Part shown: piece by piece, positions 1 to 64,000 of the stretch
Position numbering within the stretch: the stretch's first letter is position 1
Layout: the number at the start of each line of letters is the position of its first letter
Source: Amphiscolops sp. MND2022
Lineage: Eukaryota
Direction of reading: 5' to 3'
Assembly (NCBI GenBank): GCA_964187785.1
Contig: OZ076409.1
Span: 7,628,001-7,692,000 of the forward strand
Length of the DNA: 64,000 nt
Program-made: the position numbers and the translations under genes
The notes under the pieces: generated by a model
Databases searched by the model: none
Seen by the model: the letters and a program-made list of their open reading frames with translations, nothing else
What the model was told of the DNA's origin: nothing

Positions 1-1395
1 CAAAGTGGCCACGCATCATGGTACATCTACATATGTTAATGGTGTTTAGTCATCGATTTACAATGTCGCAATTGCCTGCACGTAGCATCATGGTTTCTAT
101 AACAACTAAAATGAACTCAAATCATTCGATAATGTACTAATTTTAAGTCAATTCAAAGTAAAACACAATTCGGGATGGGAAAACAATGTTTTCCGCTGAT
201 TCTAGCGCCAAAATCAATGATTTAAAACTTGAAGATGGAAATGCGATGAACTTGTAAGAATATTTGCTGATTTCCAAGTCTAGTTTAGCTCTGGATGAAA
301 ATGCGATGAATGGTAGTCTTTCTCGCTCGGAAATCAACACAATTCAAATTGACGATGATAAAAGGATGAACTCCACGTATAATTTGCCAATTTCCAGCAC
401 AGATTAAACTGACGATGAATTCGGGATGAATTCAGTCGATAAATGCCAATTCTAGTACAGGTGAATTTTGGCGATGGGTTTAAGATGAACTTGTCAGTTA
501 AAACAGCAAATACCAAAGCAATGTAAACTGGCGATGAGTTTAGGATGAACTCATTCACCAAAATGGTTAATTTTTCAGCACGGACGAAATCAAGATGAAT
601 TAAGGATGGGTTTACTAAACAAATCAGATAACCAGCACTTTCACTCTTTTTTCAGGATGGATTAAGGATGTATTTTCTCATTTCACTTCTGTACTAGTGA
701 ACACGATGAGTAAAGGATGGGTTACTGTTCTTTAGAAATGAGAAGCACACTTCAGGAGTTTCTAAGTGAGATAATCGCGATGAATTAAAGATGAGTTTTG
801 CTAAAATAAGTCCCATAAAATCCGCTGATGGATAATTGATGAAAATTAGTTTAAAGTCCCATGTAAAGTTCACTCGCAATTTTTGAGGATGGGGTTGCGA
901 TGAACTTTAGTTAAAAGCACCGTTGAATCCGCTGATGGATTCCAAGTGAAATTTCTAATCAGGTCAAAGTCATCACCAAATTCGACAATGAATTTGTGAT
1001 GAATTTAGTGGAATTTGTCACAACTACATACTCTGAGGCGGGGAGTTAGTAGAAGTTATACTTTCCATTACTTTCAATATCTCTCGGTCCAGTCTGACCG
1101 GAAAACTTCTCTCCCTTGTCTTGACAAACCAATATTTATGAAATATAGGACTTTTTGAAGGCCATTTTCTGGCAAGATCATTTATGCGGACACCGGAACT
1201 AGAGCGCTCAGTATTAAGTAAATATATAAAACTCACACTCAAGGGGGGAAGGGATTAAAGTACAAGTAACGTAGGGTTGCTCACAACCATGGCCCTTATT
1301 ATATGACATCATATTGCCCATATCTAAATACATAGGACATAATATTTACATTACAGATATTTAGTAGATTATATTTCCATCATGCTGGCATGACA
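1..1395 (-). repeat. 3' LTR of element A (partial)
   Basis: Near-identical to 11188-12582. Identity stops at CATGACA (1395 and 12582), which is the TGTCATG LTR start on the minus strand. Confidence 0.93.
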
Positions 1396-1701
1396 CTCCC
1401 CGGGTGGGATTTGGATTGAGAGTGCAGGGGCCAAATGTGCAGAGGATGGTTGTCTCGGCGTTGGCTTCGACTGCTTCCTTCGTTTAGTTGGGGAGAAAAT
1501 GACCTTCGTTAGTTCTGAATTGGCATGTCCTTCGTTTGTTCTGTCCTATGCAAACCTTCTCTGAGAAGAGGACTTTCGGCAATCGTCATGTCTGGTTTCA
1601 ATCTGGGTGATTTCGGTTAAATTTTCTCGACGCGGCAACTCTAGTTCTTGGTCCATCGAACGTCCGCTGATCTGCATTTTATTGGTTGTCATGCTTTTCA
1701 T
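1369..1701 (-). pseudogene. Possible ORF3 of element A, running into the 3' LTR; one in-frame TAG at 1546-1548
   Basis: Own translation: MKSMTTNKMQ...RRFA*DRT...IPPGECHASMMEI*. Positionally equivalent to ORF3 of B and C, but no clear sequence similarity to them. Confidence 0.3.
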
Positions 1702-2569
1702 GGGAGTTTCGGCTGGTTATTTTCGGTAGGAGCTGATTTCTTCGGAGAAAAGTTTCCCTCCAAAACGCCTACACTGAATAAACAATTCGACTAGCTTCAT
1801 TGACAAATTGGCAGCAAGTCGGAGATGAATGAACGATGAATTGTTTACACAGCGAGACATCGATGTTGATTTAGCAGACGAATGGCGCCGTTGCTCTACT
1901 ATCAGCTTCCGCGATAAGAAAGAGATGAGTCGTTGTCATAGTAACCGTTGAAGCTACTTCCGCTGTTTGAAATCTCAGCGATGAGAAAGAGATGGCCTGT
2001 TGCCATTGCAATCACTGCTAATTCTGATTGGCTGAAAACTGAATTTTCTGAACTGAAAGAAATCCAACCGATTGTCAACAAATATTCTCATCCTTGAATC
2101 ATCTTCCGTCAAGTCGTTTTGAAAATCGCCACGATTTCCTTTGCGCGTTTCCGCTCAACTTCATCGGTATTGATCTGAGACTGGCAGCTGTCATCAAAAT
2201 CAAATACTTGAAGCTTTTGTAGTCAAATTCTGGGGGGTGATTCATTTTCAGAGAAAATTGTCAAGTTGGTTGAACTAGGAAGAAAAGTGTAGGCAGTCAT
2301 TGAAATCGGAGAGTTTTTCATCGATTTTCCATCTTCTGAATTTCAAGTATTTGGTTTGTACTGGCATTCAAGCTGCATCCGCGCTCTTTGAAATTTTCCG
2401 CGAATTTGTATCTCGCAATCATGGTTGATCAGGCCATTTAATTACTGATCAAATTCTTGTCCTCAGATTCTTCGATTTCGTTCCTTTCCCCACTCTCTTC
2501 CGTTCCTTTTCAGATTATTTTGCAAAACTACAGTGATGTCTGACATCCATTTTGTTCATTCTCTTCCAG

Positions 2570-5500
2570 AGACCGAAGCTACAGAAAGTAAGTGTACCTT
2601 TTTGTTTTCTTTCACAAACGGGTCAGGGGACAATTAGGTGCTGTTAGGCGCCAAAAACGCGTCTTGGCTTTTTAGCGGACTCGGTTTAATCTGTCGGCGT
2701 CGTCTCTGAGCTGACTACTTTGCAGACCGTGCCGCCTCAAGAGGTTCCCGAAGCTCAAGCAGCAGCTCCTGAACCTCAGTTTCAACTTGACCACCCGTTT
2801 GATCAGGCTCCCAATGTCCCGTATCTTCCGCAGTGTAAGTTCTGTCCCTCCAGATCTTCAATTCAGTCCACAATCTCTTCATTTCTCATCTCTGGTCCTT
2901 CCAGATGTTGACTCTTTCCGTTTGATGTTTAGATCACTATCATTGGCATGCTTCCCTCGGTAGCATCACCTTCGAGTGGTATGATCGCCACATGCGGGAC
3001 ATGCTACGAGATAGCATCCAGCAGTATAGTGAGTTGACTTCTTTTCACATTTCCGTCTGTACTAAGGTATCGTCCGGACACTCCGATGTAATTCCGATGT
3101 AAACATCTCATCTGCATGTAGTGCCCTTCACGGTCGATTACCTATAAAATTCATTTTTTAAGATGAATTTGGGATGCGTCATGGACATTCACTGTCCTTC
3201 GTGGCTAATCTGTTTGCGAATTTAATTTTTGGGGGTGAAATTTTGGTGACTTCGTTTTCCGTTTTCTTTCTTCGCGCGGTGTACGCGCACTCTCTTCATC
3301 ATCTGTCGTCGTCCGATTTCTGTTTTCTTCTTTCAGGTCCGACTCCTATCCACGCCCCAAGGCCTCTCCCTATCACTTACTCCGTGTGTATAGGAACGAG
3401 CGACTTTGGTGCATCACAGGTTGATGCTGCTACTCAAGGAGGGCCTTCTTCCCTGGAGATGTCCTCGTTCCTCCAGGACTTGTCTCTGGGTGCGATCAGC
3501 TCCCCAGTGGCACGTGCCCCAGTGTCGGTGCTCTCGCCGAGCTTTCAGCGATTTCTGGACCGCGAATCAGCAATTCTAAGTCCTTCTCCTCCTGTTCGCG
3601 TCACCGTAGAGGCAGGAGTCAGTGCCGTTGTCACTCCTGTGGATGTGGCAGTCGATGCCTGCGTGGCTGTTGTTGACCAGTCCGTTCAGGCCGTTGTGGA
3701 AACTGGCGAGACTTCCACGGATTCTGATCCTCCTGTGGAACCTCTTTCGGCTGCTCCCTCTCCGCCAGCTAGCAGCGTCCCTGAAACTGTGGAGGCTGAC
3801 GTTGATCAGTCTGACGTGCCAACAACCGACAGCACTGATACCCTTCTAGAAGCAGCCGAGGATGTCCCTGCTGGTGATACTCTGTTCGCTGAGCCTGCTC
3901 CAGAAGATGCTGTTCCCGGTCTGGTTCCTGTGTCTGCTGAGACGTCTCCCATGGGACCCAGTCTCGTGGACTCCGACGACGAGCCCATTGCGTCTCGCTT
4001 GCCAGGTTACCTAAACAGCTTTAACCCTGTGAAGTATCTGATCGGTAGCTTTTATTCATTTCTTCTTTTCCATCTATTGCCCATCGTTTTCTGTTTTTCT
4101 ATATGATTTTCTGCAGTTTTTTTCTCAATTTCCATCACTTTCTCATCGTGAAAAGTCTTGAGTATAGCGTTTTTCTTTTCTGATCATTTTTTAGAACTTT
4201 CCATCTCTTTTACATCCTTAAATTTTCTCATTCGGCTTTTAGCTATTTTTCGTCGTTTTCTTTTCAGTTTACATCTCTTTTTCATCGTTAAGTTATTTTC
4301 GCTCTAAAATATCTCAATTTTGGTTCAAAGTCGTTCTATACATCTCTTTTTCATCCTATCGTTTTTTCTTCGTTTTTCACTTGTATTTCCCGATGAAAAT
4401 ATTATTTTACATCATTTTTTCATCACTCCGGGGGGGGGGGGGCTTTTAGAAGTTTTCATAGGATTGTCGAGTTTTCGTCTTCTGAGGATGTGTATAAGAT
4501 GAGTTTTACAATTTCGTTTCGCTTGTGATTTCAGGGAGGAAGATTCTAAAGGCAACGTGGTTTAACCACGCCTATTGTGGATTGGCGCTCGGATTTGCGA
4601 AAGACCATTTGACGCGCGAGTCGTACGTGAGATGTCTGCTTTGTAAGCAGGATGTGAAGGTAGCAAGCCGTGGAATTACAACGTTCTTCGAGCACTGCCG
4701 AGGAATGAGGCATCAAAAACTGGACTGTCTTGTGCGGTTGCGACGCGGCCTGGCCTTGCGGAAGCGAGATGGGACACTGATGTCCGAAGCCGAGGCAGAC
4801 GCGTGTGCAGGAATGTTATCCGGCGAATCAGTGCCAGTTGTCGAGAAGTGTCCGAGTGTCTCCATCTAATAGGCTCTGCAGACCGAGGCAGCCGGTGGTT
4901 CAGTGTGGGGCAATCAGCAAGGATCAGATGACGTCGACCAAACTGAGAGTGTGCGACTCTTCGTTTGTCTGGTGATAGACGCAATCTATCGTGATTGTGA
5001 TTTCGCTAGTGTGCAGCACCTGTGGGACTTGCTGGTTGCGTCTAACGGTCAACATTCGGTGTTATTCGGAGCGACTTGTAGAGAGTCCGACGCTTTGGTT
5101 AGTATGACTCTTGTGCTTAGGCTTATGTGTTATGCGCGCGTTGCATGTGAATTCATGTTACATGTTTTTGTGTTTATTAGTATTGTGTGCATTGATTTTG
5201 TTTTGGTAGTAACGGTGCGAGTTGTCAGTGTATGAAGCGATTTTTGAGTGTATAGCGAATATGGGTGTTTTGGAAACGATGTTTGTATAATGAGTTTGCA
5301 TCGTTATTTTAGAGTGTGGTACTGCTCGGATTGTGGCCCTTCGTTATGCGACGGGTCATCGGAATGTTGTGTGAGACAGATTACAGCAGCTTCGGGATTG
5401 CAATTGTGGGCGGACGTGTAGTGGGCCGGTTGAACGTCTGTACAGTGGATGCATTGTCGAGTTACGTGATTTTCTCCTTCAGTTACGGTCAAGATTGGGA

Positions 5501-5760
5501 GCCTCGTGTTGTGTCGTGGATAATTAACTTTTTGTGCTGCGTTGTGGGTGAGGTCAAGCCCCTGGGACTCAATTGTAACTTGTTACCCGGAGTAGAGAGA
5601 GTGTTGACCAGTCAGTCTGGACCTCGAGCAGTCTCGCTTGTGCCGTTGCGACTGCACGACCTAAATCGCTGTCTCGTCGACGTAAGCGTGCGAGTGATGG
5701 GGGGGACCGACGTAAACAGTCTTCAGGAACAACTAACTGCTTGTGAGACTCCAGTCCCGT
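2570..5760 (+). pseudogene. Antisense spliced accessory gene of element A (BED-like Zn-finger, hAT-transposase-like), 3'-truncated
   Basis: Phase-compatible GT-AG exons: 2570-2587, 2726-2834, 2933-3028, 3337-4005, 4535-5097, 5313-about 5760. Acidic/Pro-rich N-terminus, then WF...C-LL-C...G...H-CRGMR-H. In-frame TAA TAG at 4867-4872. Confidence 0.7.
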
Positions 5761-8700
5761 GTACAAGAAAAAGTGTCAAAAAATTGTCTGTACAAGACAC
5801 CGTTTACAACTTGTAGGCGTTTTCGATTTTTGTGTAACTTTTGAAAAAACTGATCTTGCATATTAACTGGGTGTTGCAAAATTTCAGTACCTTCTAAAAA
5901 TCTAATCATTTTTTGAATAACCCAGTTATTTTTCTGGACGTGAATTAGATCGATCCCCTCAGCGGGGCTAACCTGACTCATTACCGGGTGTGATAATGAT
6001 ACTTTACGGATGAATTGCGAGAGTTGAATCGGCTTGTCCACGTCTGTGAGGCGGTACGTCAGATGGTTGTCAGTCGCGAAGTCATCTGAGGCCGCTGTTC
6101 TCTCACAGTTGGTGAACTTCATCCCTTTCCCATCGTCATGAGCCACGTCAGTGCCAGTTGCCAATTTCATCTCTTTGACATCCTTCTGGCGTTTGCATCT
6201 GAGTGGTTCGCTCGTGGGAAAGTAATCAGGCTCGTCTTCCTCCTGTTTTGGTGTACGGGAGGCGATGTCGATCTCGATTCTGTGAATTGGAACAGTATCA
6301 GTCAATTTTAAATGTACACGGTCTTCAGGTCTAATCTCAAGCCGAGATAAGTAATCCGCTGCGGGATTTTCAACTCCTGGAACATGTGCTAATAAAAAAT
6401 TGAACTGAAGGGTTTGATCGCAAAAATTCCAAAGTGAAGGCGGGATATGCTTCGCCTGAAAAAATCTAGTCAAGGCCTTATTGTCAGTCATAACAATGAT
6501 GGGTTTTTTCGCACCCCACAAAATGTGGCCAAATTCATCGAAGGCAAAGTGCATAGCTAAAAACTCTTTGGCATACATTGTTAGAGCCATCTGGCCGCCC
6601 TGAAATTTTTTAGAGCCAAATGCAACAGGGGCGTATGTTTGTTTGACTGACGGGTCAGCATAATCCTCAATTAACAAAACATAGCCGGCAGCGTGTTCGC
6701 TGGCGTCACACATGATTACCAATTGTTTATCAGGTAATGGCAATTTCAGAGACACTTTTGTTGCTTTTAACAAACTTTCATTGATTTCAAAAATAGCATC
6801 TTTATGTTGTTGGTTCAGCTTGAAAGGGACGTCCTTCTTGATCAACTCCTGTAAACAACAAGTTTTATCAGCTAGGCGGGGAATATAAGACCTGTAAAAG
6901 TTTACAAAACCAAGATAACGTTGCAACGCTTTCACTGAATTGGGGGGTTTCATTTTGGTTAAGTAATCTGTTACGCGTTTTTCAATGGGAGCAATACCGG
7001 TGCTAGAAATGGTTTTTCCCAAGTACTCAATTTGTCTTTGTCCAAATTCACATTTACTCATGCTAAGTTTAAGACCAGCTTTGTTCAACTGCTGAAAAAC
7101 AAGTTCAAGGTTATTGATCAGTTCGTCAGGGGTGTGTGCTGCAATTCCAATGTCATCAACATATTGAGCACACCGGTCCGCTTTGACCAAGGGGTCCAAA
7201 TACTCACGGACTACACTTGTGAATGCTGACAAAGAACGATTAAGACCCTGTGCTAGACGTAAAAAGGCAAAAGTTCTAGATCCAAAATTAAACGATAACA
7301 GTTGGACAGACTGCTCATCGGCCATTGGGATGCAATGGTAGGCCTGGGAACAATCAAGTTTACAGAAGTACTTTTTCCCGGCCATGTGTTTGGCAGCGTC
7401 AGCAATTGTTGTTACGGGATGGTTGTGTTCACCGTAATCGTTTTTGATCAAGTGGTTTATTCTTCTCAAGTCAACTAAAATCCTCAATTTACCATTAGGT
7501 TTACGTTGAGCAAATATCGGAGATGAGTATTTGCTATGAGGCAAAGTAGTTATGATCCCGTACTCTTGCATTAAAGCTAACTCCACGAGCAAATCATCCT
7601 TCAAATTTGTCGGAGTAGGAAGACTCTGTGAATAAACAGGTTCTTCATGTTGGGGTGTTAGCTTAACTTTAAAATCAGTGTTCATGCCAATATCAAAACG
7701 ATGTCTAGCAAAAATGGAGTTGTACTTTACCAGCAACTCCTCTACCTGTAACCGTTGAGACGGAGTAAGAAGCGAGTCGTCCCAGTTGAAGTTCTTCAGG
7801 AAGTTCATCCGTTGTTCATCGGATTGGGACGGGTCAAGCTTCTCGAGCTCTCGCAGTGCCAGAATCTCATCATAGATTCGTCGCTCAATTGCGTTGAGTT
7901 TGTCTGGCTCACTGCACGTCTCGGGAGTTGGGTACCACTTGGTTGACTTCATTTCAGGGTTCACGAACAGTTGGTTGATCACCGCTTCCGCCTCATCTGG
8001 GTACTTGGTGATCAGGTTCAAGTGTTCGACTGGCATGGGTGTGATGTTTGCCGCCTGATGTGGTGTCGGTATGCGAAAGTGTGCCAGAGTGGTGTTGGCA
8101 TCAAGTGTGAACGTGTGGTTGTTCGGGTTGGTGACCTGGATTGTCGTCTTGCCCTCGTCTAGGTCAACCAAAGCTGGGGAAACAAGCAAACACGTCTTTC
8201 GCATGAATCCAGGTGAGCCCTCAACTGTACCAGTTGTAAGTGAGATGTCCGCGTCACTGTGGACCTGTATCATCACTTGATGGAGAGTAGGGATCACTGT
8301 TCTAGTACTGGAACACAAATCAATTAAACCGGTTTTGAATCTGTTGTTCTTTTGCTGTCTAACTTGCATGGACATCATGTGATTAGGGAAGTGGACAAGG
8401 TGGTTTTTTATGTCTAAGTTGACTGAGTACTTTTCAAAGAATGACATTCCAATTAAAATTGTGCCCATTGTTGGAAGGATTAGGAATGTTTCTTCAAAGA
8501 CTTTTCCAGCAACGTAAAATCTAAGTAAGACTTGCTTACGCACTGGGACTAAGTTCCCGTTTGCTATTTGAATTTTGAAATTCGGAGGGGGGAGTTCTTG
8601 AAGGATGGCTTCTGGATGAGCCGTTGTTATTTTTCGCAATTCTGCTTCAGACATTGCGCTTTGAATTGCGCCTGTGTCTAACAGTGCATGGTTTTCGTAT

Positions 8701-9191
8701 TTATCAAACTGAAGAGGGACGTACAGCATTTTTTCTTTTTTGTTTAAATGTAAAGTGGGACTAAGGACGTGAATTTCTGTTTTAGTTGCATGTTTGTTAT
8801 CTTTTGAAATGTTAATACTACTATATTTTGCATGTTTTTTAATACTAAGCCGTTTGTCGATTGTTGAGTATGAAGTCGAGTCGTCGTCTAGATGGTTGGT
8901 GTCCATCTCTTTGGCATCGTCCACCTGCCTCATGGTGTTTTGTTGCCAGTTCATCGTTTGTTCATCGTTGATTTCAGCGAGTGGAGAAAAGCGGCTGCCG
9001 TTGCGTTGACGTGCATTTCCCATCGCTTTTTCATCGTTGGAAAGTCTTCGCTGATAGACGTCGTCAGCTTTTGGTCGTTTGTCCAGTGAAGGCTGCCATT
9101 TCTTCATTGGACGGTTCTGTGTAGTCGGTTGAGTCGAAAGTCGTTTGTCGCGCGTTGTATTTCTAGCGGGCGGGAATCGTGGCTGAATCAA
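5733..9191 (-). CDS. pol: Pol polyprotein of element A (protease, RT, RNase H); truncated before the integrase core
   Basis: LLDTGA aspartic protease, YVDD RT, CDAS...TDNKAL...ADYLSR RNase H. Homology ends at VLYRQFFD, where the sequence joins the antisense gene. Confidence 0.93.
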   Translation of the reverse strand: MIQPRFPPARNTTRDKRLSTQPTTQNRPMKKWQPSLDKRPKADDVYQRRLSNDEKAMGNARQRNGSRFSPLAEINDEQTMNWQQNTMRQVDDAKEMDTNHLDDDSTSYSTIDKRLSIKKHAKYSSINISKDNKHATKTEIHVLSPTLHLNKKEKMLYVPLQFDKYENHALLDTGAIQSAMSEAELRKITTAHPEAILQELPPPNFKIQIANGNLVPVRKQVLLRFYVAGKVFEETFLILPTMGTILIGMSFFEKYSVNLDIKNHLVHFPNHMMSMQVRQQKNNRFKTGLIDLCSSTRTVIPTLHQVMIQVHSDADISLTTGTVEGSPGFMRKTCLLVSPALVDLDEGKTTIQVTNPNNHTFTLDANTTLAHFRIPTPHQAANITPMPVEHLNLITKYPDEAEAVINQLFVNPEMKSTKWYPTPETCSEPDKLNAIERRIYDEILALRELEKLDPSQSDEQRMNFLKNFNWDDSLLTPSQRLQVEELLVKYNSIFARHRFDIGMNTDFKVKLTPQHEEPVYSQSLPTPTNLKDDLLVELALMQEYGIITTLPHSKYSSPIFAQRKPNGKLRILVDLRRINHLIKNDYGEHNHPVTTIADAAKHMAGKKYFCKLDCSQAYHCIPMADEQSVQLLSFNFGSRTFAFLRLAQGLNRSLSAFTSVVREYLDPLVKADRCAQYVDDIGIAAHTPDELINNLELVFQQLNKAGLKLSMSKCEFGQRQIEYLGKTISSTGIAPIEKRVTDYLTKMKPPNSVKALQRYLGFVNFYRSYIPRLADKTCCLQELIKKDVPFKLNQQHKDAIFEINESLLKATKVSLKLPLPDKQLVIMCDASEHAAGYVLLIEDYADPSVKQTYAPVAFGSKKFQGGQMALTMYAKEFLAMHFAFDEFGHILWGAKKPIIVMTDNKALTRFFQAKHIPPSLWNFCDQTLQFNFLLAHVPGVENPAADYLSRLEIRPEDRVHLKLTDTVPIHRIEIDIASRTPKQEEDEPDYFPTSEPLRCKRQKDVKEMKLATGTDVAHDDGKGMKFTNCERTAASDDFATDNHLTYRLTDVDKPIQLSQFIRKVSLSHPVMSQVSPAEGIDLIHVQKNNWVIQKMIRFLEGTEILQHPVNMQDQFFQKLHKNRKRLQVVNGVLYRQFFDTFSCTRDWSLTSS

Positions 9192-10693
9192 AAACCCTGG
9201 TTAATGTCTTCATCAGAGTAGCTTAGTTGTTCGTCGTCTTCAGTAATTGCTTGCATTGGATTCATCGGCTTTTGCTGTCGTTTTAAATCTTGTCGTCTAG
9301 CCTTGTTGTCGTCCTGTGAATTCGTTGTGTATGGAATCTTTCCATATGCAGAGCTGCTTTCCTTGGGAATGCGTCGTCTGCAGTCTCTTGCAGAGTGGCC
9401 AGTGTATCCACAAATCTGACAAACCAGCTTGGGATTGTACTTCGGTTTGTCTGGGTCGGTTGCTTTCTTCATCGGAATTGCATCTTCTTTCTTAATGCCG
9501 TTTGCTTCGTCACGTTGTCGGGCGCGACATTCCGTTTTGCGGTGACCTGTCTTTCCGCAGTAGAAGCATTGTCCCTCAAATCGTTTTGGTTCTGTCGGTT
9601 GCGTTGTCGTCGTTGTTGCTGGTTTAATCGTTGTGTTGGTCGTTGGGACCGAGGAGGTGACCGCGTTAAATGGTTGGATTGCCGTAGGTGGCGCAACGTA
9701 CTGCTGGTACTGGTACTTTCTCATCAAGTATGTCTTGATTTCTTCTGGTGAGCTCTCCTCCTTATTGGCCATCGTAAGTTCTTGTTGTATTTCGACTGGG
9801 AGTTTACCGAACAAGAACATTTTGATGATTTTATCCGCTTCTTCCCCAAATGCTTGTTTCGCAGTCTTTTTCAAGTTTTTGAGGAAGTCGCTGAATGTTT
9901 CTGTGGTGGGATCGTAACGGGCTTGATCCCATTTGTAGCGAGCTACTTCTTTAAGGTCCTCTTTCGCGAATTCTTTCCTGAAGAGGTCGAGCACATCTTT
10001 CAGTGTTGTTAGTGGCGTTATCTGGATGGATTGCCAGTACTCTATTGCATCATCTCTCAAAAGGCTTTGAAAGAAGTGGAGTTTGTTCTCTTTGGTGATT
10101 TTGTTGGCGAGCGGGCTAAGGTGGTTGAGGAGAAGGTGCTCGAATTCCACGAATTTGTCTTTTTGGCCTCTGAAATTTAGGACGTGTGTCTGTAGTAGTT
10201 TCGTGTTGGTGGTGGTGCTTTTGATTCGTTGGGGGATCGTCTCGATTGCATTGAGTAGTCGTTCCTCATTGCTTCTAGGAGTTGATTCACCTTCCTCGTC
10301 CGAGTCGTCTTCTTGGTATCTCCTGAAGTTTGTGAAGCTGGATGGCGGACGGGTGGCGCGGGTTTCTGTAACTCCTGTCACCATGTCTAACCCTACTGTG
10401 TGGGCCGGCTTTGAAGAACTTTGCGATGACGAAGGTAAGTTATTTTCGTCACTTTTACTAATAACTGCCATTAACAAGTTCTTCAGTTGACTAAACTCGC
10501 TTTGTAACTCGTTTATCTTCTTCTCATAGTTTTCCCTTATTTCAGACAACTGGGACGAGATATCTGAAGCTTCGTTGTTGTCAGAGTCATTGGCGGACGA
10601 CTGAGCCATGTCTGGATCTATTGGAGAGGATGTTTCTGACGAGGAATTTATAACTCTACCGCTTCTAAGTTCGGTGCCTTGATCTGGATTCAT
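9188..10693 (-). CDS. gag: Gag (capsid plus two CCHC zinc knuckles), element A; start codon inside the 5' LTR
   Basis: 501-aa ORF with CFYCGKTGHRKTEC and CQICGYTGHSARDC; homologous to gag of B and C. Confidence 0.92.
   Translation of the reverse strand: MNPDQGTELRSGRVINSSSETSSPIDPDMAQSSANDSDNNEASDISSQLSEIRENYEKKINELQSEFSQLKNLLMAVISKSDENNLPSSSQSSSKPAHTVGLDMVTGVTETRATRPPSSFTNFRRYQEDDSDEEGESTPRSNEERLLNAIETIPQRIKSTTTNTKLLQTHVLNFRGQKDKFVEFEHLLLNHLSPLANKITKENKLHFFQSLLRDDAIEYWQSIQITPLTTLKDVLDLFRKEFAKEDLKEVARYKWDQARYDPTTETFSDFLKNLKKTAKQAFGEEADKIIKMFLFGKLPVEIQQELTMANKEESSPEEIKTYLMRKYQYQQYVAPPTAIQPFNAVTSSVPTTNTTIKPATTTTTQPTEPKRFEGQCFYCGKTGHRKTECRARQRDEANGIKKEDAIPMKKATDPDKPKYNPKLVCQICGYTGHSARDCRRRIPKESSSAYGKIPYTTNSQDDNKARRQDLKRQQKPMNPMQAITEDDEQLSYSDEDINQGF
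9191..9197 (-). other. -1 ribosomal frameshift slippery site G-GGU-UUU (element A)
   Basis: The heptamer immediately precedes the gag stop, and the pol ORF is open in the -1 frame. Confidence 0.75.
10371..10383 (-). promoter_or_regulatory. Primer-binding site of element A (TGGTGACAGGAGT)
   Basis: TGG directly after the LTR end ...GACA. The same TGGTGAC follows the mapped 5' LTR ends of B and C. Resembles the complement of tRNA-Leu or tRNA-Trp 3' ends; primer identity not established. Confidence 0.75.
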
Positions 10694-12582
10694 GAAATCG
10701 AGAGAAAAGAATTATGAGTGAAGACTGGATTATCTGAGATGCTGTTTCGATGTATTTTACTGATTTAAGTGGTTATTCGATCTCAAAATTCACTAATCTG
10801 AACTGAGATGTTTTAGGAAAATGAAGTCGTAACAAGCAAGTAAGCAGTTAGGTAAGAAGAAGGAAATTAGCAAGGTAGTTAGGGAAAGTTCATCCGATTT
10901 TCATCTCAGTCGTAGATGTACCAAGAAATTACTCAAATTCAGTTCTGTACCTTCTGAAGATGAAATAGAGATGTGTTTTTAATGACTTTCACGTGTTAAA
11001 ATATCCAACCGGTCGGTAGCTTGTCTCAATTCGGGCTCTTAGTAATCGCTAATGGCGGTCCAAATTACAGCAGTTCACGTGTCTTCTCGGTCGGTAAGAC
11101 GCTAAATCTCTTACCAACCTTCTCTCATTGGCTGTTTCCAGCTGGTGTTAAAATGGTAAGTCACGTGACCGGTGTTGTGAACTGCCGCAAAGTGGCCACG
11201 CATCATGGTACATCTACATATGTTAATGGTGTTTAGTCATCGATTTACAATGTCGCAATTGCCTGCACGTAGCATCATGGTTTCTATAACAACTAAAATG
11301 AACTCAAATCATTCGATAATGTACTAATTTTAAGTCAATTCAAAATAAAACACAATTCGGGATGGGAAAACGATGTTTTCCGCTGATTCTAGCGCCAAAA
11401 TCAATGATTTAAAACTTGAAGATGGAAATGCGATGAACTTGTAAGAATATTTGCTGATTTCCAAGTCTAGTTTAGCTCTGGATGAAAATGCGATGAATGG
11501 TAGTCTTTCTCGCTCGGAAATCAACACAATTCAAACTGACGATGATAAAAGGATGAACTCCACGTATAATTTGCCAATTTCCAGCACAGATTAAACTGAC
11601 GATGAATTCGGGATGAATTCAGTCGACAAATGCCAATTCTAGTACAGGTGAATTTTGGCGATGGGTTTAAGATGAACTTGTCAGTTAAAACAGCAAATAC
11701 CAAAGCAATGTAAACTGGCGATGAGTTTAGGATGAACTCATCCACCAAAATGGTTAATTTTTCAGCACGGACGAAATCAAATGAATTAAGGATGGGTTCA
11801 CTAAACAAATCAGATAACCAGCACTTTCACTCTTTTTTTAGGATGGATTAAGGTTGTATTTTCTCATTTCACTTCTGTACTAGCGAACACGATGAGTAAA
11901 GGATGGGTTACTGTTCTTTAGAAATGAGAAGCACATTTCAGGAGTTTCTAAGTGAGATAATCGCGATGAATTAAAGATGAGTTTTGCTAAAATAAGTCCC
12001 ATAAAATCCGCTGATGGATAATTGATGAAAATTAGTTTGAAGTCCCATGTAAAGTTCACTCGCAATTTTTGAGGATGGGGTTGCGATGAACTTTAGTTAA
12101 AAGCACCGTTGAATCCGCTGATGGATTCCAAGTGAAATTTCTAATCAGGTCAAAGTCATCACCAAATTCGACGATGAATTTGTGATGAATTTAGTGGAAT
12201 TTGTCACAACTACATACTCTGAGGCGGGGAGTTAGTAGAAGTTATACTTTCCATTACTTTCAATATCTCTCGGTCCAGTCTGACCGGAAAACTTCTCTCC
12301 CTTGTCGTGACAAACCAATATTTATGAAATATAGGACTTTTTCAAGGCCATTTTCTGGCAAGATCATTTATGCGGACACCGGAACTAGAGCGCTCAGTAT
12401 TAAGTAAATATATATAACTCACACTCAAGGGGGGGAAGGGATTAAAGTACAAGTAACGTAGGGTTGCTCACAACCATGGCCCTTATTATATGACATCATA
12501 TTGCCCATATCTAAGTACATAGGACATAATATTTACATTACAGATATTTAGTAGATTATATTTCCATCATGCTGGCATGACA
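10384..12582 (-). repeat. 5' LTR of element A (about 2.2 kb)
   Basis: TGTC...GACA termini. The inner end is inferred from the PBS by analogy with B and C. Confidence 0.85.
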
Positions 12583-13633
12583 GCGCTCCTCGTGGTAAAT
12601 TAAAGCGTTTTATATGGACCCAGTCTTTGCATAGGTTACAATTTACCAAATCGAGACACTAACGGAGCAATTCGAGTTTTTGTAGTTTTTCTATCCAAAA
12701 ATAACATTTTGCCCCCTCTATTGTGTTTGTCACGCTCCTCATGAAGAAACACAACATCCCGTGGACGTGACTTGAAAGTCATTTTGGGATGGGTAAAGGG
12801 TAGAAAATCCTTTAGTTGTTTACTTGAGGAGGAAAAAATGGAATATTCTAGCAAGACCGTGTATAATCAATCTTCTAGTTCAACTGCAGCGACAAACCAG
12901 CAGAAATGGGTAGTGTTTTCTTTCCACTCGACTATCTTGCCTCAAACGAAGCTATTCAACTAGCACTAAGTACACTTGGCATTGTAGTGACGTAAAAAGA
13001 AAACGTAACAGAGTTAGAGATTTTAAAATAAAAAGGGTACATCAAAAAGATCAGTAACCAGAGGTTTATATCGATAAGCAGGACAATTTTCATGGCGGTT
13101 CTCGAATTGATGTAACAAAGCAATCTGAGAACTCAACGCGTGCAGAAGAGGGGAATGTTCCACCAATATAGTTCTGTCCCCACGAACAAGGTCGTAACAT
13201 CTGATATTCAACTCACACAGTTGTTTTTTCCAAACTATTAACAAATTATTGGTCAATTAAATTGGAGATTTTCGAAAATTAATTTATTGTTCCATTTTTG
13301 AATATTAATTAGATTGAATTCGATTTTTTTCCCGATCCCAGGTTACGTCTCCTGTTCCGTGAATCATGATTTAAGTAGCTGCCCAAGTAAACTTGAAGAA
13401 CCAAAATGTGCGAACCGTGATGATAACTTGTGATCCGACTACCATCGTCAAATTCAGATATACGGTTATAAAGCTTGCGGAATGCTATCACCCACTTTTA
13501 CACTTTTTTATACGTCTAGTTTCTCAGCTTTTACAACTGCATCAAGAGTGAAATAAGAGTAGAAGGACATGCAAAAGGCCAGATATGTAGAAACTGAGGA
13601 AACTATTTGCTCTGAAACGTAATCCATTCCGAA

Positions 13634-14108
13634 AAGCAAGCCCGAGTCGGCGCCATATTTAGGGCTCAAAAATAGCAAAAGGACTTCAAAATGTCAAAGT
13701 ATTGGTGAATTGGGAACCTTTTATGAAAAAAATGAAAAACAGTCTCACAATGCCGAAAAACAAAATTGAAAGGGAGGATCCTTTGGGATTTTTCAACATC
13801 CATTCTGTTACAAAACTCCAAAAAAAATTGAAGGGGGACCCTTTGGTGGGAAAAAATTGAAAAAAGTCACACAGTGCCGAAATAAATCTAAATGGGGGAC
13901 CCTTTGGGCTCGTCCGGTATTGTATATTACGTTGAAAACCTTTTTGGTTCAGTTCCTTGAGCCAACAGGTACATTTTGGCGTCTTCTCAAAATTTTGTAG
14001 AACTTTTGGTAGAACTATTTTGGTCACTTCAGGTGGTCTTTAAAAAAACACTGACGAAAATCCATGACTATAGTCCACTCTTTTCCTAAGAAAAGCGCCG
14101 ACTAAAAA
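13634..14108 (-). mobile_element. Non-autonomous DINE-1/Helentron-like (HINE) element
   Basis: Subterminal inverted repeats AGTCGGCGC (13645) and GCGCCGACT (14095), terminal CTTTTC..GAAAAG palindrome, T-run end on the minus strand. Internal repeats (AGTC.CACA.TGCCGAAA...GGGGACCCTTTG) are shared with 14357-14942. Confidence 0.6.
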
Positions 14109-14356
14109 TTAATACTGGTCGTAAACTTTCAAGTCTAGGGTTCAACAGAGAACTGATATCCAAATACTGACATCCAACTTGCCTAGATTAGCGTCGGCGT
14201 TTTCGATAGTTTTTGTTTCATTCATTCTGGAAACCAGTTTGCGGGCAATTTGTACCTGTCTACGCACGTTTCTGAGCTTCATCAAGAGAAACCTACTTTT
14301 CATTCGACCTTAGCTTTTTGTCGACCACCAATACGAACAAAACCTCAAAAGATTCC

Positions 14357-14942
14357 AGCAAGACGGGAACGTCTAAAGTCGGCGCTATATCTGAGGCTCA
14401 AAAAGCGCAAAGTTTTTAAAACTGTAAAGGGTAATCCTTCGGGCTTTTTGAAAATCCAGTTTGTTGCAAAATATCAAAAAAAGTGAAAGGACCCTTTGGA
14501 GACAAAAACTCACAAAGTTTTTTCTGAGAAATTGTTTTTTAATTTTCAAAAACAAAACGAAAATTGAGAATTTTGAACAGTCTCATAGTGCCGAAATACA
14601 TAAAAGGGGAGACCCTTTGGGCGTTTTGGTACTTTAGTTTGCTGCAAAACATCAAAAAAACTTGAAGGTGGGACCCTTTGAAGGCAAACAAAATAAGAAA
14701 AAAGTCACACAGTGCCGAAAACAATTGAAAGAGGGGACCCTTCAGTCTCGTCCGCTTTCCCAAATGCTCTGGCCAAAGCAAGGACTCGAACCGGTGACCG
14801 CTGGGTTCACCGTAAATCGAGTAAAGTATGTACTAAAAAGTGGTACATACACGATGAGGTCTGTGGTCTGACGAAAAAAAAGAAAAAAAACTGGTCACTG
14901 TAATAGTCGGTCTCTTTTCACTAGAAAAGCGCCGGCTAAAAA
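14357..14942 (-). mobile_element. Non-autonomous DINE-1/Helentron-like (HINE) element, second related copy
   Basis: Hairpin AGACG-GGAA-CGTCT (14361-14374), subTIRs AGTCGGCGC (14377) and GCGCCGGCT (14929), CTTTTC-ACTA-GAAAAG palindrome. Confidence 0.6.
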
Positions 14943-16051
14943 TAACAGTCCACAAGAAGTCAGTCGCACCAAACGCTGAGCTAAATGACAGAAATAGCAA
15001 GCAGTGATGCGTATGAAAAGTCAATAAAAACTCACTTCAGTCAGCAGCTGAAATATTGAAATGGAGCGAAATGTTTTGATTAGTCATTTTTGTATCGAAA
15101 TAGTACTGGCTTGTAGAATGTACATAAGTTTGGCCCACTGAAACACTTTCCAACAGGAAATAACCGTAAGTTGCTTTTTGTTTTCAACTACTTTGTTTTT
15201 TATTTGTTCCTTCGCGAGTAGATAGTTCGGTGTTTTTGAGCCGTGAAAAAGAATAGGAAACGAAAAGACCAGGACTCAGTTTTCCTCGCGGAAAACGACT
15301 AATTTCGTCCACCTTCATTTCCCTCTATTTCATTTAAAACGCTGTTTGATTTTTGTAGGATCGATCATGTTTCCCTTTTCAGGTCAGTATTTTTAAAATG
15401 TCTTCAACAAAGTTTTTGGTCAACAACAAAGTTTTCATCGTAAAGATACCAAAACGTTTTTCGTTTTCTGTAACCTATTAAGCGCTGATTGACATTAGAA
15501 AACGGAGTCTGGATATTTCCTAACTGAACTCTTTTAAAGATTCGATGACCTAGTTGTCGTAGAAAAACACATCGTAGAAAAACTAAAATTTTAGCTTAAA
15601 GAACGCTGAGTCTGAAAGTGCAAAAATTCAGGGTGAAATGGGGTTTCAGGGTTGGGAGTTTATTGCTCACAACTTGTTTAGAGACTATTTAAAACCATTT
15701 TAAAGCTCAATCCCAACAATGGCGCTCGCTGTCTTTGAGTTCATTTTATTCGAAGTAAGAAAACCATGTGAAGCTACTTCGGCGCTTTTTTCAATACCCA
15801 TACCTTCGGTGCTTTCAAAAACCCAGTGTTCCATAGTCCGTCAGCGTTTCAGTTCGACTATAGTTTTCGAGTCACATGAAACAGTTGATTATAGCAGGCA
15901 AAAATGAAAGCCAAAATCCATTTCACATTGACTATTCATAAATCTGCCCCTCGTTTCTGAAACAAACTAGATACCTAGATAATTCCAAAATTGAATGTCA
16001 CACTGTGGATAAAAACGTGTGTCAACTTTCCTTTTTTGTGAAATGTATGAC

Positions 16052-17674
16052 TGTCGCAGGCTGCCACCTGTGATCTTATTTTATTTTATGTCCCTTTGTG
16101 TCGTCTTGGACAGCCAGTCCGGTTGAATTTAGACAATCAAATTGCAGTATTAGTATGAGTGCTCTGATTTAGTGCTTTTAATTAATGGACGCGATGGCCG
16201 TTCACCGCTTGTCAACTAATAAACCAGTACGTTTGCGGCAGTTGGACATTGAGTCCCAATTTAGATTTTAAGTGCTGTTAACTTTCATTTAAAGGCCATT
16301 CACGGCTGTCCACCTAAATAAACCTCTCACTTATGGCTAGTGGACAGCTAGTCCGGTTAAATATTAACCAATTACAGCGCAGTACGCTTGCTGAACACTC
16401 CTATCTAGTATAGCAGTTATTTGTATTGTCGGTGTTATGGCAGTGGGACTACCAGTCCAATTAAAAGATGAAAATGCAATATATTATGACAAGATGCAAT
16501 TAATTGTTTTGTACGACTCTTAAGGCCTATAACAAATTGTTGCTACATACATACATACATTTTCGTGGTTGAAATTCATTCATCGAAAATGTGCTGGACT
16601 TTCAGTCCTTTCTCCCCCCTTCTCTGAAGCTATCTCAGACGCGAAACTAATTCCCATGAATAGCCAGTATTATGTCGTCTATTATAGGTTACGGCCCTTG
16701 TGTCTACTTGCCATTCCTTTCCACATGCTATACATGCAGTTTAATATAAGATGCTTTACATGTAGTGTTATTAATCATGTTCCATTTAGACGGCCTTCAG
16801 GGCCACGTGGATATTTGTTGACGCTGTTACTATATATAGATATATTTTGACTGCGTCATGTTGCTGCTATATTTAGAACTACGTCATTGTGTGTTTGTAA
16901 GGACACACAGTCCTTTGTAGCTATTTTTAGAGCACTTGCTCTAAATTTAGATTGATGATACCCTATATTTTGTATGTCATGCATATTTTAGTATAAATAC
17001 TCGGGACTCCTAGTCCCGAGGACACAATTTTGATTTGTAACTCTATTATTGAGACCGATTGTCAAACTCACTTTATTTTACCATAAAAGAAGTAATTGAC
17101 TTCTTTCCCCACAAATACGTTCTTCAACAAGAAGACAAAAGACTGAATTAGACGTTCTAGAGAAATGGACACGATGTCCAATGATAACGACAGGGACATG
17201 ATGCTTGGTGGAATCAATTCAACATATATAGAAAAAAAATTCGAGATTGTATTAAATCATTCTCTCGGCCAAGGTGACACCGAGGCCATTCTTACTTACA
17301 AAATTCCTTTACAGCAAATTGAGAATAGAAACATTGGCTGTAGAATTGAGACCACTAGGTCAGATAGACACTTACAGTCTTGATGTTATCAGAGGAATTT
17401 AATCTCAGGTTATCCCAAGTGACGGATTCACTTATGAACTTCCTACAGGTCCAGACAACTAGAGCGATCAATTCTGCCATCAATGATAAAATGGTCCCCG
17501 AGATACAAAATTTTATGGGTACCCAGTCTTCAGGACAGAGGGACACTGAGTCCGCTTCGTCACCAAATAATCAGGATAATACAGAAGGAACTAACGGGTT
17601 TATATCTAAAATTACAAAAAAGGACTCACGGTCCGCGTGTAATTTAAGAGACACAGACGACCGTAGTCCTTACA
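16052..17674 (+). mobile_element. Solo LTR of the same Gypsy lineage, containing a relic Gag N-terminus
   Basis: TG...CA termini with a perfect 5-bp TSD ATGAC (16047-16051 and 17675-17679). Begins TGTCGCAGGCTGCCACCTGTGA like the element C LTR. 17380-17670 translates to LSEEFNLRLSQ...RAINSAINDKMVPEIQN, similar to the C LTR ORF. Confidence 0.88.
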
Positions 17675-18910
17675 ATGACAACCCAAAAGCAGGACGTCTG
17701 CTGTTTCGGAGACGTGCTTTGTCACATTCGGCGGAAAGTAATACATGTTTTCTAATAGCTGAAACTCGTTATATCATAATTACTGTATAAGGAAGAAATC
17801 TACAGACATGGAATACTTCGGACAAAAGTCGTCTCAATCAAGTGTTGCATCTCAACAGAACAGTTTCAAATACTGTATTCATGTAACTTCTAGCAAAGGA
17901 ACTTCCATGCTAGAGCTGAGCTGGGACAGTGCTTAGGTTGCCTGGACAGGAACATAGTCTATACACAAGCCTAAACACTAGTTTCTCTTCCGAAAACGGT
18001 CTCCTGGGGGACTTCTGTAGCGTCGAGGAGACTTCTGATTTTGGAGCTCCGTGGTGACATACTGGAACACTTAAAGTCCAGAAACGTCCCACAAGCACGT
18101 AAAAACCGTTTTCCAGGTTACCTGAGACTTCCTACATTCCGAGGTCCAAAGGTGACAATTATCCGAACTACTTTTATTGGCTACCCTAATCGAGATTGCT
18201 TGATTTTCTTACATGCTGCATGGGAACATGCATGCTAATTGTTTACAAAATTCATGAAGTATACATGGAAAAGTTTTGTAGAATTATAAAGCAGATTCCA
18301 CATTTTCAATTACAACTCAAAAAATTTCCACTTCTTCACCGGCGCGATCACTTTGTTTTCACGCATAAGTTTCTCAAGTAAGAAACTGTTTCAATAACAG
18401 TCAGTCAAATTGCACGCTGAATATGACGTTGCTTTGAAACAAATGATGTGACTGAAATTTACTTGCATTGAAATTGCGATATAATTAAAGAGGTATCAGC
18501 GGTTGTCAAAATTAGAACGGCGTCCTGATGAACCCTGCATAACGCCGAGTCTCGGAATAGCCGCCAAATTTAAGACGCTTTTTATAGGCAGTCTGATAAA
18601 ATTAAATCGAGTAAATTTTCATAAGAATTTGATAAAGTCATATATTTCCAGAAATCTGAAAAATAGCTCAAACATAGAGAGTTCTGTCGGCAAAACACTG
18701 AATCAAGATCTGAGCGCGTCCTTGATCTGCGGAACAGTCTATGCGAGGTATCGAGTATGCCAAAGTCCATAACTCCGTTGCTGAAATTTTGATTTCATGT
18801 ACCTGCCAAGGGTTTCATGTTGTACGACACGTTTCGAATTTTCAAACACTTTCTGGTAGGTGCTCTATCACCAGGCTAAGGACGTTACATCACTCCTTTG
18901 TAACTCAAAC

Positions 18911-20681
18911 TGTCGCCGGGCTTCCCCTGCGAGATGTCCGGAGTGCAGCATCAATGATCAGTTCAACTTGCTCCTTCCTACCGTCTGAGACCCGAAGATC
19001 CGAATCAAATCATCATCAGTGTACAAACTTCAAGAACAATTGAAGTTACTTAAACTGAGATAATTGTTTTGAATGTTTGTTCTTGTTGCTATTTTCTTAG
19101 CATTCGTTTGTGTTATAATGTTCGTTAATGTTGAAGCGGACGCCTTGTTGCCTCCACTGATTTAATTAAAACAGCGGTTCAACCGTTGGCAAATTGAAAG
19201 AAAAAGAAAAAAACTTTGATCAAATAAATTAGTCTCTAGTGACAATGTTACTAGTTGACCCAAGCCGAGCCTTTATTTTCACTGCCACTTTACCTCATAA
19301 GAGTGTACTGTAGTTTGATTTAGCTTTCAAAATAATAGAGCATTTGTAGCAAGACTATGTAGGAAGCTTTCATAATCAGCATGATGAATTACCCATGAAA
19401 CAGCATACCGTGCTCATACTTCTTTTCATAGACAGTTTATACTGCTTTATGCAGTTCTTACTAAGCCACATATGCGGCTTTTGCTAAAAAACAGTATGAT
19501 GACTACATACGTGCGGATAGTTATGCTACTTACCGCATTATGCGGAAGTATTGTAAAAACATCATGACGACTACATCCGTGTACACGTTTATACTCCTCA
19601 CCGCATTTTGCGGAAATATCTCGAAACAGCATGATGTTTAATTCATAATTAACATAATGAACAGCAGTGGAACAGTACCGATGAATTATACTGCATTATG
19701 TGGTTTCCATAAAACAGTACAAATGCGGATATACTGACAGAACGTCATAATCCGCATATTGCTTCTACAGTAATTTACTGATGTAGCTGTGCTATATTTA
19801 GACCTTCTAGGGGTATGACGTTATGAATTATTTTTAATCCCTGACCCTTGAAACATGGCGTTATGATGATTTGTATAAAATTGATTGTCATGCTACTAAA
19901 AATACCAACCAATAGAATCATTCGAAGCGAGTCCCTAAGAAATCAATTTTCCCCACATTCATTCGAAAAAATCTCACGCAGAACACAGTCACTCAATTTC
20001 ACAAACTACCCACAGTCCTCAAACTTTGCAGTTTTCTTTCTTTGTAAAGATAACTTCCACGATTTCATTTCACCAAAATATTTTTGTAATTCAAAGATTT
20101 CTACACTCAACACTGTTTTCATCATGGGAAATAAAAGAAATAGACGTTCAAGAAGGATAGAATCCCAGTCATCAGACAGAGAAGAGAATACTTCAGAAAC
20201 AAGCTTCACTCAAGGTAATGCGACTTTAGTTGATGTTTCTGAAAATGGTAATAACATTTTTGACAGGAACTTAGGTAGTGAACTGACAGAACCTTCACAA
20301 ATCAGCAATGAAATAGAAGTAATATCCCAGAGATTGTTTGAACAAAACAGTAACAAGATGACGCAAATTGAACAGCAACTGAATAGTAAATTCGAAGAGA
20401 TACTCAGAGAAATTAGAACAAATAAAGAAAGCAATTTGGCAAATGATGGAGAGGATGCCGAGAACAATAGGCCAGGTCCATCTAACTCGGAAAATAGAGG
20501 TCTCAGGAGTAATCACGCATCAAATACAACACTAGACAGAGACAAAAATCAGGATGATCGGTTTTGCCCATCTGAAATGAGTGAATTAAGACAACCGTAC
20601 ACACCACTTGGAATTGCTAATGAGACACTAGACGAAACTATCATTATAAACGAAAACAGACAGAAAATGCCGATCATCACA
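18911..20681 (+). repeat. 5' LTR of element B
   Basis: Matches 33813-35584; TGTCGCC...ATCACA. Confidence 0.95.
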
Positions 20682-20694
20682 TGGTGACTGGACC
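20682..20694 (+). promoter_or_regulatory. Primer-binding site of element B (TGGTGACTGGACC)
   Basis: Directly follows the LTR end; TGG is complementary to the tRNA CCA. Confidence 0.8.
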
Positions 20695-21780
20695 TACCAA
20701 GAACATCCTGAGACAAAGCTTTACTAACTCTAACACAACAAAAAAAATTGGACCACACGCAACAACTCTTCTCGAACATCCTGAAACATCAGACCCTGTC
20801 AGCCAAATTGCATTAGCAATTGAAAAACAGGCACGAAAAAACCCAGAACCCTCACTCTATCACCCGAAAAACACACTCACCTTTAACGGTAAATCAGAGA
20901 AAAATGAAAAGTTTGAATACTTTGAAAATCTTTTTCACACCACACTCAAGATGCAACCTCATCTCACTGAAGAGATGAAAATAAACCATTTTCCAGCCCA
21001 TCTCAGAGGACTGGCGTTAAAAACCTTCAAAAACATACAACGCACACCTACCACAACACTTGAAGACATCTTGGTAGTCTTCCGCAGAAAGTATGTCAAG
21101 CCTGAATCTAGTGCTTCAGCCAAACATAGATTCAACAGGCTTATGTTCCAACCCGAAAACCGGAAGCTGCCCGACTTTCTTGAAGATTTACAAGAGACTG
21201 CTGAAAAAGCATTTGGGGAAGCAGCGCCACAGATGATCGAAAGTCTCATATACGCAAAAATGTCTCCCCATCTAAAGAAATCAATCAACCAAGCGTACCT
21301 TGAGAATGGTACCTACGACCAAATTGTACGACACTTAGAACGCGAAATGGAACTCAATGGACTCGAAGCAGATGAGCCCTTAGTCAAAACACAAATGACA
21401 GCTGTAAAACAGCAAACTAACACACAAAACAATAAAAGTTCGACACAAAACACAAAACCTAAAACCAAAACTCCCAACACAGTTCCCAACAACACCCTAC
21501 AAAACAACCAATGTCGTTATTGCAAAGAAGAAGGTCACATGGCGAAGGAATGCCCAAAACTTGCAAGACGGCAAAAACTCGATAACGACCCAGACGCACC
21601 ACGATGCTCCCATTGTAACACGACAGGACATGAAGAACCCAACTGTTACTTCGGAGCTAACATGGAAAATTGTCCACCCAAATGGACACTGACAGAAAAT
21701 CAACAAAAACTCATTGACGAGTATAAAAAATCAAACAAACCCATCTTTCCACGAAACACGAAACCTTCAACATCGAAGGA

Positions 21781-21787
21781 TTTAAAC
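21781..21787 (+). other. -1 frameshift slippery site U-UUA-AAC (element B)
   Basis: Immediately before the gag TAA; the -1 frame is open into the 21856 ORF. Confidence 0.8.
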
Positions 21788-24700
21788 TAATAAAGCCACG
21801 CCTTCAAACAGAAACACCACAAAAACAACACTCTACTGATGACTGGCAGCATCAGTTGAGCCCCAAACCAACAAAAATTACAGTCTTTGATCATAAAACC
21901 AACAAAAACGACTCTCACACTACAGACACATCAACTACAAATCCAGATACTCAAACGGAGGATCTATATGACCTACTCAAAGATGCTCCTGATAACTACA
22001 TCCTACGACAAATCTTTGAACCTGCAACCGAAACAGAAACACAAAATCAACACCCTAACACCACACAACCTCAAGAAACACAAACTGACCACCTAAACAC
22101 ACAATCCACATCAACAACTCAAACCGACGAAGACGTCACTTCAGAACTAACTAAAACTCTCTTTTGTGCATCACCTGGAAAACAACCCCTCCTTGATAAT
22201 GATGGTTTCAATCATCTAACCACAGATGAAGGCAATAACATCTTGTCCTTGAACCTTTCTACAAACCTTACACTCAAAAAGAAACGTCATATGTACTATT
22301 TCCCAATGGATTTCGAGTAACTAACCCTGGATGGACTCATAGATACAGGCGCCTTAACAAGCGCAATTTCAGAAGCTGATCTTAATAAAATCAAACTTAT
22401 ATCAAATGAAGCAATCAAAGACACTGGCCCAGCACCTAACTTCCAAATTATGGTGGCAAACGGTCAACTTGAACGCCCCATTGGAACCGTCCTCCTCGAA
22501 TTCGAGGTAGCAGACTTCCAATTTCAAGAGGATTTCATAGTAATGAAGACACTACCCAACCCACTCATAGGCCTGTGCTTCCTACAAAGACACAACGCTC
22601 TTTTCGATATTCGACAAGGAATTATTACATTCCCATACTTGTCAATGCAACTGCGTCCCGAACACACAACAAACACCCGAACAGCAACACCCTTGCTGAC
22701 TGAAACCACTTATACCTTACAACCTGGAGAAACTCTTGCAATCTCCAGCAAAATGCCACACTTGATAGACCACAATGCAACAGGAATTGTTACTCGGTCA
22801 TCACACATGGAGGAACATGAGAGCATTTTCATTACCTCATCATTAAGCACAGTCAACAACAACGCAGTGGGTTACCAAGTGATCAATTTCTCGGATATGC
22901 CCTACACCCTTCCAGTGGACATACATATGGCAGATTTCCGAGTTCTCACACCAGAACAAATCAAACACATCAAACCAGTTGATCCATCAACCCTCACCTT
23001 CATGATGCATCAACATATAGAGAACACCGACCTTTACCTCAACCAACTGATGAAAACAAACCATTCATCGGATGAACAAGAAATGTATTGGTTCCCGACA
23101 CCTGAACAACCTGGGGATCCAGAAACATACACGCCCATACAAAAACGAATTTATGATGAACTACTAGAGCTCAAACAACTTGAACAATTGAACCAAAACG
23201 ACAACGCACAATCTAGAAAGCAATTCCTTGACCATTTCGACTGGACCGACACTACCCTAAGCCCATTCGAAAAACAACACATTGAAGACATTCTGGTGCA
23301 ATACCACGATATCTTTGCCAGACATCGGTTTGAAATTGGCACCAATAGAGAATTTAAGGTTAAATTGACTCCTAATGATGATAGGCCTGCCTACAGCCAA
23401 AGTCTCCCTACACCAATCAACCTCAAGGACGACATAACTGTTGAACTAGCCCTACTTCATCGTTATGGAATCATCACAACTTTACCTTTCTCTAAGTACG
23501 CAAGCCCTATCTTTGCCCAGAGAAAACCAAATGAACGCCTTCGTCTCCTGGTAGATCTGCGCAAAATCAACAACCTCATCACGCAAGATTATGTAAACAA
23601 CAACCACCCAATTAGCACATTGTCAGATGCTGCACAGCACATGGCCGGAAAGAAGCTTTTTTGCAAACTTGACTGCTCACAAGCATACCATTGTTTGCAG
23701 ATGGCCGACTACAAGTCAATACAAATGCTAGCTTTCAACTTCGCAAGCCGAACCTTTGCATACAGACGCCTTGCTCAAGGTCTTAGTCGTTCATTATCCG
23801 CTTTCTCTTCCTTCATGAGAGAATATCTAGACAAGGCCATCAAAGCTGATCAGTGTGCACAATACGTTGATGACATTGGTATAGGTGCGAACGATTCAAC
23901 ACAACTCTGCATCAACATCGAAACAGTCTTTGAATGCATCAGAAATGCAGGACTTAAACTTACAATGGCTAAATGCCATTTTGGTGTCAAACAGGTCGAC
24001 TTTTTGGGACGAACAATAACCCCACAAGGAGTCTCACCACAAACCGAGAAAGGCAAACAATTTCTTCAAAAACTCAAATTCCCAAAATCCAAAAAAGCCC
24101 TTCAAAGGTATATTGTATTCCTCAACTATTACCGAAACTACATCCCTCGTTTATCAGAGAAGCTGTCGCCTTTCATCAAACTACTCAAAAAAACATCACA
24201 ATTTTGCATACCAAACACTGTTTTGGACACATTCAAAGAATTAAACCAACAACTGGAGAAATCATGCAACCTTGCTCTCAAACAACCAATACAGAACAAA
24301 CAACTCATCCTGATGACAGACGCAAGTTTCACAGCGGCCGGTTATGCCATCATGATTGAAGATGATCTCAACCAAAAACTCCAATCTCGAAGGAAAACCT
24401 ACGCCCCGATTGCGTTTGGCTCAGAAACGTTCAATCCAACACAACTCAAAATGTCAATTTACGCAAAAGAATTCTTAGCAATTTATTTCGCGTTTTCCGA
24501 ATTTGGACACCTTCCCTGTTATAGTTTTCACAGACAACCGTTCAGTAACACGCTTCTTCCAAACAAAAATAATACCACCACCCCTCTGGAACGCCTGTGA
24601 CTATGTACTGCAATATAACTTCGTCATAGCACACGTTGCAGGAGCTATGAACACAGCAGCCGATTTCCTTTCAAGAGCGGAAGTAAACACGACTGAAAAA

Positions 24701-26757
24701 CTCGAAATGAACATCCGAAATGATGTTGCAACCAAAGCAATCGAAGTCAATATTCAGTCCACAGGAGTTGCTGAGGAAGAAACTCTCTACATCCTTCCGG
24801 ACGAATCCCCCACGGAACAGCAATTGTGGGAAGAGAAAAACACAATACGCTCTATGGCAAGAACGGAAACCCACAATGATCCAGAAAACGTAGTGTCAGA
24901 ACTCCAAACTTTCCATAAACCCACAGCGGGCACAATCAATTACCGCGAAGGGCACTTCAAAGACAACGCCAAAATCCACTTGGAACAAAACAATGACCAA
25001 GTACTACGCAATCTCCGATATAAACTTGAAGGCGAACCTTACGACGAAACAGAGTTTACGCAAGATTATCGCTACAAACACTATTTACAAAATATTACCA
25101 GAATTGAAATCAAACAAGATGTCCTAACACGAAGATACTACAATGATACTGGGATGATATCACATTACCAGATACTCTTACCAAAACAACTACTAGAAGA
25201 ATTCCTTCATGCACTTCATGGACATAACGCAAATCATCCTGGAATAACAAAGATGATCCAAGAAGCCCGGCAGAAATATTACTATCCCTGCATAGCCAAA
25301 TACATTCGAACTTGGGTCACAAAATGCCAAATGTGCATACAAAACAAACGGATCAATAATGACCTCCTCAAAACCGAACTACTGAATTGTCCTGAATGGG
25401 ACCTAGGTCCGGAAGATATATTGCAGATGGATATCCTTCCGAATCTTCCGCCAAGTGGAGGTTACGACAATATAATCACAGCAATAGACGTGTGTTCACG
25501 CTATCTGTTTTCATATCCAGTTACAAGAATTACTGCCCCAGCAGTAGCAAAAGTCATTATGGATATCTTGTGCAAACACACATATCTACCCACAACAATC
25601 ATTACAGATATGGGCACTCAATTCAACTCACAGGTTACTAAAGAAGTTGCAGCAGTTCTAAACATTGAACTCAAACACGCAACGACAAAACATGCCCAAA
25701 CAATTGGATTATTAGAACGTACCCATGCATCGGTTAAAGCGCATCTTAAAGCAGCCACTGGAGAATTCAGAAACAACTGGCATAAGTTTCTGCCATTGGC
25801 AGTCCTGAACCATAATACAACCTACAATGCAACACTTGGTTGTGAACCTACACGGGTCTTCCATGGAAGAATCCCGCACAATATACTTGATTTCAAACTT
25901 GGGTACAATCCAAACCCTAGATTTCAACCCCAAACTGAAGTAGCAGAAGAGGTACAAAGACGGATTGCATTACTTCATGACCAAACAAAGAAAAACATTA
26001 TGCAATCTTACCTCAAATATAAAGCATACTACGACAGGAAAGCAAAAGCAGCACCTCTCACAACAGGGGACTATTGCTTTATCTTGAATCCGAAAGCAGA
26101 CACACAGGCGACCAAAATACCCTTCAGAGATTTCCGCTGGGTTGGCCCTTATAAAGTCGAAAAAGCCCTACCGAATAACAATTACATTGTTCGTCGATTG
26201 GGCACAAATAAAACCCAATTGCTTCATCGTATACGACTACGTATATACATTCCACAAGCACCTCTAGCTGACAATTTTGTCAGAGAGTCTGAATGGCAAA
26301 AAGAAGATACACTTATTGCTCAAGATGACCTATATGCCCACACTTGGGACACAAATTTGGATCGAGCCCATTTGACACTGACCATGAAATTATTGATCAG
26401 CAAGAAGATATGGTAGAATACGAACCTGCTTCTCAACCTGGAATAAACCGCCCTCCCTCCCCTGATAATCCTCAAAACAGTGGGGGGACCCCATCAGAAC
26501 AACCTGCTGTGACCGACAAAGAACCCCAGATAATTGATGAAACCATTACAAGAAATGAAAATCAAGAGCTCATACCAGAAATTTCAAGAAATCCAGAAAC
26601 TTTCCAAGAAATACCAACCCAAAATTCACCAAAAACTCCCGAAAATATCCCAGAAATTGATGCACAAGAAACACAAAAAACAGTTAACACGAGAGGTGAA
26701 AAGTACAACCTACGCCCGAACCCTAACCCTAACTACTCAGACTCATACAGATACTAA
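21781..26757 (+). pseudogene. pol: Pol of element B (PR, RT, RNase H, integrase), with a stop at 22318 and frameshifts near 24510 and 26355
   Basis: LIDTGA, YVDD, TDAS, HHCC (HGHNANH...CQMC), integrase D,D,E core, C-terminal KYNLRPNPNPNYSDSYRY. Confidence 0.93.
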
Positions 26758-27032
26758 AAAAGACAAAATCAAGAGACTCAAAGACTTTAACTAAATACAG
26801 TCTCTGTTTATCTTTTGCTCTCACATCTTTTCTCTTCATTTTTTCTTTCCCAATCAGTTACTTCAGTAACCGTTTTGAGAATTGATTTACTGGAATCAAC
26901 AATACTAACTAAACCAAATCAGGTGTAATCAACCTGAAGCAAAGCAAACAAAGTATACAAAGAACAAAGCAACAAATAAAAGGCATACAAGCAACATCGC
27001 AATCTATGGAAACAGTAACAACTAGACGTCTC

Positions 27033-30000
27033 TCATTTACCACCGGGAGATGGTCTCTTCTTTATAGACAGTTTCTTCGCAGACTTAGTCTGATCAGGGG
27101 GCAGAAACGGAACCTCGCTGACAAAGCGCGGAACAGCCAAAGTAGCAGTAGCCAATTGCAGAGTCTGATCGAAACCTCTTGATGACCCACCGGAAGGCCC
27201 AACCGGGATTGGCCCTGGAACAGCAAGGTTCGAACTGGGTAGAGGAGTCTTGGGCGATTTACTAGTAGAAGAAGTGACCCGATCAGTTGGCGAAGAAGAA
27301 GTTGAACCAGAAGGTTTAGGATCAACATCCAGAGAAGTCCATGCCCTTTCTTCATCAGTAACCGTGCAGGTGAAACGGGACTCAAATTTATTCTGTAGTC
27401 GTCGTCGGCGAGAAGAGCAACTGGAACTAACGTCCCAAACAGAATAATCGGGAATTTCCAGCAAACTCCTCCCTTTTCCGAGCAAAGAAAAAATAGGGGC
27501 AACAGTTCTAGGATTGGAAAATAACCCTAAAACGTTGGGAATGCCGACCAGAGAAGACTGAACACTCCTAACTGCAGAAGTAAAATCACAGTTGTCAGAA
27601 GCCAAGTCAGGTAATGCAACGGTGAAAACAGGTGGAATGCAAATAGAGCTAGAAGTTCCAAGACAACACAATTTGAATACAGAGAATAAATTAGTGCGAC
27701 ATTGGAGCTCATAATAACCGGACATGAAGGTAACCCAGTCTGTGTCGTACTGTACTTCGCAAGACCTGAACTTCTCAACAAAAGACCGGTACTCACTCAG
27801 GATGAGTGGCTTGATGGAACTTGATATCCAGTCCCGTTGTATGAGGAAATCGCACAATTGGTCTGATTCTTCTTCGTAGTCCTCCTCCCGCCCATGTAAT
27901 ATCACAGCTTCGTCGAAAACAGACATTCCTCGGATAAGCTTCGACTTACGGATGCTGTGTTTCAGGAGCAAAGTACATAGACTTTTATAAAAACACAGTG
28001 CTTGTTCGACGAAATGAGTTGGCGTCGGTAGGTCACTCTTATTGACTAAGTCGGCAAAGTCTTTATTGCGAAGAAAATCAGTGACGCTTTTGAAAAGAAG
28101 ATCTGAAGACAAGTCGATAGATAAGAATCGGTCCCAGTCAGAGATGTCCCCCAAGAAAGAATCTGACAAGATTGTCTGGAGCTGACTATACACAAATGTG
28201 GCGTAGGAGCGACTCCTTTGAAAGCCGATTGGTCTGAAGCATTTCCAGATTAAGAAAAGGAATCAGACATTAGAAGAATGGAAAAAAATAGAAAAAGGCT
28301 AACAATGAAGAAGCACATTCCGTACTAGAAACAACTTGGCGGGATAAGTCTTGTCTTTAAATATCGTCTCATCCAAACTTTTGGGCTGAAACATCAAAGT
28401 TTGACCAATAAAACTATGTTAGAACAACGATATCTGCAATTTCGAAAACGAATATTACCTCTTTCATGTGGTACTTGAAAGCCTTGATCCGGTCAGTGAG
28501 ACGGAGATAAGCAACCACATGATGCCAATTCTGGTACAGTTCTCCAAGAAGAATAGCGCACTTGTCATAACTGTATTCGAAGCTACAGATCGCCTAAAAG
28601 AACAAATTCATGCCTGTGAGAACTAATAGCATTGGAAATGAACTCAAGACATGACGCATTATGATGTCTTCCGAATACAGTATAGGATGCTGAACAGCAT
28701 ACAGCATAAGATATGCGGACTATACGGATTAACCGTGAAACCAGCATAATTCAAGAAAAACAGTATAAAAGAATAAATCACGCTGTTTTTGGAAGAAAAC
28801 AGTATAAAAGAAATAATGACGTCGTTTTGGAAAGAAACAGCATAGAAGAAAAGTTCATGCAGTTTCCGGAAAGAAACAGCATAGAAGAAAAGTTCATGCA
28901 TTGTCCGGAAAGAAACAGCATAGAAGAAAAGTTCATGCGGTTTTCAAAAGAAACAGCATAGAAGAAAAGTTCATGCGGTTTTCAAAAGAAACAGCATAGA
29001 AGAAAAGTTCATGCGGTTTTCGGAAGAAAACAGCACTAAGAAGCATCCATGCGGTCTCCGTAAAGGAGTCAGCATAGAAGAAAGGTTTATGTGGTTGTTG
29101 GAAGAAAACAGCATAAAGGAATACTCATGCGGTTTTCGAAGAAAACTGCATAAAGAAGCACCCATGCAGTTCCCGTAATGGAAGCGCATAGAAGATGTGA
29201 TTATGCGGATTTCGGAAAAGATGGCATAAGGAAATACCCACACTACAAGCAGAATAAAAACAGTATAAAGATAAAATCTATGCAGTTTGCAGAAAATAAT
29301 GACTATGCGGAGTAGCAGCGTAATGAAACGAAGAAACTACGGTCAAGATCCAACAAAATATGCGGTAATATGCGGTTTTCTGAAGACGTCTTAGGGGTGT
29401 TAATTACAACTAGGAAGGGATATAATAATGGTTAAACAATGCAAATGCTTACTTCTCGAAGCTCCTGCAAGTTGTTGAGCCAAGCTGATCCCAAAGCTGT
29501 CCGGAGTTTCATCAAATGAACGTGTAAAACGCTGTGTATGTCATAGCGGTCCAGGATTTTGATACATGGGCCTGCGAGCATCTTGTATAGATCTTCATAG
29601 CCGAAAGTAGCAACGATGCAAATGGGTGTGGATTGGTCCAGCTCAGTAGTCAGTGTTTTACTGACCCGCCCATCGAACCCGAGCAGAGAAAACACAGTGG
29701 GTGGATTACTTGTAACAGCAAGGAAAGAAGAGATGGCATCGAGGACTTTTGGAGCTGTTTGAAGACTGTTGGGAAACTCGGAAAGGCAGAGACTATTATA
29801 CACATTCCCAGACCAGAAGGCCAAGTTGACCTGAGCAACTTTAGTCGAAGAACTGATTTGAAGGGAACACAAGCCCCGCTGACCAATAGATGTGGCTGAA
29901 TATCGTAGTAACTCGTGAAACATGTAGACGAGTATCCCCTGTGAATCATATGAATTAAATGTATGATAAATAAATGTCCAACTCAGTCAGATAACGAAAG

Positions 30001-31325
30001 ATACTTACGAAAACACGTTTCTGTCTCCAGTCGTACTGTGGGAATCTAGTGAGCCCCTGTGGCTCGACATTCAAATTGGACAAGAGTGAAGGTAATAGGT
30101 CCAACTCTCCGCCAGATTGGAGTCCTAACAGGAGAAGCCTCATCTGGGAGCATGCTACTGATGAAGGATCAAGAATTTCAGTGTCTTTTGGCAACTCCCT
30201 CTGTCCTGGCAGCAGGTGACATTCGCTCAAAGTTGGAGTGATTGGAAACGTCTGCTCAGCTTTTTCCCGAGCTTCATCTAGAGCAACTCCAGTTATCTCT
30301 CGCTCATTTTTGTCATAAAGTGGAAGTCCTGGCGTTTCTAATCTAATTCGGTGCTCTCGAACCAAGTGAGCATCAGTACGGTAGTGCGATAGAATTTCGA
30401 GCGATCCTTTCGTTTTTAGAGACAATTCTACTTGGCATACTCTACAACGCCACTTGTGAGGATTCTCGTTCGGGTCAGCCGGGCCTGTGACAAAGAATTT
30501 GAACACGGGATGTTTTTTATACATCTGAGCAGAAAGTTGCATTCGGGGTCTTGGTCTTTTGCTAACCACAACTTGTTCATCAGATGTTGTTTGGACCGGG
30601 TCAGAAGTTTCAGTGTTGTATGAACGCCTGAGAGAGCGTCTTTTCCCCGGAGATGTAATTGGAGTCCGTTCTGCGGCACTACGTCGTTGATTTGTCCGTG
30701 TGGATTCACCTCCAGAAGGGCCCGTTGTGGGTTCAGATCTTTCAACAGCGTGCGCAGACAATGATTGCTCAAGCTTTGTACTGACAAGAGTTTCAAGTCT
30801 CTGCTCCAGTGCCTCTAATTCGGAACTTGTAACGAAATTACCAAATTGTGTTACTGGGAGCGATTGAGCATTAGTAGCTGGTTCTCGGCTTTCTTGCTCG
30901 GCGGAGGCTGTTACTGCAAGTTGACCGAAGTAACGTGTGGCTGGGGAAGTTCGAGAATGGATTCCTTCCAACATAGGAGTAGTCGCCCGTGAGGAACATT
31001 CATCAGGTAGAGTTCTTCTTTCTCCTGCAGGAGCGTTTGGATTGGAGCAATCGGGTTGCTCACCAGTCACATCAAGAATGAGATGAAGATTAGAATCGAT
31101 GGAAGTGGCAAGGAAACTAACAGGTTCTTTGAGACTTGTCATGCTGTGGTCAAACGAGTGTTTGATCCCGTCTTGGTCAAGAGTTACGTTAACAGTTTCA
31201 CAGAAAGAACGCTCTGGTTCAGGGGTAGAATGATGAAGGGGAGCAACAGACGTCAAAACCGTCAATTCGTTGGAAGTTGTTTGTCTCTGGTGAGAGGATT
31301 GAGAATCGGTATGAGCTGGAACACA
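27033..31325 (-). CDS. Antisense spliced accessory gene of element B (BED-like Zn-finger, hAT-transposase-like)
   Basis: Exons about 31300-30009, 29938-29453, 28593-28459, then about 28385-27033 with a probable further intron; GTAAG donors and CAG/TAG acceptors. Motifs WRCRVC...KTKG..EIL.H....H, L.EL...W..V..YL, GMSVFD, FKLCCL. The start and the last junction are uncertain. Confidence 0.72.
28830..29020. repeat. About 38-bp tandem repeat (GAAAGAAACAGCATAGAAGAAAAGTTCATGCGGTTTTC), roughly 5 good copies plus degenerate copies over about 28700-29380
   Basis: Visible tandem units inside intron 2 of the antisense gene; no unique spacers. Confidence 0.9.
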
Positions 31326-31997
31326 TAAAGAATTGGAAATAAAGATGACAAAAGTCGATGAAAATCAACCTGAAAACGGATGTTATCCGACTAAATTGTG
31401 GGAAAGTGATCACTTCCTACTTCGAAATTAGAGTTAACTCGAAAAAATTGTTCACAACTTGAAACAGAAAGTCCGAAAATGGACCTGTGGAGAGCGGATG
31501 TGAAAATAAAATTTGTTCAGCGACGGAAACAGGAAGTCTTCAAGCGACACTTGTGAAAGTCCAATATGAAACCAAATACCGAAATATTTTCATCCAATAA
31601 TTAAAGGTTGGAAATGTACAAACCTTGTGTTGGCAAATCGGTTCCTTCCTTGCAGCCAGACATCGCTTCACCCAGTGGATCCATAAGATAAACTACACAA
31701 CGCTGTAGTCGATTGCAAAACAAAGAGTCCGTGAAAATGGCAGTGTTGGGAGAACGAAAACCAAGTGAAGCTAATTCAGAATAACGAATCGGGAAGTCGA
31801 AATTGGATAATTCAAACGAGAAATGTGAGAAACTAAAGATGACGGAACTATAAATGACTTGAAGACTCTGAAAATTGTAAAAACTACGAAGACTGAGATT
31901 TAATAATGTAGATTGAAATTATCAAGAAATCAAAATTATCAAAGCAGCTGGAAACAGAAGGCGTGGCAGTTAACGAGAAGGCAATAAAGCAAATGGA

Positions 31998-32041
31998 TGA
32001 CGTCACTAATGGAGTTTTCAGTGTATCTCAAATCTGATTGG
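31998..32041. promoter_or_regulatory. CRE-like TGACGTCA and CCAAT box (CTGATTGG) in the divergent spacer between the antisense gene and ORF3
   Basis: CTGATTGG-like boxes occur in the equivalent spacer of A (2024), C (51070) and D (about 54315). Confidence 0.4.
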
Positions 32042-32911
32042 TCGAGAGCAAGTATTCAGTTTGGCCATTTCTGCCAGAATGACTAAATTGGAGGAATCCA
32101 TACCTTATAAGGAAACTGACGGACTTTGCGTATTAACACGCAACACGCTGCTACATTGAAAGTGCACTATGCTGTTCTGCATTAAAAACAGCATAATGGT
32201 GCAGCGCTATCGTGAACAACAATGTGTTATGGTATAGAGAAGAAAATGTAACAAGGAAGCATAATGGGATTATGCGGAATTTAAAGTGAAACTGCATAAA
32301 GTGTTTATGCGAAAAACTATCAAAGACAACATGGTGAAGTAATAACGGCGATATGAGAAATTATGATGCATTATGATGTTTTCTGTAAGCAGTTTATGAT
32401 GTGAATCACTACTAATACTGCTGATTTGAATATTACACACCTACTAGTGAAAGAAAGAAATTCCACAATTTTGAGAAAGATGATTCATACAACAAAGTGT
32501 GAAATCTTCACATGATTAATCTGAATGGACTACAACCATGATCTATTTTGATGATGAGTAATTAAAATTCAGTTACCCTATATGGGGTAGCTACCGGCAA
32601 TATATGAAAGAAACTCTGAAAACCAACAGTTATTGATGATCAATTAAAGAAACTCGATGATGCTAGATTTCCATAAATTATTTGATAATTATCCTAAAAC
32701 CCGGGAAAAGGGTGACGCGAAAATGTGTTGGAGCAATTTATATAAAACCCATAAACCTATAAAAATCTAGAAAACTTCACCAGTTTGGTCTTAAATTTTC
32801 TGAAAACAGCTGATCTTCGCCTTACAACATTCTAATCTTGTAGCAATTCTTGATTTATAATTGAATAACAATTTGAACCGTTTATACCAATTGATTTGAT
32901 AAAACATAAAA

Positions 32912-33859
32912 ATGGACAGCACACCTGTTGGAAAAAACAACAACACGAGGAACCCAATGTTAATTGACACAGCATTGGACTTAATAAATATCTCCAGTAG
33001 CTCTGAGGAAGGATTTACGGTGGAACGTTTCTCCTTGCCCGAACTAGAAGATAGGTTCAGAGTTGCACCATCATCGATCACGAACATGCCAACTGCTTTC
33101 ATGGGGTCGGCAGAGGCCTCATTATTTGTGACCAATTCAGTTGATGCCAGGTCAACAGGATGTAAAGACACAAGAGGAACGTCCATTGAAACTGAGCTGA
33201 TGGACCTACTGAACGACATACCGGATATTTCACCCACAACGTTCATTGATACCTCCGACAAAGAAAAGAACCCCTTCCCAGAGGCTAATTTCGCGAATGT
33301 ACAAAGGAACGCGTATGGTCGCCCTACTCAGAGAGTGTGCCCTATGCCCAGACAGCAACAAGAGACGCAACCTCTTAATGCCAACCTACCAACTATACCC
33401 AGCCAAACAAGCGCTTTTACAGCGTATACAGCACCACAGCAGAGAACAACTGACCCGAATCCTCGTCCTACACAGCAAGCACAGTATTTGCCGATGCCCA
33501 TCCCGTTCTACCCTAATGCGTGGAACAATATGGGATATGGGACATTGGGCCATAATATGCAACCACCACCATCAAGCAACGTTCCCGCCCATAACGGAAC
33601 CTTGTTGCAAATGAATCTTCCAGTCATGCCCGAGGTCGCAGGTTCTTGCCCAGGTTGCACTAAAACCTATGACCAAATTGCAGTAGAGACATTGACCAAC
33701 TACGTTGCTTGGTCCGAGTATCCTGATGAAACAATCCGCGACAGAAACGTCAGATCAAGGGCTTTTGTGGACGGATTTGGAGCTGCGTTAATCTGCTTCA
33801 AAAATGCTGGACTGTCGCCGGGCTTCCCCTGCAAGATGTCCGGAGTGCAGCATCGATGA
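32912..33859 (+). CDS. ORF3 of element B: 315-aa accessory protein of unknown function (SIM-like motif, P/Q-rich linker, C-terminal CxxC domain), overlapping the 3' LTR
   Basis: Intact ATG-initiated ORF. The C-terminal block aligns without gaps to ORF3 of C (CxxC.K/R.S/T.D.I..E....Y...S....E.......R..AF/Y..G). Confidence 0.75.
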   Translation: MDSTPVGKNNNTRNPMLIDTALDLINISSSSEEGFTVERFSLPELEDRFRVAPSSITNMPTAFMGSAEASLFVTNSVDARSTGCKDTRGTSIETELMDLLNDIPDISPTTFIDTSDKEKNPFPEANFANVQRNAYGRPTQRVCPMPRQQQETQPLNANLPTIPSQTSAFTAYTAPQQRTTDPNPRPTQQAQYLPMPIPFYPNAWNNMGYGTLGHNMQPPPSSNVPAHNGTLLQMNLPVMPEVAGSCPGCTKTYDQIAVETLTNYVAWSEYPDETIRDRNVRSRAFVDGFGAALICFKNAGLSPGFPCKMSGVQHR

Positions 33860-35584
33860 TCAGTTCAACTTGCTCCTTCCTACCGTCTGAGACCCGAAGA
33901 TCCGAATCAAATCATCATCAGTGTACAAACTTCAAAAACATTTGAAGTTACTTAAACTGAGATAATTGTTTTGAATGTTTGTTCTTGTTGCTATTTTCTT
34001 AGCATTCGTTTGTGTTATAATGTTCGTTAATGTTGAAGCGGACGCCTTGTTGCTTCCACTGATTTAATTAAAACAGCGGTTCAACCGTTGGCAAATTGAA
34101 AGAAAAAGAAAAAAACTTTGATCAAATAAATTAGTCTCTAGTGACAATGTTACTAGTTGACCCAAGCCGAGCCTTTATTTTTACTCCCACTTTACCTCAT
34201 AAGAGTGTACTGTAGTTTGATATAGCTTTCAAAATAATAGAGCATTTGTAGCAAGACTATGTAGGAAGCTTTCATAATCAGCTTGATGAATTACCCATGA
34301 AACAGCATACCGTGCTCATACTTCTTTTCATAGACAGTTTATACTGCTTTATGCAGTTCTTACTAAGCCACATATGCGGCTTTTGCTAAAAAACAGTATG
34401 ATGACTACATACGTGCGGATAGTTATGCTACTTACCGCATTATGCGGAAGTTTTGTAAAAACATCATGACGACTACATCCGTGTACACGTTTTTACTCCT
34501 CACCGACTTATGCGGAAATATCTCAAAACAGCATGATGTTTAATTCATAATTAACATGATGAACAGCAGTGGAACATTACCGATGAAATATACTGCATTA
34601 TGTGGTTTCCATAAAACAGTATAAATGCGGATATACTGACAGAACGTCATAATCCGCATATTGCTTCTACAGTAATTTACTGATGTAGCTGTGCTATATT
34701 TAGACCTTCTAGGGGTATGACGTTATGAATTATTTTTAATCCCTGACCCTAGAAACATGGCGTTATGATGATTTGTATAAAATTGATTGTCATGCTACTA
34801 AAAATACCAACCAATAGAATCATTCGAAGCGAGTCCCTAAGAAATCAATTTTCCCCACATTCATTCGAAAAAATCTCACGCAGAACACAGTCACTCAATT
34901 TCACAAACTACCCACAGTCCTCAAACTTTGCAGTTTTCTTTCTTTGTAAAGATAACTTCCACGATTTCATTTCACCAAAATATCTTTGTAATTCAAAGAT
35001 TTCTACACTCAACACTGTTTTCATCATGGGAAATAAAAGAAATAGACGTTCTAGAAGGATAGAATCCCAGTCATCAGACAGAGAAGAGAATACTTCAGAA
35101 ACAAGCTTCACTCAAGGTAATGCGACTTTAGTTGATGTTTCTGAAAATGTTAATAACATTTTTGACAGGAACTCAGGTAGTGAACTGACAGAACCTTCAC
35201 AAATCAGCAATGAAATAGAAGTGAAATCCCAGAGATTGTTTGAACAAAACAGTAACAAGATGACGCAAATTGAACAGCAACTGAATAGTAAATTCGAAGA
35301 GATACTCAGAGAAATTAGAACAAATAAAGAAAGCAATTTGGCAAATGATGGAGAGGATGCCGAGAACAATAGGCCAGGTCCATCTAACTCGGAAAATAGA
35401 GGTCTCAGGAGTAATCACGCATCAAATACAACACTAGACAGAGACAAAAATCAGGATGATCGGTTTTGCCCATCTGAAATGAGTGATTTAAGACAACCGT
35501 ACACACCACTCGGAATTGCTAATGAGACACTAGACGAAACTATCCATATAAACGAAAACAGACAGGAAAATGCCGATCATCACA
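33813..35584 (+). repeat. 3' LTR of element B
   Basis: Matches 18911-20681; followed by TSD CAAAC. Confidence 0.95.
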
Positions 35585-36000
35585 CAAACTTATTGATGTT
35601 TCTCTTCTGTTCTCTGTGGAAGAAAGCACAATGGAGTGTACGAAATCAGCAAAAAAACAATATGTTGCGTTATCCTTACGAACGACTCTAAGATGACCGG
35701 GAAAGCCTTTCGAGTTAGTAAAGCTTGGGGCCCATTGCCTCTAAGCAATTAAGGTACAATGTCCGAAAAGTAGTATTTTTGGGATTTTTCACAGAACTCT
35801 TCTTTCGGTCTGTAAAAATTACAAACAAACGCGTAAAAGATCACAAATCTGAGGTCTTTACAACCAAGTTACCAAACAACTTTGCTTCCAGGTACTAGAT
35901 ACTTTGGTGCTAAGAAAAATCATTAGAAAAGGGAAAACAAGTTCAGAGATGCAATTTTTCGTGAAAAGTGGTATATGCATTCCAACGCAACTTGAATTGG

Positions 36001-36130
36001 AACAAGCCGGAAACGGTATACGTCGGCGCCCCGCATAAGGCTCAAGGATGGGTTAGTATTTCAAAGCATCAAGTAATTGTTACAGTCCTGAAAAACACAA
36101 TTTCGTATATAACGGAAAAATAGCGCCCTG
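36001..36130 (-). mobile_element. Terminus of another HINE-like element (fragment)
   Basis: ACAAG, then hairpin CCG-GAAA-CGG, then GTCGGCGC...GGCTCAA, as at 13636 and 14357. The other end was not found. Confidence 0.35.
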
Positions 36131-36519
36131 GACCAAATGGGAGCGCCTTTTTGGACCTCCGCTTCATTCTTGGTAATTAACACTGCATCGGCACCCTCTG
36201 GTACAGCAGATTAAGTCGATATTACATTTCAGACTTTGGACATGTACAGAAAATTTTTTGAAAAATTCTAAATCAATGTTTGACGTGGCTCTGAGCGTAT
36301 GATGGCTCTTTTCGCTGTTTCTACGAAATTGGCAGTTACTTCGACAACAAAGAGCAAGAACGAGCAAAAATATAAGGGCAGCGCCAAACCGACGCCAGAG
36401 ACTGCAAAAACCTCTGAAAATAGACTCTTTCACAGGTACCCTTGATTTCAGCAGTATGCTACCTTCAGTAGCGAAAACCGTAAATATGAGTGTTTCCGTC
36501 TAATTCACAAATCTATGCC

Positions 36520-37912
36520 TGTGGCAGGCTGCCGCCTTGACGGTACAACAATGACGACCCCAGCTGAAGGACAAGGGATCATGCCAGGCACTTTGCCTAC
36601 TTTCTAAAATTGGAGACCGAGAAACACTTAGTTAAACTGGAATTCATCCCATTTTACATTTATACATTTTTTTGCTATAATTAGATACTTTAAAACGTTC
36701 AGTTATTAGTCTGTCAACATACAAATTGAATTGCTCAAGATGAAGTTTGGATTAGTAAAACTTTTCTAAATTTGCAATGTAAAAGTGTATGTAAAAGACA
36801 ACTGATTAGCAGTATAAGAAACGTGTTCAAATGTGAGAATGTACTATTCCGACAACGTCACTTGCGCTCGTTGTTTGGACCAATCACGTTTCGCTATTTG
36901 CTGCACTTAATGTATTTATACTAATGACCGAATAAGGCCCTTTGACGCTGCTACTCTATACCTAAAAGGGAAGCTAGTCAAACAGCATGTTCAGGCTATT
37001 TGTTACAATGTATCAAAGCAATGTTAATCTCCCACCCAATTAGTTGCAGATGATGATTTTAGTACTTTTTATATTTTAACCTATACATTAGTTGCTATTC
37101 CTTGACGCTCAATTTTGACAGATTAGTCCATGTGTATTCGTTGAATAAATATCCCAAAGTGCTCATGTGTCAAGTCGCCGGATTAGGCTAATTTCAGGTT
37201 AAGTTATTTGATGCGATGATGTTAAGTCACGGTGAGTAAGAGAACCTTTTAGCCGCACGTAAATACACGTGCCCACCAAGGAATGCAATTTCAAGATGCG
37301 CCTGATTTTCTAATAAAGTTTTACAATCAGGAGTTCTTGCTGCCTGCTACTAGAAAATAGAAGAAAGCTAGAAAATCTAGAGGTGCAGAAAAGCTACCTG
37401 ACATCGAAAATCTAGATATCATGTTGCGAGGTAACCATTTAGAAAGAGAAGAAAGTGAATATGGTAGCTTGAGTAGAAGGTCAAACAGCCCTAATTTCAA
37501 TGTCCATGAAAACAATGAAGGAATTCATTGCCCTAATCCTATGGAATCTAGATCGAGTAAGAGTGCCGAATACGGCCACAGTTCTGCTGCACTGTTTCTA
37601 TTGCTGAATTTACTAGGCTATCAGGGGAACCTAACCTGAGAATCTCAAGAGAAAAGGATGAGATGATGAATAGCGTCAGTGTTCAAATCCAAAGGTTCAT
37701 TATTGATGCAATAAGTAGTCAGGTCTTACCGCAAATCCAGAATGCTCTTAAGACTGGATCTGGATCATTGACTCAGAATGGATGGAACATCCCGACTGGG
37801 AGACAGGAACGACATACCGAGGACCATCCTAGTCAGAAAGTTAGGAGTAGTTCTAGAAGTGAGCCAGTCCGTACCCATCCTTGTGACGAAGTTACATTCA
37901 ACGCTCATGACA
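36520..37912 (+). repeat. 5' LTR of element C (lacks about 300 bp present in the 3' LTR)
   Basis: Aligns to 52139-53839 except for 52930-53225; ends CATGACA. Confidence 0.9.
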
Positions 37913-39056
37913 TGGTGACAGGAGACAACGAATCTCCAGTTCTGGTTCCTGAGTTTCTGACGAGACGAATGCCATCCAGAACAGCGCTCAACCAATCTCA
38001 CATTGATCACAATCCCTTGCGTGATACAACCATCCCAGCACAACAAAGAGCCAAACCCGTAGCCGAACAAGACCCAATCAACAGACTAGCTGACGTCTTG
38101 ACCAGCATGCAGAACCGAACAACAGCCCAACAAAAACTCACTTTTCGTCCGGTCAGTTCCAATACAAAGACCTTTGATGGCAAGAGTGAGAAGTTTAAGC
38201 TGTTCGAATATCTCTTTCACACCATGATCAAGATGTAGCCCAAAATGTCTGAACAAATGAAAATCAATCACTTCCACTCGCTCCTCAGGAAAGGAGCGCT
38301 GCAAACCTTCAGAAATATCAATACAATTAAACGTGGCAAACACTCCAGTACGTCCTTGTAATATTCACACGCAAATATGACAAGCCTGAGTCACAAGCGA
38401 CAGCGAAACATAAGTGGCACAGACTTGTCTGTGACCGGAATGCATTAAAATAAACAATTTTTTTGAGGAACTAAACTAAGGAGCCAAAAAAGCATTCGGG
38501 GAGATTGCGCAAAGTATGATAGACAGTGTCCTCTATGCGAAATTACCTCCAAAACTCAAAAGAGCGGTCAATATGGCCAGATTAGAAAACGGCTGCTATG
38601 ACGAAATTGTGGCCCACCTCGAGAAAGAATTATGGTTCAACGCGCCTGAAGAGTCAGATGACCTACCCATGGCAAACATGATTCTTCTACTTCCAAGCAG
38701 AAGAGCCTTCTCTCCACCGGGCTATATCTGACTTTACCTGCAATTATTGCAAGGAAAAGGAACACATGGTTAAGGACTATGAAAACTTAAAAAGAAGAAA
38801 CAGAAAGATGCCCTAAAAATGCAAACCACCGTCTCAGAAGAAGATCTACCCTGAGTGTGGAACTTGTGGCAAGAAAAATTACTCTGAAGAACGATATTCG
38901 CAGGGCGCAGGAGCGCATCTCAAACCTAAACGTAAAAGGCCTGAAGACTCATCGGACAACAGTCCGGACTCCAAAGCACAAAAATCACAACATAACTCAA
39001 CATCGACTGACTCCCAGACCACACCCAAAAAGAAAAAGGACGGCTCAAAAAACTAT
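37339..39056 (+). pseudogene. gag: gag pseudogene of element C, starting in the LTR
   Basis: Fragments ...AHDMVTG...FDGKSEKF.LFE.LFHTMIKM and MIDSVLYAKLPPKLKRAVN are homologous to B gag. Many stops and frameshifts; A-AAA-AAC slippery site at 39047-39053. Confidence 0.85.
37913..37924 (+). promoter_or_regulatory. Primer-binding site of element C (TGGTGACAGGAG)
   Basis: Identical to the first 12 nt of the element A PBS; directly follows the LTR end. Confidence 0.8.
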
Positions 39057-42000
39057 CTTCGCCACGACTCCAACACAACGATCTGGTATCAGTTCGACAA
39101 AGTGTCAGATCTGATTCTCCAACAAATGTATTCCACGAATATCAACAACAATTGTTGGGTGTCCTTCTGTTGTCTGACAGCAACAGATGGAAAAAGCAAC
39201 CCTCGTAACATATAACAACACTCATTTGTACAAAAAACCAACTCCAGTATGGGATCCTGATTTTACCACCAGCTTTCCTCAACGATTCAGGCCCATTCTC
39301 CTTTTTGATGACTATAACCCAACGTATATCGATCCAGATTATGGCAGGGATCGCTATTGGGACACTTTGATTCACAATCAAGACTTGCTGCAATTTCAAC
39401 ATGTACTGGACGATATTGAACTCTATAACAAATCAGTCCACGAAAATCCACCTATAACTCATGACAAGAAAACAAGGGCACTCGACGTCTCAGTCATTAT
39501 TGGCTATAAAGCAATTCCAAAACACCCTTATCGCCAATGATGGTGAACCAGACTGTTTACCACTCTCTACCAACATCAACTTCAAATCCAGGAAACGCAT
39601 TATGTATTTCCCGATGGACTTTTGGAATTGAGCATCGACGGTCTAATCGACAATGGGGCATTATCCAGTGCGATTCCTGAAATGGACCTGAAATGGACAA
39701 TCCGTTTACTCTCCCCACAATAAGGTATCCGGGAATGTCCGCCTCCTCCGATTTTTCAAATATTGGTCGCTAATGGACTATTAGAAACTACTAAGAGTAC
39801 TACTGAACTGAAATTTGAGTTTGATGACATTGAATTTCATGAAATTTTCAGAGTAATGGAGAACGTGACAGGACCGATGATCAGGCTCCTGGTCCTTCAG
39901 AGAAATCACACAGGTCTGGATATGAGACAAGGCATTGTGAATTTCTCATTTCTCTCCTTGCAGCTCAAATCAGCTGAACATCGATACTCTAATGTTCTTG
40001 AGCCGATATTTAATCCAACCGAAGTCACCATTCCGCCCAATGATAGAGTCCTAATTAGAAACCAATTCGCTACTCTTTCCGTAGAATATAGTAACTGGCA
40101 TCCTCTGGCCCTGTGACTTTCTGCATGAAGATGGTGACATAACGTTTAGCCCGGCTTTTGTCACATTGAAAGAGGGCAATATCTAAATACCAGTGAATAA
40201 TTTCACAGATCACCCTTATGAGCTCAAGAAGGGACTGCACAATGCTATCTTCTCGTTCATGACACCGGAACAGATGAAATATGTCAAACCGGTCGATACA
40301 ATTTCAACTTGGCACTTTCTACAAAATGACCAGGAACAAGCAGCACACTACGTTAGCAGTCTCATCAAAACAAATAAAAATACGCAAATCTCTGAAAATT
40401 ACTTGTTCCTTACACCAGAAAACCCTGGAAACCAGAGGAACGCACGCCCGTCCAAAAAAGAATTCTGCGTGATTTACACGCCCTACGGGACCTGGAGGCC
40501 CTTGATCCTACCAAAGACAAAGACTCTAGGACAAAAGTCTTGGCAAACTATGACTGGAAAAATTCAACGCTTGCACCTGATGAAATATAGAGAATCGAAG
40601 AACTACTAGTAGAATTTCTCGATATATTTGCAAGACACCAACTTGACATCGGCATGAACGAAGAATTCAAGGTGACACCGTCGCCTAAGGACGATTCCCC
40701 AGCAGATAGTCAAAGCTTTCCGTCCCCAAATAACTTGAAGGAAGACATACTGGACGAACTGGCATTGTTACATAAATATGGCATGTTCACATCACTTTCG
40801 TTTTCAAAACATGCTAGTCCAAAATTTGCACAAAAAAATCCAAACGGGAAACTCCGACTACTGGTTGACTTTAGAAAAAGCAAAATCTAATATCGGACGA
40901 TTATATAAACAATAATCATCGCTTAAGTACCCTAACTGACGCTGCCCAGCATATGCCCGGGAAAATGCCCTTCTGCAAGTTGGACTGTTCACAAGCCTAT
41001 CATTGCTTGCCGATGGCTGACCAACGCTCAAGTGAAATGTAGGAATTTAATTTTGCCATCCGCATCTTTGCATACAGATATTTGGCAGAAGGCGTTAGCA
41101 GGGCGCTATCCGTAATCTCAAGCTTCATGAGGGAATATTTTGACAAAGTCAACAAGGTGGACCAATGTGCTTGAAATGTGGACGACAATGGCATTGCAAC
41201 GCTGACCACCTCATTGCCAACCTGAGAGCAACTTTTAAATGCATTCAGAAGGCAGGCCTTAAACTACCGATGCACAAATGTCATTTTGATGCAACAGAAA
41301 TTGACTTCCTTGGACGAAGGCGTCAAACCACAAAAGCAAAATGTACAGAATTCCCTTGAGAAGACCAAATTTCCGAAGTCGAAAAAGGCTCTGCCACGCT
41401 ATTTGGAACTCTTAAACTACTATCGAACTATTTCCCAAGACTGTCTGAACGCCTAGCCTCATTCTACAAGATGCTTAAAATTGACGAAAAGGTCCTAGTA
41501 TCTAAAGAACTGGTTCAACAATTTGAGGAAATCAACAAAGCACTAGACAAATTTTGCAACCTAGCTCTTCAGCAACTTCCCAACAAGCAGATCGCCCTAA
41601 TGATCGATGCAAGTTTCTCTTCTGCAAGATATGCGGTACTTAAAGAAGATTACCCGAATCAGAAATTTACCTCATTCTGCAAATCATACGCACCGGTGGC
41701 TTATGGATCAAAAACCTTCACTCCGGTCTACGTAAAATGTCCATTTATGCCAAACAATTTCTTGCAATTTACTTCGCTTCCAAAGAATTCGGACACATTT
41801 TCTGAGGAGCGCCTAAACCGGTTATAATCCTCACCGACAATAAAGCCGTGACTCGATTTCTTCAAACAAACATTGTACCGCCAGCCCTGTGGAACGCATG
41901 TGACTATGTCATTTATTTCAATTTTGTCATAGCACACATCCCAGGAGCACGAAACACGGCCGCGAATTATCTATCCCTTCTCGAGTTGGATCCGAAAAAC

Positions 42001-45000
42001 AAAATAGTCATTAAGATCCGCGAGGATGTGCAAACCCTACCAATTGAAATCAATGTCCAATCAGCAGGAGTATCACAGGAAGACCAATTTTTCTACACAA
42101 ACGACAATGATGAAACTGAAGAACAATACTGGGAGAGGAAAAAAGCAGTTCGACGAAATCCCGCCACAACGGAAACAGCCATAACAATTCAGTCAGTTTC
42201 TACAAGTTTGAGAAAACAGCAACCCGAGAAACAAGGGCGATTACGGAAAGCCAACCAGATCATTATCGAGCAATCTGAAGATGCAGTATTACAATAATTG
42301 AAGGCAAAATTCCTTCATGAGGATTATTCAGAAAACGTACTGCAGCAAGATGCCCGATATCGACACTATTCCAATAATATAGAGTCCCCAATCAGTCCAC
42401 GAAAATCCACTTATAACTCATGACAAGAAAACAAGGGCACTCGACGTCTCAGTCACTATTGGATATAAAGCAATTCCAAAACACCCTTATCGCCAATGAT
42501 GGTGAACCAGACTGTTTACCACTCTCTACCAACATCAACTTCAAATCCAGGAAACGCATTATGTATTTCTCGATGGACTTTTGGAAATGAGCATCGACGG
42601 TCTAATCGACAAAGGGGCATTATCCAGTGCGATTCCTGAAATGGACCTCCGGACAATCCATTTACTCTCCCCACAATCAGGTATCCGGGAATGTCCGCCT
42701 CCTCCGATTTTTCAAATATTGGTCGCTAATGGACAATTAGAAACTACTAAGAGTACTATTGAACTGAAGTTTGAGTTTGGTGACATTGAATTTCATGAAA
42801 TTTTCAGAGTAGTGGAGAACCTGAGAGGACCGATCATCAGGCTCCTGGTCCTTCAGAGAAATCACACAGTTCTGGATATGAGTCAAGGCATTGTGAATTT
42901 CTCATTTTTCTCCTTGCAGCTCAAATCAGCTGAACATCGATACTCTAATGTTCTTGAGCCGATATTTAATCCAACCGAAGTCACCATTCCGCCCAACGAT
43001 AGAGTCCTAATAAGAAACCAATTGGCTACTCTTTCCGTAGAATATAGTAACTGGCATCCTCTGGCCCTGTGACCTTCTGCATGAAGAGGGTGACATAACG
43101 TTTAGCCCGGCCTTTGTCACATTGAAAGAGGGCAATATCTAAATACCAGTGAATAATTTCACAGATCACCCTTATAAGCTCAAGAAGGGACTGCACAATG
43201 CTATCTTCTCGGTCATGACACCGGAACAGATGAAATATGTCAAACCGGTCGATACAATTTCAACTTGGCACTTACTACAAAATGACCAGGAACAAGCAGC
43301 ACACTACGTTAGCAGTCTCATCAAAACAAATAAAATTACCCAAATCTCTGAAAATTACTTGTTCCTTACACCAGAAAACCCTGGAACTCCGAGGAACACA
43401 CGCCCGTCCAAAAAAGAATTCTGCGTGAATTACACGCCCTACAGGACCTGGAGGCCCTTGATTTTACCAAAGACAAAGACTCTAGGACAAAATTCTCGGC
43501 AAACTATGACTGGAAGGATTCAACACTTGCACCTGAAGAAATATAGAGAATCGAAGAACTACTAGTAGAATTTCTCGATATATTTGCGAGACACCGACTT
43601 GACATCGGCATGAACGAAGAATTCAAGGTGACACTGTCGCCTAAGGACGATTCCCCAGCAGATATTCAAAGCTTTCCAGCCCCAATTAACTTGAAGGAAG
43701 ACATACTGGACGAATTGGCATTGTTACATAAATATGGCATATTCACATCACTTCCGTTTTCAAAACTTGCTCGTCCAAATTTGCAAAGAAAATCCAAACG
43801 GGAAACTCCGACTACTGTTTGACTTGAGAAAAATCAAAATCTAATATCGGACGATTATATAAACAATAATCATCGCTTAAGTACCCTAACTGACGCTGCC
43901 CAGCATATGCCCGGAAAAATGCCCTTCTGCAAGTTGGACTGTTCACAAGCCTATCATTGCTTGCCGATGGCTGACCAACGCTCAAGTGAAATGTAGGAAT
44001 TTAATTTTGCCATCCGCATCTTTGCATACAGATATTTGGCAGAAGGCGTTAGCAGGGCGCTATCCGTAATCTCAAGCTTCATGAGGGAATATTTTGACAA
44101 AGTCAACAAGGTGGACCAATGTGCTTGAAATGTGGACGACAATGGCATTGCAACGCTGACCACCTCATTGCCAACCTGAGAGCAACTTTTAAATGCATTC
44201 AGAAGGCAGGCCTTAAACTACCGATGCACAAATGTCATTTTGATGCAACAGAAATTGACTTCCTTGGACGAAGGCGTCAAACCACAAAAAAAATGTACAG
44301 AATTCCCTTGAGAAGACCAAATTTCCGAAGTCGAAAAAGGCTCTGCCACGCTATTTGGAACTCTTAAACTACTATCGAACTATGTCCCAAGACTGTCTGA
44401 ACGCCTAGCCTCATTCTACAAGATGCTTAAAATTGACGAAAAGGTCCTAGTATCTAAAGAACTGGTTCAACAATTTGAGGAAATCAACAAAGCACTAGAC
44501 AAATTTTGCAACCTAGCTCTTCAGCAACTTCTTCCCAACAAGCAGATCGCCCTAATGATCGATGCAAGTTTCCCTTCTGCAAGATATGCGGTACTTAAAG
44601 AAGATGACCCGAATCAGAAATTTACCTCATTCTGCAAATCATACGCACCGGTGGCTTATGGATCAAAAACTTTCACTCCGGTCCACGTAAAAATGTCCAT
44701 TTATGCCAAACAATTTCTTGCAATTTACTTCGCTTTCAAAGAACTTGGACAAATTTTCTGGGGAGCGCCTAAACCGGTTATAATTCTCACTGACAATAAA
44801 GCCGTGACTCGATTTCTTCAAACGAAAATTGTACCGCCAGCCCTGTGGAACGCATGGGACTATGTAATTTAATTCAATTTTGTCATAGCACACATCCCAG
44901 GAGCACAAAACACGGCCGCGGATTATCTATCCCTTCTCGAGTTGGATCCGAAATACAAATTAGTCATTAAGATCTGCGAGGATGTGCAAACCCTACCAAT

Positions 45001-46787
45001 TGAAATCAATGTCCAATCAGCAGGAGTATCACAGGAAGACCAAATTTTCTACACAAACGACGATGATGAAACTGAAGAACAATACTGGGAGAGGAAAAAA
45101 GCAGTTCGACGAAATCCCGCCACAACAGAAAAAGCCATAACAAATTGGTCAGTTTCTACAAGTTTGAGAAAACAGCAACCCGAGAAACAAGGGCGATTAC
45201 GGAAAGCCAACCAGATCATTATCGAGCAATCTGAAGATGCAGTATTACAATAATTGAAGGCAAAATTCCTTCATGAGGAATATTCAGAAAACGTACTGCA
45301 GCAAGATGCCCGATATCGACACTATTCCAATAATATAGATTCCCCAATGCTACAATCACGCCTGAACTACCTAAAATGGGACCTTGGACCCGAAGATGTC
45401 ATGCAAGTCGGCCCCTTGCCGAATCATCCCGCAAGTGGCTGATACGAAAATGTGTTCATTGCAATTGATATCTTTTCGCGATATTTTTTACTAATCCCCT
45501 TGCAGACGCATCAGGAATCAATGTAGCAAAAATCATCATTGGTATTACACAGACAAGGTAACTGCATTCACATTCACGATTATTCCGTAAATTGCGCAAA
45601 TGTTGGGAATTACACTAAATTGTGCAACCACCAAGCATCCGCAAACGATCGGGAAATCAGAGCTAACACATGCATCACCCAGGACAAATCTCAAAATAGC
45701 ACGTGGGGAATATCGCCGACAAGGGCATAAGTACTTGCCATTAACAGTTCTGAACCACAAAACGAGCTATCTTGCGAGTATTGCCTGTGAACCGACACGA
45801 GTATTTTCTAGACGTATTCCACACAATATATTAGATCATAAACGTGGGCATAACCCGAAAGAACAAACTTCCCCTACAACTGAAATTGCAAAAGAAATCG
45901 GACAAAACTCCTTATTGACAAGACGAAACAAAATATTATGCAATCCCACCTCAAACATTTATGAAGATTACTATGATCGCAAAGCGAAAGCAACTGCACT
46001 CAAGGAGAATTATTTTTGCTTCGTATTACAGCCAAAAAATGATCAAAAGGGTCGAAAATCCCAATTATTGATTACCGTTGGGTTGGACGATTTATAGTGC
46101 AAAAGGTGTTGCCTGTTGAAAACTATACTGTACGCCGACTCAACACAAACAAAACTCAAATTTTACATCGTATTCGACTCAAAAAATTCCTCCCCAATTA
46201 GTCGCTAGAGTAGTAAATTTACAGCCGGAGGAGGATATTATCATTCCGCAAGATGATCTGTATACAATAACGTGGGAAACAAACTTTGGTGACCAGTTAG
46301 AAACGCGAGGCAATGAACCTATTCCAACTAGCTTACCGAATGGCGAACAGCCGGTTACGTCAAACGACAAACCAAACGACGCACATGAGAATGAAGTTGA
46401 TTACATAACGTCGACAGACGGTCTGATGACGTCAACGACGCGCCACATCGAGGAAAAGAAAGATTACATGATGACGTCGGCAAACGAAATAACGCTATCG
46501 AAGCTGAAAGAAATAAAAACTCTGATTGGCCGGAATCGGCCGTTTGCCCCAGAAGTTATAGCAAAGCTTTACGGGATTTGTCCGAAACCCGGGAAAGCGA
46601 TGCAGATCTTACGGGAGAAGTTTCCGCTACTAAAAACGATGCACAAAATTTTCCCAACAAGGGGGATGACAACATCGTGCCCAAAGTATTACAGAATGAA
46701 AATAGAATAGAACGTCTCCGTCCTAGAGGAGGGAAATATAATCTCAGGCCTAACCCTAATCCAAACTACTCAGAAGATAGATACTAG
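39047..46787 (+). pseudogene. pol: pol pseudogene of element C with a tandemly duplicated PR-RT-RH block
   Basis: Fragments such as MVANG.LET.KST, MNEEFKV, CKLDCSQAYHCL and PPALWNACDYVI occur twice. Integrase core remnants at 45350-46300; C-terminal KYNLRPNPNPNYSEDRY. Confidence 0.9.
39432..45346 (+). repeat. Tandem duplication of about 2.96 kb (39432-42390 and 42391-45346)
   Basis: Both copies start ATCAGTCCACGAAAATCCAC and end CCAATAATATAGA.TCCCCA; they share inactivating stops. Confidence 0.92.
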
Positions 46788-46999
46788 AAAAGACTTGAAT
46801 TGCATCCAAACGAGCCATATTTCTTTTCGTTTCACTTTTTTCGGTCCCCCTTGAGAATAATTTTGAAAAATATGGGAACTTTCAGGCAAACACCCGTCTC
46901 AACAAATGAATACAGGGGTTAACTGGAAAACTGCAAGAAGAAGCATTAATACAAACATGGATAATAAAAGAGGAATCAACAAAAACTACAGTTTGAAGG

Positions 47000-49900
47000 T
47001 GTACATTCGACAGTTAGAAGTGCGAGGTGCGGGTTCCGCCAACTACGAAAGAAGAGGAGGATCGGCAAAAGCTTTTTTCCGTTCTCCTCCGTTTACTGTC
47101 ACTAGGAGGCTTCAAAGCAGATTCTTCTATGACAGAATCTTCTGTTTCACTCCAGACGGAAACCTTCTTTGGACAGACCAGCACGGCGCGATAGGAAGAA
47201 AGCAGGGACTTGTAATCTTTAGATCTTCCAAAGTTATCTACATAAGTCCATGGGTCGTAAGAAGGGGCGAAGGCGGCCCAACCAAATTAAGCAGAGAGGA
47301 GGGAGAACTTTTCTAGATTAGAGTCGTCGTCACCACAAAGGGTTACCCAACCAGACACTCCAGCCATATAACTGTGGCATAATAAAATAACGTCTGTGAA
47401 CCTGCTCTGGTGTCCAGCCGATGTAATACTCCCCACTGTGATGTCAGGGTAGTTGGGACTCGGGGTTGTGGCACACAGTCAACGTAACTTGAACAAATAC
47501 AAAAGGTGTTCGCGAGTCTGGAGGAAATCGAGCCCAAGTAAGAATCCAATCAAGGTTCTGTGAGGTGCTGGTCACGTCGAAATCAGGGCCATAGCAAACG
47601 CGCAAGTGATCAAGCAGCTGGGTATACTGATCTCGACATATGGACTCATTGGCCTTAGTGACCCAAGAACGGAGGCAGAAACTACTATAAAGCAGGTCAA
47701 AGTGTCGAAGCGCTACTTCCATGGGCTCTTTAAACTTAATGAAAGGGTCAAATGCAGCCAGGCGCTTGATGATGTCTGTACTTAGCCCGGTTTGGCGAAG
47801 CACCTCATTGATGAGATATTGGATGTAATGGAGGGCACCATCTATAAGTTCTGCTTTGACGGTCGAAGTTGTCTTCTGGATAGTTGCACGATCTGATTTC
47901 TTTCCGAAGTTCAGTCCTTCAGCCTTGGCTTTGCTGGATGCGGCTACTTTGTTGGAAAGTTTAAGGCGTAGGAGGAACTTTTCCCCGTACATGAAGATTC
48001 CTTCACTGATGTGGACCTTCAAAAGCAAAAACCAGGCATTCTCCAATGGGACAATGTCGGGGTGCAGCAACGAGAGCACAACTGGAAGAGGAATAGGCTT
48101 GTTTCCCACAACAGAAGACAGAGACATTTCGTCAGATCTGGAGACTTACGGTGAAGCTGGTCACACTTTAGAAAAACTAACAATCGTTGATGAGCTTGCA
48201 GAAGAAATCTAGTTTCACGACGAAGAACTCATCGCAAATCAGGGACCAATCGAAACTTTGCACCTGAAACAAGGAACCCTCAGTCCTTGAGTTTTATAGC
48301 TCCCATTTTAAAACCAGTCAGGACCATGACATTCGTTCAAAGCAACTAGATAATTCGAGATACAGGCAAGTAACCAGCTCTTTTGCGTGATCCCTGTCTG
48401 GGAGCATTGATGGTCATATAACGGGTCACTGATTTCCTTTCGGCAATGAGTTCTCGACAGAGGTCAGGAAGGGTCGGAATGTCGAGCTTGCTGGATGATA
48501 TGCGAAGTACTGTTGATCTGTAATCTGCTCAGCGGTGTCGCTCATGGCGCAGTTGAAGAATTGTTTGAAAATCGCCTGAAAACGACAAAACGTGTTGTCA
48601 AGACTGGGATGAAAAGGTGACTTGGTGGTTAGTGAAGGACCCCACACGTGACTATAAGTTTTTCAGGACTGAAACATCTCTGAATGATGAAGTCGATGAA
48701 GTGCCCGACTAGGCAAAGTTGTTCCGAGTTCGGGATTCGATGATAATTGTGATCCCTTTAGCAAAGTCCTCATAAAACGGGAATCTTTCATCAACGTCCA
48801 CCAGTTCTACGTGGACGAATTAAGGCGAGTTCTGTGGCCAGCTCCAATTTCGTCAGGATTTTCCCGTTTCGTCCCCGCACTCTATGTTGGACCTTTCCAC
48901 TGATTGGGTTGATACTTTTAAAGTGTTCGTATCGCCACCTTTGGTAACGCCTCAGGTGCCTTTCTGTAAGATGGTACCCAAGCATCTCCAATGTCCCTTT
49001 TGTCTTTATGGAAAAATTCTTTTTGCAAATTTGGCACCAGAGCAAATGAGGGTTGTGGACTGGATCCGCAGGGCCAGATACGATGGACCGCGTCCAGCCA
49101 ATTTTTGCAAAGAATTCTCCGCGAATAGGTACGCCTCTCTGAGATGGTCGTCTGGTCTTTTCTGTCTTTTGGCCTTTGAGGGTCTTGGGTTTTGTCTTCT
49201 TTTGCTTCCTGGTGTAGTTGCAAAAATGTGGCGTCTTGGCTGCTATGCTATGTGGTATCACCACTTTCTGGCGGAAGCGCGGAATGGTCTGCTGTTGAAG
49301 ATGAAGAGACTGGATCCAACCTAAGAGCCCTTTTGAGGGAATCTGAGATTAGAGCCATTTTGGTGGTGCTGTCACTCTCAACCTCACCATAAAATAAAGA
49401 GCCTTCCTCATCTTAGGACCGTTCATTCCCAACTTCAAAGGGAACATCGCTGTCTGATTCAGAGGAGGTCGAGGATCCATGGACCCAGGTTCCAGGTATT
49501 TGAGCTCGGTCCCTGGAGCGGAATTGGGCCGTTCTGGATGGACCAGTTATGGGAGTCCCCTTAACAGAGTCAGTGAACATCCGTTCCATAGTGGAGTATG
49601 ACATTCTGATGGTCTCGTCCGTCAAAACTCTTAGCAAGTTGTATACCTGCGATTCAGTGAAGGCAACAGTGGTGCGCCCAACGGCGAGTCTGAAGGCATC
49701 AGTTTCCTCGAAGAATTTCTTGAGAAATGCACGGCTTCGCTCAGACAGTTTGGAGAGATTGTCTAGTTCAGTGACAACTATTTGGTCTACGGTCATTCCC
49801 GACGCACTCCTATGAGTTCCGAAGCCCGATTCGTCTCCTCCATCTGTTCCCGAAGCTGAATCCACGGGATTTCGGCCAAAAAGTTTAAAATGGTCCAACT

Positions 49901-50510
49901 GGGAGAACTCATCAGAGCTTCCGGCTTCGCCCTGACTGGAGATAAAACGGACCTTGGGCCTTCCCCCTGGTAGTGAGGGAGCATCACACAAAGATGAGAC
50001 GTTCTTGTCATCAGTCTGCATCGGAATTTAGGCAGCACTCTCCTGGTTTGAACTGACTGTGGTCAAAAGCTCAAGTAGTTGTGACTCCGGATCAATAACT
50101 ATTTTGAGAGCAGACTCTAAGGCAGACAAATCGGCTTCAGTGTCCTAGTCCCCGCTAGGTAATATGGGTACTAGATCTTGTTCCAGGGTTGCTGTCTGCA
50201 CCAGTTGAGTTTTGGAAACCTTGGACCTCCTCAGAACTCTCATTGACTGAACGAGATCCATTTGACGCAGCAGGTTCTTGAGCTTGCTCCATCCTTCGTA
50301 CAAAAATTTCAGCATAAGCCGTTACATCTGGCTCATTATCTTGACTGTAAGGAGAAGAGTCAGGAAGAAGCAGTGATTGAGGTGTAGTATTGGGAGCTGC
50401 AGCCACACCGGGAGTGTTGGCTTAGGATTTGATTGGTACGTCAGAATTCTCTAATGTCTGGTTTTCTTAACAGAAGGGAATGAATCCGAGCAGTGTGCTT
50501 CGTCGGAAGA
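47000..50510 (-). pseudogene. Antisense accessory gene of element C (decayed, with internal deletions)
   Basis: RGEFFAKIGWTRS..SGPADP.HNP...WCQICKKNFSIKTKG.LE.L..H.TERHLRR and LAAFDPF...FDLLYSSF..RSW; closely similar to the element D gene. Ends approximate. Confidence 0.8.
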
Positions 50511-51446
50511 AAAGAATTTCACCGCGTTTGAAACCTTCCGGAAGTATCTTAGTGATTTAATGAATTTTGCTTGCAAATTTTCAAAAGAAAACAGGTTGAG
50601 ATTGTGAACAAACTTCACTCCTGATCAAACTGATATTGTTCACAAGAAAACAAAAAATCCAAACCAACCTGAGTCTGACGTCCTTGTAGTGAGAAACGTG
50701 TACTAGGGAGTGATTCAGTCGGAGAAGACGAAGTCGTGACGATAAGACAGTTATGGCTCATGAACGGGGAAGGATCGAACCGATCTGTGGGAGTTAGTAA
50801 TGAGAATTGATGGTGAGATGAAATGGATGGAGAGAATTTCAATTGTGGAATACAAAAGATAAAGGAATCAAAGTTGAGTAAAATAATTGGAAGCTGAGAG
50901 TTTTCAGTTCGTGGCTGAAAAAATTACCAGATTAATCTTTCGTGGAAATTTTTTTCATATTCAAAATGTACATTTGGTTTTTTTAGTTAGAATCTGCCAT
51001 TTTGATTTTTTTTGAAATAATATTTTCCCCATTCTATCATTCATTTTTCTCTTTATCGATGAATGATTCTGATTAGTCGGAACCATATTGAGAGAATTAT
51101 GTGACGCGTGCCGTTAATTGTGTTTAGGCAACCCGTTAACTACCCACTTGAAGCAAGTTCATTTGTTGACATTTATTCAAAAGCCTCTCTAACCTCTTCA
51201 AGAGATGAAGGTGATAGCTGGTAAACACCCATATTTCAAAGAGTGCCGACGGGTGGAGGAATTTCATTCGGAAAGTAGTTATGCGAAAGTCAGATAATTA
51301 TTCGAGGTTTCTACCGCCAAATAGAGATTCCCGGGAAAAGGTTCTATCACGGCCTGAAGCTTGAAGACTGACGATTTCATTCTGATTCTGATCTGCTAGA
51401 AACAAGTCACCTCTCAAAACTGTCAAAGATAGCTAAAAAACTAATT

Positions 51447-52227
51447 ATGCAAAAATTCAACCTCGCTAAGCGCTTGTTTGATATGGAGCAACAAAGTTCC
51501 TGTTCTTCTCCTGATTCGATAATTTACTTATCAAGCAGCAGCGACAAAGGACAATCTGAAGGATGGGATTCAGATTGGTCCTTGGAGACTGAGGACATGA
51601 TCAAGGGGATCGAACAAGAAGTGTCCTCGAGCCCAATACTTATCGGGGGATGGATAATGACAACAGGAAGCATGGAGGTGGAAATGACAGCAGGCCCGAG
51701 CACTAGTCGAGCAAATACGGCAGGAACTTCCAAACTGGATCACAAAAACTTCAACAAAAAATTGTGTTATGCTCCGCCTAGGGAAGCCCTGAAAACGGAT
51801 CGAGATGTGCAAAACAATCTTGCCTGTAGCAGATTCCCCTATGTCTCCACCTCCCATTAGAGGGGGCTGTCTCAAGACTCCCCTAATACGACCGACCAAA
51901 ACAAAGTTTCGTGCATCTTATCAAATACAAAACACGACGCCTTACCAGAGTAGCGAAGGGCGTTACACTGTCTGTATGGTTTGTGGTCGTTCTGTGGACT
52001 TCATCAAGAGGGAGAATGTGGACTGGTACAAGAGGCAATCCACTCCAGCAAATGAACCTGAGTACTTTACAAGATTAAGAAGAGAAGCGTACGAAAATGG
52101 ACTCAATGCAAGTTCCTTTCTTTTCTTGGCTCCCGCAGTGTCGCAGGCTGCCGCCTGTGACGGTACAACAATGACGACCTCAGCTGAAGGACAAAGGATC
52201 ATGCCAGGCACTTTGCCGACTTTCTAA
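51447..52227 (+). pseudogene. ORF3 of element C (one frameshift near 51790), overlapping the 3' LTR
   Basis: Two overlapping ORFs with IIYLSSSSDKG and CMVC...RREAYENGL, homologous to B ORF3. Confidence 0.7.
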
Positions 52228-53839
52228 AATTGGAGACCGATAAACACTTAGTTAAACTGGAATTGATCCCATTTTACATTTATTCATTTTGTTGCTGTCT
52301 TTATATACTATAAAAAGTTCAGTTATTGGTCATTTAACATAAAAGTTGAATTGCTCAAGATGAAGTTTGGATTAGTGAAATTTTGCTAAACTTGCAGTGT
52401 AATAGTGTATGTAAAAGGCAACTGATTAGCAGTGTAGGAAACGTGTTCAAATGTGAGTGTGTACTATTCCGGCAACGTCACTTGCGCTCGTTGTTTGGAC
52501 CAATCACGATTCACTATTTGCTGTACTTTTACGCTTCTATACTAATGGCCGAATAAGGCCCTTTGACGCTGCTACTCTATACCTAAAAGGGAAGCTAGTC
52601 AAACAGCATGTTCAGGCTATTTGTTACAATGTATCAAAGCAATGTTAATCTCCCACCCAATTAGTTGCAGATGATGATTTTAGTACTTTTTATATTTTAA
52701 CCTATACATTTGCCCATATTAGTTGCTATTCATTGACGCTCAATTTTGACAGATTAGTCCTTGTGTATTTGCTGAAAAAATATCCGAAAGTGCTCATGTG
52801 TCAAGTAGCCGGATTAGGCTTTTTCAGGTTACGTTATTTGCTATGATGCTCTTAAGTCAAGGTGAGTTAGATAACCTTTTAGCCGCACGTGAAAGCACGT
52901 GCCCACCAAGGAGTGCATCTCTAAGATGCTTGAAGTGCGACAGTGTTTCGATGTCTTTGATGCCATTTGTTGCTGATGTATAAACATTTTGATTTATTTA
53001 GATGCATAGGGTGTACTATTCCGGCAACGTCACTTGCGCACTGTTCAATTTCTTGCATCTACTCATTAAGTGGTAATCTCGCGATAATGGAATTTGACAC
53101 TCGTAAAGTTGGTCATGCAAAAATATGGATGTCATTTTCTCAGGAGTCTACACAACTTTGTTTAGCCTTAGAAGGACACAATCTTGTTTAGCTCATTGAC
53201 GTTCACACACCTTGAATATACCTATGCCTGATTTTCTAATAAAGTATTACAATCAGGAGTTCTTGGTGCCTACTACTAGAAACTAGAAGAATGCTAGAAA
53301 TTCTAGAGGAGCAGAAAAACTACCTGACATCGAAAATCTAGATATCATGTTGCGAGGTAACCATTTAGAAAGAGAAGAAAGTGAATATCGTTGCTTGAGT
53401 AGAAGCTCAAACAGCCCTAATTTCAATGTCCATGAAAAAAATGAAGGAATTCATTACCCTAAACCTGAGGAAAATAGATCGAGTAACAGTGCCGAATACA
53501 GCCACAACGCTGCTGGCAATTTCTCCATTGCTGAATTTACTAGGCTATCAGGGGATCCTAACCTGATAATCTCAATAGAAAAGGATGAGATGATGAATAG
53601 CGTCAGTGTTCAAATCCATAGGGCCATTATTGACGCAATAAGTAGTCAGGTCTTACCGCAAATCCAGAATGATCTTACGACTGGATCAGGATCATTGACT
53701 CAGAAAGGATCGAACATGCCGACTGGGATACCGGAACGACATCCCGAGGACCATCCTAGTCAGAAAGTAAGGAGTAGTTCTAGAAGTTAGCCAGCCTGTA
53801 ACCGTCTTTGTGACGAAGATACAGACAACGCTCATGACA
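52139..53839 (+). repeat. 3' LTR of element C
   Basis: TGTCGCAG...CATGACA; contains a relic Gag N-terminus (ORF 53347-53790). Confidence 0.9.
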
Positions 53840-54981
53840 GTGCCTGTAGTGCCCCAGCTTGCGAGCTGAATGTGGACATTGCCAAGTAATTGGTATCGAC
53901 GAGATTTTTGCATTTTGTTGTAATTTTATGGCTACTTGGCAGTTTTAGATATTATTCCCCAACTTACACTGCATGGCGAAATTTATATTTATATTTCCTA
54001 TTGGAACGTTTTTAAAGACTGTCTAAGCGGTAGTTTCGAAGACAAAGCGTAATTCACGTTACTGAGGGCAAAATTAAAGACTGGATAAAGCTGGCGAGGG
54101 TTCTTTATGAGACGACTACCCCCTCCTGACGGGACAACTTTTACCCAGGAGGCAAAATGAGCGTATGGCTATGTACGCCCGTCCCGGGAAAATACCCTTG
54201 TCAGAGGTTCCTCCATCTCAATGACGGAGCAGCGGCAAAGGTGAGAGCTTGCCGTTACACACTTTACTTCAGATAAAACGTCAAACGGAACATCAAAGCC
54301 AAAATGGCATCAACCAATCAGGATTAGCCTTCATTAAAATTGAAAAATGAATGATAAAATCGCTTAAAATAATGATTCTAAACAATTCAAAGTGGCGGAA
54401 TTCTAACTAGGGTAATAGGGATGACTGAACAAATGGTAAAATAAAATAGGGTAAATGGCCGTAATCGGCTTCAAACTAACAAAGTTGTGAACAATGAAAA
54501 ACATTCTGTGAATTTCACTGGCAGACTCCATGTACATTTTAAATATATAAAAAGCTATATAACATTAGTCTGGTAAAATCTTCAACCACGAACTCCAACT
54601 TTAAATCTTCTTGATTGTGACTCCATTTGAATTCCTTTTACAATTTGTATTCGTTACATTTGTTTTCTTCTCACATCTATATCTCCGATCACACTGCCCA
54701 TCTGTAACCGTTTTCAACTTCGTTGCTGATCTTTTCCTTACTTCATCCGACTATGGTTCCCTTTAGCAGTCGTTCTTACAAGGATCATCACTCAGCAGAC
54801 CAATTCTCCAGCAGCATGTGTTCTGACTCAAGTTGGTTTGGATTTCCGTTTTAGAACTAGTTCAACTTGATCAAGGTTAAATTGGTTCAATAGACACTTC
54901 CGGTTTCCAACACTAAGCACGTGATAACACGTTTCATAAAAATTTGTCAGACACTTCCGGAAGATTTCTAAACGCGGTAAA

Positions 54982-57900
54982 ATGGATTCATATCAAGAAA
55001 GTACACCGCTAAGTTTCATTCCCTTTCGTTTAGAGAATCTACTGAAAGAGAACGTTCATGCACGAACCACATCCCAAGCCAACATCTCCGCTACTTCTGA
55101 AGGTTCAGCTTCTGAATCCAAAGGACTTCTACCAGAGAATACTTGTTGTCTAACCTCTCAAGCTCAAGAAAGTACCAAACAAGACAGTCCTTCCAATCGC
55201 CAGGGTAGCAGCATTGACGTTACCACATATGCAGAATCTGTGGTTCAACGAATGGAACGACAGCAGGCACCTGCTTCGCAGCAGGAGGACATTCCGTACA
55301 CGGACTTGAAGCAAGATGGATCCCTTAGCGCTGACGCCCTGGCAAAGACATCAACTGATCCTGAGATCCGGAGATCGAGTACCCCGATCCTATCTGAGGA
55401 GGAGGCTCGCGAAGCTGATTTGTCAGCCCAGGAATCGGCACTTCGTGTTATCATCACGTCAGAATCTCGATTACCAGAGCTACGAGATGGAACTGAACCT
55501 GAACTTGCCAACGTCAGTGATGCCCCCTCAAGAACAGACGATGACAATGTCTCATCAGTTTATGACGCGCCAGCTTTGCCCGGAGGAGCCCCCCGAGTCC
55601 ATTTTTCAGCAGTACCGAGTGAAGAAGAAAAAACGATTGAGGAGTCTGATCAAATTGATCCTGTTGCCTTCTACGGCTTCAATCCTTTCAATGTCGAGTC
55701 GGGGACCGAAGGCGGAGATGAGACGAACTCCGAGGTCCAAATTCCTGGGACCAGCAAAGACCCTGTTCCCAAATCCCACTCGGCTCACAGCGGACTTCCA
55801 GATCTTTCTGGTCGAAGCAGTGGGATCTTGAAAGAATACTTCGATGAAGCCTCTCCAATTCGCCTTCCCGTGAGACACTCCACGGTTGCTTTCACTGAGC
55901 CTCAAATGTATTATCTTCTCCGAGTTTTAACAGACGAGACGCTCAACCAGTCATTTTCTACAATAGAGCGAATGGTCATAGACGCCATCCCAGGGTCTCC
56001 AACTGTCGCTCCTTCCCGAACCGCCCATTTCCAATCTAAGGGCCGTTGTCAGACGCCCATGCGAAGGGCTCCTAGTGACTCAAGTGAAACAGAGTCAGAC
56101 TGGGAAGAGTCATCAGCAACGGCACGTCAGCCTGGGACATCTTCAGAAGACACGGGAGAATCCTCGTACTATGGAGAGAGCGATAGTGCGACAGAAATGG
56201 ACCCAATAACCAAGTCATTCAAGAGGGCTTCTGTACCTCGCACAAAAGGTCCCGATAGCGCCCAAACTCCCTCTGGACAACAGCAGACTGAGCCTGAAGC
56301 GTCTGAGTTTAGTAGTCAGGACACCACCTCACTAGAGATGAGGGAGCAAGCCCAACTGACTGGAGAGTCTTTCTCTAAGGCCAAAAAACGAAAAGGCAAC
56401 AGAAGGCTTACTCGGCGAGGAGTCCCCATGCGGGGGGAGTTTTTTTCAAAGATTGGTTGGACTAGGTCCTTTATCTCAGGACCCGCAGATCCCGTCCACA
56501 ATCCTCTCATGGTTTGGTGCCTTATTTGTAAGAAAAACTTCTCTATAAAGTCGAAAGGCCCATATGAGATCCTCAGGCACCATCGCACGCAGCGCCATTT
56601 ACGCCGTGACCAACGTCGGCGTTGTTGAGCACCTGCGAAGCACCGATCCCATCACTAGTAGAGTGCAACATCGAGTCCGTGGGGCCAACGGGAAGATCCT
56701 GACGAAGATGGAACTGGCAAAGGAGCTGCCTCACTTTATCATTGAGGAACTGGTAGACATTGGGGAGCGGTTCCCCTTTTACGAGGATTACATCAAAGGG
56801 TCCACCACAGCACTGGTCACAGCAGAATCGAGGACAAAGACCCAGCTTTGTCTCGTGGGCGATTTTGTAAAGACCCAAGGAGATCGGATGGTGCTGAGGA
56901 ATTTGCTGTCGCGGATGGGGTCCTTCACCAACCACCACCGTGACGGAAAGCCACCGTGACGGACTTCGTTTTGGGGAAAAGCGGCTAAACGTAAGAAATG
57001 TTTTCTAGACGACCAGGCTTCCATAAACCTCACTGGATACTGAGAGTTTGTTCCTTTTCAGACCATATTCCAACATTTCTTCGTCTGTGCGCTGAACGAC
57101 ATTGCTGAACAAGTGTCCTCGCAACAATGCTTTGCAGTAGAGGTTGAGACAGTTAGCACCAATCAGTATATGTATGTTAAGTTTTGGAAGCAATCAGAAC
57201 TCTGTAGAGTCTACATCTGCCGTAGCTCTCTCCCGACAACCGATGTGACCGGAGAAATGGGATAACTTGCTCGATTCCTGTCTGCAGTCTCCACGCGGTC
57301 CGATATGGTCGCCTGCTCAGGGTGCCCAGTTGGTTTTGCCAAAAAAAATCGATCAATCTGAGTACTTCTCCCAAGGGGTCCAAAGTTGCTTTCGCTTTGA
57401 GCAGCTGTCACTCGCGAGGCTCATGCATAGAACAAGTTACTCAGTTTTTGGCAAAATTGACTTCTCGGTGCTGCAAGCCCTGATGGTCTCTCTGGGTGGC
57501 TCTCTCACCGAAGACTGGGTGATGCGCAGTCCTGAGCTCACTAAGGTAAGCAACAATGATATAGTTTATTCCCATGTAGTTTTAATGGTAAAAAGGGGTA
57601 TGGGGTTGCAAATTCCAAAATATTGAGTTCATCTTTGTGGTTTTTATAGGCCATCTTTACCTGCAAACTTGACGTCGTGACACTTCCCACTCTCTGCCAG
57701 GAATTGATTGGTGAGTGGTAGTCAGTGTTGCGCTACTTGACGGCTCATTCTCCGCTAAAGGAAGGCCAAGGAACTCGAAATAGGGTTAGTTTGCCACTAT
57801 TCTATTTGCATGAGTTCAGCTAAGAAACTTTGATCAGAGTTAGGCTCGTTTAATCCTTACTTGTCCGAGACTTTTGTGTCCCGAGGTAAATGGGGTCCTT

Positions 57901-59183
57901 GTTCCAGGTACAGAGCTTCGAGTGGCCTTTGATTTGCGACGAGTTCTTTGTCGTCAAACTGGAATTCTTCCGCAAGCTCGTCGGCGATAGTGAGTAAATT
58001 CAGATAAGGTAATAGTACCAGGCTATCGTCCGTATCCGGACATGGGTTTGTGTTCCTTGATGTAACCAGCTTCGTTGTGATTCTACAGCACAGGCGTGAT
58101 GCCTCTTTCTACCTCTGTGGCGAGGTCAGCCGGTTCATAAGTCAGCACTGGTCCCGCGTTTACGCTCCAGACACCATTCTCTTGGAGTGAAGGGACCTTC
58201 TTGCCCGGGGACGATTATCTGGTCAGTCTCATGCTGTCAAGCCAAGTAGGAACAGCAAGCAAGGCTCGGGCTGAGGGCATCTATTTCGGGAAGAAGTCCG
58301 AACGCCCTGCCAATCAAGCCACTACAGAGAATGTGATGACAGCCTTCATCAAAGACAGCCAGCATTACATACAGTTCCTCATCAATGAGGTCTTTATGCG
58401 AACTGGGCTGACTAGTAACATAGTGAAGGGGTTAGCTGCCTTTGACCTATTCATTATGTTCAAGAGGCTGATGAACGTTGCGCTGAAGCATTTCGACATG
58501 CTGTATAGTACCTTTGCTCGTCGCTCTTGGGTCCCCAACGCTAATGAGTCTCTGTGCCGGGATCAGTACATGCAGTTACTGGACAATTTACGGACCTCCT
58601 ATGGCTCAATCTTCGATTTAAGCAGCACTTCCGCAGGTTTGATTAAGTTCCTGATCGGTCTCGAGTTCTTGCAGGATCGTGCACACCTGCTCCATCTTTT
58701 CAAGTTGTGTTGTTTGTGTGCCACTACAGTGGATCCAGCCTTTCCTGATGTTACCTTTGGAACTGTCACTACCGCGGGTTGCAAGAACCGCTTCACCGAC
58801 GTCATTCCCACCTGCCAGAGTTTTCTTACCAATGTAAGTGATTCTGTGGCCTTTCGCAGCAAAGACGACAACCTGAACAATTTTTTCTTCTTTCTGCCTC
58901 CTTTGGGCGTGCTGCCTTCTCCAGCGATTATCATGCCTGGACACATGTCGGAACTTTCGGGCGCTCCAAGAATTATAAGTCCTTGTTGGCTTCCTGCCGT
59001 GTTGCGTTGTCTGCTCCAGAGAAGGCCTCTGTTCAAATTGATTCTGGGGATCCCAATTCCGTCGGTGATGATTCAGCTGTAAAGGCTCCCAGCAGCAAGA
59101 GACTAAGGAAGATGGAACGGAGGGCATCACGCTCTTCCACCTCATCTGTCACTGAAGCTCTCCAGCCCGCCCAGTACGTCTAA
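54982..59183 (+). pseudogene. Antisense spliced accessory gene of element D (BED-like Zn-finger, hAT-transposase-like)
   Basis: 548-aa first ORF ending in WCLICKKNFSIKSKGPYEILRHHRTQRH. Introns 56991-57061 and 57546-57649 are at the same protein positions as in B. GLAAFD and LFKLCCL motifs. Several stops and frameshifts. Confidence 0.8.
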
Positions 59184-59473
59184 GAACTAATTGTACATAT
59201 GTATATGTGTACACCCAGACTGTAAACTTTGCTTATTGTCTGTTGTATTCATCCGTAGTTGACAGTTTCATTGCTATTTGTATTTATTGTTAGCAGTTTG
59301 TTTCTGTTTCGTTGCTTAACCCCTGTATTTATTTTGTTCAAAGGGGTTTTCCGGCCGTCCCTTCAATTCTTCAAAAAATGCTGGCCTTTGGGACTGAAAG
59401 ATAAAAAAAAAAAGAATAGAGAAAGGAAAAAGAGAGCAGCGTTCCTTCTTGCACGCAATTTAATTCTTTCTCT

Positions 59474-62400
59474 TGGTATCAGAAATGTTCTGAGTAGTTT
59501 GGGTTAGGATTACGCCTGACTTTAGATTTCTCTCCTCTAGGGCTTAGACTTTCATTTCTATCATCATTTTGCGATATTTCGGGCACGATAATATCATCCC
59601 CTTGTTGGGAGAGTTTCGTGCATCGTTTTCATAATTAGGATTTCTTTCTGAACACTTTGCATCATTTTCCTGTCTTTCGGACAGATCTGGCAGAAATATT
59701 TCTTGATTTTTGTGGTAAAGGGCCGAATCCGGCCAATCAGAGTTTTCATTTCTAGCTACTTCAGTAGCTTCATTTATATCGCTGACGTCACTTTCCGTTC
59801 TTTCATTCTAATTTTGTGCCACTTCGTTGACGTAATTCGGACTGTCAGTCGTGATTATATAATCCGCTTCATTTTCGTGTGCATCACTTGAATTCGCTTC
59901 TCCGCGACCGGCCGTTTGCCATTCGGCAAGGTAGTCGGAATAGGCTCATTGCCGTGTGTAGCTAGCTGTTCACCGAAGTTTGTCTCCCACGTTATCGTGT
60001 ATAAATCATCTTGCGGGATTACAATCTCGGCATCCTGCTGTAATTGGTCTTCTCGGAAATTGTCCTCAATCGGTTGATTGGGAACAAACTTTTTTGGGCG
60101 AATGCAATGTAAAATCTGAGTTTTATTTGTATTGAGTCGGCGGACGATGTAATTCTCATTAGGAAGTATCTTTTGGGTTATAAATGGTCCCACCCAACGA
60201 TACTCTCCAAATTGAATTTTTGATACTAGATGATCCGTTTTCGGCTGTAATACAAAACAGTAGTCGCCCCCTTTGAGTGGTGCCGTTTTACTTTACGGTC
60301 ATAATATTCCTTGTATGTAAATGTAGGATTGCATGATATTCTGCTTCGTTTTGTCAATCAGGAGTTTTGTCCGATTCTGGACTTCTTCCGCGAATTCAGT
60401 TGTGGGAGTAATCTGCTCGTTTGGATTATTTCCAAGTTTTTATTCCAAGATATTGTATGGAACTCGTTCATGGAATACTCTTGTTGGTTCACAACCAATG
60501 CTCGCGTGATAGCTCGTATTGTGATTGAGAACTGCTAATGGCAAATATTTGTGCCATTGTCGGCGATATTCCCCACATGCCATTTTTAGAATCGTCTTCA
60601 TTGAAACATGAGTTCGCTCTAATTTCCCTATTGTTTGCGGATGTTTAGTTGTTGCGCATTTGAGTGTAATTCCCAAAATTTGCGTGATTTCCGCGTTAAT
60701 CGTGGAAGTGAAAGCAGTTCCTTTGTCGGTAATAAGCGTTGTTAACTACGCTGTTGGTAACTACGCATTTTTCGTCATTACATCAATGAGAACTTTTGCT
60801 ACATTGATTGCTGAAGCGTTTGTAAGAGGATAAGTGAACAGACATCGAGAAAATACATCAGTAGCAGTAAGAACATTTTCATATCCTCCACTTGGGGGAA
60901 GGTTGGGTAATAAGTCAATCTGCATGGCGTCTTCGGGTCTAAGGTCCCATTCCGGCAGGCTAAGGAGTTCAGGCGTGATCGTTGCCTTGGGGACGCGTTT
61001 GTCCCTTGCGCATTGTTCGCACCCTTCTACCCACTTTTTAACATACTTCGCAATGCTAGGGTAGTAAAACCTTTGCCTGATCTCCTGCAACATCTTTGAT
61101 ATTCCAGTGTGCTTGTGAGCAGTCCCGTGAAGGGACTGAAACAGTTTCTGGAACAAATGCTGCGGGAGTAGACTTTGATGGTATTTTAGGTTCCCTGTTT
61201 CGTCGAAGTATTGCCTGGTCAGGATCACTTCCTTGACTACAATTCGTTCTAAGTTGCTTGCATAATGTCGGTATCGAGCATCCTGTTGCAGTACGTTTTC
61301 TGAGTAGTCTTCATGAAAGAGTTTTGCCTTCAATTGCTGTAATACTGCATCTTTGGATTGCTCAATAATTATCTGGTTCGTTTTCCGTAGTCGGACTTGG
61401 ATGTCAGGTGGTTGATTGATCAAATTTGTTGACAGTGTTTGTATTGTTACGGTAGGTTCGTCTATGGCGGGATTTTTACTGATTGCTTCTTTCCAAGCCC
61501 AGTATTGTTCTTCTGTCTCATCGTCATCATTCGTGTAGAATATTTGTTTTTCTTGTGAGATGCCTGATGATTGGACATTTATTTTAATCGGTAGTGTTTG
61601 TACACCCTCGCGGATTTTCGTGACCAATTTGTCCTTGGGATCAGAATCTATTCGGGAAAGGTAATCCGCTGCCGTATTCTGTGCTCCTGTGATGTGCGCT
61701 AAGACAAAGTTAAGCTGAATGAAATAGTCACAAGCGTTCCACAGGGAAAAATCGTGTGACGGCTTTGTTGTCTGTTAGGATAATGACCGGTTTCGGCGCA
61801 CCCCAAAAAATATGCCCAAATTATTTGAATGCAAAACAAATCGCAAGGAACTCTTTTGCATAAATGGACATCTTTATCTGGTCGGGGGTGAAAGTTTTGA
61901 ACCCGTAGGCGACCGGTGCATAGGATTTGCGGATTGAAGTAAATTTCTGACTTGGGTCATCTTCTATTAGCACCGCGTATCCAGCGGCGCCAAAACTTGG
62001 CGTCTGTCATCAATGCAATTTGATTGTTTGGAATCGGTTGTTGTAGTGCCAAGTCGCAGCATTTGCTTAGTGCTCGATTGATTTCTTCAAATTGCTGGAC
62101 CACTTCTTCCGATACCAGGACTTTTTCGTCGCTCTTCAGCATCTTGCAGAATGGAGCAAGGCGTTCGGAAAGTCTTGGGACGTAGTTTCTGTAGTAGTTC
62201 AAGAATCCCAAATATCATTGCCAGGCTTTTTTCGACTTCGGAAATTTGTTTTTTTTTTCAAGAAAGTTTTGAACATTGTGCCTCTGGGTTTGACGCCTTG
62301 TGGGGTAATTGTTCGTCCAAGGAAATCGGTCTCTCTAGCATTGAAATGGCATTTGGGCATTGTCAATTTATGACCTGCTTCCTGAATGCATTTGAAGGTT

Positions 62401-64000
62401 GCCCCCTGGTTAGCGATGAGATGATCAGCGTCGTTGGCGGCTGCGATGCCGATATCGTCCACGTACTGGGCACACTGGTCCGCTTTGATAACTTTATTAA
62501 GGTATTCTCGCATGAAACAGGAGAACGCGGATAGCGCCCGACTGAGGCCTTGTGCCAAACGTCTGTAGGTAAATGTGCGGCTTGCAAAGTTGAAGGCTAA
62601 CAATTCAATAGATCATTGGTCAGCCATCTGGAGGCAATGGTACGCCTGTGAGCAATCTAATTTGCAAAAGAGCTTTTTTCCTGCCATGTTTTGGGCGGCA
62701 TCAACTAGGGTACTGACGGGATCAATATTGTTTATATAATCATCGGAAATTAGGTTTTTGATTTTTCTCAACGAGTCGGAGTTTCCCATTTGGCTTCTTT
62801 TGCGCAAATATCGTGCTGGCGTATTTCGAAAATGGTACGTTAGTGATGATTCCATTTTTATGCAACATGGCTAGTTCGACTAGGATGTCATCCTTTAAGT
62901 TTATTGGTGCTGGGTGGCTCTGACTATTGGCTGGGGAATCGTCCTTAGGTGTCAATTTCACCTTGAATTCCTCATTCATGAAATCTGTGTCTGGCGAAAA
63001 TATCATGGAATTCCACTAGTAGTTCTTCAATTTTTGCTTTTTCGTCCTTAATTAAATTGGAATCCTTGCAATCAAAAATTTCTTGGAATTGTGCCCCAGA
63101 TTCTTCATCTTTAGTCGGGTCTAGAGTCTCCAGGTCCTGTAGGGCCTGTGGTTCCCGTAGTATTCGTTTGTGGATTGGCGTGTGTTCCTCCGGGTTACCT
63201 GGATTTTCGGGAGTTGGGAACCATTAATTTTCTGTTTTCTGTTGACTTTTATTGGTTTTTATGAGACTGCTAACATAATGGACTGCCTGCTCTTGGTCAT
63301 TTTGTAAGAGATGCCAAGTTGATGCCAGATCGACCGGTTTGACGTACTTCATTTGTTCTGGCGTCATGACAGAGAAACTGGCAATATGAAGTCCTTTCTT
63401 GAGTTTGTAGGGGTGATCTGTGAAGTTGTTCACAGGAATCGATAAATTGCCATCGTTCAGCGTGACCAAAGCTGGGCAAAAGGTAAGGTCGCCTTTTTCG
63501 TGTAGGAGGTCACTTGTTTGCAGTATGCCAGTGACAGTGTTCTCAGGGTAGCGTAAGGAATTTGTCTTGATTAGGACTCTGTCATTTGGTGGAATTGTGA
63601 TTTCAGTTGGGTTGAGGATTGGCTCCAAAACATTGGAGGATTGATGATCAGCTGTTTTGAGCTGCATTGGAAAGAACGGAAAATTCAAAATTCCTTGCCT
63701 CATGTCCAAAACTGTATGGTTTCTCTGACGGAACATTAGCCCAATGATTGGTACCGTCAAATTCTCCATTACTATGAAGATTTCATGGAATTCGATATCA
63801 CCTACCTCAAATGTGAGCTCTATGGTACTTTTAGGAGTTTCTAATTGTCCATTTGCGACCATGATTTGAAAGTTCGGACCGGACCTTCCCGGATAACGGA
63901 CCGTGGTGAAAGGAGTCGTATTTTCCGGAGGTCCATTTCAGGAATTGCACTGGATAATGTCCCAGTGTCTATTAGGCAATCTTGGTCAATTCCCCAAAGT
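59474..64000 (-). pseudogene. pol: pol pseudogene of element D (protease to integrase C-terminus)
   Basis: MVANGQLETPKST, FCKLDCSQAYHCL, QYVDDIG, HGTAHKH...CEQC, integrase core fragments; multiple frameshifts. Confidence 0.92.

Follow-up and report, generated by a model that had tools for sequence, protein, structure and literature searches.

Ty3/gypsy LTR retrotransposons in the window, the 64,000-nt stretch of Amphiscolops sp. MND2022 DNA analyzed here, carry within the element an antisense gene that is divided into exons and introns. We consider it fairly probable that such elements have inherited a five-exon, hAT-like accessory gene, which encodes a catalytically dead transposase derivative and behaves as an exchangeable cassette.

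The gene was delimited in element B, which spans 16,675 bp (18910-35584, plus strand) and is a complete Ty3/gypsy LTR retrotransposon. Self-blastn defined its 5′ LTR at 18910..20681 (plus), followed by a TGG.. primer-binding site, and its 3′ LTR at 33813..35584 (plus); the pair is 98.25% identical and has TG..CA ends, and a 5-bp target duplication, CAAAC, was read from the sequence on both sides of the element. Open reading frames and Pfam searches placed gag-pol at 20624..26757 (plus), with matches to zf-CCHC, RVT_1, RNase H, and rve; the LTR pair, the target duplication, and the order gag zinc knuckle-protease-reverse transcriptase (RT)-RNase H-integrase (IN) assign the carrier to Ty3/gypsy. 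As claimed in the first-pass annotation, pol and the 3′ LTR flank the antisense gene, whose minus-strand open reading frames at 27033-28262 and 29955-31364 are enclosed by the LTR pair of B. The antisense gene is followed, toward the 3′ LTR, by a sense open reading frame of 318 aa, ORF3 (32903..33859, plus), which was matched in 17 fetched loci at 50-83% protein identity, often over part of its length only; no Pfam family was matched by ORF3 of B.

Five exons, all on the minus strand, make up the antisense gene of B. The exon 1 open frame (30006..31364) has its first ATG at 31142 and ends at the donor ttc/gtaagt (a slash marks the exon boundary), and a further exon may lie upstream of it in B. 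It comprises a long low-complexity N-terminus, a CCHH (BED-like) zinc finger, WRCRVC...HLVREH (30351..30452, minus), and a helical linker. Intron 1 (29939..30005; 67 nt, GTAAGT...CAG, phase 0) has an identical position in B-type and D-type genes, despite only 15-20% identity between them. Exon 2 (29453..29938; 162 aa) contains the GFDGR motif and is a putative degenerate RNase H-like core, and it is separated by intron 2 (28594..29452), which holds a minisatellite of 10.4 copies of 38 nt at 28757-29157, from exon 3 (28459..28593; 45 aa, AICSFEY...KAFKYHMKE). The latter carries the W-containing motif, and its AG/G acceptor and GAG/GT donor are conserved in the aligned copies. Exon 4 (28304..28385; 82 nt, PKSLDET...RNVLLH) ends at a phase 1 donor, CAYT/GTRAGT, and exon 5 (27033..28233) encodes a predicted all-alpha domain with GMSVFD and LFKLCCL, followed by a disordered tail. 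When 15 copies with 42-60% protein identity were aligned, the five exons and their GT/AG splice sites proved conserved; thus, the earlier claim that the gene contains introns holds, and the introns are real.

The B copy itself is damaged by a private 34-nt deletion at ~28208, which was absent from all 10 related loci checked and which puts exon 5 out of frame, leaving a stop after 62 codons. Over the ~380 nt that follow the stop of B, neither AATAAA nor ATTAAA occurred, which is uninformative by itself. A search for intronless (processed) copies with one degenerate pattern for one junction, that of exons 3 and 4, gave no match with up to 2 mismatches. Furthermore, none of 6,573 candidates was a longer protein holding exon 5, and all 150 matches listed in a representative search were at most 418 aa long, i.e., single-exon gene calls.

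A homologous gene had been proposed for all four elements of the window, A to D, and homology was clear for B, C, and D. By tblastn and alignments, exon 1 of B matched C and D at E values of 2.5e-12 and 6e-10, and the last exon gave an E value of 1e-7. The gene of D occupies 54976..59111 (plus strand, element D being on the minus strand) and contains frameshifts, whereas that of C at 47038..50132 (minus) is degraded with several frame changes, so that none of the antisense genes of B, C, and D in the window is free of frameshifts. For A, a remnant was found at 3162..5235 (plus), from which the 3′ half, together with the integrase, has been deleted; the sole match of A to the family profile was a weak one of its finger open reading frame at 4498-4869 (hhalign E 0.0038, probability 8.7%, 45 columns). 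The motifs named earlier were all present, namely the CxxC..H..H finger in A, B, C, and D, GMSVFD or GLAAFD, LFKLCCL in B and D, and LLGELYQNWHHVVAYL, the last of which sits in a small exon that had not been delimited before. The W motif was found in B-type sequences and is absent from the D-type.

Genome-wide, a first-look search with exon 5 of B returned 6,514 candidates and one with exon 2 of D returned 3,549, and the majority of the 102 and 150 scored matches had no internal stop codon. Twenty loci from several element families were then selected among the 102 scored matches to span 53-96% identity; in 18 of them, exons 1, 2, and 5 adjoined gypsy IN/RT on the opposite strand. Open frames of 390-460 codons were maintained across families that are only 52-62% identical. 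The dN/dS ratios (NG86) of exons 1, 2, and 5 were 0.33, 0.09, and 0.11 for the locus pair L017-L019, 0.44, 0.06, and 0.15 for L018-L020, and 0.42, 0.06, and 0.06 for L021-L024, with synonymous divergence of 0.06-1.9 in the comparisons of exons 2 and 5. The dN/dS<1 test that had been proposed therefore came out positive, with the folded exons 2 and 5 (0.06-0.15) under purifying selection. Terminal inverted repeats (TIRs) flanking the gene were searched for in B, and the best pair, 12 nt, was at chance level. Location inside the LTRs and the target duplication, a constant placement and strand in 18 of the 20 loci, the lack of TIRs, and the dN/dS ratios bear out the earlier view that the gene was not a chance insertion, and strongly support that it is an inherited, selected part of the element.

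We newly found that the antisense gene constitutes a hypervariable cassette of ~5.3 kb, in which otherwise near-identical elements differ sharply. In all three locus pairs scanned, the cassette was 41-81% identical, whereas the flanking pol and upstream sequences were mostly 92-100% identical; the drop in identity extended from ~1,240 to 6,500-6,650 of the locus, with boundaries common to the scanned pairs, and its single exception was a stretch of intron 2 in one pair. In four of six locus pairs with a pol 4-fold divergence of ≤0.09, the 4-fold divergence of the cassette was 0.64-0.77. Comparison of the gene tree with the RT tree, which had been suggested as a check, showed incongruence rather than co-divergence, and the relation of gene to element is mosaic. 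A near-identical pol and upstream flank next to anciently diverged gene versions implies that the antisense gene is exchanged between elements by recombination. ADAR-type hypermutation of the sense/antisense overlap was also considered as the cause of divergence and was rejected, since transitions approximately equaled transversions inside the cassette of the three pairs scanned.

hAT transposases consist, in order, of a BED finger, an RNase H-fold core, a W-containing helical insertion, and a C-terminal dimerization domain. The earlier annotation had attributed the gene to a captured hAT transposase, and predicted structures gave this claim modest support. The exon 5 model was all-alpha, with block-mean pLDDT of 91-98 for residues 21-200, and the model of the N-terminal half (N-half), with a mean pLDDT of 48.2, comprised a beta1-beta2-beta3-alpha-beta4 unit preceded by a beta-beta-alpha finger, the latter as predicted in the homologue P0210. 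Across four fold searches on these two models, the Hermes hAT transposase ranked first in three, with modest scores throughout, and it was at the top of 48,161 chains for both models, which cover non-overlapping parts of the protein. A Foldseek search of 350,542 chains with the N-half model returned Hermes at ranks 1-8 (E 0.013-0.21, probability up to 0.95). The matched Hermes ranges were in the correct order; the N-half model aligned to Hermes with an rmsd of 10.3 Å. The Foldseek check that had been proposed thus pointed to Hermes, at modest scores, for the N-half but not for the exon 5 model, which gave nothing against PDB at E≤0.001 and no Hermes among the 50 matches listed. In the ESM Atlas, 9 of the 10 named clusters listed for the N-half were hAT-derived families with scores of 0.79-0.84 (EPM2AIP1, ZBED5, GTF2IRD2/FAM200, DUF4371, and Dimer_Tnp_hAT), and 1 of the 10 was without a common family; scores below 0.9 were rated as leads only, and no other language-model query covered both the finger and exon 2. 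The Atlas feature search alone pointed to FAM200/ZBED5 RNase-like and FAM200-GTF2IRD2-like families (PF27073 and PF27046).

Sequence and profile searches gave the claim no support. Pfam gave no match for exons 1 and 5 of B and no hAT family among 51 exon-5 homologues, which instead hit five unrelated families with a single member each; in particular, the C-terminal dimerization domain PF05699 was found in none of the 51 at E values up to 0.1. Eleven longer pieces yielded only sub-threshold finger matches, as exemplified by zf-BED on a D-type copy (E 0.13, 12.8 bits versus a cut-off of 20.6). Searching PDB sequences with a profile made from the exon-5 alignment returned chance matches only (E 0.55 and 5.9), and hhalign of the two family profiles, A4 and A2, with L045, a single canonical hAT transposase of the same genome, gave probabilities of 0.4% and 0.08%, the latter for the exon-5 profile. 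DUF4371 (PF14291) was matched neither in this genome nor in the control genomes and is uninformative. The canonical hATs of the genome amounted to 2,215 first-look candidates for PF05699. The gene also lacks hAT-type terminal inverted repeats and 8-bp target duplications, the carrier having a 5-bp duplication. Derivation of the gene from a hAT transposase is moderately supported, as judged from predicted structures and language-model neighbors.

To locate the catalytic positions, the sequences were compared by eye with one of the genome's canonical hATs rather than by structural alignment. At the strand-1 position of alignment A3, Q, K, or N occurs in the B-type and E in the D-type, whose strand 1 reads (L/V)EFE; at the DG position, most B-type sequences have D and the D-type has S (SGC in place of the expected DG). 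ER.FS, a motif of the hAT C terminus, was absent. Because the two types do not share the acidic DDE residues, the protein has most likely lost catalysis and is a dead hAT derivative.

Other explanations of the gene are less probable to different degrees. It may be a real, selected accessory gene that has nothing to do with hAT, encoding an unrelated zinc-finger protein with a superficial likeness to Hermes. We regard this as rather unlikely, even though it would accord with the lack of any significant sequence or profile match to a hAT model or protein, the blank Foldseek result for the confident exon 5 model, the low confidence of the N-half model, and Atlas scores that are leads only at <0.9. 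Against it, Hermes had been named in the first-pass annotation before it came first for two non-overlapping models and occupied Foldseek ranks 1-8 with its ranges correctly ordered, and the language-model neighbors of the N-half all belong to one hAT-derived clan. Retention of nuclease or transposase activity by the protein, which might for instance offer the element a second way to cut or join DNA, seems improbable: GFDGR of the B-type does fall, by eye, at the second catalytic Asp of hAT, (L/V)EFE falls in strand 1 of the D-type, and exon 2 is under purifying selection, but neither type is acidic at both positions, the ER.FS motif is missing, and there are no inverted repeats as substrates.

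Still less credible is an explanation in which only the antisense RNA matters, as a source of dsRNA or small RNA, with incidental open frames. Antisense noncoding transcripts are known for other retrotransposons, such as micropia and TART (PMC7264820). However, an RNA function would hardly account for dN/dS of 0.06-0.15 in exons 2 and 5, for frames of 390-460 codons kept open across families 52-62% identical, for the conserved splice sites and exon phases, or for the confident fold predicted for exon 5. Independent insertions of hAT DNA transposons nested in gypsy elements can be practically dismissed. Canonical hATs are abundant (the 2,215 first-look PF05699 candidates), yet the constant placement in 18 of 20 loci from several families, with the same position, orientation, and exon order relative to pol, already contradicts this reading, as do the lack of flanking TIRs in B (12 nt for the best pair), the failure of the gene to match PF05699 or the canonical hAT of the genome, and divergence boundaries that are common to locus pairs.

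In the favored reading, that of an inherited and catalytically dead hAT-like accessory gene, the protein of ~1,000 residues would consist of a disordered N-terminus, a CCHH finger, a helical linker, a degenerate RNase H-like sheet, and an all-alpha domain, and candidate roles for it are DNA binding and possibly dimerization. An antisense promoter inside the element would drive its expression, and as an accessory factor it could regulate transcription or integration of the element or counter host silencing. The introns may persist because they are antisense in the genomic RNA of the element and so would not be spliced out ahead of reverse transcription. Cassette exchange points to a function in conflict or specificity, as the old gene versions in young, near-identical elements also suggest. 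A bolder proposal, which we put forward tentatively as possible but not favored, is that the captured DNA-transposase gene serves as a specificity or immunity determinant, kept under long-term diversifying or balancing selection and shuffled as a cassette between near-identical elements, against host silencing or rival element lineages. If so, its function would be akin to that of hypervariable accessory or antigen genes in viruses, on an animal LTR retrotransposon.

Like hAT transposases such as Hermes, the predicted antisense protein would have a CCHH finger, a helical linker, a putative beta1-beta2-beta3-alpha-beta4 core, a putative all-alpha insertion, and a C-terminal helix in this order, and Hermes is the top structural match for the models of both of its halves. 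Domesticated hATs (ZBED5, GTF2IRD2, EPM2AIP1, FAM200, and the DUF4371 type) are its nearest language-model clusters, and the antisense protein, like these, seems to be without the catalytic triad. Unlike hATs and their domesticated relatives, the gene gave no Pfam or hhalign match, has neither TIRs nor 8-bp duplications, encodes a very long and disordered N-terminus, and multiplies with an LTR retrotransposon rather than as a host gene or a DNA transposon. If the hAT ancestry holds, a class II enzyme has been domesticated by a class I element and not by the host.

To our knowledge, it is mainly in plants that LTR retrotransposons are known to carry antisense accessory genes, whose origin and function are unexplained there. 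Plant Ty3/gypsy elements of the Tat/Retand lineage carry antisense additional ORFs (Grande gene23, RIRE2, and Retand TRP28), which, in the accessible portions of PMC11963269 and PMC7264820, resemble the gene reported here in lying between pol and the 3′ LTR in most copies of the lineage and in having a suspected DNA-binding or regulatory role; these portions do not describe them as intron-containing or as hypervariable cassettes. In contrast, the host here is an animal, with many 7tm_1 receptor genes, and four introns interrupt the gene, whose predicted fold is hAT-like; PF04195 (Transposase_28), the domain of Retand TRP28, was not matched in any of our Pfam scans. For animal gypsy elements, the literature, as far as covered, described no antisense gene that is hAT-like or contains introns; this coverage was partial and does not prove absence. 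The animal case adds scale, with thousands of candidate copies, and a clear, conserved intron-exon structure with measurable purifying selection on folded exons.

HBZ of HTLV-1 is a bZIP factor, of which a spliced form exists. HBZ and other retroviral antisense genes code for protein, a nuclear regulator (PMC11963269), and the gene described here is likewise an antisense protein-coding gene of a reverse-transcribing element. It differs from HBZ in protein family, and the HBZ gene is far smaller and comes from an exogenous vertebrate retrovirus. Host genes of the SCAND3/ZBED9 type combine gypsy-integrase-like and hAT-like parts. In these genes as in the present elements, Ty3/gypsy-derived and hAT-derived coding sequences, the latter putative here, are physically associated, but SCAND3/ZBED9 are single host genes on one strand, whereas here two separate genes occupy opposite strands of a multiplying element.

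Self-comparison of the window detected four Ty3/gypsy elements: A (minus strand; LTRs at 1-1395 and 11188-12582), the complete B (plus strand; 18910-35584), C (plus strand; LTRs at 36520-37912 and 52139-53839) and D (minus strand), which extends beyond the window edge. The LTRs of B are 98.25% identical with TG..CA termini, the 5' LTR is followed by a TGG.. primer site, the 5-bp duplication CAAAC lies on both sides of the element, and zf-CCHC, protease, RVT_1, RNase H and integrase matches were found in its plus-strand ORFs. Between pol and the 3' LTR, B carries long minus-strand open frames at 29955-31364 and 27033-28262. As determined by tblastn, which linked these frames to C and D, exon 1 of this antisense gene matched with E values of 2.5e-12 and 6e-10, and its last exon with an E value of 1e-7; the shared motifs GMSVFD/GLAAFD and LFKLCCL (the latter in B and D) were borne out by alignment. 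A CxxC..H..H finger occurred in all four window copies. The first-pass annotation had placed a homologous gene in every element, and this was borne out for B, C and D, whereas in A the match to the family profile was confined to the finger ORF and was weak (E 0.0038, probability 8.7%). Owing to a deletion (5733-5816), A lacks its integrase as well as the antisense gene's 3' half, and its pol frame ends where the integrase zinc-binding region begins.

To cover 53-96% identity, 20 genome loci were hand-picked from 102 scored matches and fetched. Exons 1, 2 and 5 adjoined gypsy IN/RT on the opposite strand and in constant order in 18 of them, supporting the proposed conservation of position and orientation relative to pol; in L014 and L028, pol was absent from the stretch fetched. 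Finer analyses used the 14 loci of simple arrangement, leaving out L011, L014, L025, L027, L028 and L029. MAFFT alignment of these loci with B revealed two extra small exons within an apparent single long intron. On the minus strand of B, exon 1 runs to 30006 with the donor ttc/gtaagt and is followed by intron 1 (29939-30005; 67 nt, phase 0), exon 2 (29453-29938; 162 aa), intron 2 (28594-29452), exon 3 (28459-28593; 45 aa), exon 4 (28304-28385; phase-1 donor CAYT/GTRAGT) and the last exon, exon 5 (28233-27033). Donors and acceptors were kept in most of the 15 aligned copies, with mutated sites in a few, indicating that the gene does contain introns, as had been suggested. Furthermore, the position of intron 1 was identical in the alignment of the two gene types, B-type and D-type (named after elements B and D), despite 15-20% identity. 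A 34-nt deletion private to the window copy in B lies just within exon 5 and is absent from all 10 related loci checked; read in the exon-4 phase, the last exon of this copy meets a stop after 62 codons; the antisense genes of C and D are likewise frameshifted. Intron 2 of B holds a minisatellite (28757-29157; 38-nt unit, 10.4 copies, 79% matches), and related units in inverted orientation lie upstream of the gene (32160-32305). At several loci, part of the region spanning the pol end and the antisense gene is duplicated in tandem: L011 (C5:11787800-11797700), with two exon-5 copies 4.3 kb apart, L025, and L044, where one open frame takes in exon 2 and then a second exon 1.

In first-look searches of the 1.07-Gb genome, which is that of an animal to judge by its many rhodopsin-type receptor genes, B exon 5 had 6,514 candidates and D exon 2 had 3,549. 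Scoring covered 102 matches of the former and 150 of the latter, most of them free of internal stop codons. The exon-5 profile found 428 cluster representatives in a 1.84-billion-protein library; all 150 listed of these 428 were single-exon gene calls of at most 418 aa. Between element families, pol showed a dS of 1-2 and a dN/dS of 0.02-0.05. Most locus pairs were saturated for the antisense gene, and three had usable divergence by NG86, with dN/dS in exons 1, 2 and 5 of 0.33, 0.09 and 0.11 (L017-L019), 0.44, 0.06 and 0.15 (L018-L020), and 0.42, 0.06 and 0.06 (L021-L024). All values thus lie below 1, at 0.06-0.15 in exons 2 and 5 and 0.33-0.44 in exon 1. Given these low values in exons 2 and 5, the folded exons are under purifying selection, and the low-complexity N-terminus is under weaker constraint. 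This codon-level selection contradicts an RNA-only role of the antisense strand.

The protein had been likened to a hAT transposase. No sequence-level hAT match was obtained by Pfam scans, PDB-sequence profile search or hhalign, the closest hint being zf-BED (E 0.13). AlphaFold2 modelling of B exon 5 with 51 homologues gave a confident all-alpha domain (residues 21-200, block-mean pLDDT 91-98), for which Foldseek returned no match. The N-terminal half was modelled from database ORFs reading through the short intron 1. The model of one of them, P0210, was poor (mean pLDDT 48.2), with a beta-beta-alpha finger, helices and then beta1-beta2-beta3-alpha-beta4-alpha; the hAT transposase Hermes took Foldseek ranks 1-8 of 350,542 chains for this half (E 0.013-0.21). 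The family-bearing named ESM Atlas neighbours of P0210 were all of EPM2AIP1, ZBED5, GTF2IRD2/FAM200 or DUF4371 types (scores 0.79-0.84). The resemblance gains modest support from Hermes and the Atlas neighbours, but none from sequence methods or from the Foldseek search with exon 5. Because these separate lines, each weak, converge on a family named in advance, hAT ancestry appears probable. Comparison by eye with a canonical hAT transposase of the same genome showed no conservation of the catalytic positions in either B-type or D-type genes, so the protein would presumably be catalytically dead.

Canonical hAT elements are abundant in the genome, with 2,215 first-look candidates for the dimerisation domain, including frames of 597-697 aa that are stop-free within the match; since they are so numerous, possible donors of a captured gene exist among them, although none showed sequence likeness to it. 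Independent hAT insertions are ruled out: the gene keeps a constant position, it does not match canonical hAT sequences, and no inverted repeats were found around it in B. That the antisense gene is an inherited part of the element rather than a chance insertion, as had been claimed, is strongly supported.

Divergence of pol and of the antisense gene was compared among 14 hand-chosen loci, neither a random nor a complete sample. Six locus pairs had pol 4-fold divergence of at most 0.09; in two of them the antisense genes were near-identical too, whereas in the other four (L013-L017, L020-L021, L018-L021 and L022-L024) the antisense exons showed 35-75% protein identity and a 4-fold divergence of 0.64-0.77. 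Sliding windows revealed sharp borders of this diverged cassette in three pairs: up to roughly position 1,240 in the oriented locus, most identity values were 92-100%; within the borders they were 41-81%, with transitions about equal to transversions; and from about 6,650-6,750, a few hundred bases beyond the stop codon, they were again mostly 92-100%. An exception was L013/L017, in which an intron-2 stretch with the minisatellite was 93-98% identical between flanking exons of 60-75% nucleotide identity. This pattern is at odds with editing-type hypermutation. The pattern fits recombinational exchange of anciently diverged gene versions or, equivalently, diversity long maintained at the gene within a recombining element population. 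With such exchange between elements, the gene tree and the RT tree would be incongruent, though the gene is always present.

In plant Retand, Grande and RIRE2 elements, according to PMC11963269 and PMC7264820, the region between pol and the 3' LTR contains tandem repeats as well as ORFs in antisense orientation; many of these plant ORFs have a Transposase_28 domain, and their function is not known. Retroviral antisense genes such as HBZ are also named there. In the literature searched, covered incompletely in full text, we found neither a hAT-like, intron-containing antisense gene in an animal gypsy element nor cassette-like variability of such a gene.

Within pol of element C, a 3-kb internal tandem duplication was observed (about 2.96 kb, 96.5% identity; 39431-45348). 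Both 1.77-kb LTRs of B include a long open frame without a Pfam family (280 aa at 19845-20687 and 312 aa at 34753-35691, plus strand), the 5' one reaching the LTR end and overlapping the gag start. ORF3 of B (318 aa; 32903-33859, plus strand), also without a Pfam family, is a sense-strand frame that lies between the antisense gene and the 3' LTR and extends into the latter; its C counterpart (51372-52227, plus strand) has a weak Spin-doc zinc-finger match (E 0.021). ORF3 matches were found in 17 fetched loci at 50-83% protein identity, often over partial length only. Since ORF3 is present beside the antisense gene, these elements may carry two accessory genes.

Follow-up and report, generated by a model that had tools for sequence, protein, structure and literature searches.

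The 64,000-nt stretch of the Amphiscolops sp. MND2022 genome analyzed here (hereafter the window) contains four Ty3/gypsy LTR retrotransposons, A-D, each of which has a multi-exon gene, read from the strand opposite to gag-pol, in the interval from pol to the 3' LTR (Table 1). The paired LTRs are 98.7% identical in A, 98.25% in B and ~90% in C. Element B has TG..CA LTR ends (the true start of its 5' LTR is probably the TG at 18911), a 5-bp target duplication (CAAAC) and a TGG primer-binding site, with the sequence TGGTGAC abutting the 5' LTR. Pfam searches recovered, in order and on one strand, the domains zf-CCHC, gag-asp_proteas, RVT_1, RT_RNaseH, Integrase_H2C2 and rve; in relatives the tail of pol extends to about 26755. 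The same searches matched no domain in the antisense frames of the window, and no Rfam family was matched over 18900-35600. A further sense-strand frame, ORF3, shows third-position periodicity when B is compared with the same-genome locus L009 over 32890-33889, and is an unbroken frame of 327 aa in that locus; it belongs to the element and is separate from the antisense gene. Element A has neither an integrase nor the 3' portion of the antisense gene, and the antisense gene is disrupted in all four copies of the window.

Table 1. Features of element B and splice junctions of the antisense gene in the other copies (window positions; a slash between letters marks a splice junction)
Feature	Position	Strand	Details
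B, 5' LTR	18909..20681	+	98.25% identical to 33811-35584
B, gag-pol	20624..26416	+	zinc knuckle, protease, RT, RNase H, integrase (Pfam)
B, exon 5	27033..28233	-	family-frame stop codon at 27035-27033
B, intron 4	28234..28303	-	70 nt, GTTAGC..CTTCAG, phase 1
B, exon 4	28304..28385	-	82 nt, phase-1 end
B, intron 3	28386..28458	-	73 nt, GTAATA..TTTCAG, phase 0
B, exon 3	28459..28593	-	135 nt
B, intron 2	28594..29452	-	859 nt, ELRE/GTAAGC..TTTTAG/AIC, phase 0
B, exon 2	29453..29938	-	486 nt
B, intron 1	29939..30008	-	70 nt, KRVF/GTAAGT..CACAG/GIL, phase 0
B, exon 1	30009..31315	-	1,307 nt; low-complexity N-terminal part, CCHH zinc finger (..HKWRCRVCQVELSLKTKGSLEILSHYRTDAH..)
B, intron 0	31316..31623	-	308 nt, GT..AG, phase 1
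B, exon 0	31624..31684	-	ATG + 20 codons + 1 nt, phase-1 end, ..PTQ G/GTTTGT
B, promoter-like block of antisense gene	31957..32077	-	invariant in 7 sequences of 4 subfamilies
promoter-like block: GCCACGCCTTC	31967-31957	-	
promoter-like block: CRE TGACGTCA	32005-31998	-	
promoter-like block: CCAAT box	32041-32033	-	
promoter-like block: CTGGCAGA	32077-32070	-	
B, ORF3	32912..33859	+	315 codons; stops 48 nt into 3' LTR
B, 3' LTR	33811..35584	+	pairs with 5' LTR
A, intron after zinc-finger exon	5098..5312	+	215 nt, SDAL/GTTAGT..TTTTAG/SVV
C, retained intron-1 acceptor	48567..48585	-	TTTTCAG/AIFKQFF; AG ends 48576, exon 2 from 48575
D, intron 1	56991..57061	+	71 nt, KRLN/GTAAGA..TTTCAG/TIF
D, intron 2	57546..57649	+	104 nt, ELTK/GTAAGC..TTATAG/AIF; without tandem array
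D, exon 3	57650-57784	+	135 nt
D, intron 3	57785..57907	+	123 nt
D, exon 4	57908-57989	+	82 nt
D, intron 4	57990..58088	+	99 nt

In B and 18 relatives from the same genome the antisense gene consists of six exons separated by five GT..AG introns. An earlier note on this DNA had placed an intron after the zinc-finger exon in B, D and A, a second shared intron in B and D, and a retained acceptor in C; every one of these coordinates is right, with canonical signals in the sequence. To these we add introns 0, 3 and 4 of B (31623-31316, 28458-28386 and 28303-28234) and a frameshift that the note did not contain: a 34-nt deletion near the start of exon 5 shifts the frame, such that the spliced frame of B ends at codon 753 (28048-28046). 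Intron 2 of B holds a tandem array (28757-29157) with a period of about 38 nt and 10.4 copies, and this array retains 68-80% nucleotide identity between subfamilies. Intron 0 contains a conserved ACAG/G block. A middle exon between exons 0 and 1 was considered and rejected, given a phase misfit and a 1-nt difference in loci L011 and L015, where the conserved block within intron 0 shows no consistent reading frame.

Among the 18 loci fetched from the same genome, intron 1 has GT..AG ends in all 17 that are readable (L006 was left out, its exon-1 match stopping short of the exon end) and intron 2 in 18/18, including L015, whose row is offset by a 7-nt insertion with the AG visible. Gene-model runs gave a similar picture at introns 1, 2 and 3 and the intron-4 donor, where the ends were set by protein matches alone: canonical ends were recovered in 10/10, 9/10, 9/10 and 10/10 of ten diverged loci, and in 7/8, 8/8, 7/8 and 8/8 of eight other loci, respectively. 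The intron-0 donor and acceptor and the intron-4 acceptor are canonical by construction in these runs, as the search patterns include GT/AG; L044 (no intron-0 donor pattern) and L041 (truncated exon-1 match) were dropped. Exon 3 measures 135 nt, and exon 4, with its phase-1 end, 82 nt, in B, in the families typified by L009 and in D, which share at most about 30% protein identity. Between subfamilies the introns are unalignable, with exons fixed at 486, 135 and 82 nt and phases kept. The introns show a pyrimidine-rich stretch before the AG, as do U2-type spliceosomal introns, and their position and phase are kept between homologues. Such a shared intron pattern lies far beyond chance, and the antisense gene is predicted to be spliced.

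Loci L009-L018 also carry the gene in the interval from pol to the 3' LTR, on the opposite strand, as does a distant subfamily (L045/L046) with 24% identity in exon 5 and 53% in the integrase. The layout of this subfamily is the same: introns 1, 3 and 4 occur at matching places and phases, and exon 4 measures 82 nt in L046. The subfamily has no intron 2; in its place is a fused exon of 621 nt, equal to 486+135, an argument for fusion of exons 2 and 3 that is one of continuity and length, since MAFFT failed to place the short exon-3 pieces. This exact fusion is the nearest substitute at hand for the removal of an intron in RNA. The gene keeps the same place and orientation in lineages whose integrases are only about 50% identical, and is part of the element. 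It is conserved in most family copies rather than captured in a single one: genome searches gave 151 scored matches among 3,063 candidates with exon 2, and 97 among 7,398 candidates with the distant exon 5, and Ka/Ks is below 1.

The predicted protein combines a CCHH zinc finger with a helical domain. No Pfam family could be assigned to it, either from the window frames or from 35 + 30 alignment members; this includes Transposase_28 (PF04195). Zn_ribbon_SprT matched 6/30 members at 0.0009 and zf-BED 2/30 with a best E of 0.067. No PDB sequence matched at better than E 10, and DUF4371 was absent from the genome search. A search against 1.84 billion representative sequences recovered 181 matches, the best 150 of which are pieces of 69-443 aa; none of the matched clusters that were looked up is named, and of ten such clusters one is from metagenome sources; further unnamed pieces (27 and 19) match in ENA. 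One remote match, P0127, is encoded with 100% identity in the same genome, and consequently these matches give no evidence of the family outside this species.

hAT transposases such as Hermes, and their domesticated relatives, resemble the protein in having a large, helical C-terminal part after a zinc finger. The gene might derive from a DNA transposase of hAT type that the clade's ancestor captured on a single occasion; it would now be a decayed remnant serving as a DNA-binding module, with a BED-like finger, a dead RNase H-like core and a helical C-terminal part. In the ESM Atlas, 23 of 30 matches to the features of exon 5 fall in Dimer_Tnp_hAT clusters, with scores up to 0.91, and one cluster at 0.90 is FAM200/GTF2IRD2-like, but the shared features (123-147 of 256) are below the 170 typical of true kin. 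The part comprising the finger and exon 2 scored 0.78 or less there, and its structure model (pLDDT 47.7) is too poor to judge. For exon 5 (pLDDT 71.7), residues 370-609 of the Hermes transposase (PDB 8edg) topped the 48,161 chains of a wide VIA-align search, although the alignment (Z 5.5, rmsd 8.4 over 167 residues) is within the chance range for helical models, and a Foldseek search of the PDB returned nothing at E <= 0.001, which counts against such an origin. In its favor, the stretches CSLQISSST and LLGFDGR of exon 2 resemble catalytic motifs one and two of Buster-type hAT proteins, and the zf-BED matches in 2/30 members would suit a BED-like finger. Against it, in hhalign comparisons with the profiles of six full-length hAT transposases from this genome, exon 5 reached a probability of 0.15% and exon 2 one of 0.26%, and Pfam hAT (PF05699), DUF4371 and FAM200 matched none of the 35 and 30 members. 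This lead is weak and failed the profile test; we regard descent from a hAT transposase as unlikely.

The spliced frame is open in 5/20 loci, a share biased upward by the choice of the ten diverged loci for long open frames; in the B family proper it is intact in one of ten. The five intact frames, of 1,099 codons (L009, L011, L013, L016) and 1,101 codons (L040), span three subfamilies with 50-62% protein identity. Moderately diverged pairs gave Ka/Ks values of 0.28-0.41 for exon 1, 0.13-0.18 for exon 2 and 0.13-0.44 for exon 5, with an outlier of 0.80 in one nearly undiverged pair. In comparisons between subfamilies the antisense gene shows saturated synonymous differences (pS 0.78-0.90) with pN of 0.18-0.41, as against pS of 0.55-0.62 and pN of 0.02-0.04 for the integrase. 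The antisense protein is under purifying selection, yet it evolves roughly ten times faster than the integrase. Recombination between the pol and antisense modules was also considered, and dropped as the synonymous sites of the integrase are near saturation too. At the sequence level, the earlier note's proposal of selection on a separate antisense transcript is supported: splice signals, phases and exon sizes are kept despite saturated synonymous sites, Ka/Ks is 0.13-0.44, frames of 1,099 or 1,101 codons stay open, and the ATG exon and the CCAAT/CRE block are conserved.

It could still be that the antisense RNA, rather than a protein, is what matters, its complementarity to the genomic RNA giving rise to dsRNA or small-RNA precursors by which the element is tuned or silenced. 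Antisense non-coding transcripts of micropia and TART offer a precedent (PMC7264820), and in C and D a second CCAAT/CRE block points antisense into pol. However, a Ka/Ks well below 1, fixed exon phases and sizes, and long frames maintained across saturated synonymous divergence are what one would expect of a protein and not of RNA alone; moreover, the antisense gene lies downstream of pol, without overlapping the gag-pol coding sequence. We therefore consider this reading very improbable. That the blocks are unspliced, being separate short frames or a nested foreign gene with coincidental GT..AG ends, is scarcely credible: though intron 1 of several subfamilies (69 or 75 nt, in frame and stop-free) could be read through, in the B family intron 1, at 70 nt, disrupts the frame if left in place, canonical ends recur at five sites in four or more lineages with unalignable intron interiors, the subfamily without intron 2 has its exons joined at the predicted point (by continuity and length), and place and orientation are shared by lineages with about 50% integrase identity.

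The reading we favor, to which we give a probability of roughly 0.78, is that an old and very abundant Ty3/gypsy clade carries its own antisense accessory gene of six exons, coding for ~1,100 residues. On the sense RNA the introns of this gene read CU..AC, which is not a splice signal. The genomic RNA started in the 5' LTR would carry them as reverse complement, ignored by the spliceosome, and reverse transcription would pass them intact to each new copy. Once integrated, the copy would be transcribed in antisense from an internal Pol II promoter, and the resulting pre-mRNA would be spliced and translated. The note had argued that antisense placement protects the introns in this manner. Its claim gains support from the position of the gene inside LTR-bounded elements (LTR identity of 98.3-98.7% in A and B) and from a genome-wide pattern search that found the edges of exons 1 and 2 separated by 60-80 nt at 26 places, as opposed to none at which they are 0-3 nt apart, as in an intron-free junction.

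The candidate for this internal promoter is the conserved stretch with the CCAAT box, the CRE and their flanking blocks, which precedes the ATG by about 300-400 nt. This block, whose putative promoter function is suggested by its sequence, is internal to the element, about 1.8 kb from the LTR, and the exon-0 ATG and donor are conserved in all aligned subfamilies. Palindromic AACAGCATA/TATGCTGTT sites are arrayed within intron 2, recur in 2-3 copies just upstream of the CCAAT/CRE block and occur once per LTR. It is conceivable, if rather doubtful, that the antisense zinc-finger protein binds these sites as the element's own sequence-specific switch, coupling antisense and sense transcription. 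If true, intron 2 would be retained for a regulatory role and not just carried along as a passenger, and the autoregulatory circuit would be one not described for animal retroelements. By analogy with the known systems below, the product would most likely bind nucleic acid in the nucleus and regulate how its own element is expressed or replicated.

Antisense accessory genes are on record from plant and fungal LTR elements and a few retroviruses (PMC7264820, PMC11963269). Among plant Ty3/gypsy elements they include gene23 of maize Grande, rice RIRE2, TRP28 of Silene Retand and PvRetro13, which agree with the present gene in lying antisense between pol and the 3' LTR and in being present in most copies (PMC7264820, PMC11963269). 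These sources describe a promoter of its own as shown for Grande and the plant products as suspected nuclear DNA-binding regulators; a role in dsRNA formation is discussed for the plant elements (PMC7264820). Retand also has tandem-repeat arrays in the region between pol and 3' LTR, whereas here the array is inside an intron of the antisense gene. The gene described here differs in having about 1,100 codons interrupted by five introns; neither paper uses the word 'intron' in its main text (PMC7264820, PMC11963269). The host is an animal and not a plant, its genome showing 146 matches to 7tm_1 and no chlorophyll a/b-binding family, and there is no sequence relation (no Transposase_28 or other Pfam match).

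For the fungal gene brtn, the source paper is reportedly Zhao et al. 2011, Virology 417:248. It is an antisense gene of Boty-like Ty3/gypsy elements in Botrytis cinerea and Sclerotinia (PMC7264820, PMC8365987), and likewise an extra antisense gene of a gypsy element outside plants. A counterpart in animals is HBZ of HTLV-1, alongside other retroviral antisense genes; there is again no sequence relation. A major HBZ mRNA is spliced, with one intron as against five here. HBZ is a minus-strand protein-coding gene of an animal reverse-transcribing element with a nuclear regulatory product (PMC11963269), and its promoter is within the 3' LTR (PMC7264820), in contrast to the internal CCAAT/CRE block of the present elements. 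Antisense accessory genes with their own promoter have already been described in plant and fungal LTR elements, and the principle is not new. No description of an antisense coding gene with several exons from an animal LTR retrotransposon turned up in the literature searched, which lacks most subscription journals and so leaves absence unproven.

The antisense gene is a clear illustration from nature of the rule that introns can persist in a retroelement only on its reverse strand. In this case the gene is large, has five introns and has been kept through the deep diversification of a clade whose copies number in the thousands in an animal genome. With its fast-evolving zinc-finger protein, a putative promoter of its own and conserved repeat arrays, it offers a handle on self-regulation in LTR retrotransposons. 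It also bears on genome annotation: ORF callers cut the antisense gene into unnamed pieces, as in the database matches obtained here, and pipelines in which such elements are masked will overlook a genuine family of multi-exon genes.

The antisense gene lying between pol and the 3' LTR of four LTR retrotransposons in the window, on the strand opposite to gag-pol, is supported as an intron-bearing accessory gene, with its splicing predicted from sequence. Self-comparison of the window, part of a 1.07-Gb assembly, delimited these four elements (A-D). The source is an animal, as judged from 146 rhodopsin-type receptor matches against zero for chlorophyll a/b-binding proteins. Pfam searches recovered a zinc-knuckle gag, protease, reverse transcriptase (RT), RNase H and integrase in the same order on a single strand of each, save that A lacks the integrase along with the 3' part of the antisense gene; because of this domain set and order we assign them to the Ty3/gypsy elements. 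The long frames opposite gag-pol in the window elements gave no Pfam match. In element B, our reference copy for coordinates, the ends are TG..CA, CAAAC forms a 5-bp duplication, and TGGTGAC stands immediately past the 5' LTR.

Element A is a deletion derivative (window 5733-6503) in which pol homology stops short of the integrase domains, at residue 116 in the integrase frame of B; its antisense gene is truncated inside exon 2, and therefore the pol and antisense frames overlap at 5733-5816. Element C carries an internal 2.96-kb tandem duplication (39431-45348) spanning RT-RNase H, with units 96.5% identical. Each LTR of B contains an open frame of 280-312 codons (19845-20687 and 34753-35691, plus strand) without a Pfam match, which stops at the border of LTR and primer site, where gag starts in a different frame. 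P0303, an RT relative of the clade in the protein collection, has a dUTPase domain (PF00692) beside its RT/RNase H.

By sequence comparison the homology among the window copies of the antisense gene is real but remote: the zinc-finger exon of B aligns to C across 87 residues with 36% identity (E 2e-12) and to D across 161 residues with 30% (E 5e-10), and the last exon of B aligns to D across 169 residues with 22% (E 1e-7). Exon 2 of B had 3,063 candidates in the same genome, of which 151 were scored matches. We fetched eight near copies of B (loci L001-L008, of which L001 is the window copy itself), ten more distant loci (L009-L018), chosen for long open frames and hence biased to intact copies, and ten longer B-family stretches (L035-L044). 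Exon blocks are present in all fetched loci, and the spacers between them show no protein-level match.

Every junction that the earlier note had named in the window copies was found, with canonical signals, and the check it had proposed, conservation of GT..AG across the family, came out in its favor. Intron 1 starts with GT[AG][AT]GT and finishes with a pyrimidine run and AG in 17 of 17 readable loci (L006 was skipped), and comprises four unrelated sequences of 69, 70 or 75 nt flanked by conserved exon edges; intron 2 has GT..AG in 18/18 loci and ranges from 614 to 1,106 nt. Alignment of the region 5' of exon 1 in seven sequences from four subfamilies revealed a short conserved ATG exon (exon 0; ATG at 31684 in B) ending in phase 1 (..ACACAAG/GT, slash marking the splice site) and a phase-compatible acceptor (GTGTTYCAG/CT), so the gene is predicted to have six exons and five introns. 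When the exons of single natural copies were joined by script, the spliced frame was open with all ends canonical for 1,099 codons in L009, L011, L013 and L016 and 1,101 in L040, that is, in five of 20 loci, from three subfamilies with 50-62% protein identity (L041 and L044 were not scorable). The frame of L017 is open for 1,095 codons, yet its intron-3 acceptor is GG; L015 bears a 7-nt insertion in exon 3, and the remaining scored loci are halted early by a stop. Since the search patterns for both intron-0 ends and for the intron-4 acceptor themselves contained GT or AG, only introns 1-3 and the intron-4 donor count independently, and 4 of these 72 positions deviate: L015 (an artefact of its insertion), L017, and the AT donors of L038 and L042. 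Window copy B has all five GT..AG pairs, its predicted introns lying at 31623-31316, 30008-29939, 29452-28594, 28458-28386 and 28303-28234; it has lost 34 nt close to where exon 5 begins, its spliced frame stopping at codon 753.

In the diverged subfamilies (L009-L018) intron 1 is 69 or 75 nt long, in frame and stop-free; retention would therefore add 23-25 residues with the frame unbroken, and this intron is the source of open frames of 650-711 amino acids. The 70-nt intron 1 of the B family has to be removed for the frame. Within intron 0 of B (31420-31500, minus strand) a block starting ACAG/G.., conserved in all subfamilies, resembles an acceptor plus short exon. As an exon joined to exon 1 it misfits in phase, and L011 and L015 differ by 1 nt inside it; perhaps the block is a regulatory element or an alternative exon.

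The introns are present in young copies with near-identical LTRs. On the sense RNA they read CU..AC, which is not recognised as an intron; they would be carried through the RNA INTERMEDIATE as the reverse complement, unrecognised by splicing. A pattern search of the genome found B-family exon 1 and exon 2 edges 60-80 nt apart at 26 places, with 23 of the gaps starting GTAAGT or GTGAGT, two having a mutated donor and one unrelated, and at no place were these edges 0-3 nt apart. A distant subfamily was found through P0127, a remote database match with 24% identity to B exon 5 that is encoded 100% identically in the same genome. It has 7,398 candidate places, and last exons of 471 residues are open in most copies listed; it is very abundant and young-looking, many copies with open last exons being 96-100% identical. 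Its layout is unchanged: the antisense gene runs towards an integrase that shares 53% identity with that of B. Intron 1 lies at the same point as in B (..SETV/GTTAGT..TTTCAG/SVL), exon 4 is again 82 nt with a phase-1 end, and intron 4 is retained; exons 3 and 4 of element D are also 135 and 82 nt. Intron 2 is absent, a continuous 621-nt exon standing in place of B's 486 + 135 nt. This exact fusion of exons 2 and 3 is the closest counterpart of a cDNA in the genome.

The earlier note had further proposed that antisense introns survive the RNA stage and that selection acts on a separate product, both of which find support in the sequences. Pairs at moderate divergence have Ka/Ks values of 0.28-0.41 in exon 1, 0.13-0.18 in exon 2 and 0.13-0.44 in exon 5, with an outlier of 0.80 in one pair with almost no divergence. 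Between subfamilies the antisense gene has reached saturation at synonymous sites (pS 0.78-0.90; pN 0.18-0.41), and the integrase of the same loci gives pS 0.55-0.62 and pN 0.02-0.04; thus the two genes have diverged together, the antisense protein changing about ten times faster. No sense-strand frames overlapping the antisense exons were found, so pol is not the source of this constraint.

The predicted protein comprises an N-terminal half of low complexity, a finger of CCHH type (in B, C-x2-C-x16-H-x5-H), the region encoded by exons 2-4 and the last exon, whose first 200 residues are modeled as a confident helical domain (pLDDT mostly >85; 71.7 for the whole model) and whose disordered, Ser/Pro-rich tail terminates in a basic cluster. 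It has no match in Pfam, PDB sequences or Foldseek. Derivation from a hAT transposase, toward which two leads point, both weak, is improbable: when its profiles were set against those of six genuine hAT transposases from this genome, the probabilities came to 0.15% and 0.26%. Because of these values, and because the model of the middle part is too poor for use, we do not class the protein as hAT-derived.

The upstream alignment of seven sequences from four subfamilies contains an invariant promoter-like block with CTGGCAGA, a CCAAT box CCAATCAGA, a CRE TGACGTCA and GCCACGCCTTC. The window has just four copies of the CCAAT-box 9-mer, one per element. In C and D this box lies about 45 nt from the CRE (D 59687-59790, plus; C 46427-46529, minus), downstream of the antisense-gene stop within the pol tail and pointing antisense into pol, not upstream of the gene. 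Another 9-mer, TATGCTGTT, has 11 copies in the window where 0.48 would be expected, all of them inside element B; the repeat unit of this candidate binding site is written AACAGCATA/TATGCTGTT. The 8-mer ATGCTGTT shows the same pattern in L009, with 28 of 33 matches forming alternating inverted pairs within intron 2; L011 shows it too. Nucleotide identity between subfamilies is higher in the intron-2 array (68-80%) than in the exons (about 64%). Window 26400-26790, covering the last ~120 pol codons and 30 nt past the stop, has about 80-82% nucleotide identity between subfamilies, against about 64% in their other coding parts, which points to an additional constraint that could be a cis element or the antisense transcript's 3' end; the pol frame of B itself ends early, at 26416.

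Coordinates of elements, loci and motifs (A-D in window positions, L loci in their own)
Feature	Where	Coordinates	Strand	Remark
Element A	window	LTRs 1-1395 and 11188-12582	minus	LTR identity 98.7%
Element B	window	LTRs 18909-20681 and 33811-35584	plus	LTR identity 98.25%
Element C	window	LTRs 36520-37912 and 52139-53839	plus	LTR identity about 90%
Element D	window	about 54000 to window end	minus	
Promoter-like block of antisense gene	B	32077-31957	minus	conserved upstream alignment
TATGCTGTT	B, intron 2	28693-29115		seven copies
TATGCTGTT	B	32168-32195		inverted pair, about 130-150 nt upstream of CCAAT box
TATGCTGTT	B, LTRs	19399-19407 and 34301-34309		one per LTR
ATGCTGTT	L009	5099-5641, 2013-2230, 91-98		
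ATGCTGTT	L011	3934-4564, 7561-7568		14 matches
Intron-2-free locus	L046	617-1205		
Intron-2-free locus	L047	4509-5129		
ORF3 counterpart	L009	545-1528	minus	

Element B has a third gene, ORF3 (32912-33859, plus), on the sense strand, located between the 3' LTR and the antisense promoter region, with its end lying 48 nt inside the LTR. Its coding nature is shown by a clear third-position periodicity when B is compared with L009 over 32890-33889; Pfam gave no match for it, and A, C and D have no homologue. ORF3 and the antisense gene diverge across about 1.2 kb, so the intervening region may be a two-way promoter.

Earlier reports describe accessory genes in antisense, placed between pol and the 3' LTR, in the plant elements Grande, RIRE2, Retand and PvRetro13, with an own promoter and a nuclear product in Grande, TRP28 proteins and tandem arrays in the segment of Retand from pol to the 3' LTR, and HBZ as the usual analogy among retroviral antisense genes (PMC7264820, PMC11963269); an antisense gene, brtn, is cited for the fungal Boty (PMC7264820, PMC8365987). 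The gene described here differs from the plant and fungal ones in its animal host, its much larger size (about 1,100 codons), its five introns and the lack of any sequence relation, and from known antisense accessory genes in its internal promoter-like block. Our literature search, incomplete in coverage, returned no animal LTR retrotransposon described as carrying a gene of this sort. Antisense accessory genes as such are thus already known, and it is the animal-hosted, five-intron form that is of moderate interest.

Follow-up and report, generated by a model that had tools for sequence, protein, structure and literature searches.

The same short motif recurs in the LTRs of element B, a retrotransposon in the window (the whole 64,000-nt stretch of DNA analysed here), and in an intron of the gene that B carries in antisense. 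This co-occurrence had been proposed from a sequence-only reading of the DNA; it is supported here and is independently repeated, with a different motif, by the neighbouring element A. For a self-recognition system resembling those of VANC and TnpA in an LTR retrotransposon, in which an antisense-encoded BED-like protein would bind the motif of its own element, we judge the chances to be about even.

Structure of element B and its antisense gene

Element B (nt. 18911–35584, forward strand) is a member of the Ty3/Gypsy LTR retrotransposons and is full-length, as seen from its LTRs, target duplication, PBS, and gag-pol order. The left target-site duplication, CAAAC (nt. 18906–18910), matches the same five bases at nt. 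35585–35589. The 5′ LTR (nt. 18911–20681, +; 1.77 kb, TG...CA) shares 98.3% identity with the 3′ LTR (nt. 33813–35584, +), with motif clusters at nt. ~19356–19760 and ~34258–34660, respectively, and is directly followed by the PBS (TGGTGAC, nt. 20682). It also holds the first ~550 nt of gag. The first few hundred gag bases lie within the LTR in B (nt. 20124–20681), C (nt. 37300–37912), and A (nt. 10384–10711), and because the LTR includes the start of gag, the PBS falls inside the gag reading frame in all three elements. No clear polypurine tract was seen upstream of the 3′ LTR of either B or C. The gag-pol region of B (nt. 20124–26757, +) encodes a CCHC knuckle, protease, RT, RNase H, and integrase (Pfam and the ORF list), the domain order being gag followed by protease-RT-RNase H-integrase, as in Ty3/Gypsy (Pfam); stops and frameshifts interrupt it in this copy.

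The antisense gene and a divergent sense ORF follow between pol and the 3′ LTR, and the spacer that separates them (nt. 32050–32910) has tail-to-tail dyads at nt. 32169 and 32272. The sense ORF (nt. 32912–33859, +; 315 a.a. in the ORF list) contains a C-x2-C motif, has no Pfam match, and weakly resembles the same-placed ORF of C (E 0.094). The C-x2-C sense ORFs cross the start of the 3′ LTR in both elements (nt. 51793–52227 in C). We also noted clusters of words that we take to be CCAAT, CRE-like, and YY1-like, located upstream of the antisense genes or close to the ends of LTRs (nt. 32010–32060, 54300–54330, and 11120–11170).

The antisense gene of B comprises six predicted exons and five introns, all on the reverse strand. 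Exon 1 (nt. 31624–31684; 61 nt, with a predicted ATG) is the least certain; its phase fits exon 2, and no homologs support it. Exon 2 (nt. 30009–31315) is represented in 32 homologous clusters (90% identity) and encodes a variable low-complexity N-terminal part, a basic KRPRPR stretch, and then a C-x2-C...H-x5-H finger (nt. ~30300–30550); among its homologues, the finger is nearly invariant and the N-terminal part variable. Exon 3 (nt. 29453–29938; 19 homologous clusters formed at 90%, 52–96% identity) carries a conserved FD(G) motif and is a candidate RNase H-like core, an assignment made from the sequence pattern and not derived from a tool. Intron 3 (nt. 28594–29452), which contains the motif array, has a GTAAGC donor and an AG acceptor, and homologous ORFs diverge at the same donor. 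Exons 4 (nt. 28459–28593) and 5 (nt. 28304–28385) have AG/GT ends, are in phase, and are matched by the homologues P0100 and P0104 at 76% and 90–93%, respectively. The last exon (nt. 27033–28233; 56 homologous clusters formed at 90%) encodes a helical, hAT C-terminal-like region and a low-complexity tail.

The first five exons together show AG/GT ends, continuous phase, and no stops. The junctions are supported by database ORFs: homologues of exon 2 diverge at the exon-2 donor, P0006 and P0015 continue across intron 2 into exon 3, and the frames of P0100 and P0104 run on from exon 4 to exon 5. Compared to P0054, P0057, P0058, and P0062, the final exon here shows a break in frame close to its 5′ end, and this copy is therefore probably dead.

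Motif sites in B and its neighbours

A 38-bp motif array had been claimed at nt. ~28700–29380, in intron 2. The array was confirmed by TRF (nt. 28757–29157, 10.4 copies, 79% matches), and this core of 38–39-bp tandem repeats is accompanied on both sides by looser half-sites, such that relaxed matches extend over nt. 28675–29380; the intron number was not upheld, as the intron is the third when the 61-nt first exon is counted. A 121-a.a. ORF across the array (nt. 28971–29336) was rejected as a gene, being repeat-derived and within an intron. Also rejected was the array as a copied piece of LTR, the best LTR match being 30 nt or less. Intron arrays and LTRs have the motif in common but no block of sequence, so the arrays arose separately.

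Exact matches to the two motifs named in the sequence-only reading number 20 (AAACAGYAT) and 25 (YATGCGG) on both strands of the window. Of these 45, 35 lie in the 4,091 bp of non-coding sequence of B (both LTRs, intron, and divergent spacer) and none in its 10,964 bp of coding sequence, with the remaining 10 elsewhere in the window; the dispersed recurrence in both LTRs and the spacer thus held, and the enrichment of non-coding over coding parts is far beyond composition. The 3′ LTR and spacer of B alone have 10 matches in 2,022 bp, and 45,931 bp of sequence outside B have 9 (p 2e-11, Poisson), a comparison not fully held out, since the motifs were picked by a reader already shown the LTR. 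A weight matrix trained on the intron found 13.8 sites/kb in the 3′ LTR of B and 8.1/kb in the spacer, compared to 0–1.2 sites/kb in the other 10 regions scanned.

The enrichment of AAACAG(C/T)AT and (T/C)ATGCGG therefore stood, but their status as two motifs did not. Reversed, AAACAGCAT reads ATGCTGTTT, which is the identical half-site to ATGCGGTTT; both motifs are one half-site, ATGC(G/T/A)G, on opposite strands, and each repeat unit is therefore an inverted pair. A tail-to-tail arrangement over 25–27 nt is common to the intron, LTRs, and spacer of B, and a search for such pairs gave 16 matches, all in the non-coding parts of B, with a pattern written after the data had been seen. The spans obtained with the intron-trained matrix were 24, 26, 27, and 34 in the LTR and 27 and 27 in the spacer. 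Head-to-head gaps varied (intron 13, spacer 9, LTR 1), and when dyads were scanned for without bias, the pairs of B emerged only in the intron, with none in its LTR or spacer alone. The geometry of B is thus the loosest of the three clear cases. This loose spacing counts against self-recognition.

Element A (nt. 1–12582, −) repeats the layout of B, with sites in the LTRs and an array within an antisense-gene intron; its dyad is GATG-N7-GATG and is found in the LTRs, the intron array, the upstream region, and gag-pol. Forty-nine of the 50 matches in the window lie inside A (33 on one strand and 16 on the other), including 12 and 15 in its two LTRs. With one LTR counted, GATG..GATG at a gap of 7 occurs 37 times in A, compared to 0–2 times for each of the other 20 gaps (range 0 to 20), and it occurs once in the remaining 51.4 kb of the window; all 37 gap-7 sites differ in sequence. 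The same dyad occurs in a separate 69–70-bp array in an intron of the antisense gene of A (nt. ~4060–4430), whose finger (nt. 4540–4782, +) is related to the others in the window. Seven dyads fall in pol, six of which spell D-x-x-x-M in linker regions, compared to a mean of 0.76 in synonymous-codon shuffles of A pol (p 0.0005). In these pol linkers (nt. 5733–9200, −), the choice of amino acids seems to be influenced by the DNA motif. We also observed an internal deletion in A at nt. 5700–6200, by which the integrase core and the end of the antisense gene are gone, with the LTRs still 98.7% identical.

A third dyad, GGAC-N5-GTCC, marks the lone LTR E (nt. 16052–17680, +), which holds all 10 matches for GGAC..GTCC at a gap of 5, with none elsewhere in the window, and is without an attached antisense gene. 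Several of these palindromes are ~100 bp apart; E also contains repeated TATTTAG-like words, and no matching target duplication was seen around it. The stretch between A and E (nt. 13640–14950) contains several copies of a degenerate ~180-bp repeat with GGACCCTTTG-like words.

The remaining two elements offer less. Element C (nt. 36520–53839, +) is old, with LTRs 90% identical, and has a homologous antisense gene (nt. ~47000–50600, −) but no array and no significant dyad, with 3 CCG-N4-CGG sites. Its pol contains a 2.96-kb tandem duplication (96.5% identical, nt. 39431–45348), and its 3′ LTR a 296-bp insert (nt. 52930–53225) repeating a 32-bp promoter-like box. Element D (nt. 53840–64000, −), the LTRs of which are outside the window, also has a homologous antisense gene (nt. 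~54900–59200, +) and dispersed CCG-N4-CGG sites (9 vs. 1.0 expected, corrected p 3e-3), a weaker signal than those of A and E. The suggestion that other elements use different motifs is consequently clearly right for A and E, weakly so for D, and scarcely so for C, and the same division applies to family-specific motifs in non-coding parts and tandem arrays (A, B, and E; weak in D; not in C).

Exact gaps with variable spacers, in both orientations, point to sites for a paired DNA-binding domain, and it is very probable that two fingers simultaneously contact each dyad as double-stranded DNA. The alternative that the motifs act in RNA, as packaging, export, or splicing signals, would suit their location in the introns and LTR-proximal regions of a retroelement; we give it a very slight chance, given that the dyad of A is present in both orientations (33/16) and the half-sites of B on both strands, which fits double-stranded DNA. 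Neutral minisatellite turnover, by slippage or template switching in unconstrained parts, has a precedent in plant Retand elements, with tandem arrays in 32/63 clusters (PMC11963269). Set against neutral turnover, the dispersed non-tandem sites keep an exact gap as their spacers differ, the intron and LTR are without block homology, and sites persist among pol codons as well as across diverged subfamilies. For A and E it is already largely refuted, and its chance overall is the slightest of the explanations weighed here.

The antisense protein and its possible hAT ancestry

The antisense genes of C and D encode the same protein family as that of B. A last-exon profile recovered 398 representatives (50% identity), fragmentary in many cases; those looked up were unnamed ENA proteins, and no relatives were found in metagenome or viral contigs. 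Comparison of the antisense frames of C and D (pS 0.71–0.92 and pN 0.18–0.37 over six in-frame blocks) indicates that the family is under purifying selection. B, C, and D carry the gene at one position and in one orientation, as does A judging by the finger, which argues against the chance insertion of a nested hAT transposon. In relatives with exon 3 57–73% identical to that of B, read-through into intron 3 spells the motif qualitatively as the peptides KPH, YAVF, MLF, and KTA. Such traces occur in about half of 17 distinct intron-3 tails, the other tails being short, and the relatives with these traces belong to a group with a near-invariant finger.

The finger is BED-like in pattern, with aromatic residues and C-x2-C...H-x5-H present in all four window fingers (A, B, C, and D); the zf-BED matches (Pfam) were below the cut-off in three (E 0.03, 0.48, and 1.2) and absent for A. 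The fingers of C and D (the latter at nt. 56398–56625) are 34–38% identical overall to that of B and are alike in the putative DNA-reading loop and helix. The finger of A displays 23% identity to the family, and A is without the last exon; having lost both this exon and the integrase core, A is tied to the family by its finger only. In the model of a folded relative, the finger (residues 11–100, pLDDT 81–92) forms a beta-hairpin and helix, and fold searches with it yielded no more than weak similarity to various types of zinc finger. The ESM Atlas returned Dimer_Tnp_hAT (0.86), FAM200/GTF2IRD2-like (0.84), Spin-doc finger (0.87), and zf-BED (0.87), scores that are all below 0.9 and are treated as leads only.

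Outside the finger, the AlphaFold models are poor (mean pLDDT 44 and 52). The part following the finger, the candidate RNase H-like region, is under 50 throughout, so that fold searches are uninformative on an RNase H-like fold there; what these searches returned was unspecific, namely helical or zinc-finger folds (Z at best 6.2 and 5.0; lowest Foldseek E 1.8). No Pfam hAT match was found in the 51 + 71 proteins scanned, including PF05699 in the 71 members, and profile searches of PDB sequences (40- and 71-row profiles) returned nothing relevant. Judged by eye, the finger is followed by a helical segment, then three strands, FDG, helices, and a final F-x(9)-R-x-x-L-x-x-x-F-K-L block, an order that we take to be that of a hAT transposase.

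Of the D-D-E triad, with positions placed by sequence pattern, the first Asp occurs in 1/51 distinct sequences and the second in 47/49, and an ERxFS-like Glu motif is absent after the conserved KLCCL block. The antisense protein thus does not appear to have the D-D-E residues of an active hAT transposase. The window gene further differs from hAT elements in apparently being without flanking terminal inverted repeats or an 8-bp duplication, in not keeping the candidate first Asp and Glu motif, and in sequence matches that stay below threshold. Judging from the sub-threshold matches and the domain pattern, we consider descent of the antisense protein from a hAT transposase to be probable.

Candidate binders and a proposed self-recognition system

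The binder is somewhat more probably than otherwise encoded by the element and identical with the antisense finger protein. A and B differ in both finger and motif, and the relatives of B keep both; covariation of finger and motif would thus rest on this single clear contrast. Two observations tell against self-recognition: the fingers of C and D are B-like, yet both elements are without the motif of B, and E has dyads but no attached gene.

The first of these also speaks for host transcription factors, the main rival for the binder, with the dyads acting as enhancers tuned per family and the antisense protein doing something else. CCAAT- and CRE-like boxes occur near the antisense promoters, and repeated host-factor sites are common in LTRs. 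Such a reading must also accommodate an unrelated dyad in each family that is almost absent from other elements and intervening spacers, sites along the whole element, including pol linkers, and a finger protein encoded in every internal region of the window; we think it unlikely, with an appreciable chance of being right.

An element-encoded binder might instead come from the divergent sense ORF (or be Gag/integrase) rather than being the BED-like protein. B and C each have a C-x2-C ORF entering the 3′ LTR, that of C with a weak Spin-doc finger match (E 0.021), and these ORFs change fast (E 0.094, B vs. C), as a specificity factor might. We allow it a slight chance, as no matching C-x2-C ORF was found in the corresponding region of A despite the strongest dyad.

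With the antisense finger protein as the binder, its effect could still be to repress the element (copy-number control) or to serve integration, which overlaps with our preferred explanation in the binding step. Among host proteins derived from hAT transposases, several act as repressors or cofactors, and the sequence would fit an effect of either sign. The many sites are easier explained by a cis benefit to each copy, and VANC and TnpA activate; repression or integration is accordingly given a small chance.

What an activating protein might act against is suggested by transitions between duplicated copies, which affected 33/258 CpG compared to 15/307 GpC sites (p 0.0013). This excess was absent in one of the five pairs (4/28 vs. 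8/45), and it makes host methylation a plausible opponent.

Our full proposal is that a Gypsy clade captured a hAT transposase and inactivated it, and that its antisense BED finger co-evolves with a family-specific dyad in LTRs, introns, and pol codons as the element's own anti-silencing factor. We put this forward tentatively, as a scenario somewhat on the doubtful side. The captured transposase, having lost its catalytic residues, would be kept as a spliced antisense gene, and its BED-like fingers would bind the family-specific dyads of their own element in pairs. In the main reading, given about even chances above, binding along the LTR, spacer, and intron would coat the element and keep the genomic and antisense promoters open against CpG methylation, creating a positive feedback, and tandem amplification in introns would be the inexpensive means of gaining sites once specificity has changed.

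Among the closest known parallels is VANC21 of Arabidopsis VANDAL elements, which binds a short motif in introns and terminal regions that is amplified by tandem repeats (PMC5735166). Shared features are an element-encoded protein, a short family-specific motif enriched in intronic, intergenic, and terminal non-coding sequence, and tandem amplification, including in an intron of the regulator gene (PMC5735166). VANDAL is, in contrast, a Mutator-like DNA transposon with a single 9-mer in one orientation, for which binding and demethylation have been shown (PMC5735166), whereas the window elements are LTR retrotransposons with two-part motifs and a BED-like finger, known here from sequence alone. 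Regulators of the Spm TnpA type were derived from transposases by loss of catalysis (bioRxiv 10.64898/2026.08.24.746577) and share sequence-specific self-activation by a catalysis-lacking, transposase-derived protein, which is a proposal in the present case. They remain in a DNA transposon or are domesticated by the host, whereas here the regulator would be captured by a retrotransposon; the available text of that preprint does not mention retrotransposon, LTR, or Gypsy.

Retand elements carry tandem arrays without known function between pol and the 3′ LTR (PMC11963269) and resemble the present elements in being Ty3/Gypsy with a lengthy stretch between pol and the 3′ LTR, an antisense ORF with predicted DNA binding, and family-specific tandem arrays for which a regulatory role has been proposed (PMC11963269, PMC7264820). 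Their antisense TRP28 ORF encodes an unrelated domain (PF04195), for which we found no Pfam match in the window or the family proteins, the window gene has five introns, and the available text of the Retand papers does not connect the motifs of the arrays with those of the LTRs (PMC11963269, PMC7264820). In Hermes, BED domains bind a quasi-palindrome in pairs, with exact phasing needed (PMC10368747); the window protein, with its BED-like finger toward the N-terminus, would resemble it in binding repeated and precisely phased quasi-palindromes two at a time.

Among the papers listed in literature searches, none appeared to describe a hAT-derived or BED-finger gene carried in antisense by an LTR retrotransposon, or a motif-binding anti-silencing factor of such an element's own, although repeat libraries (Repbase, Dfam) may contain elements of this kind. 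Motif self-recognition that keeps an element on has so far been shown, in the literature searched, only for plant DNA transposons, where sequence-specific self-activation is established for VANC, TnpA, and AtMu1. The retrotransposon family described here links self-activation with two features of LTR retrotransposons so far without known function, their accessory antisense genes and their tandem arrays. The proposal is directly testable, as a single window offers three clean protein-motif predictions and the family has hundreds of diverged members. If true, a retrotransposon would have taken over the enzyme of a DNA transposon as a regulator, a capture across classes, and hundreds of natural finger-motif pairs would form a library for the DNA-recognition code of BED fingers.
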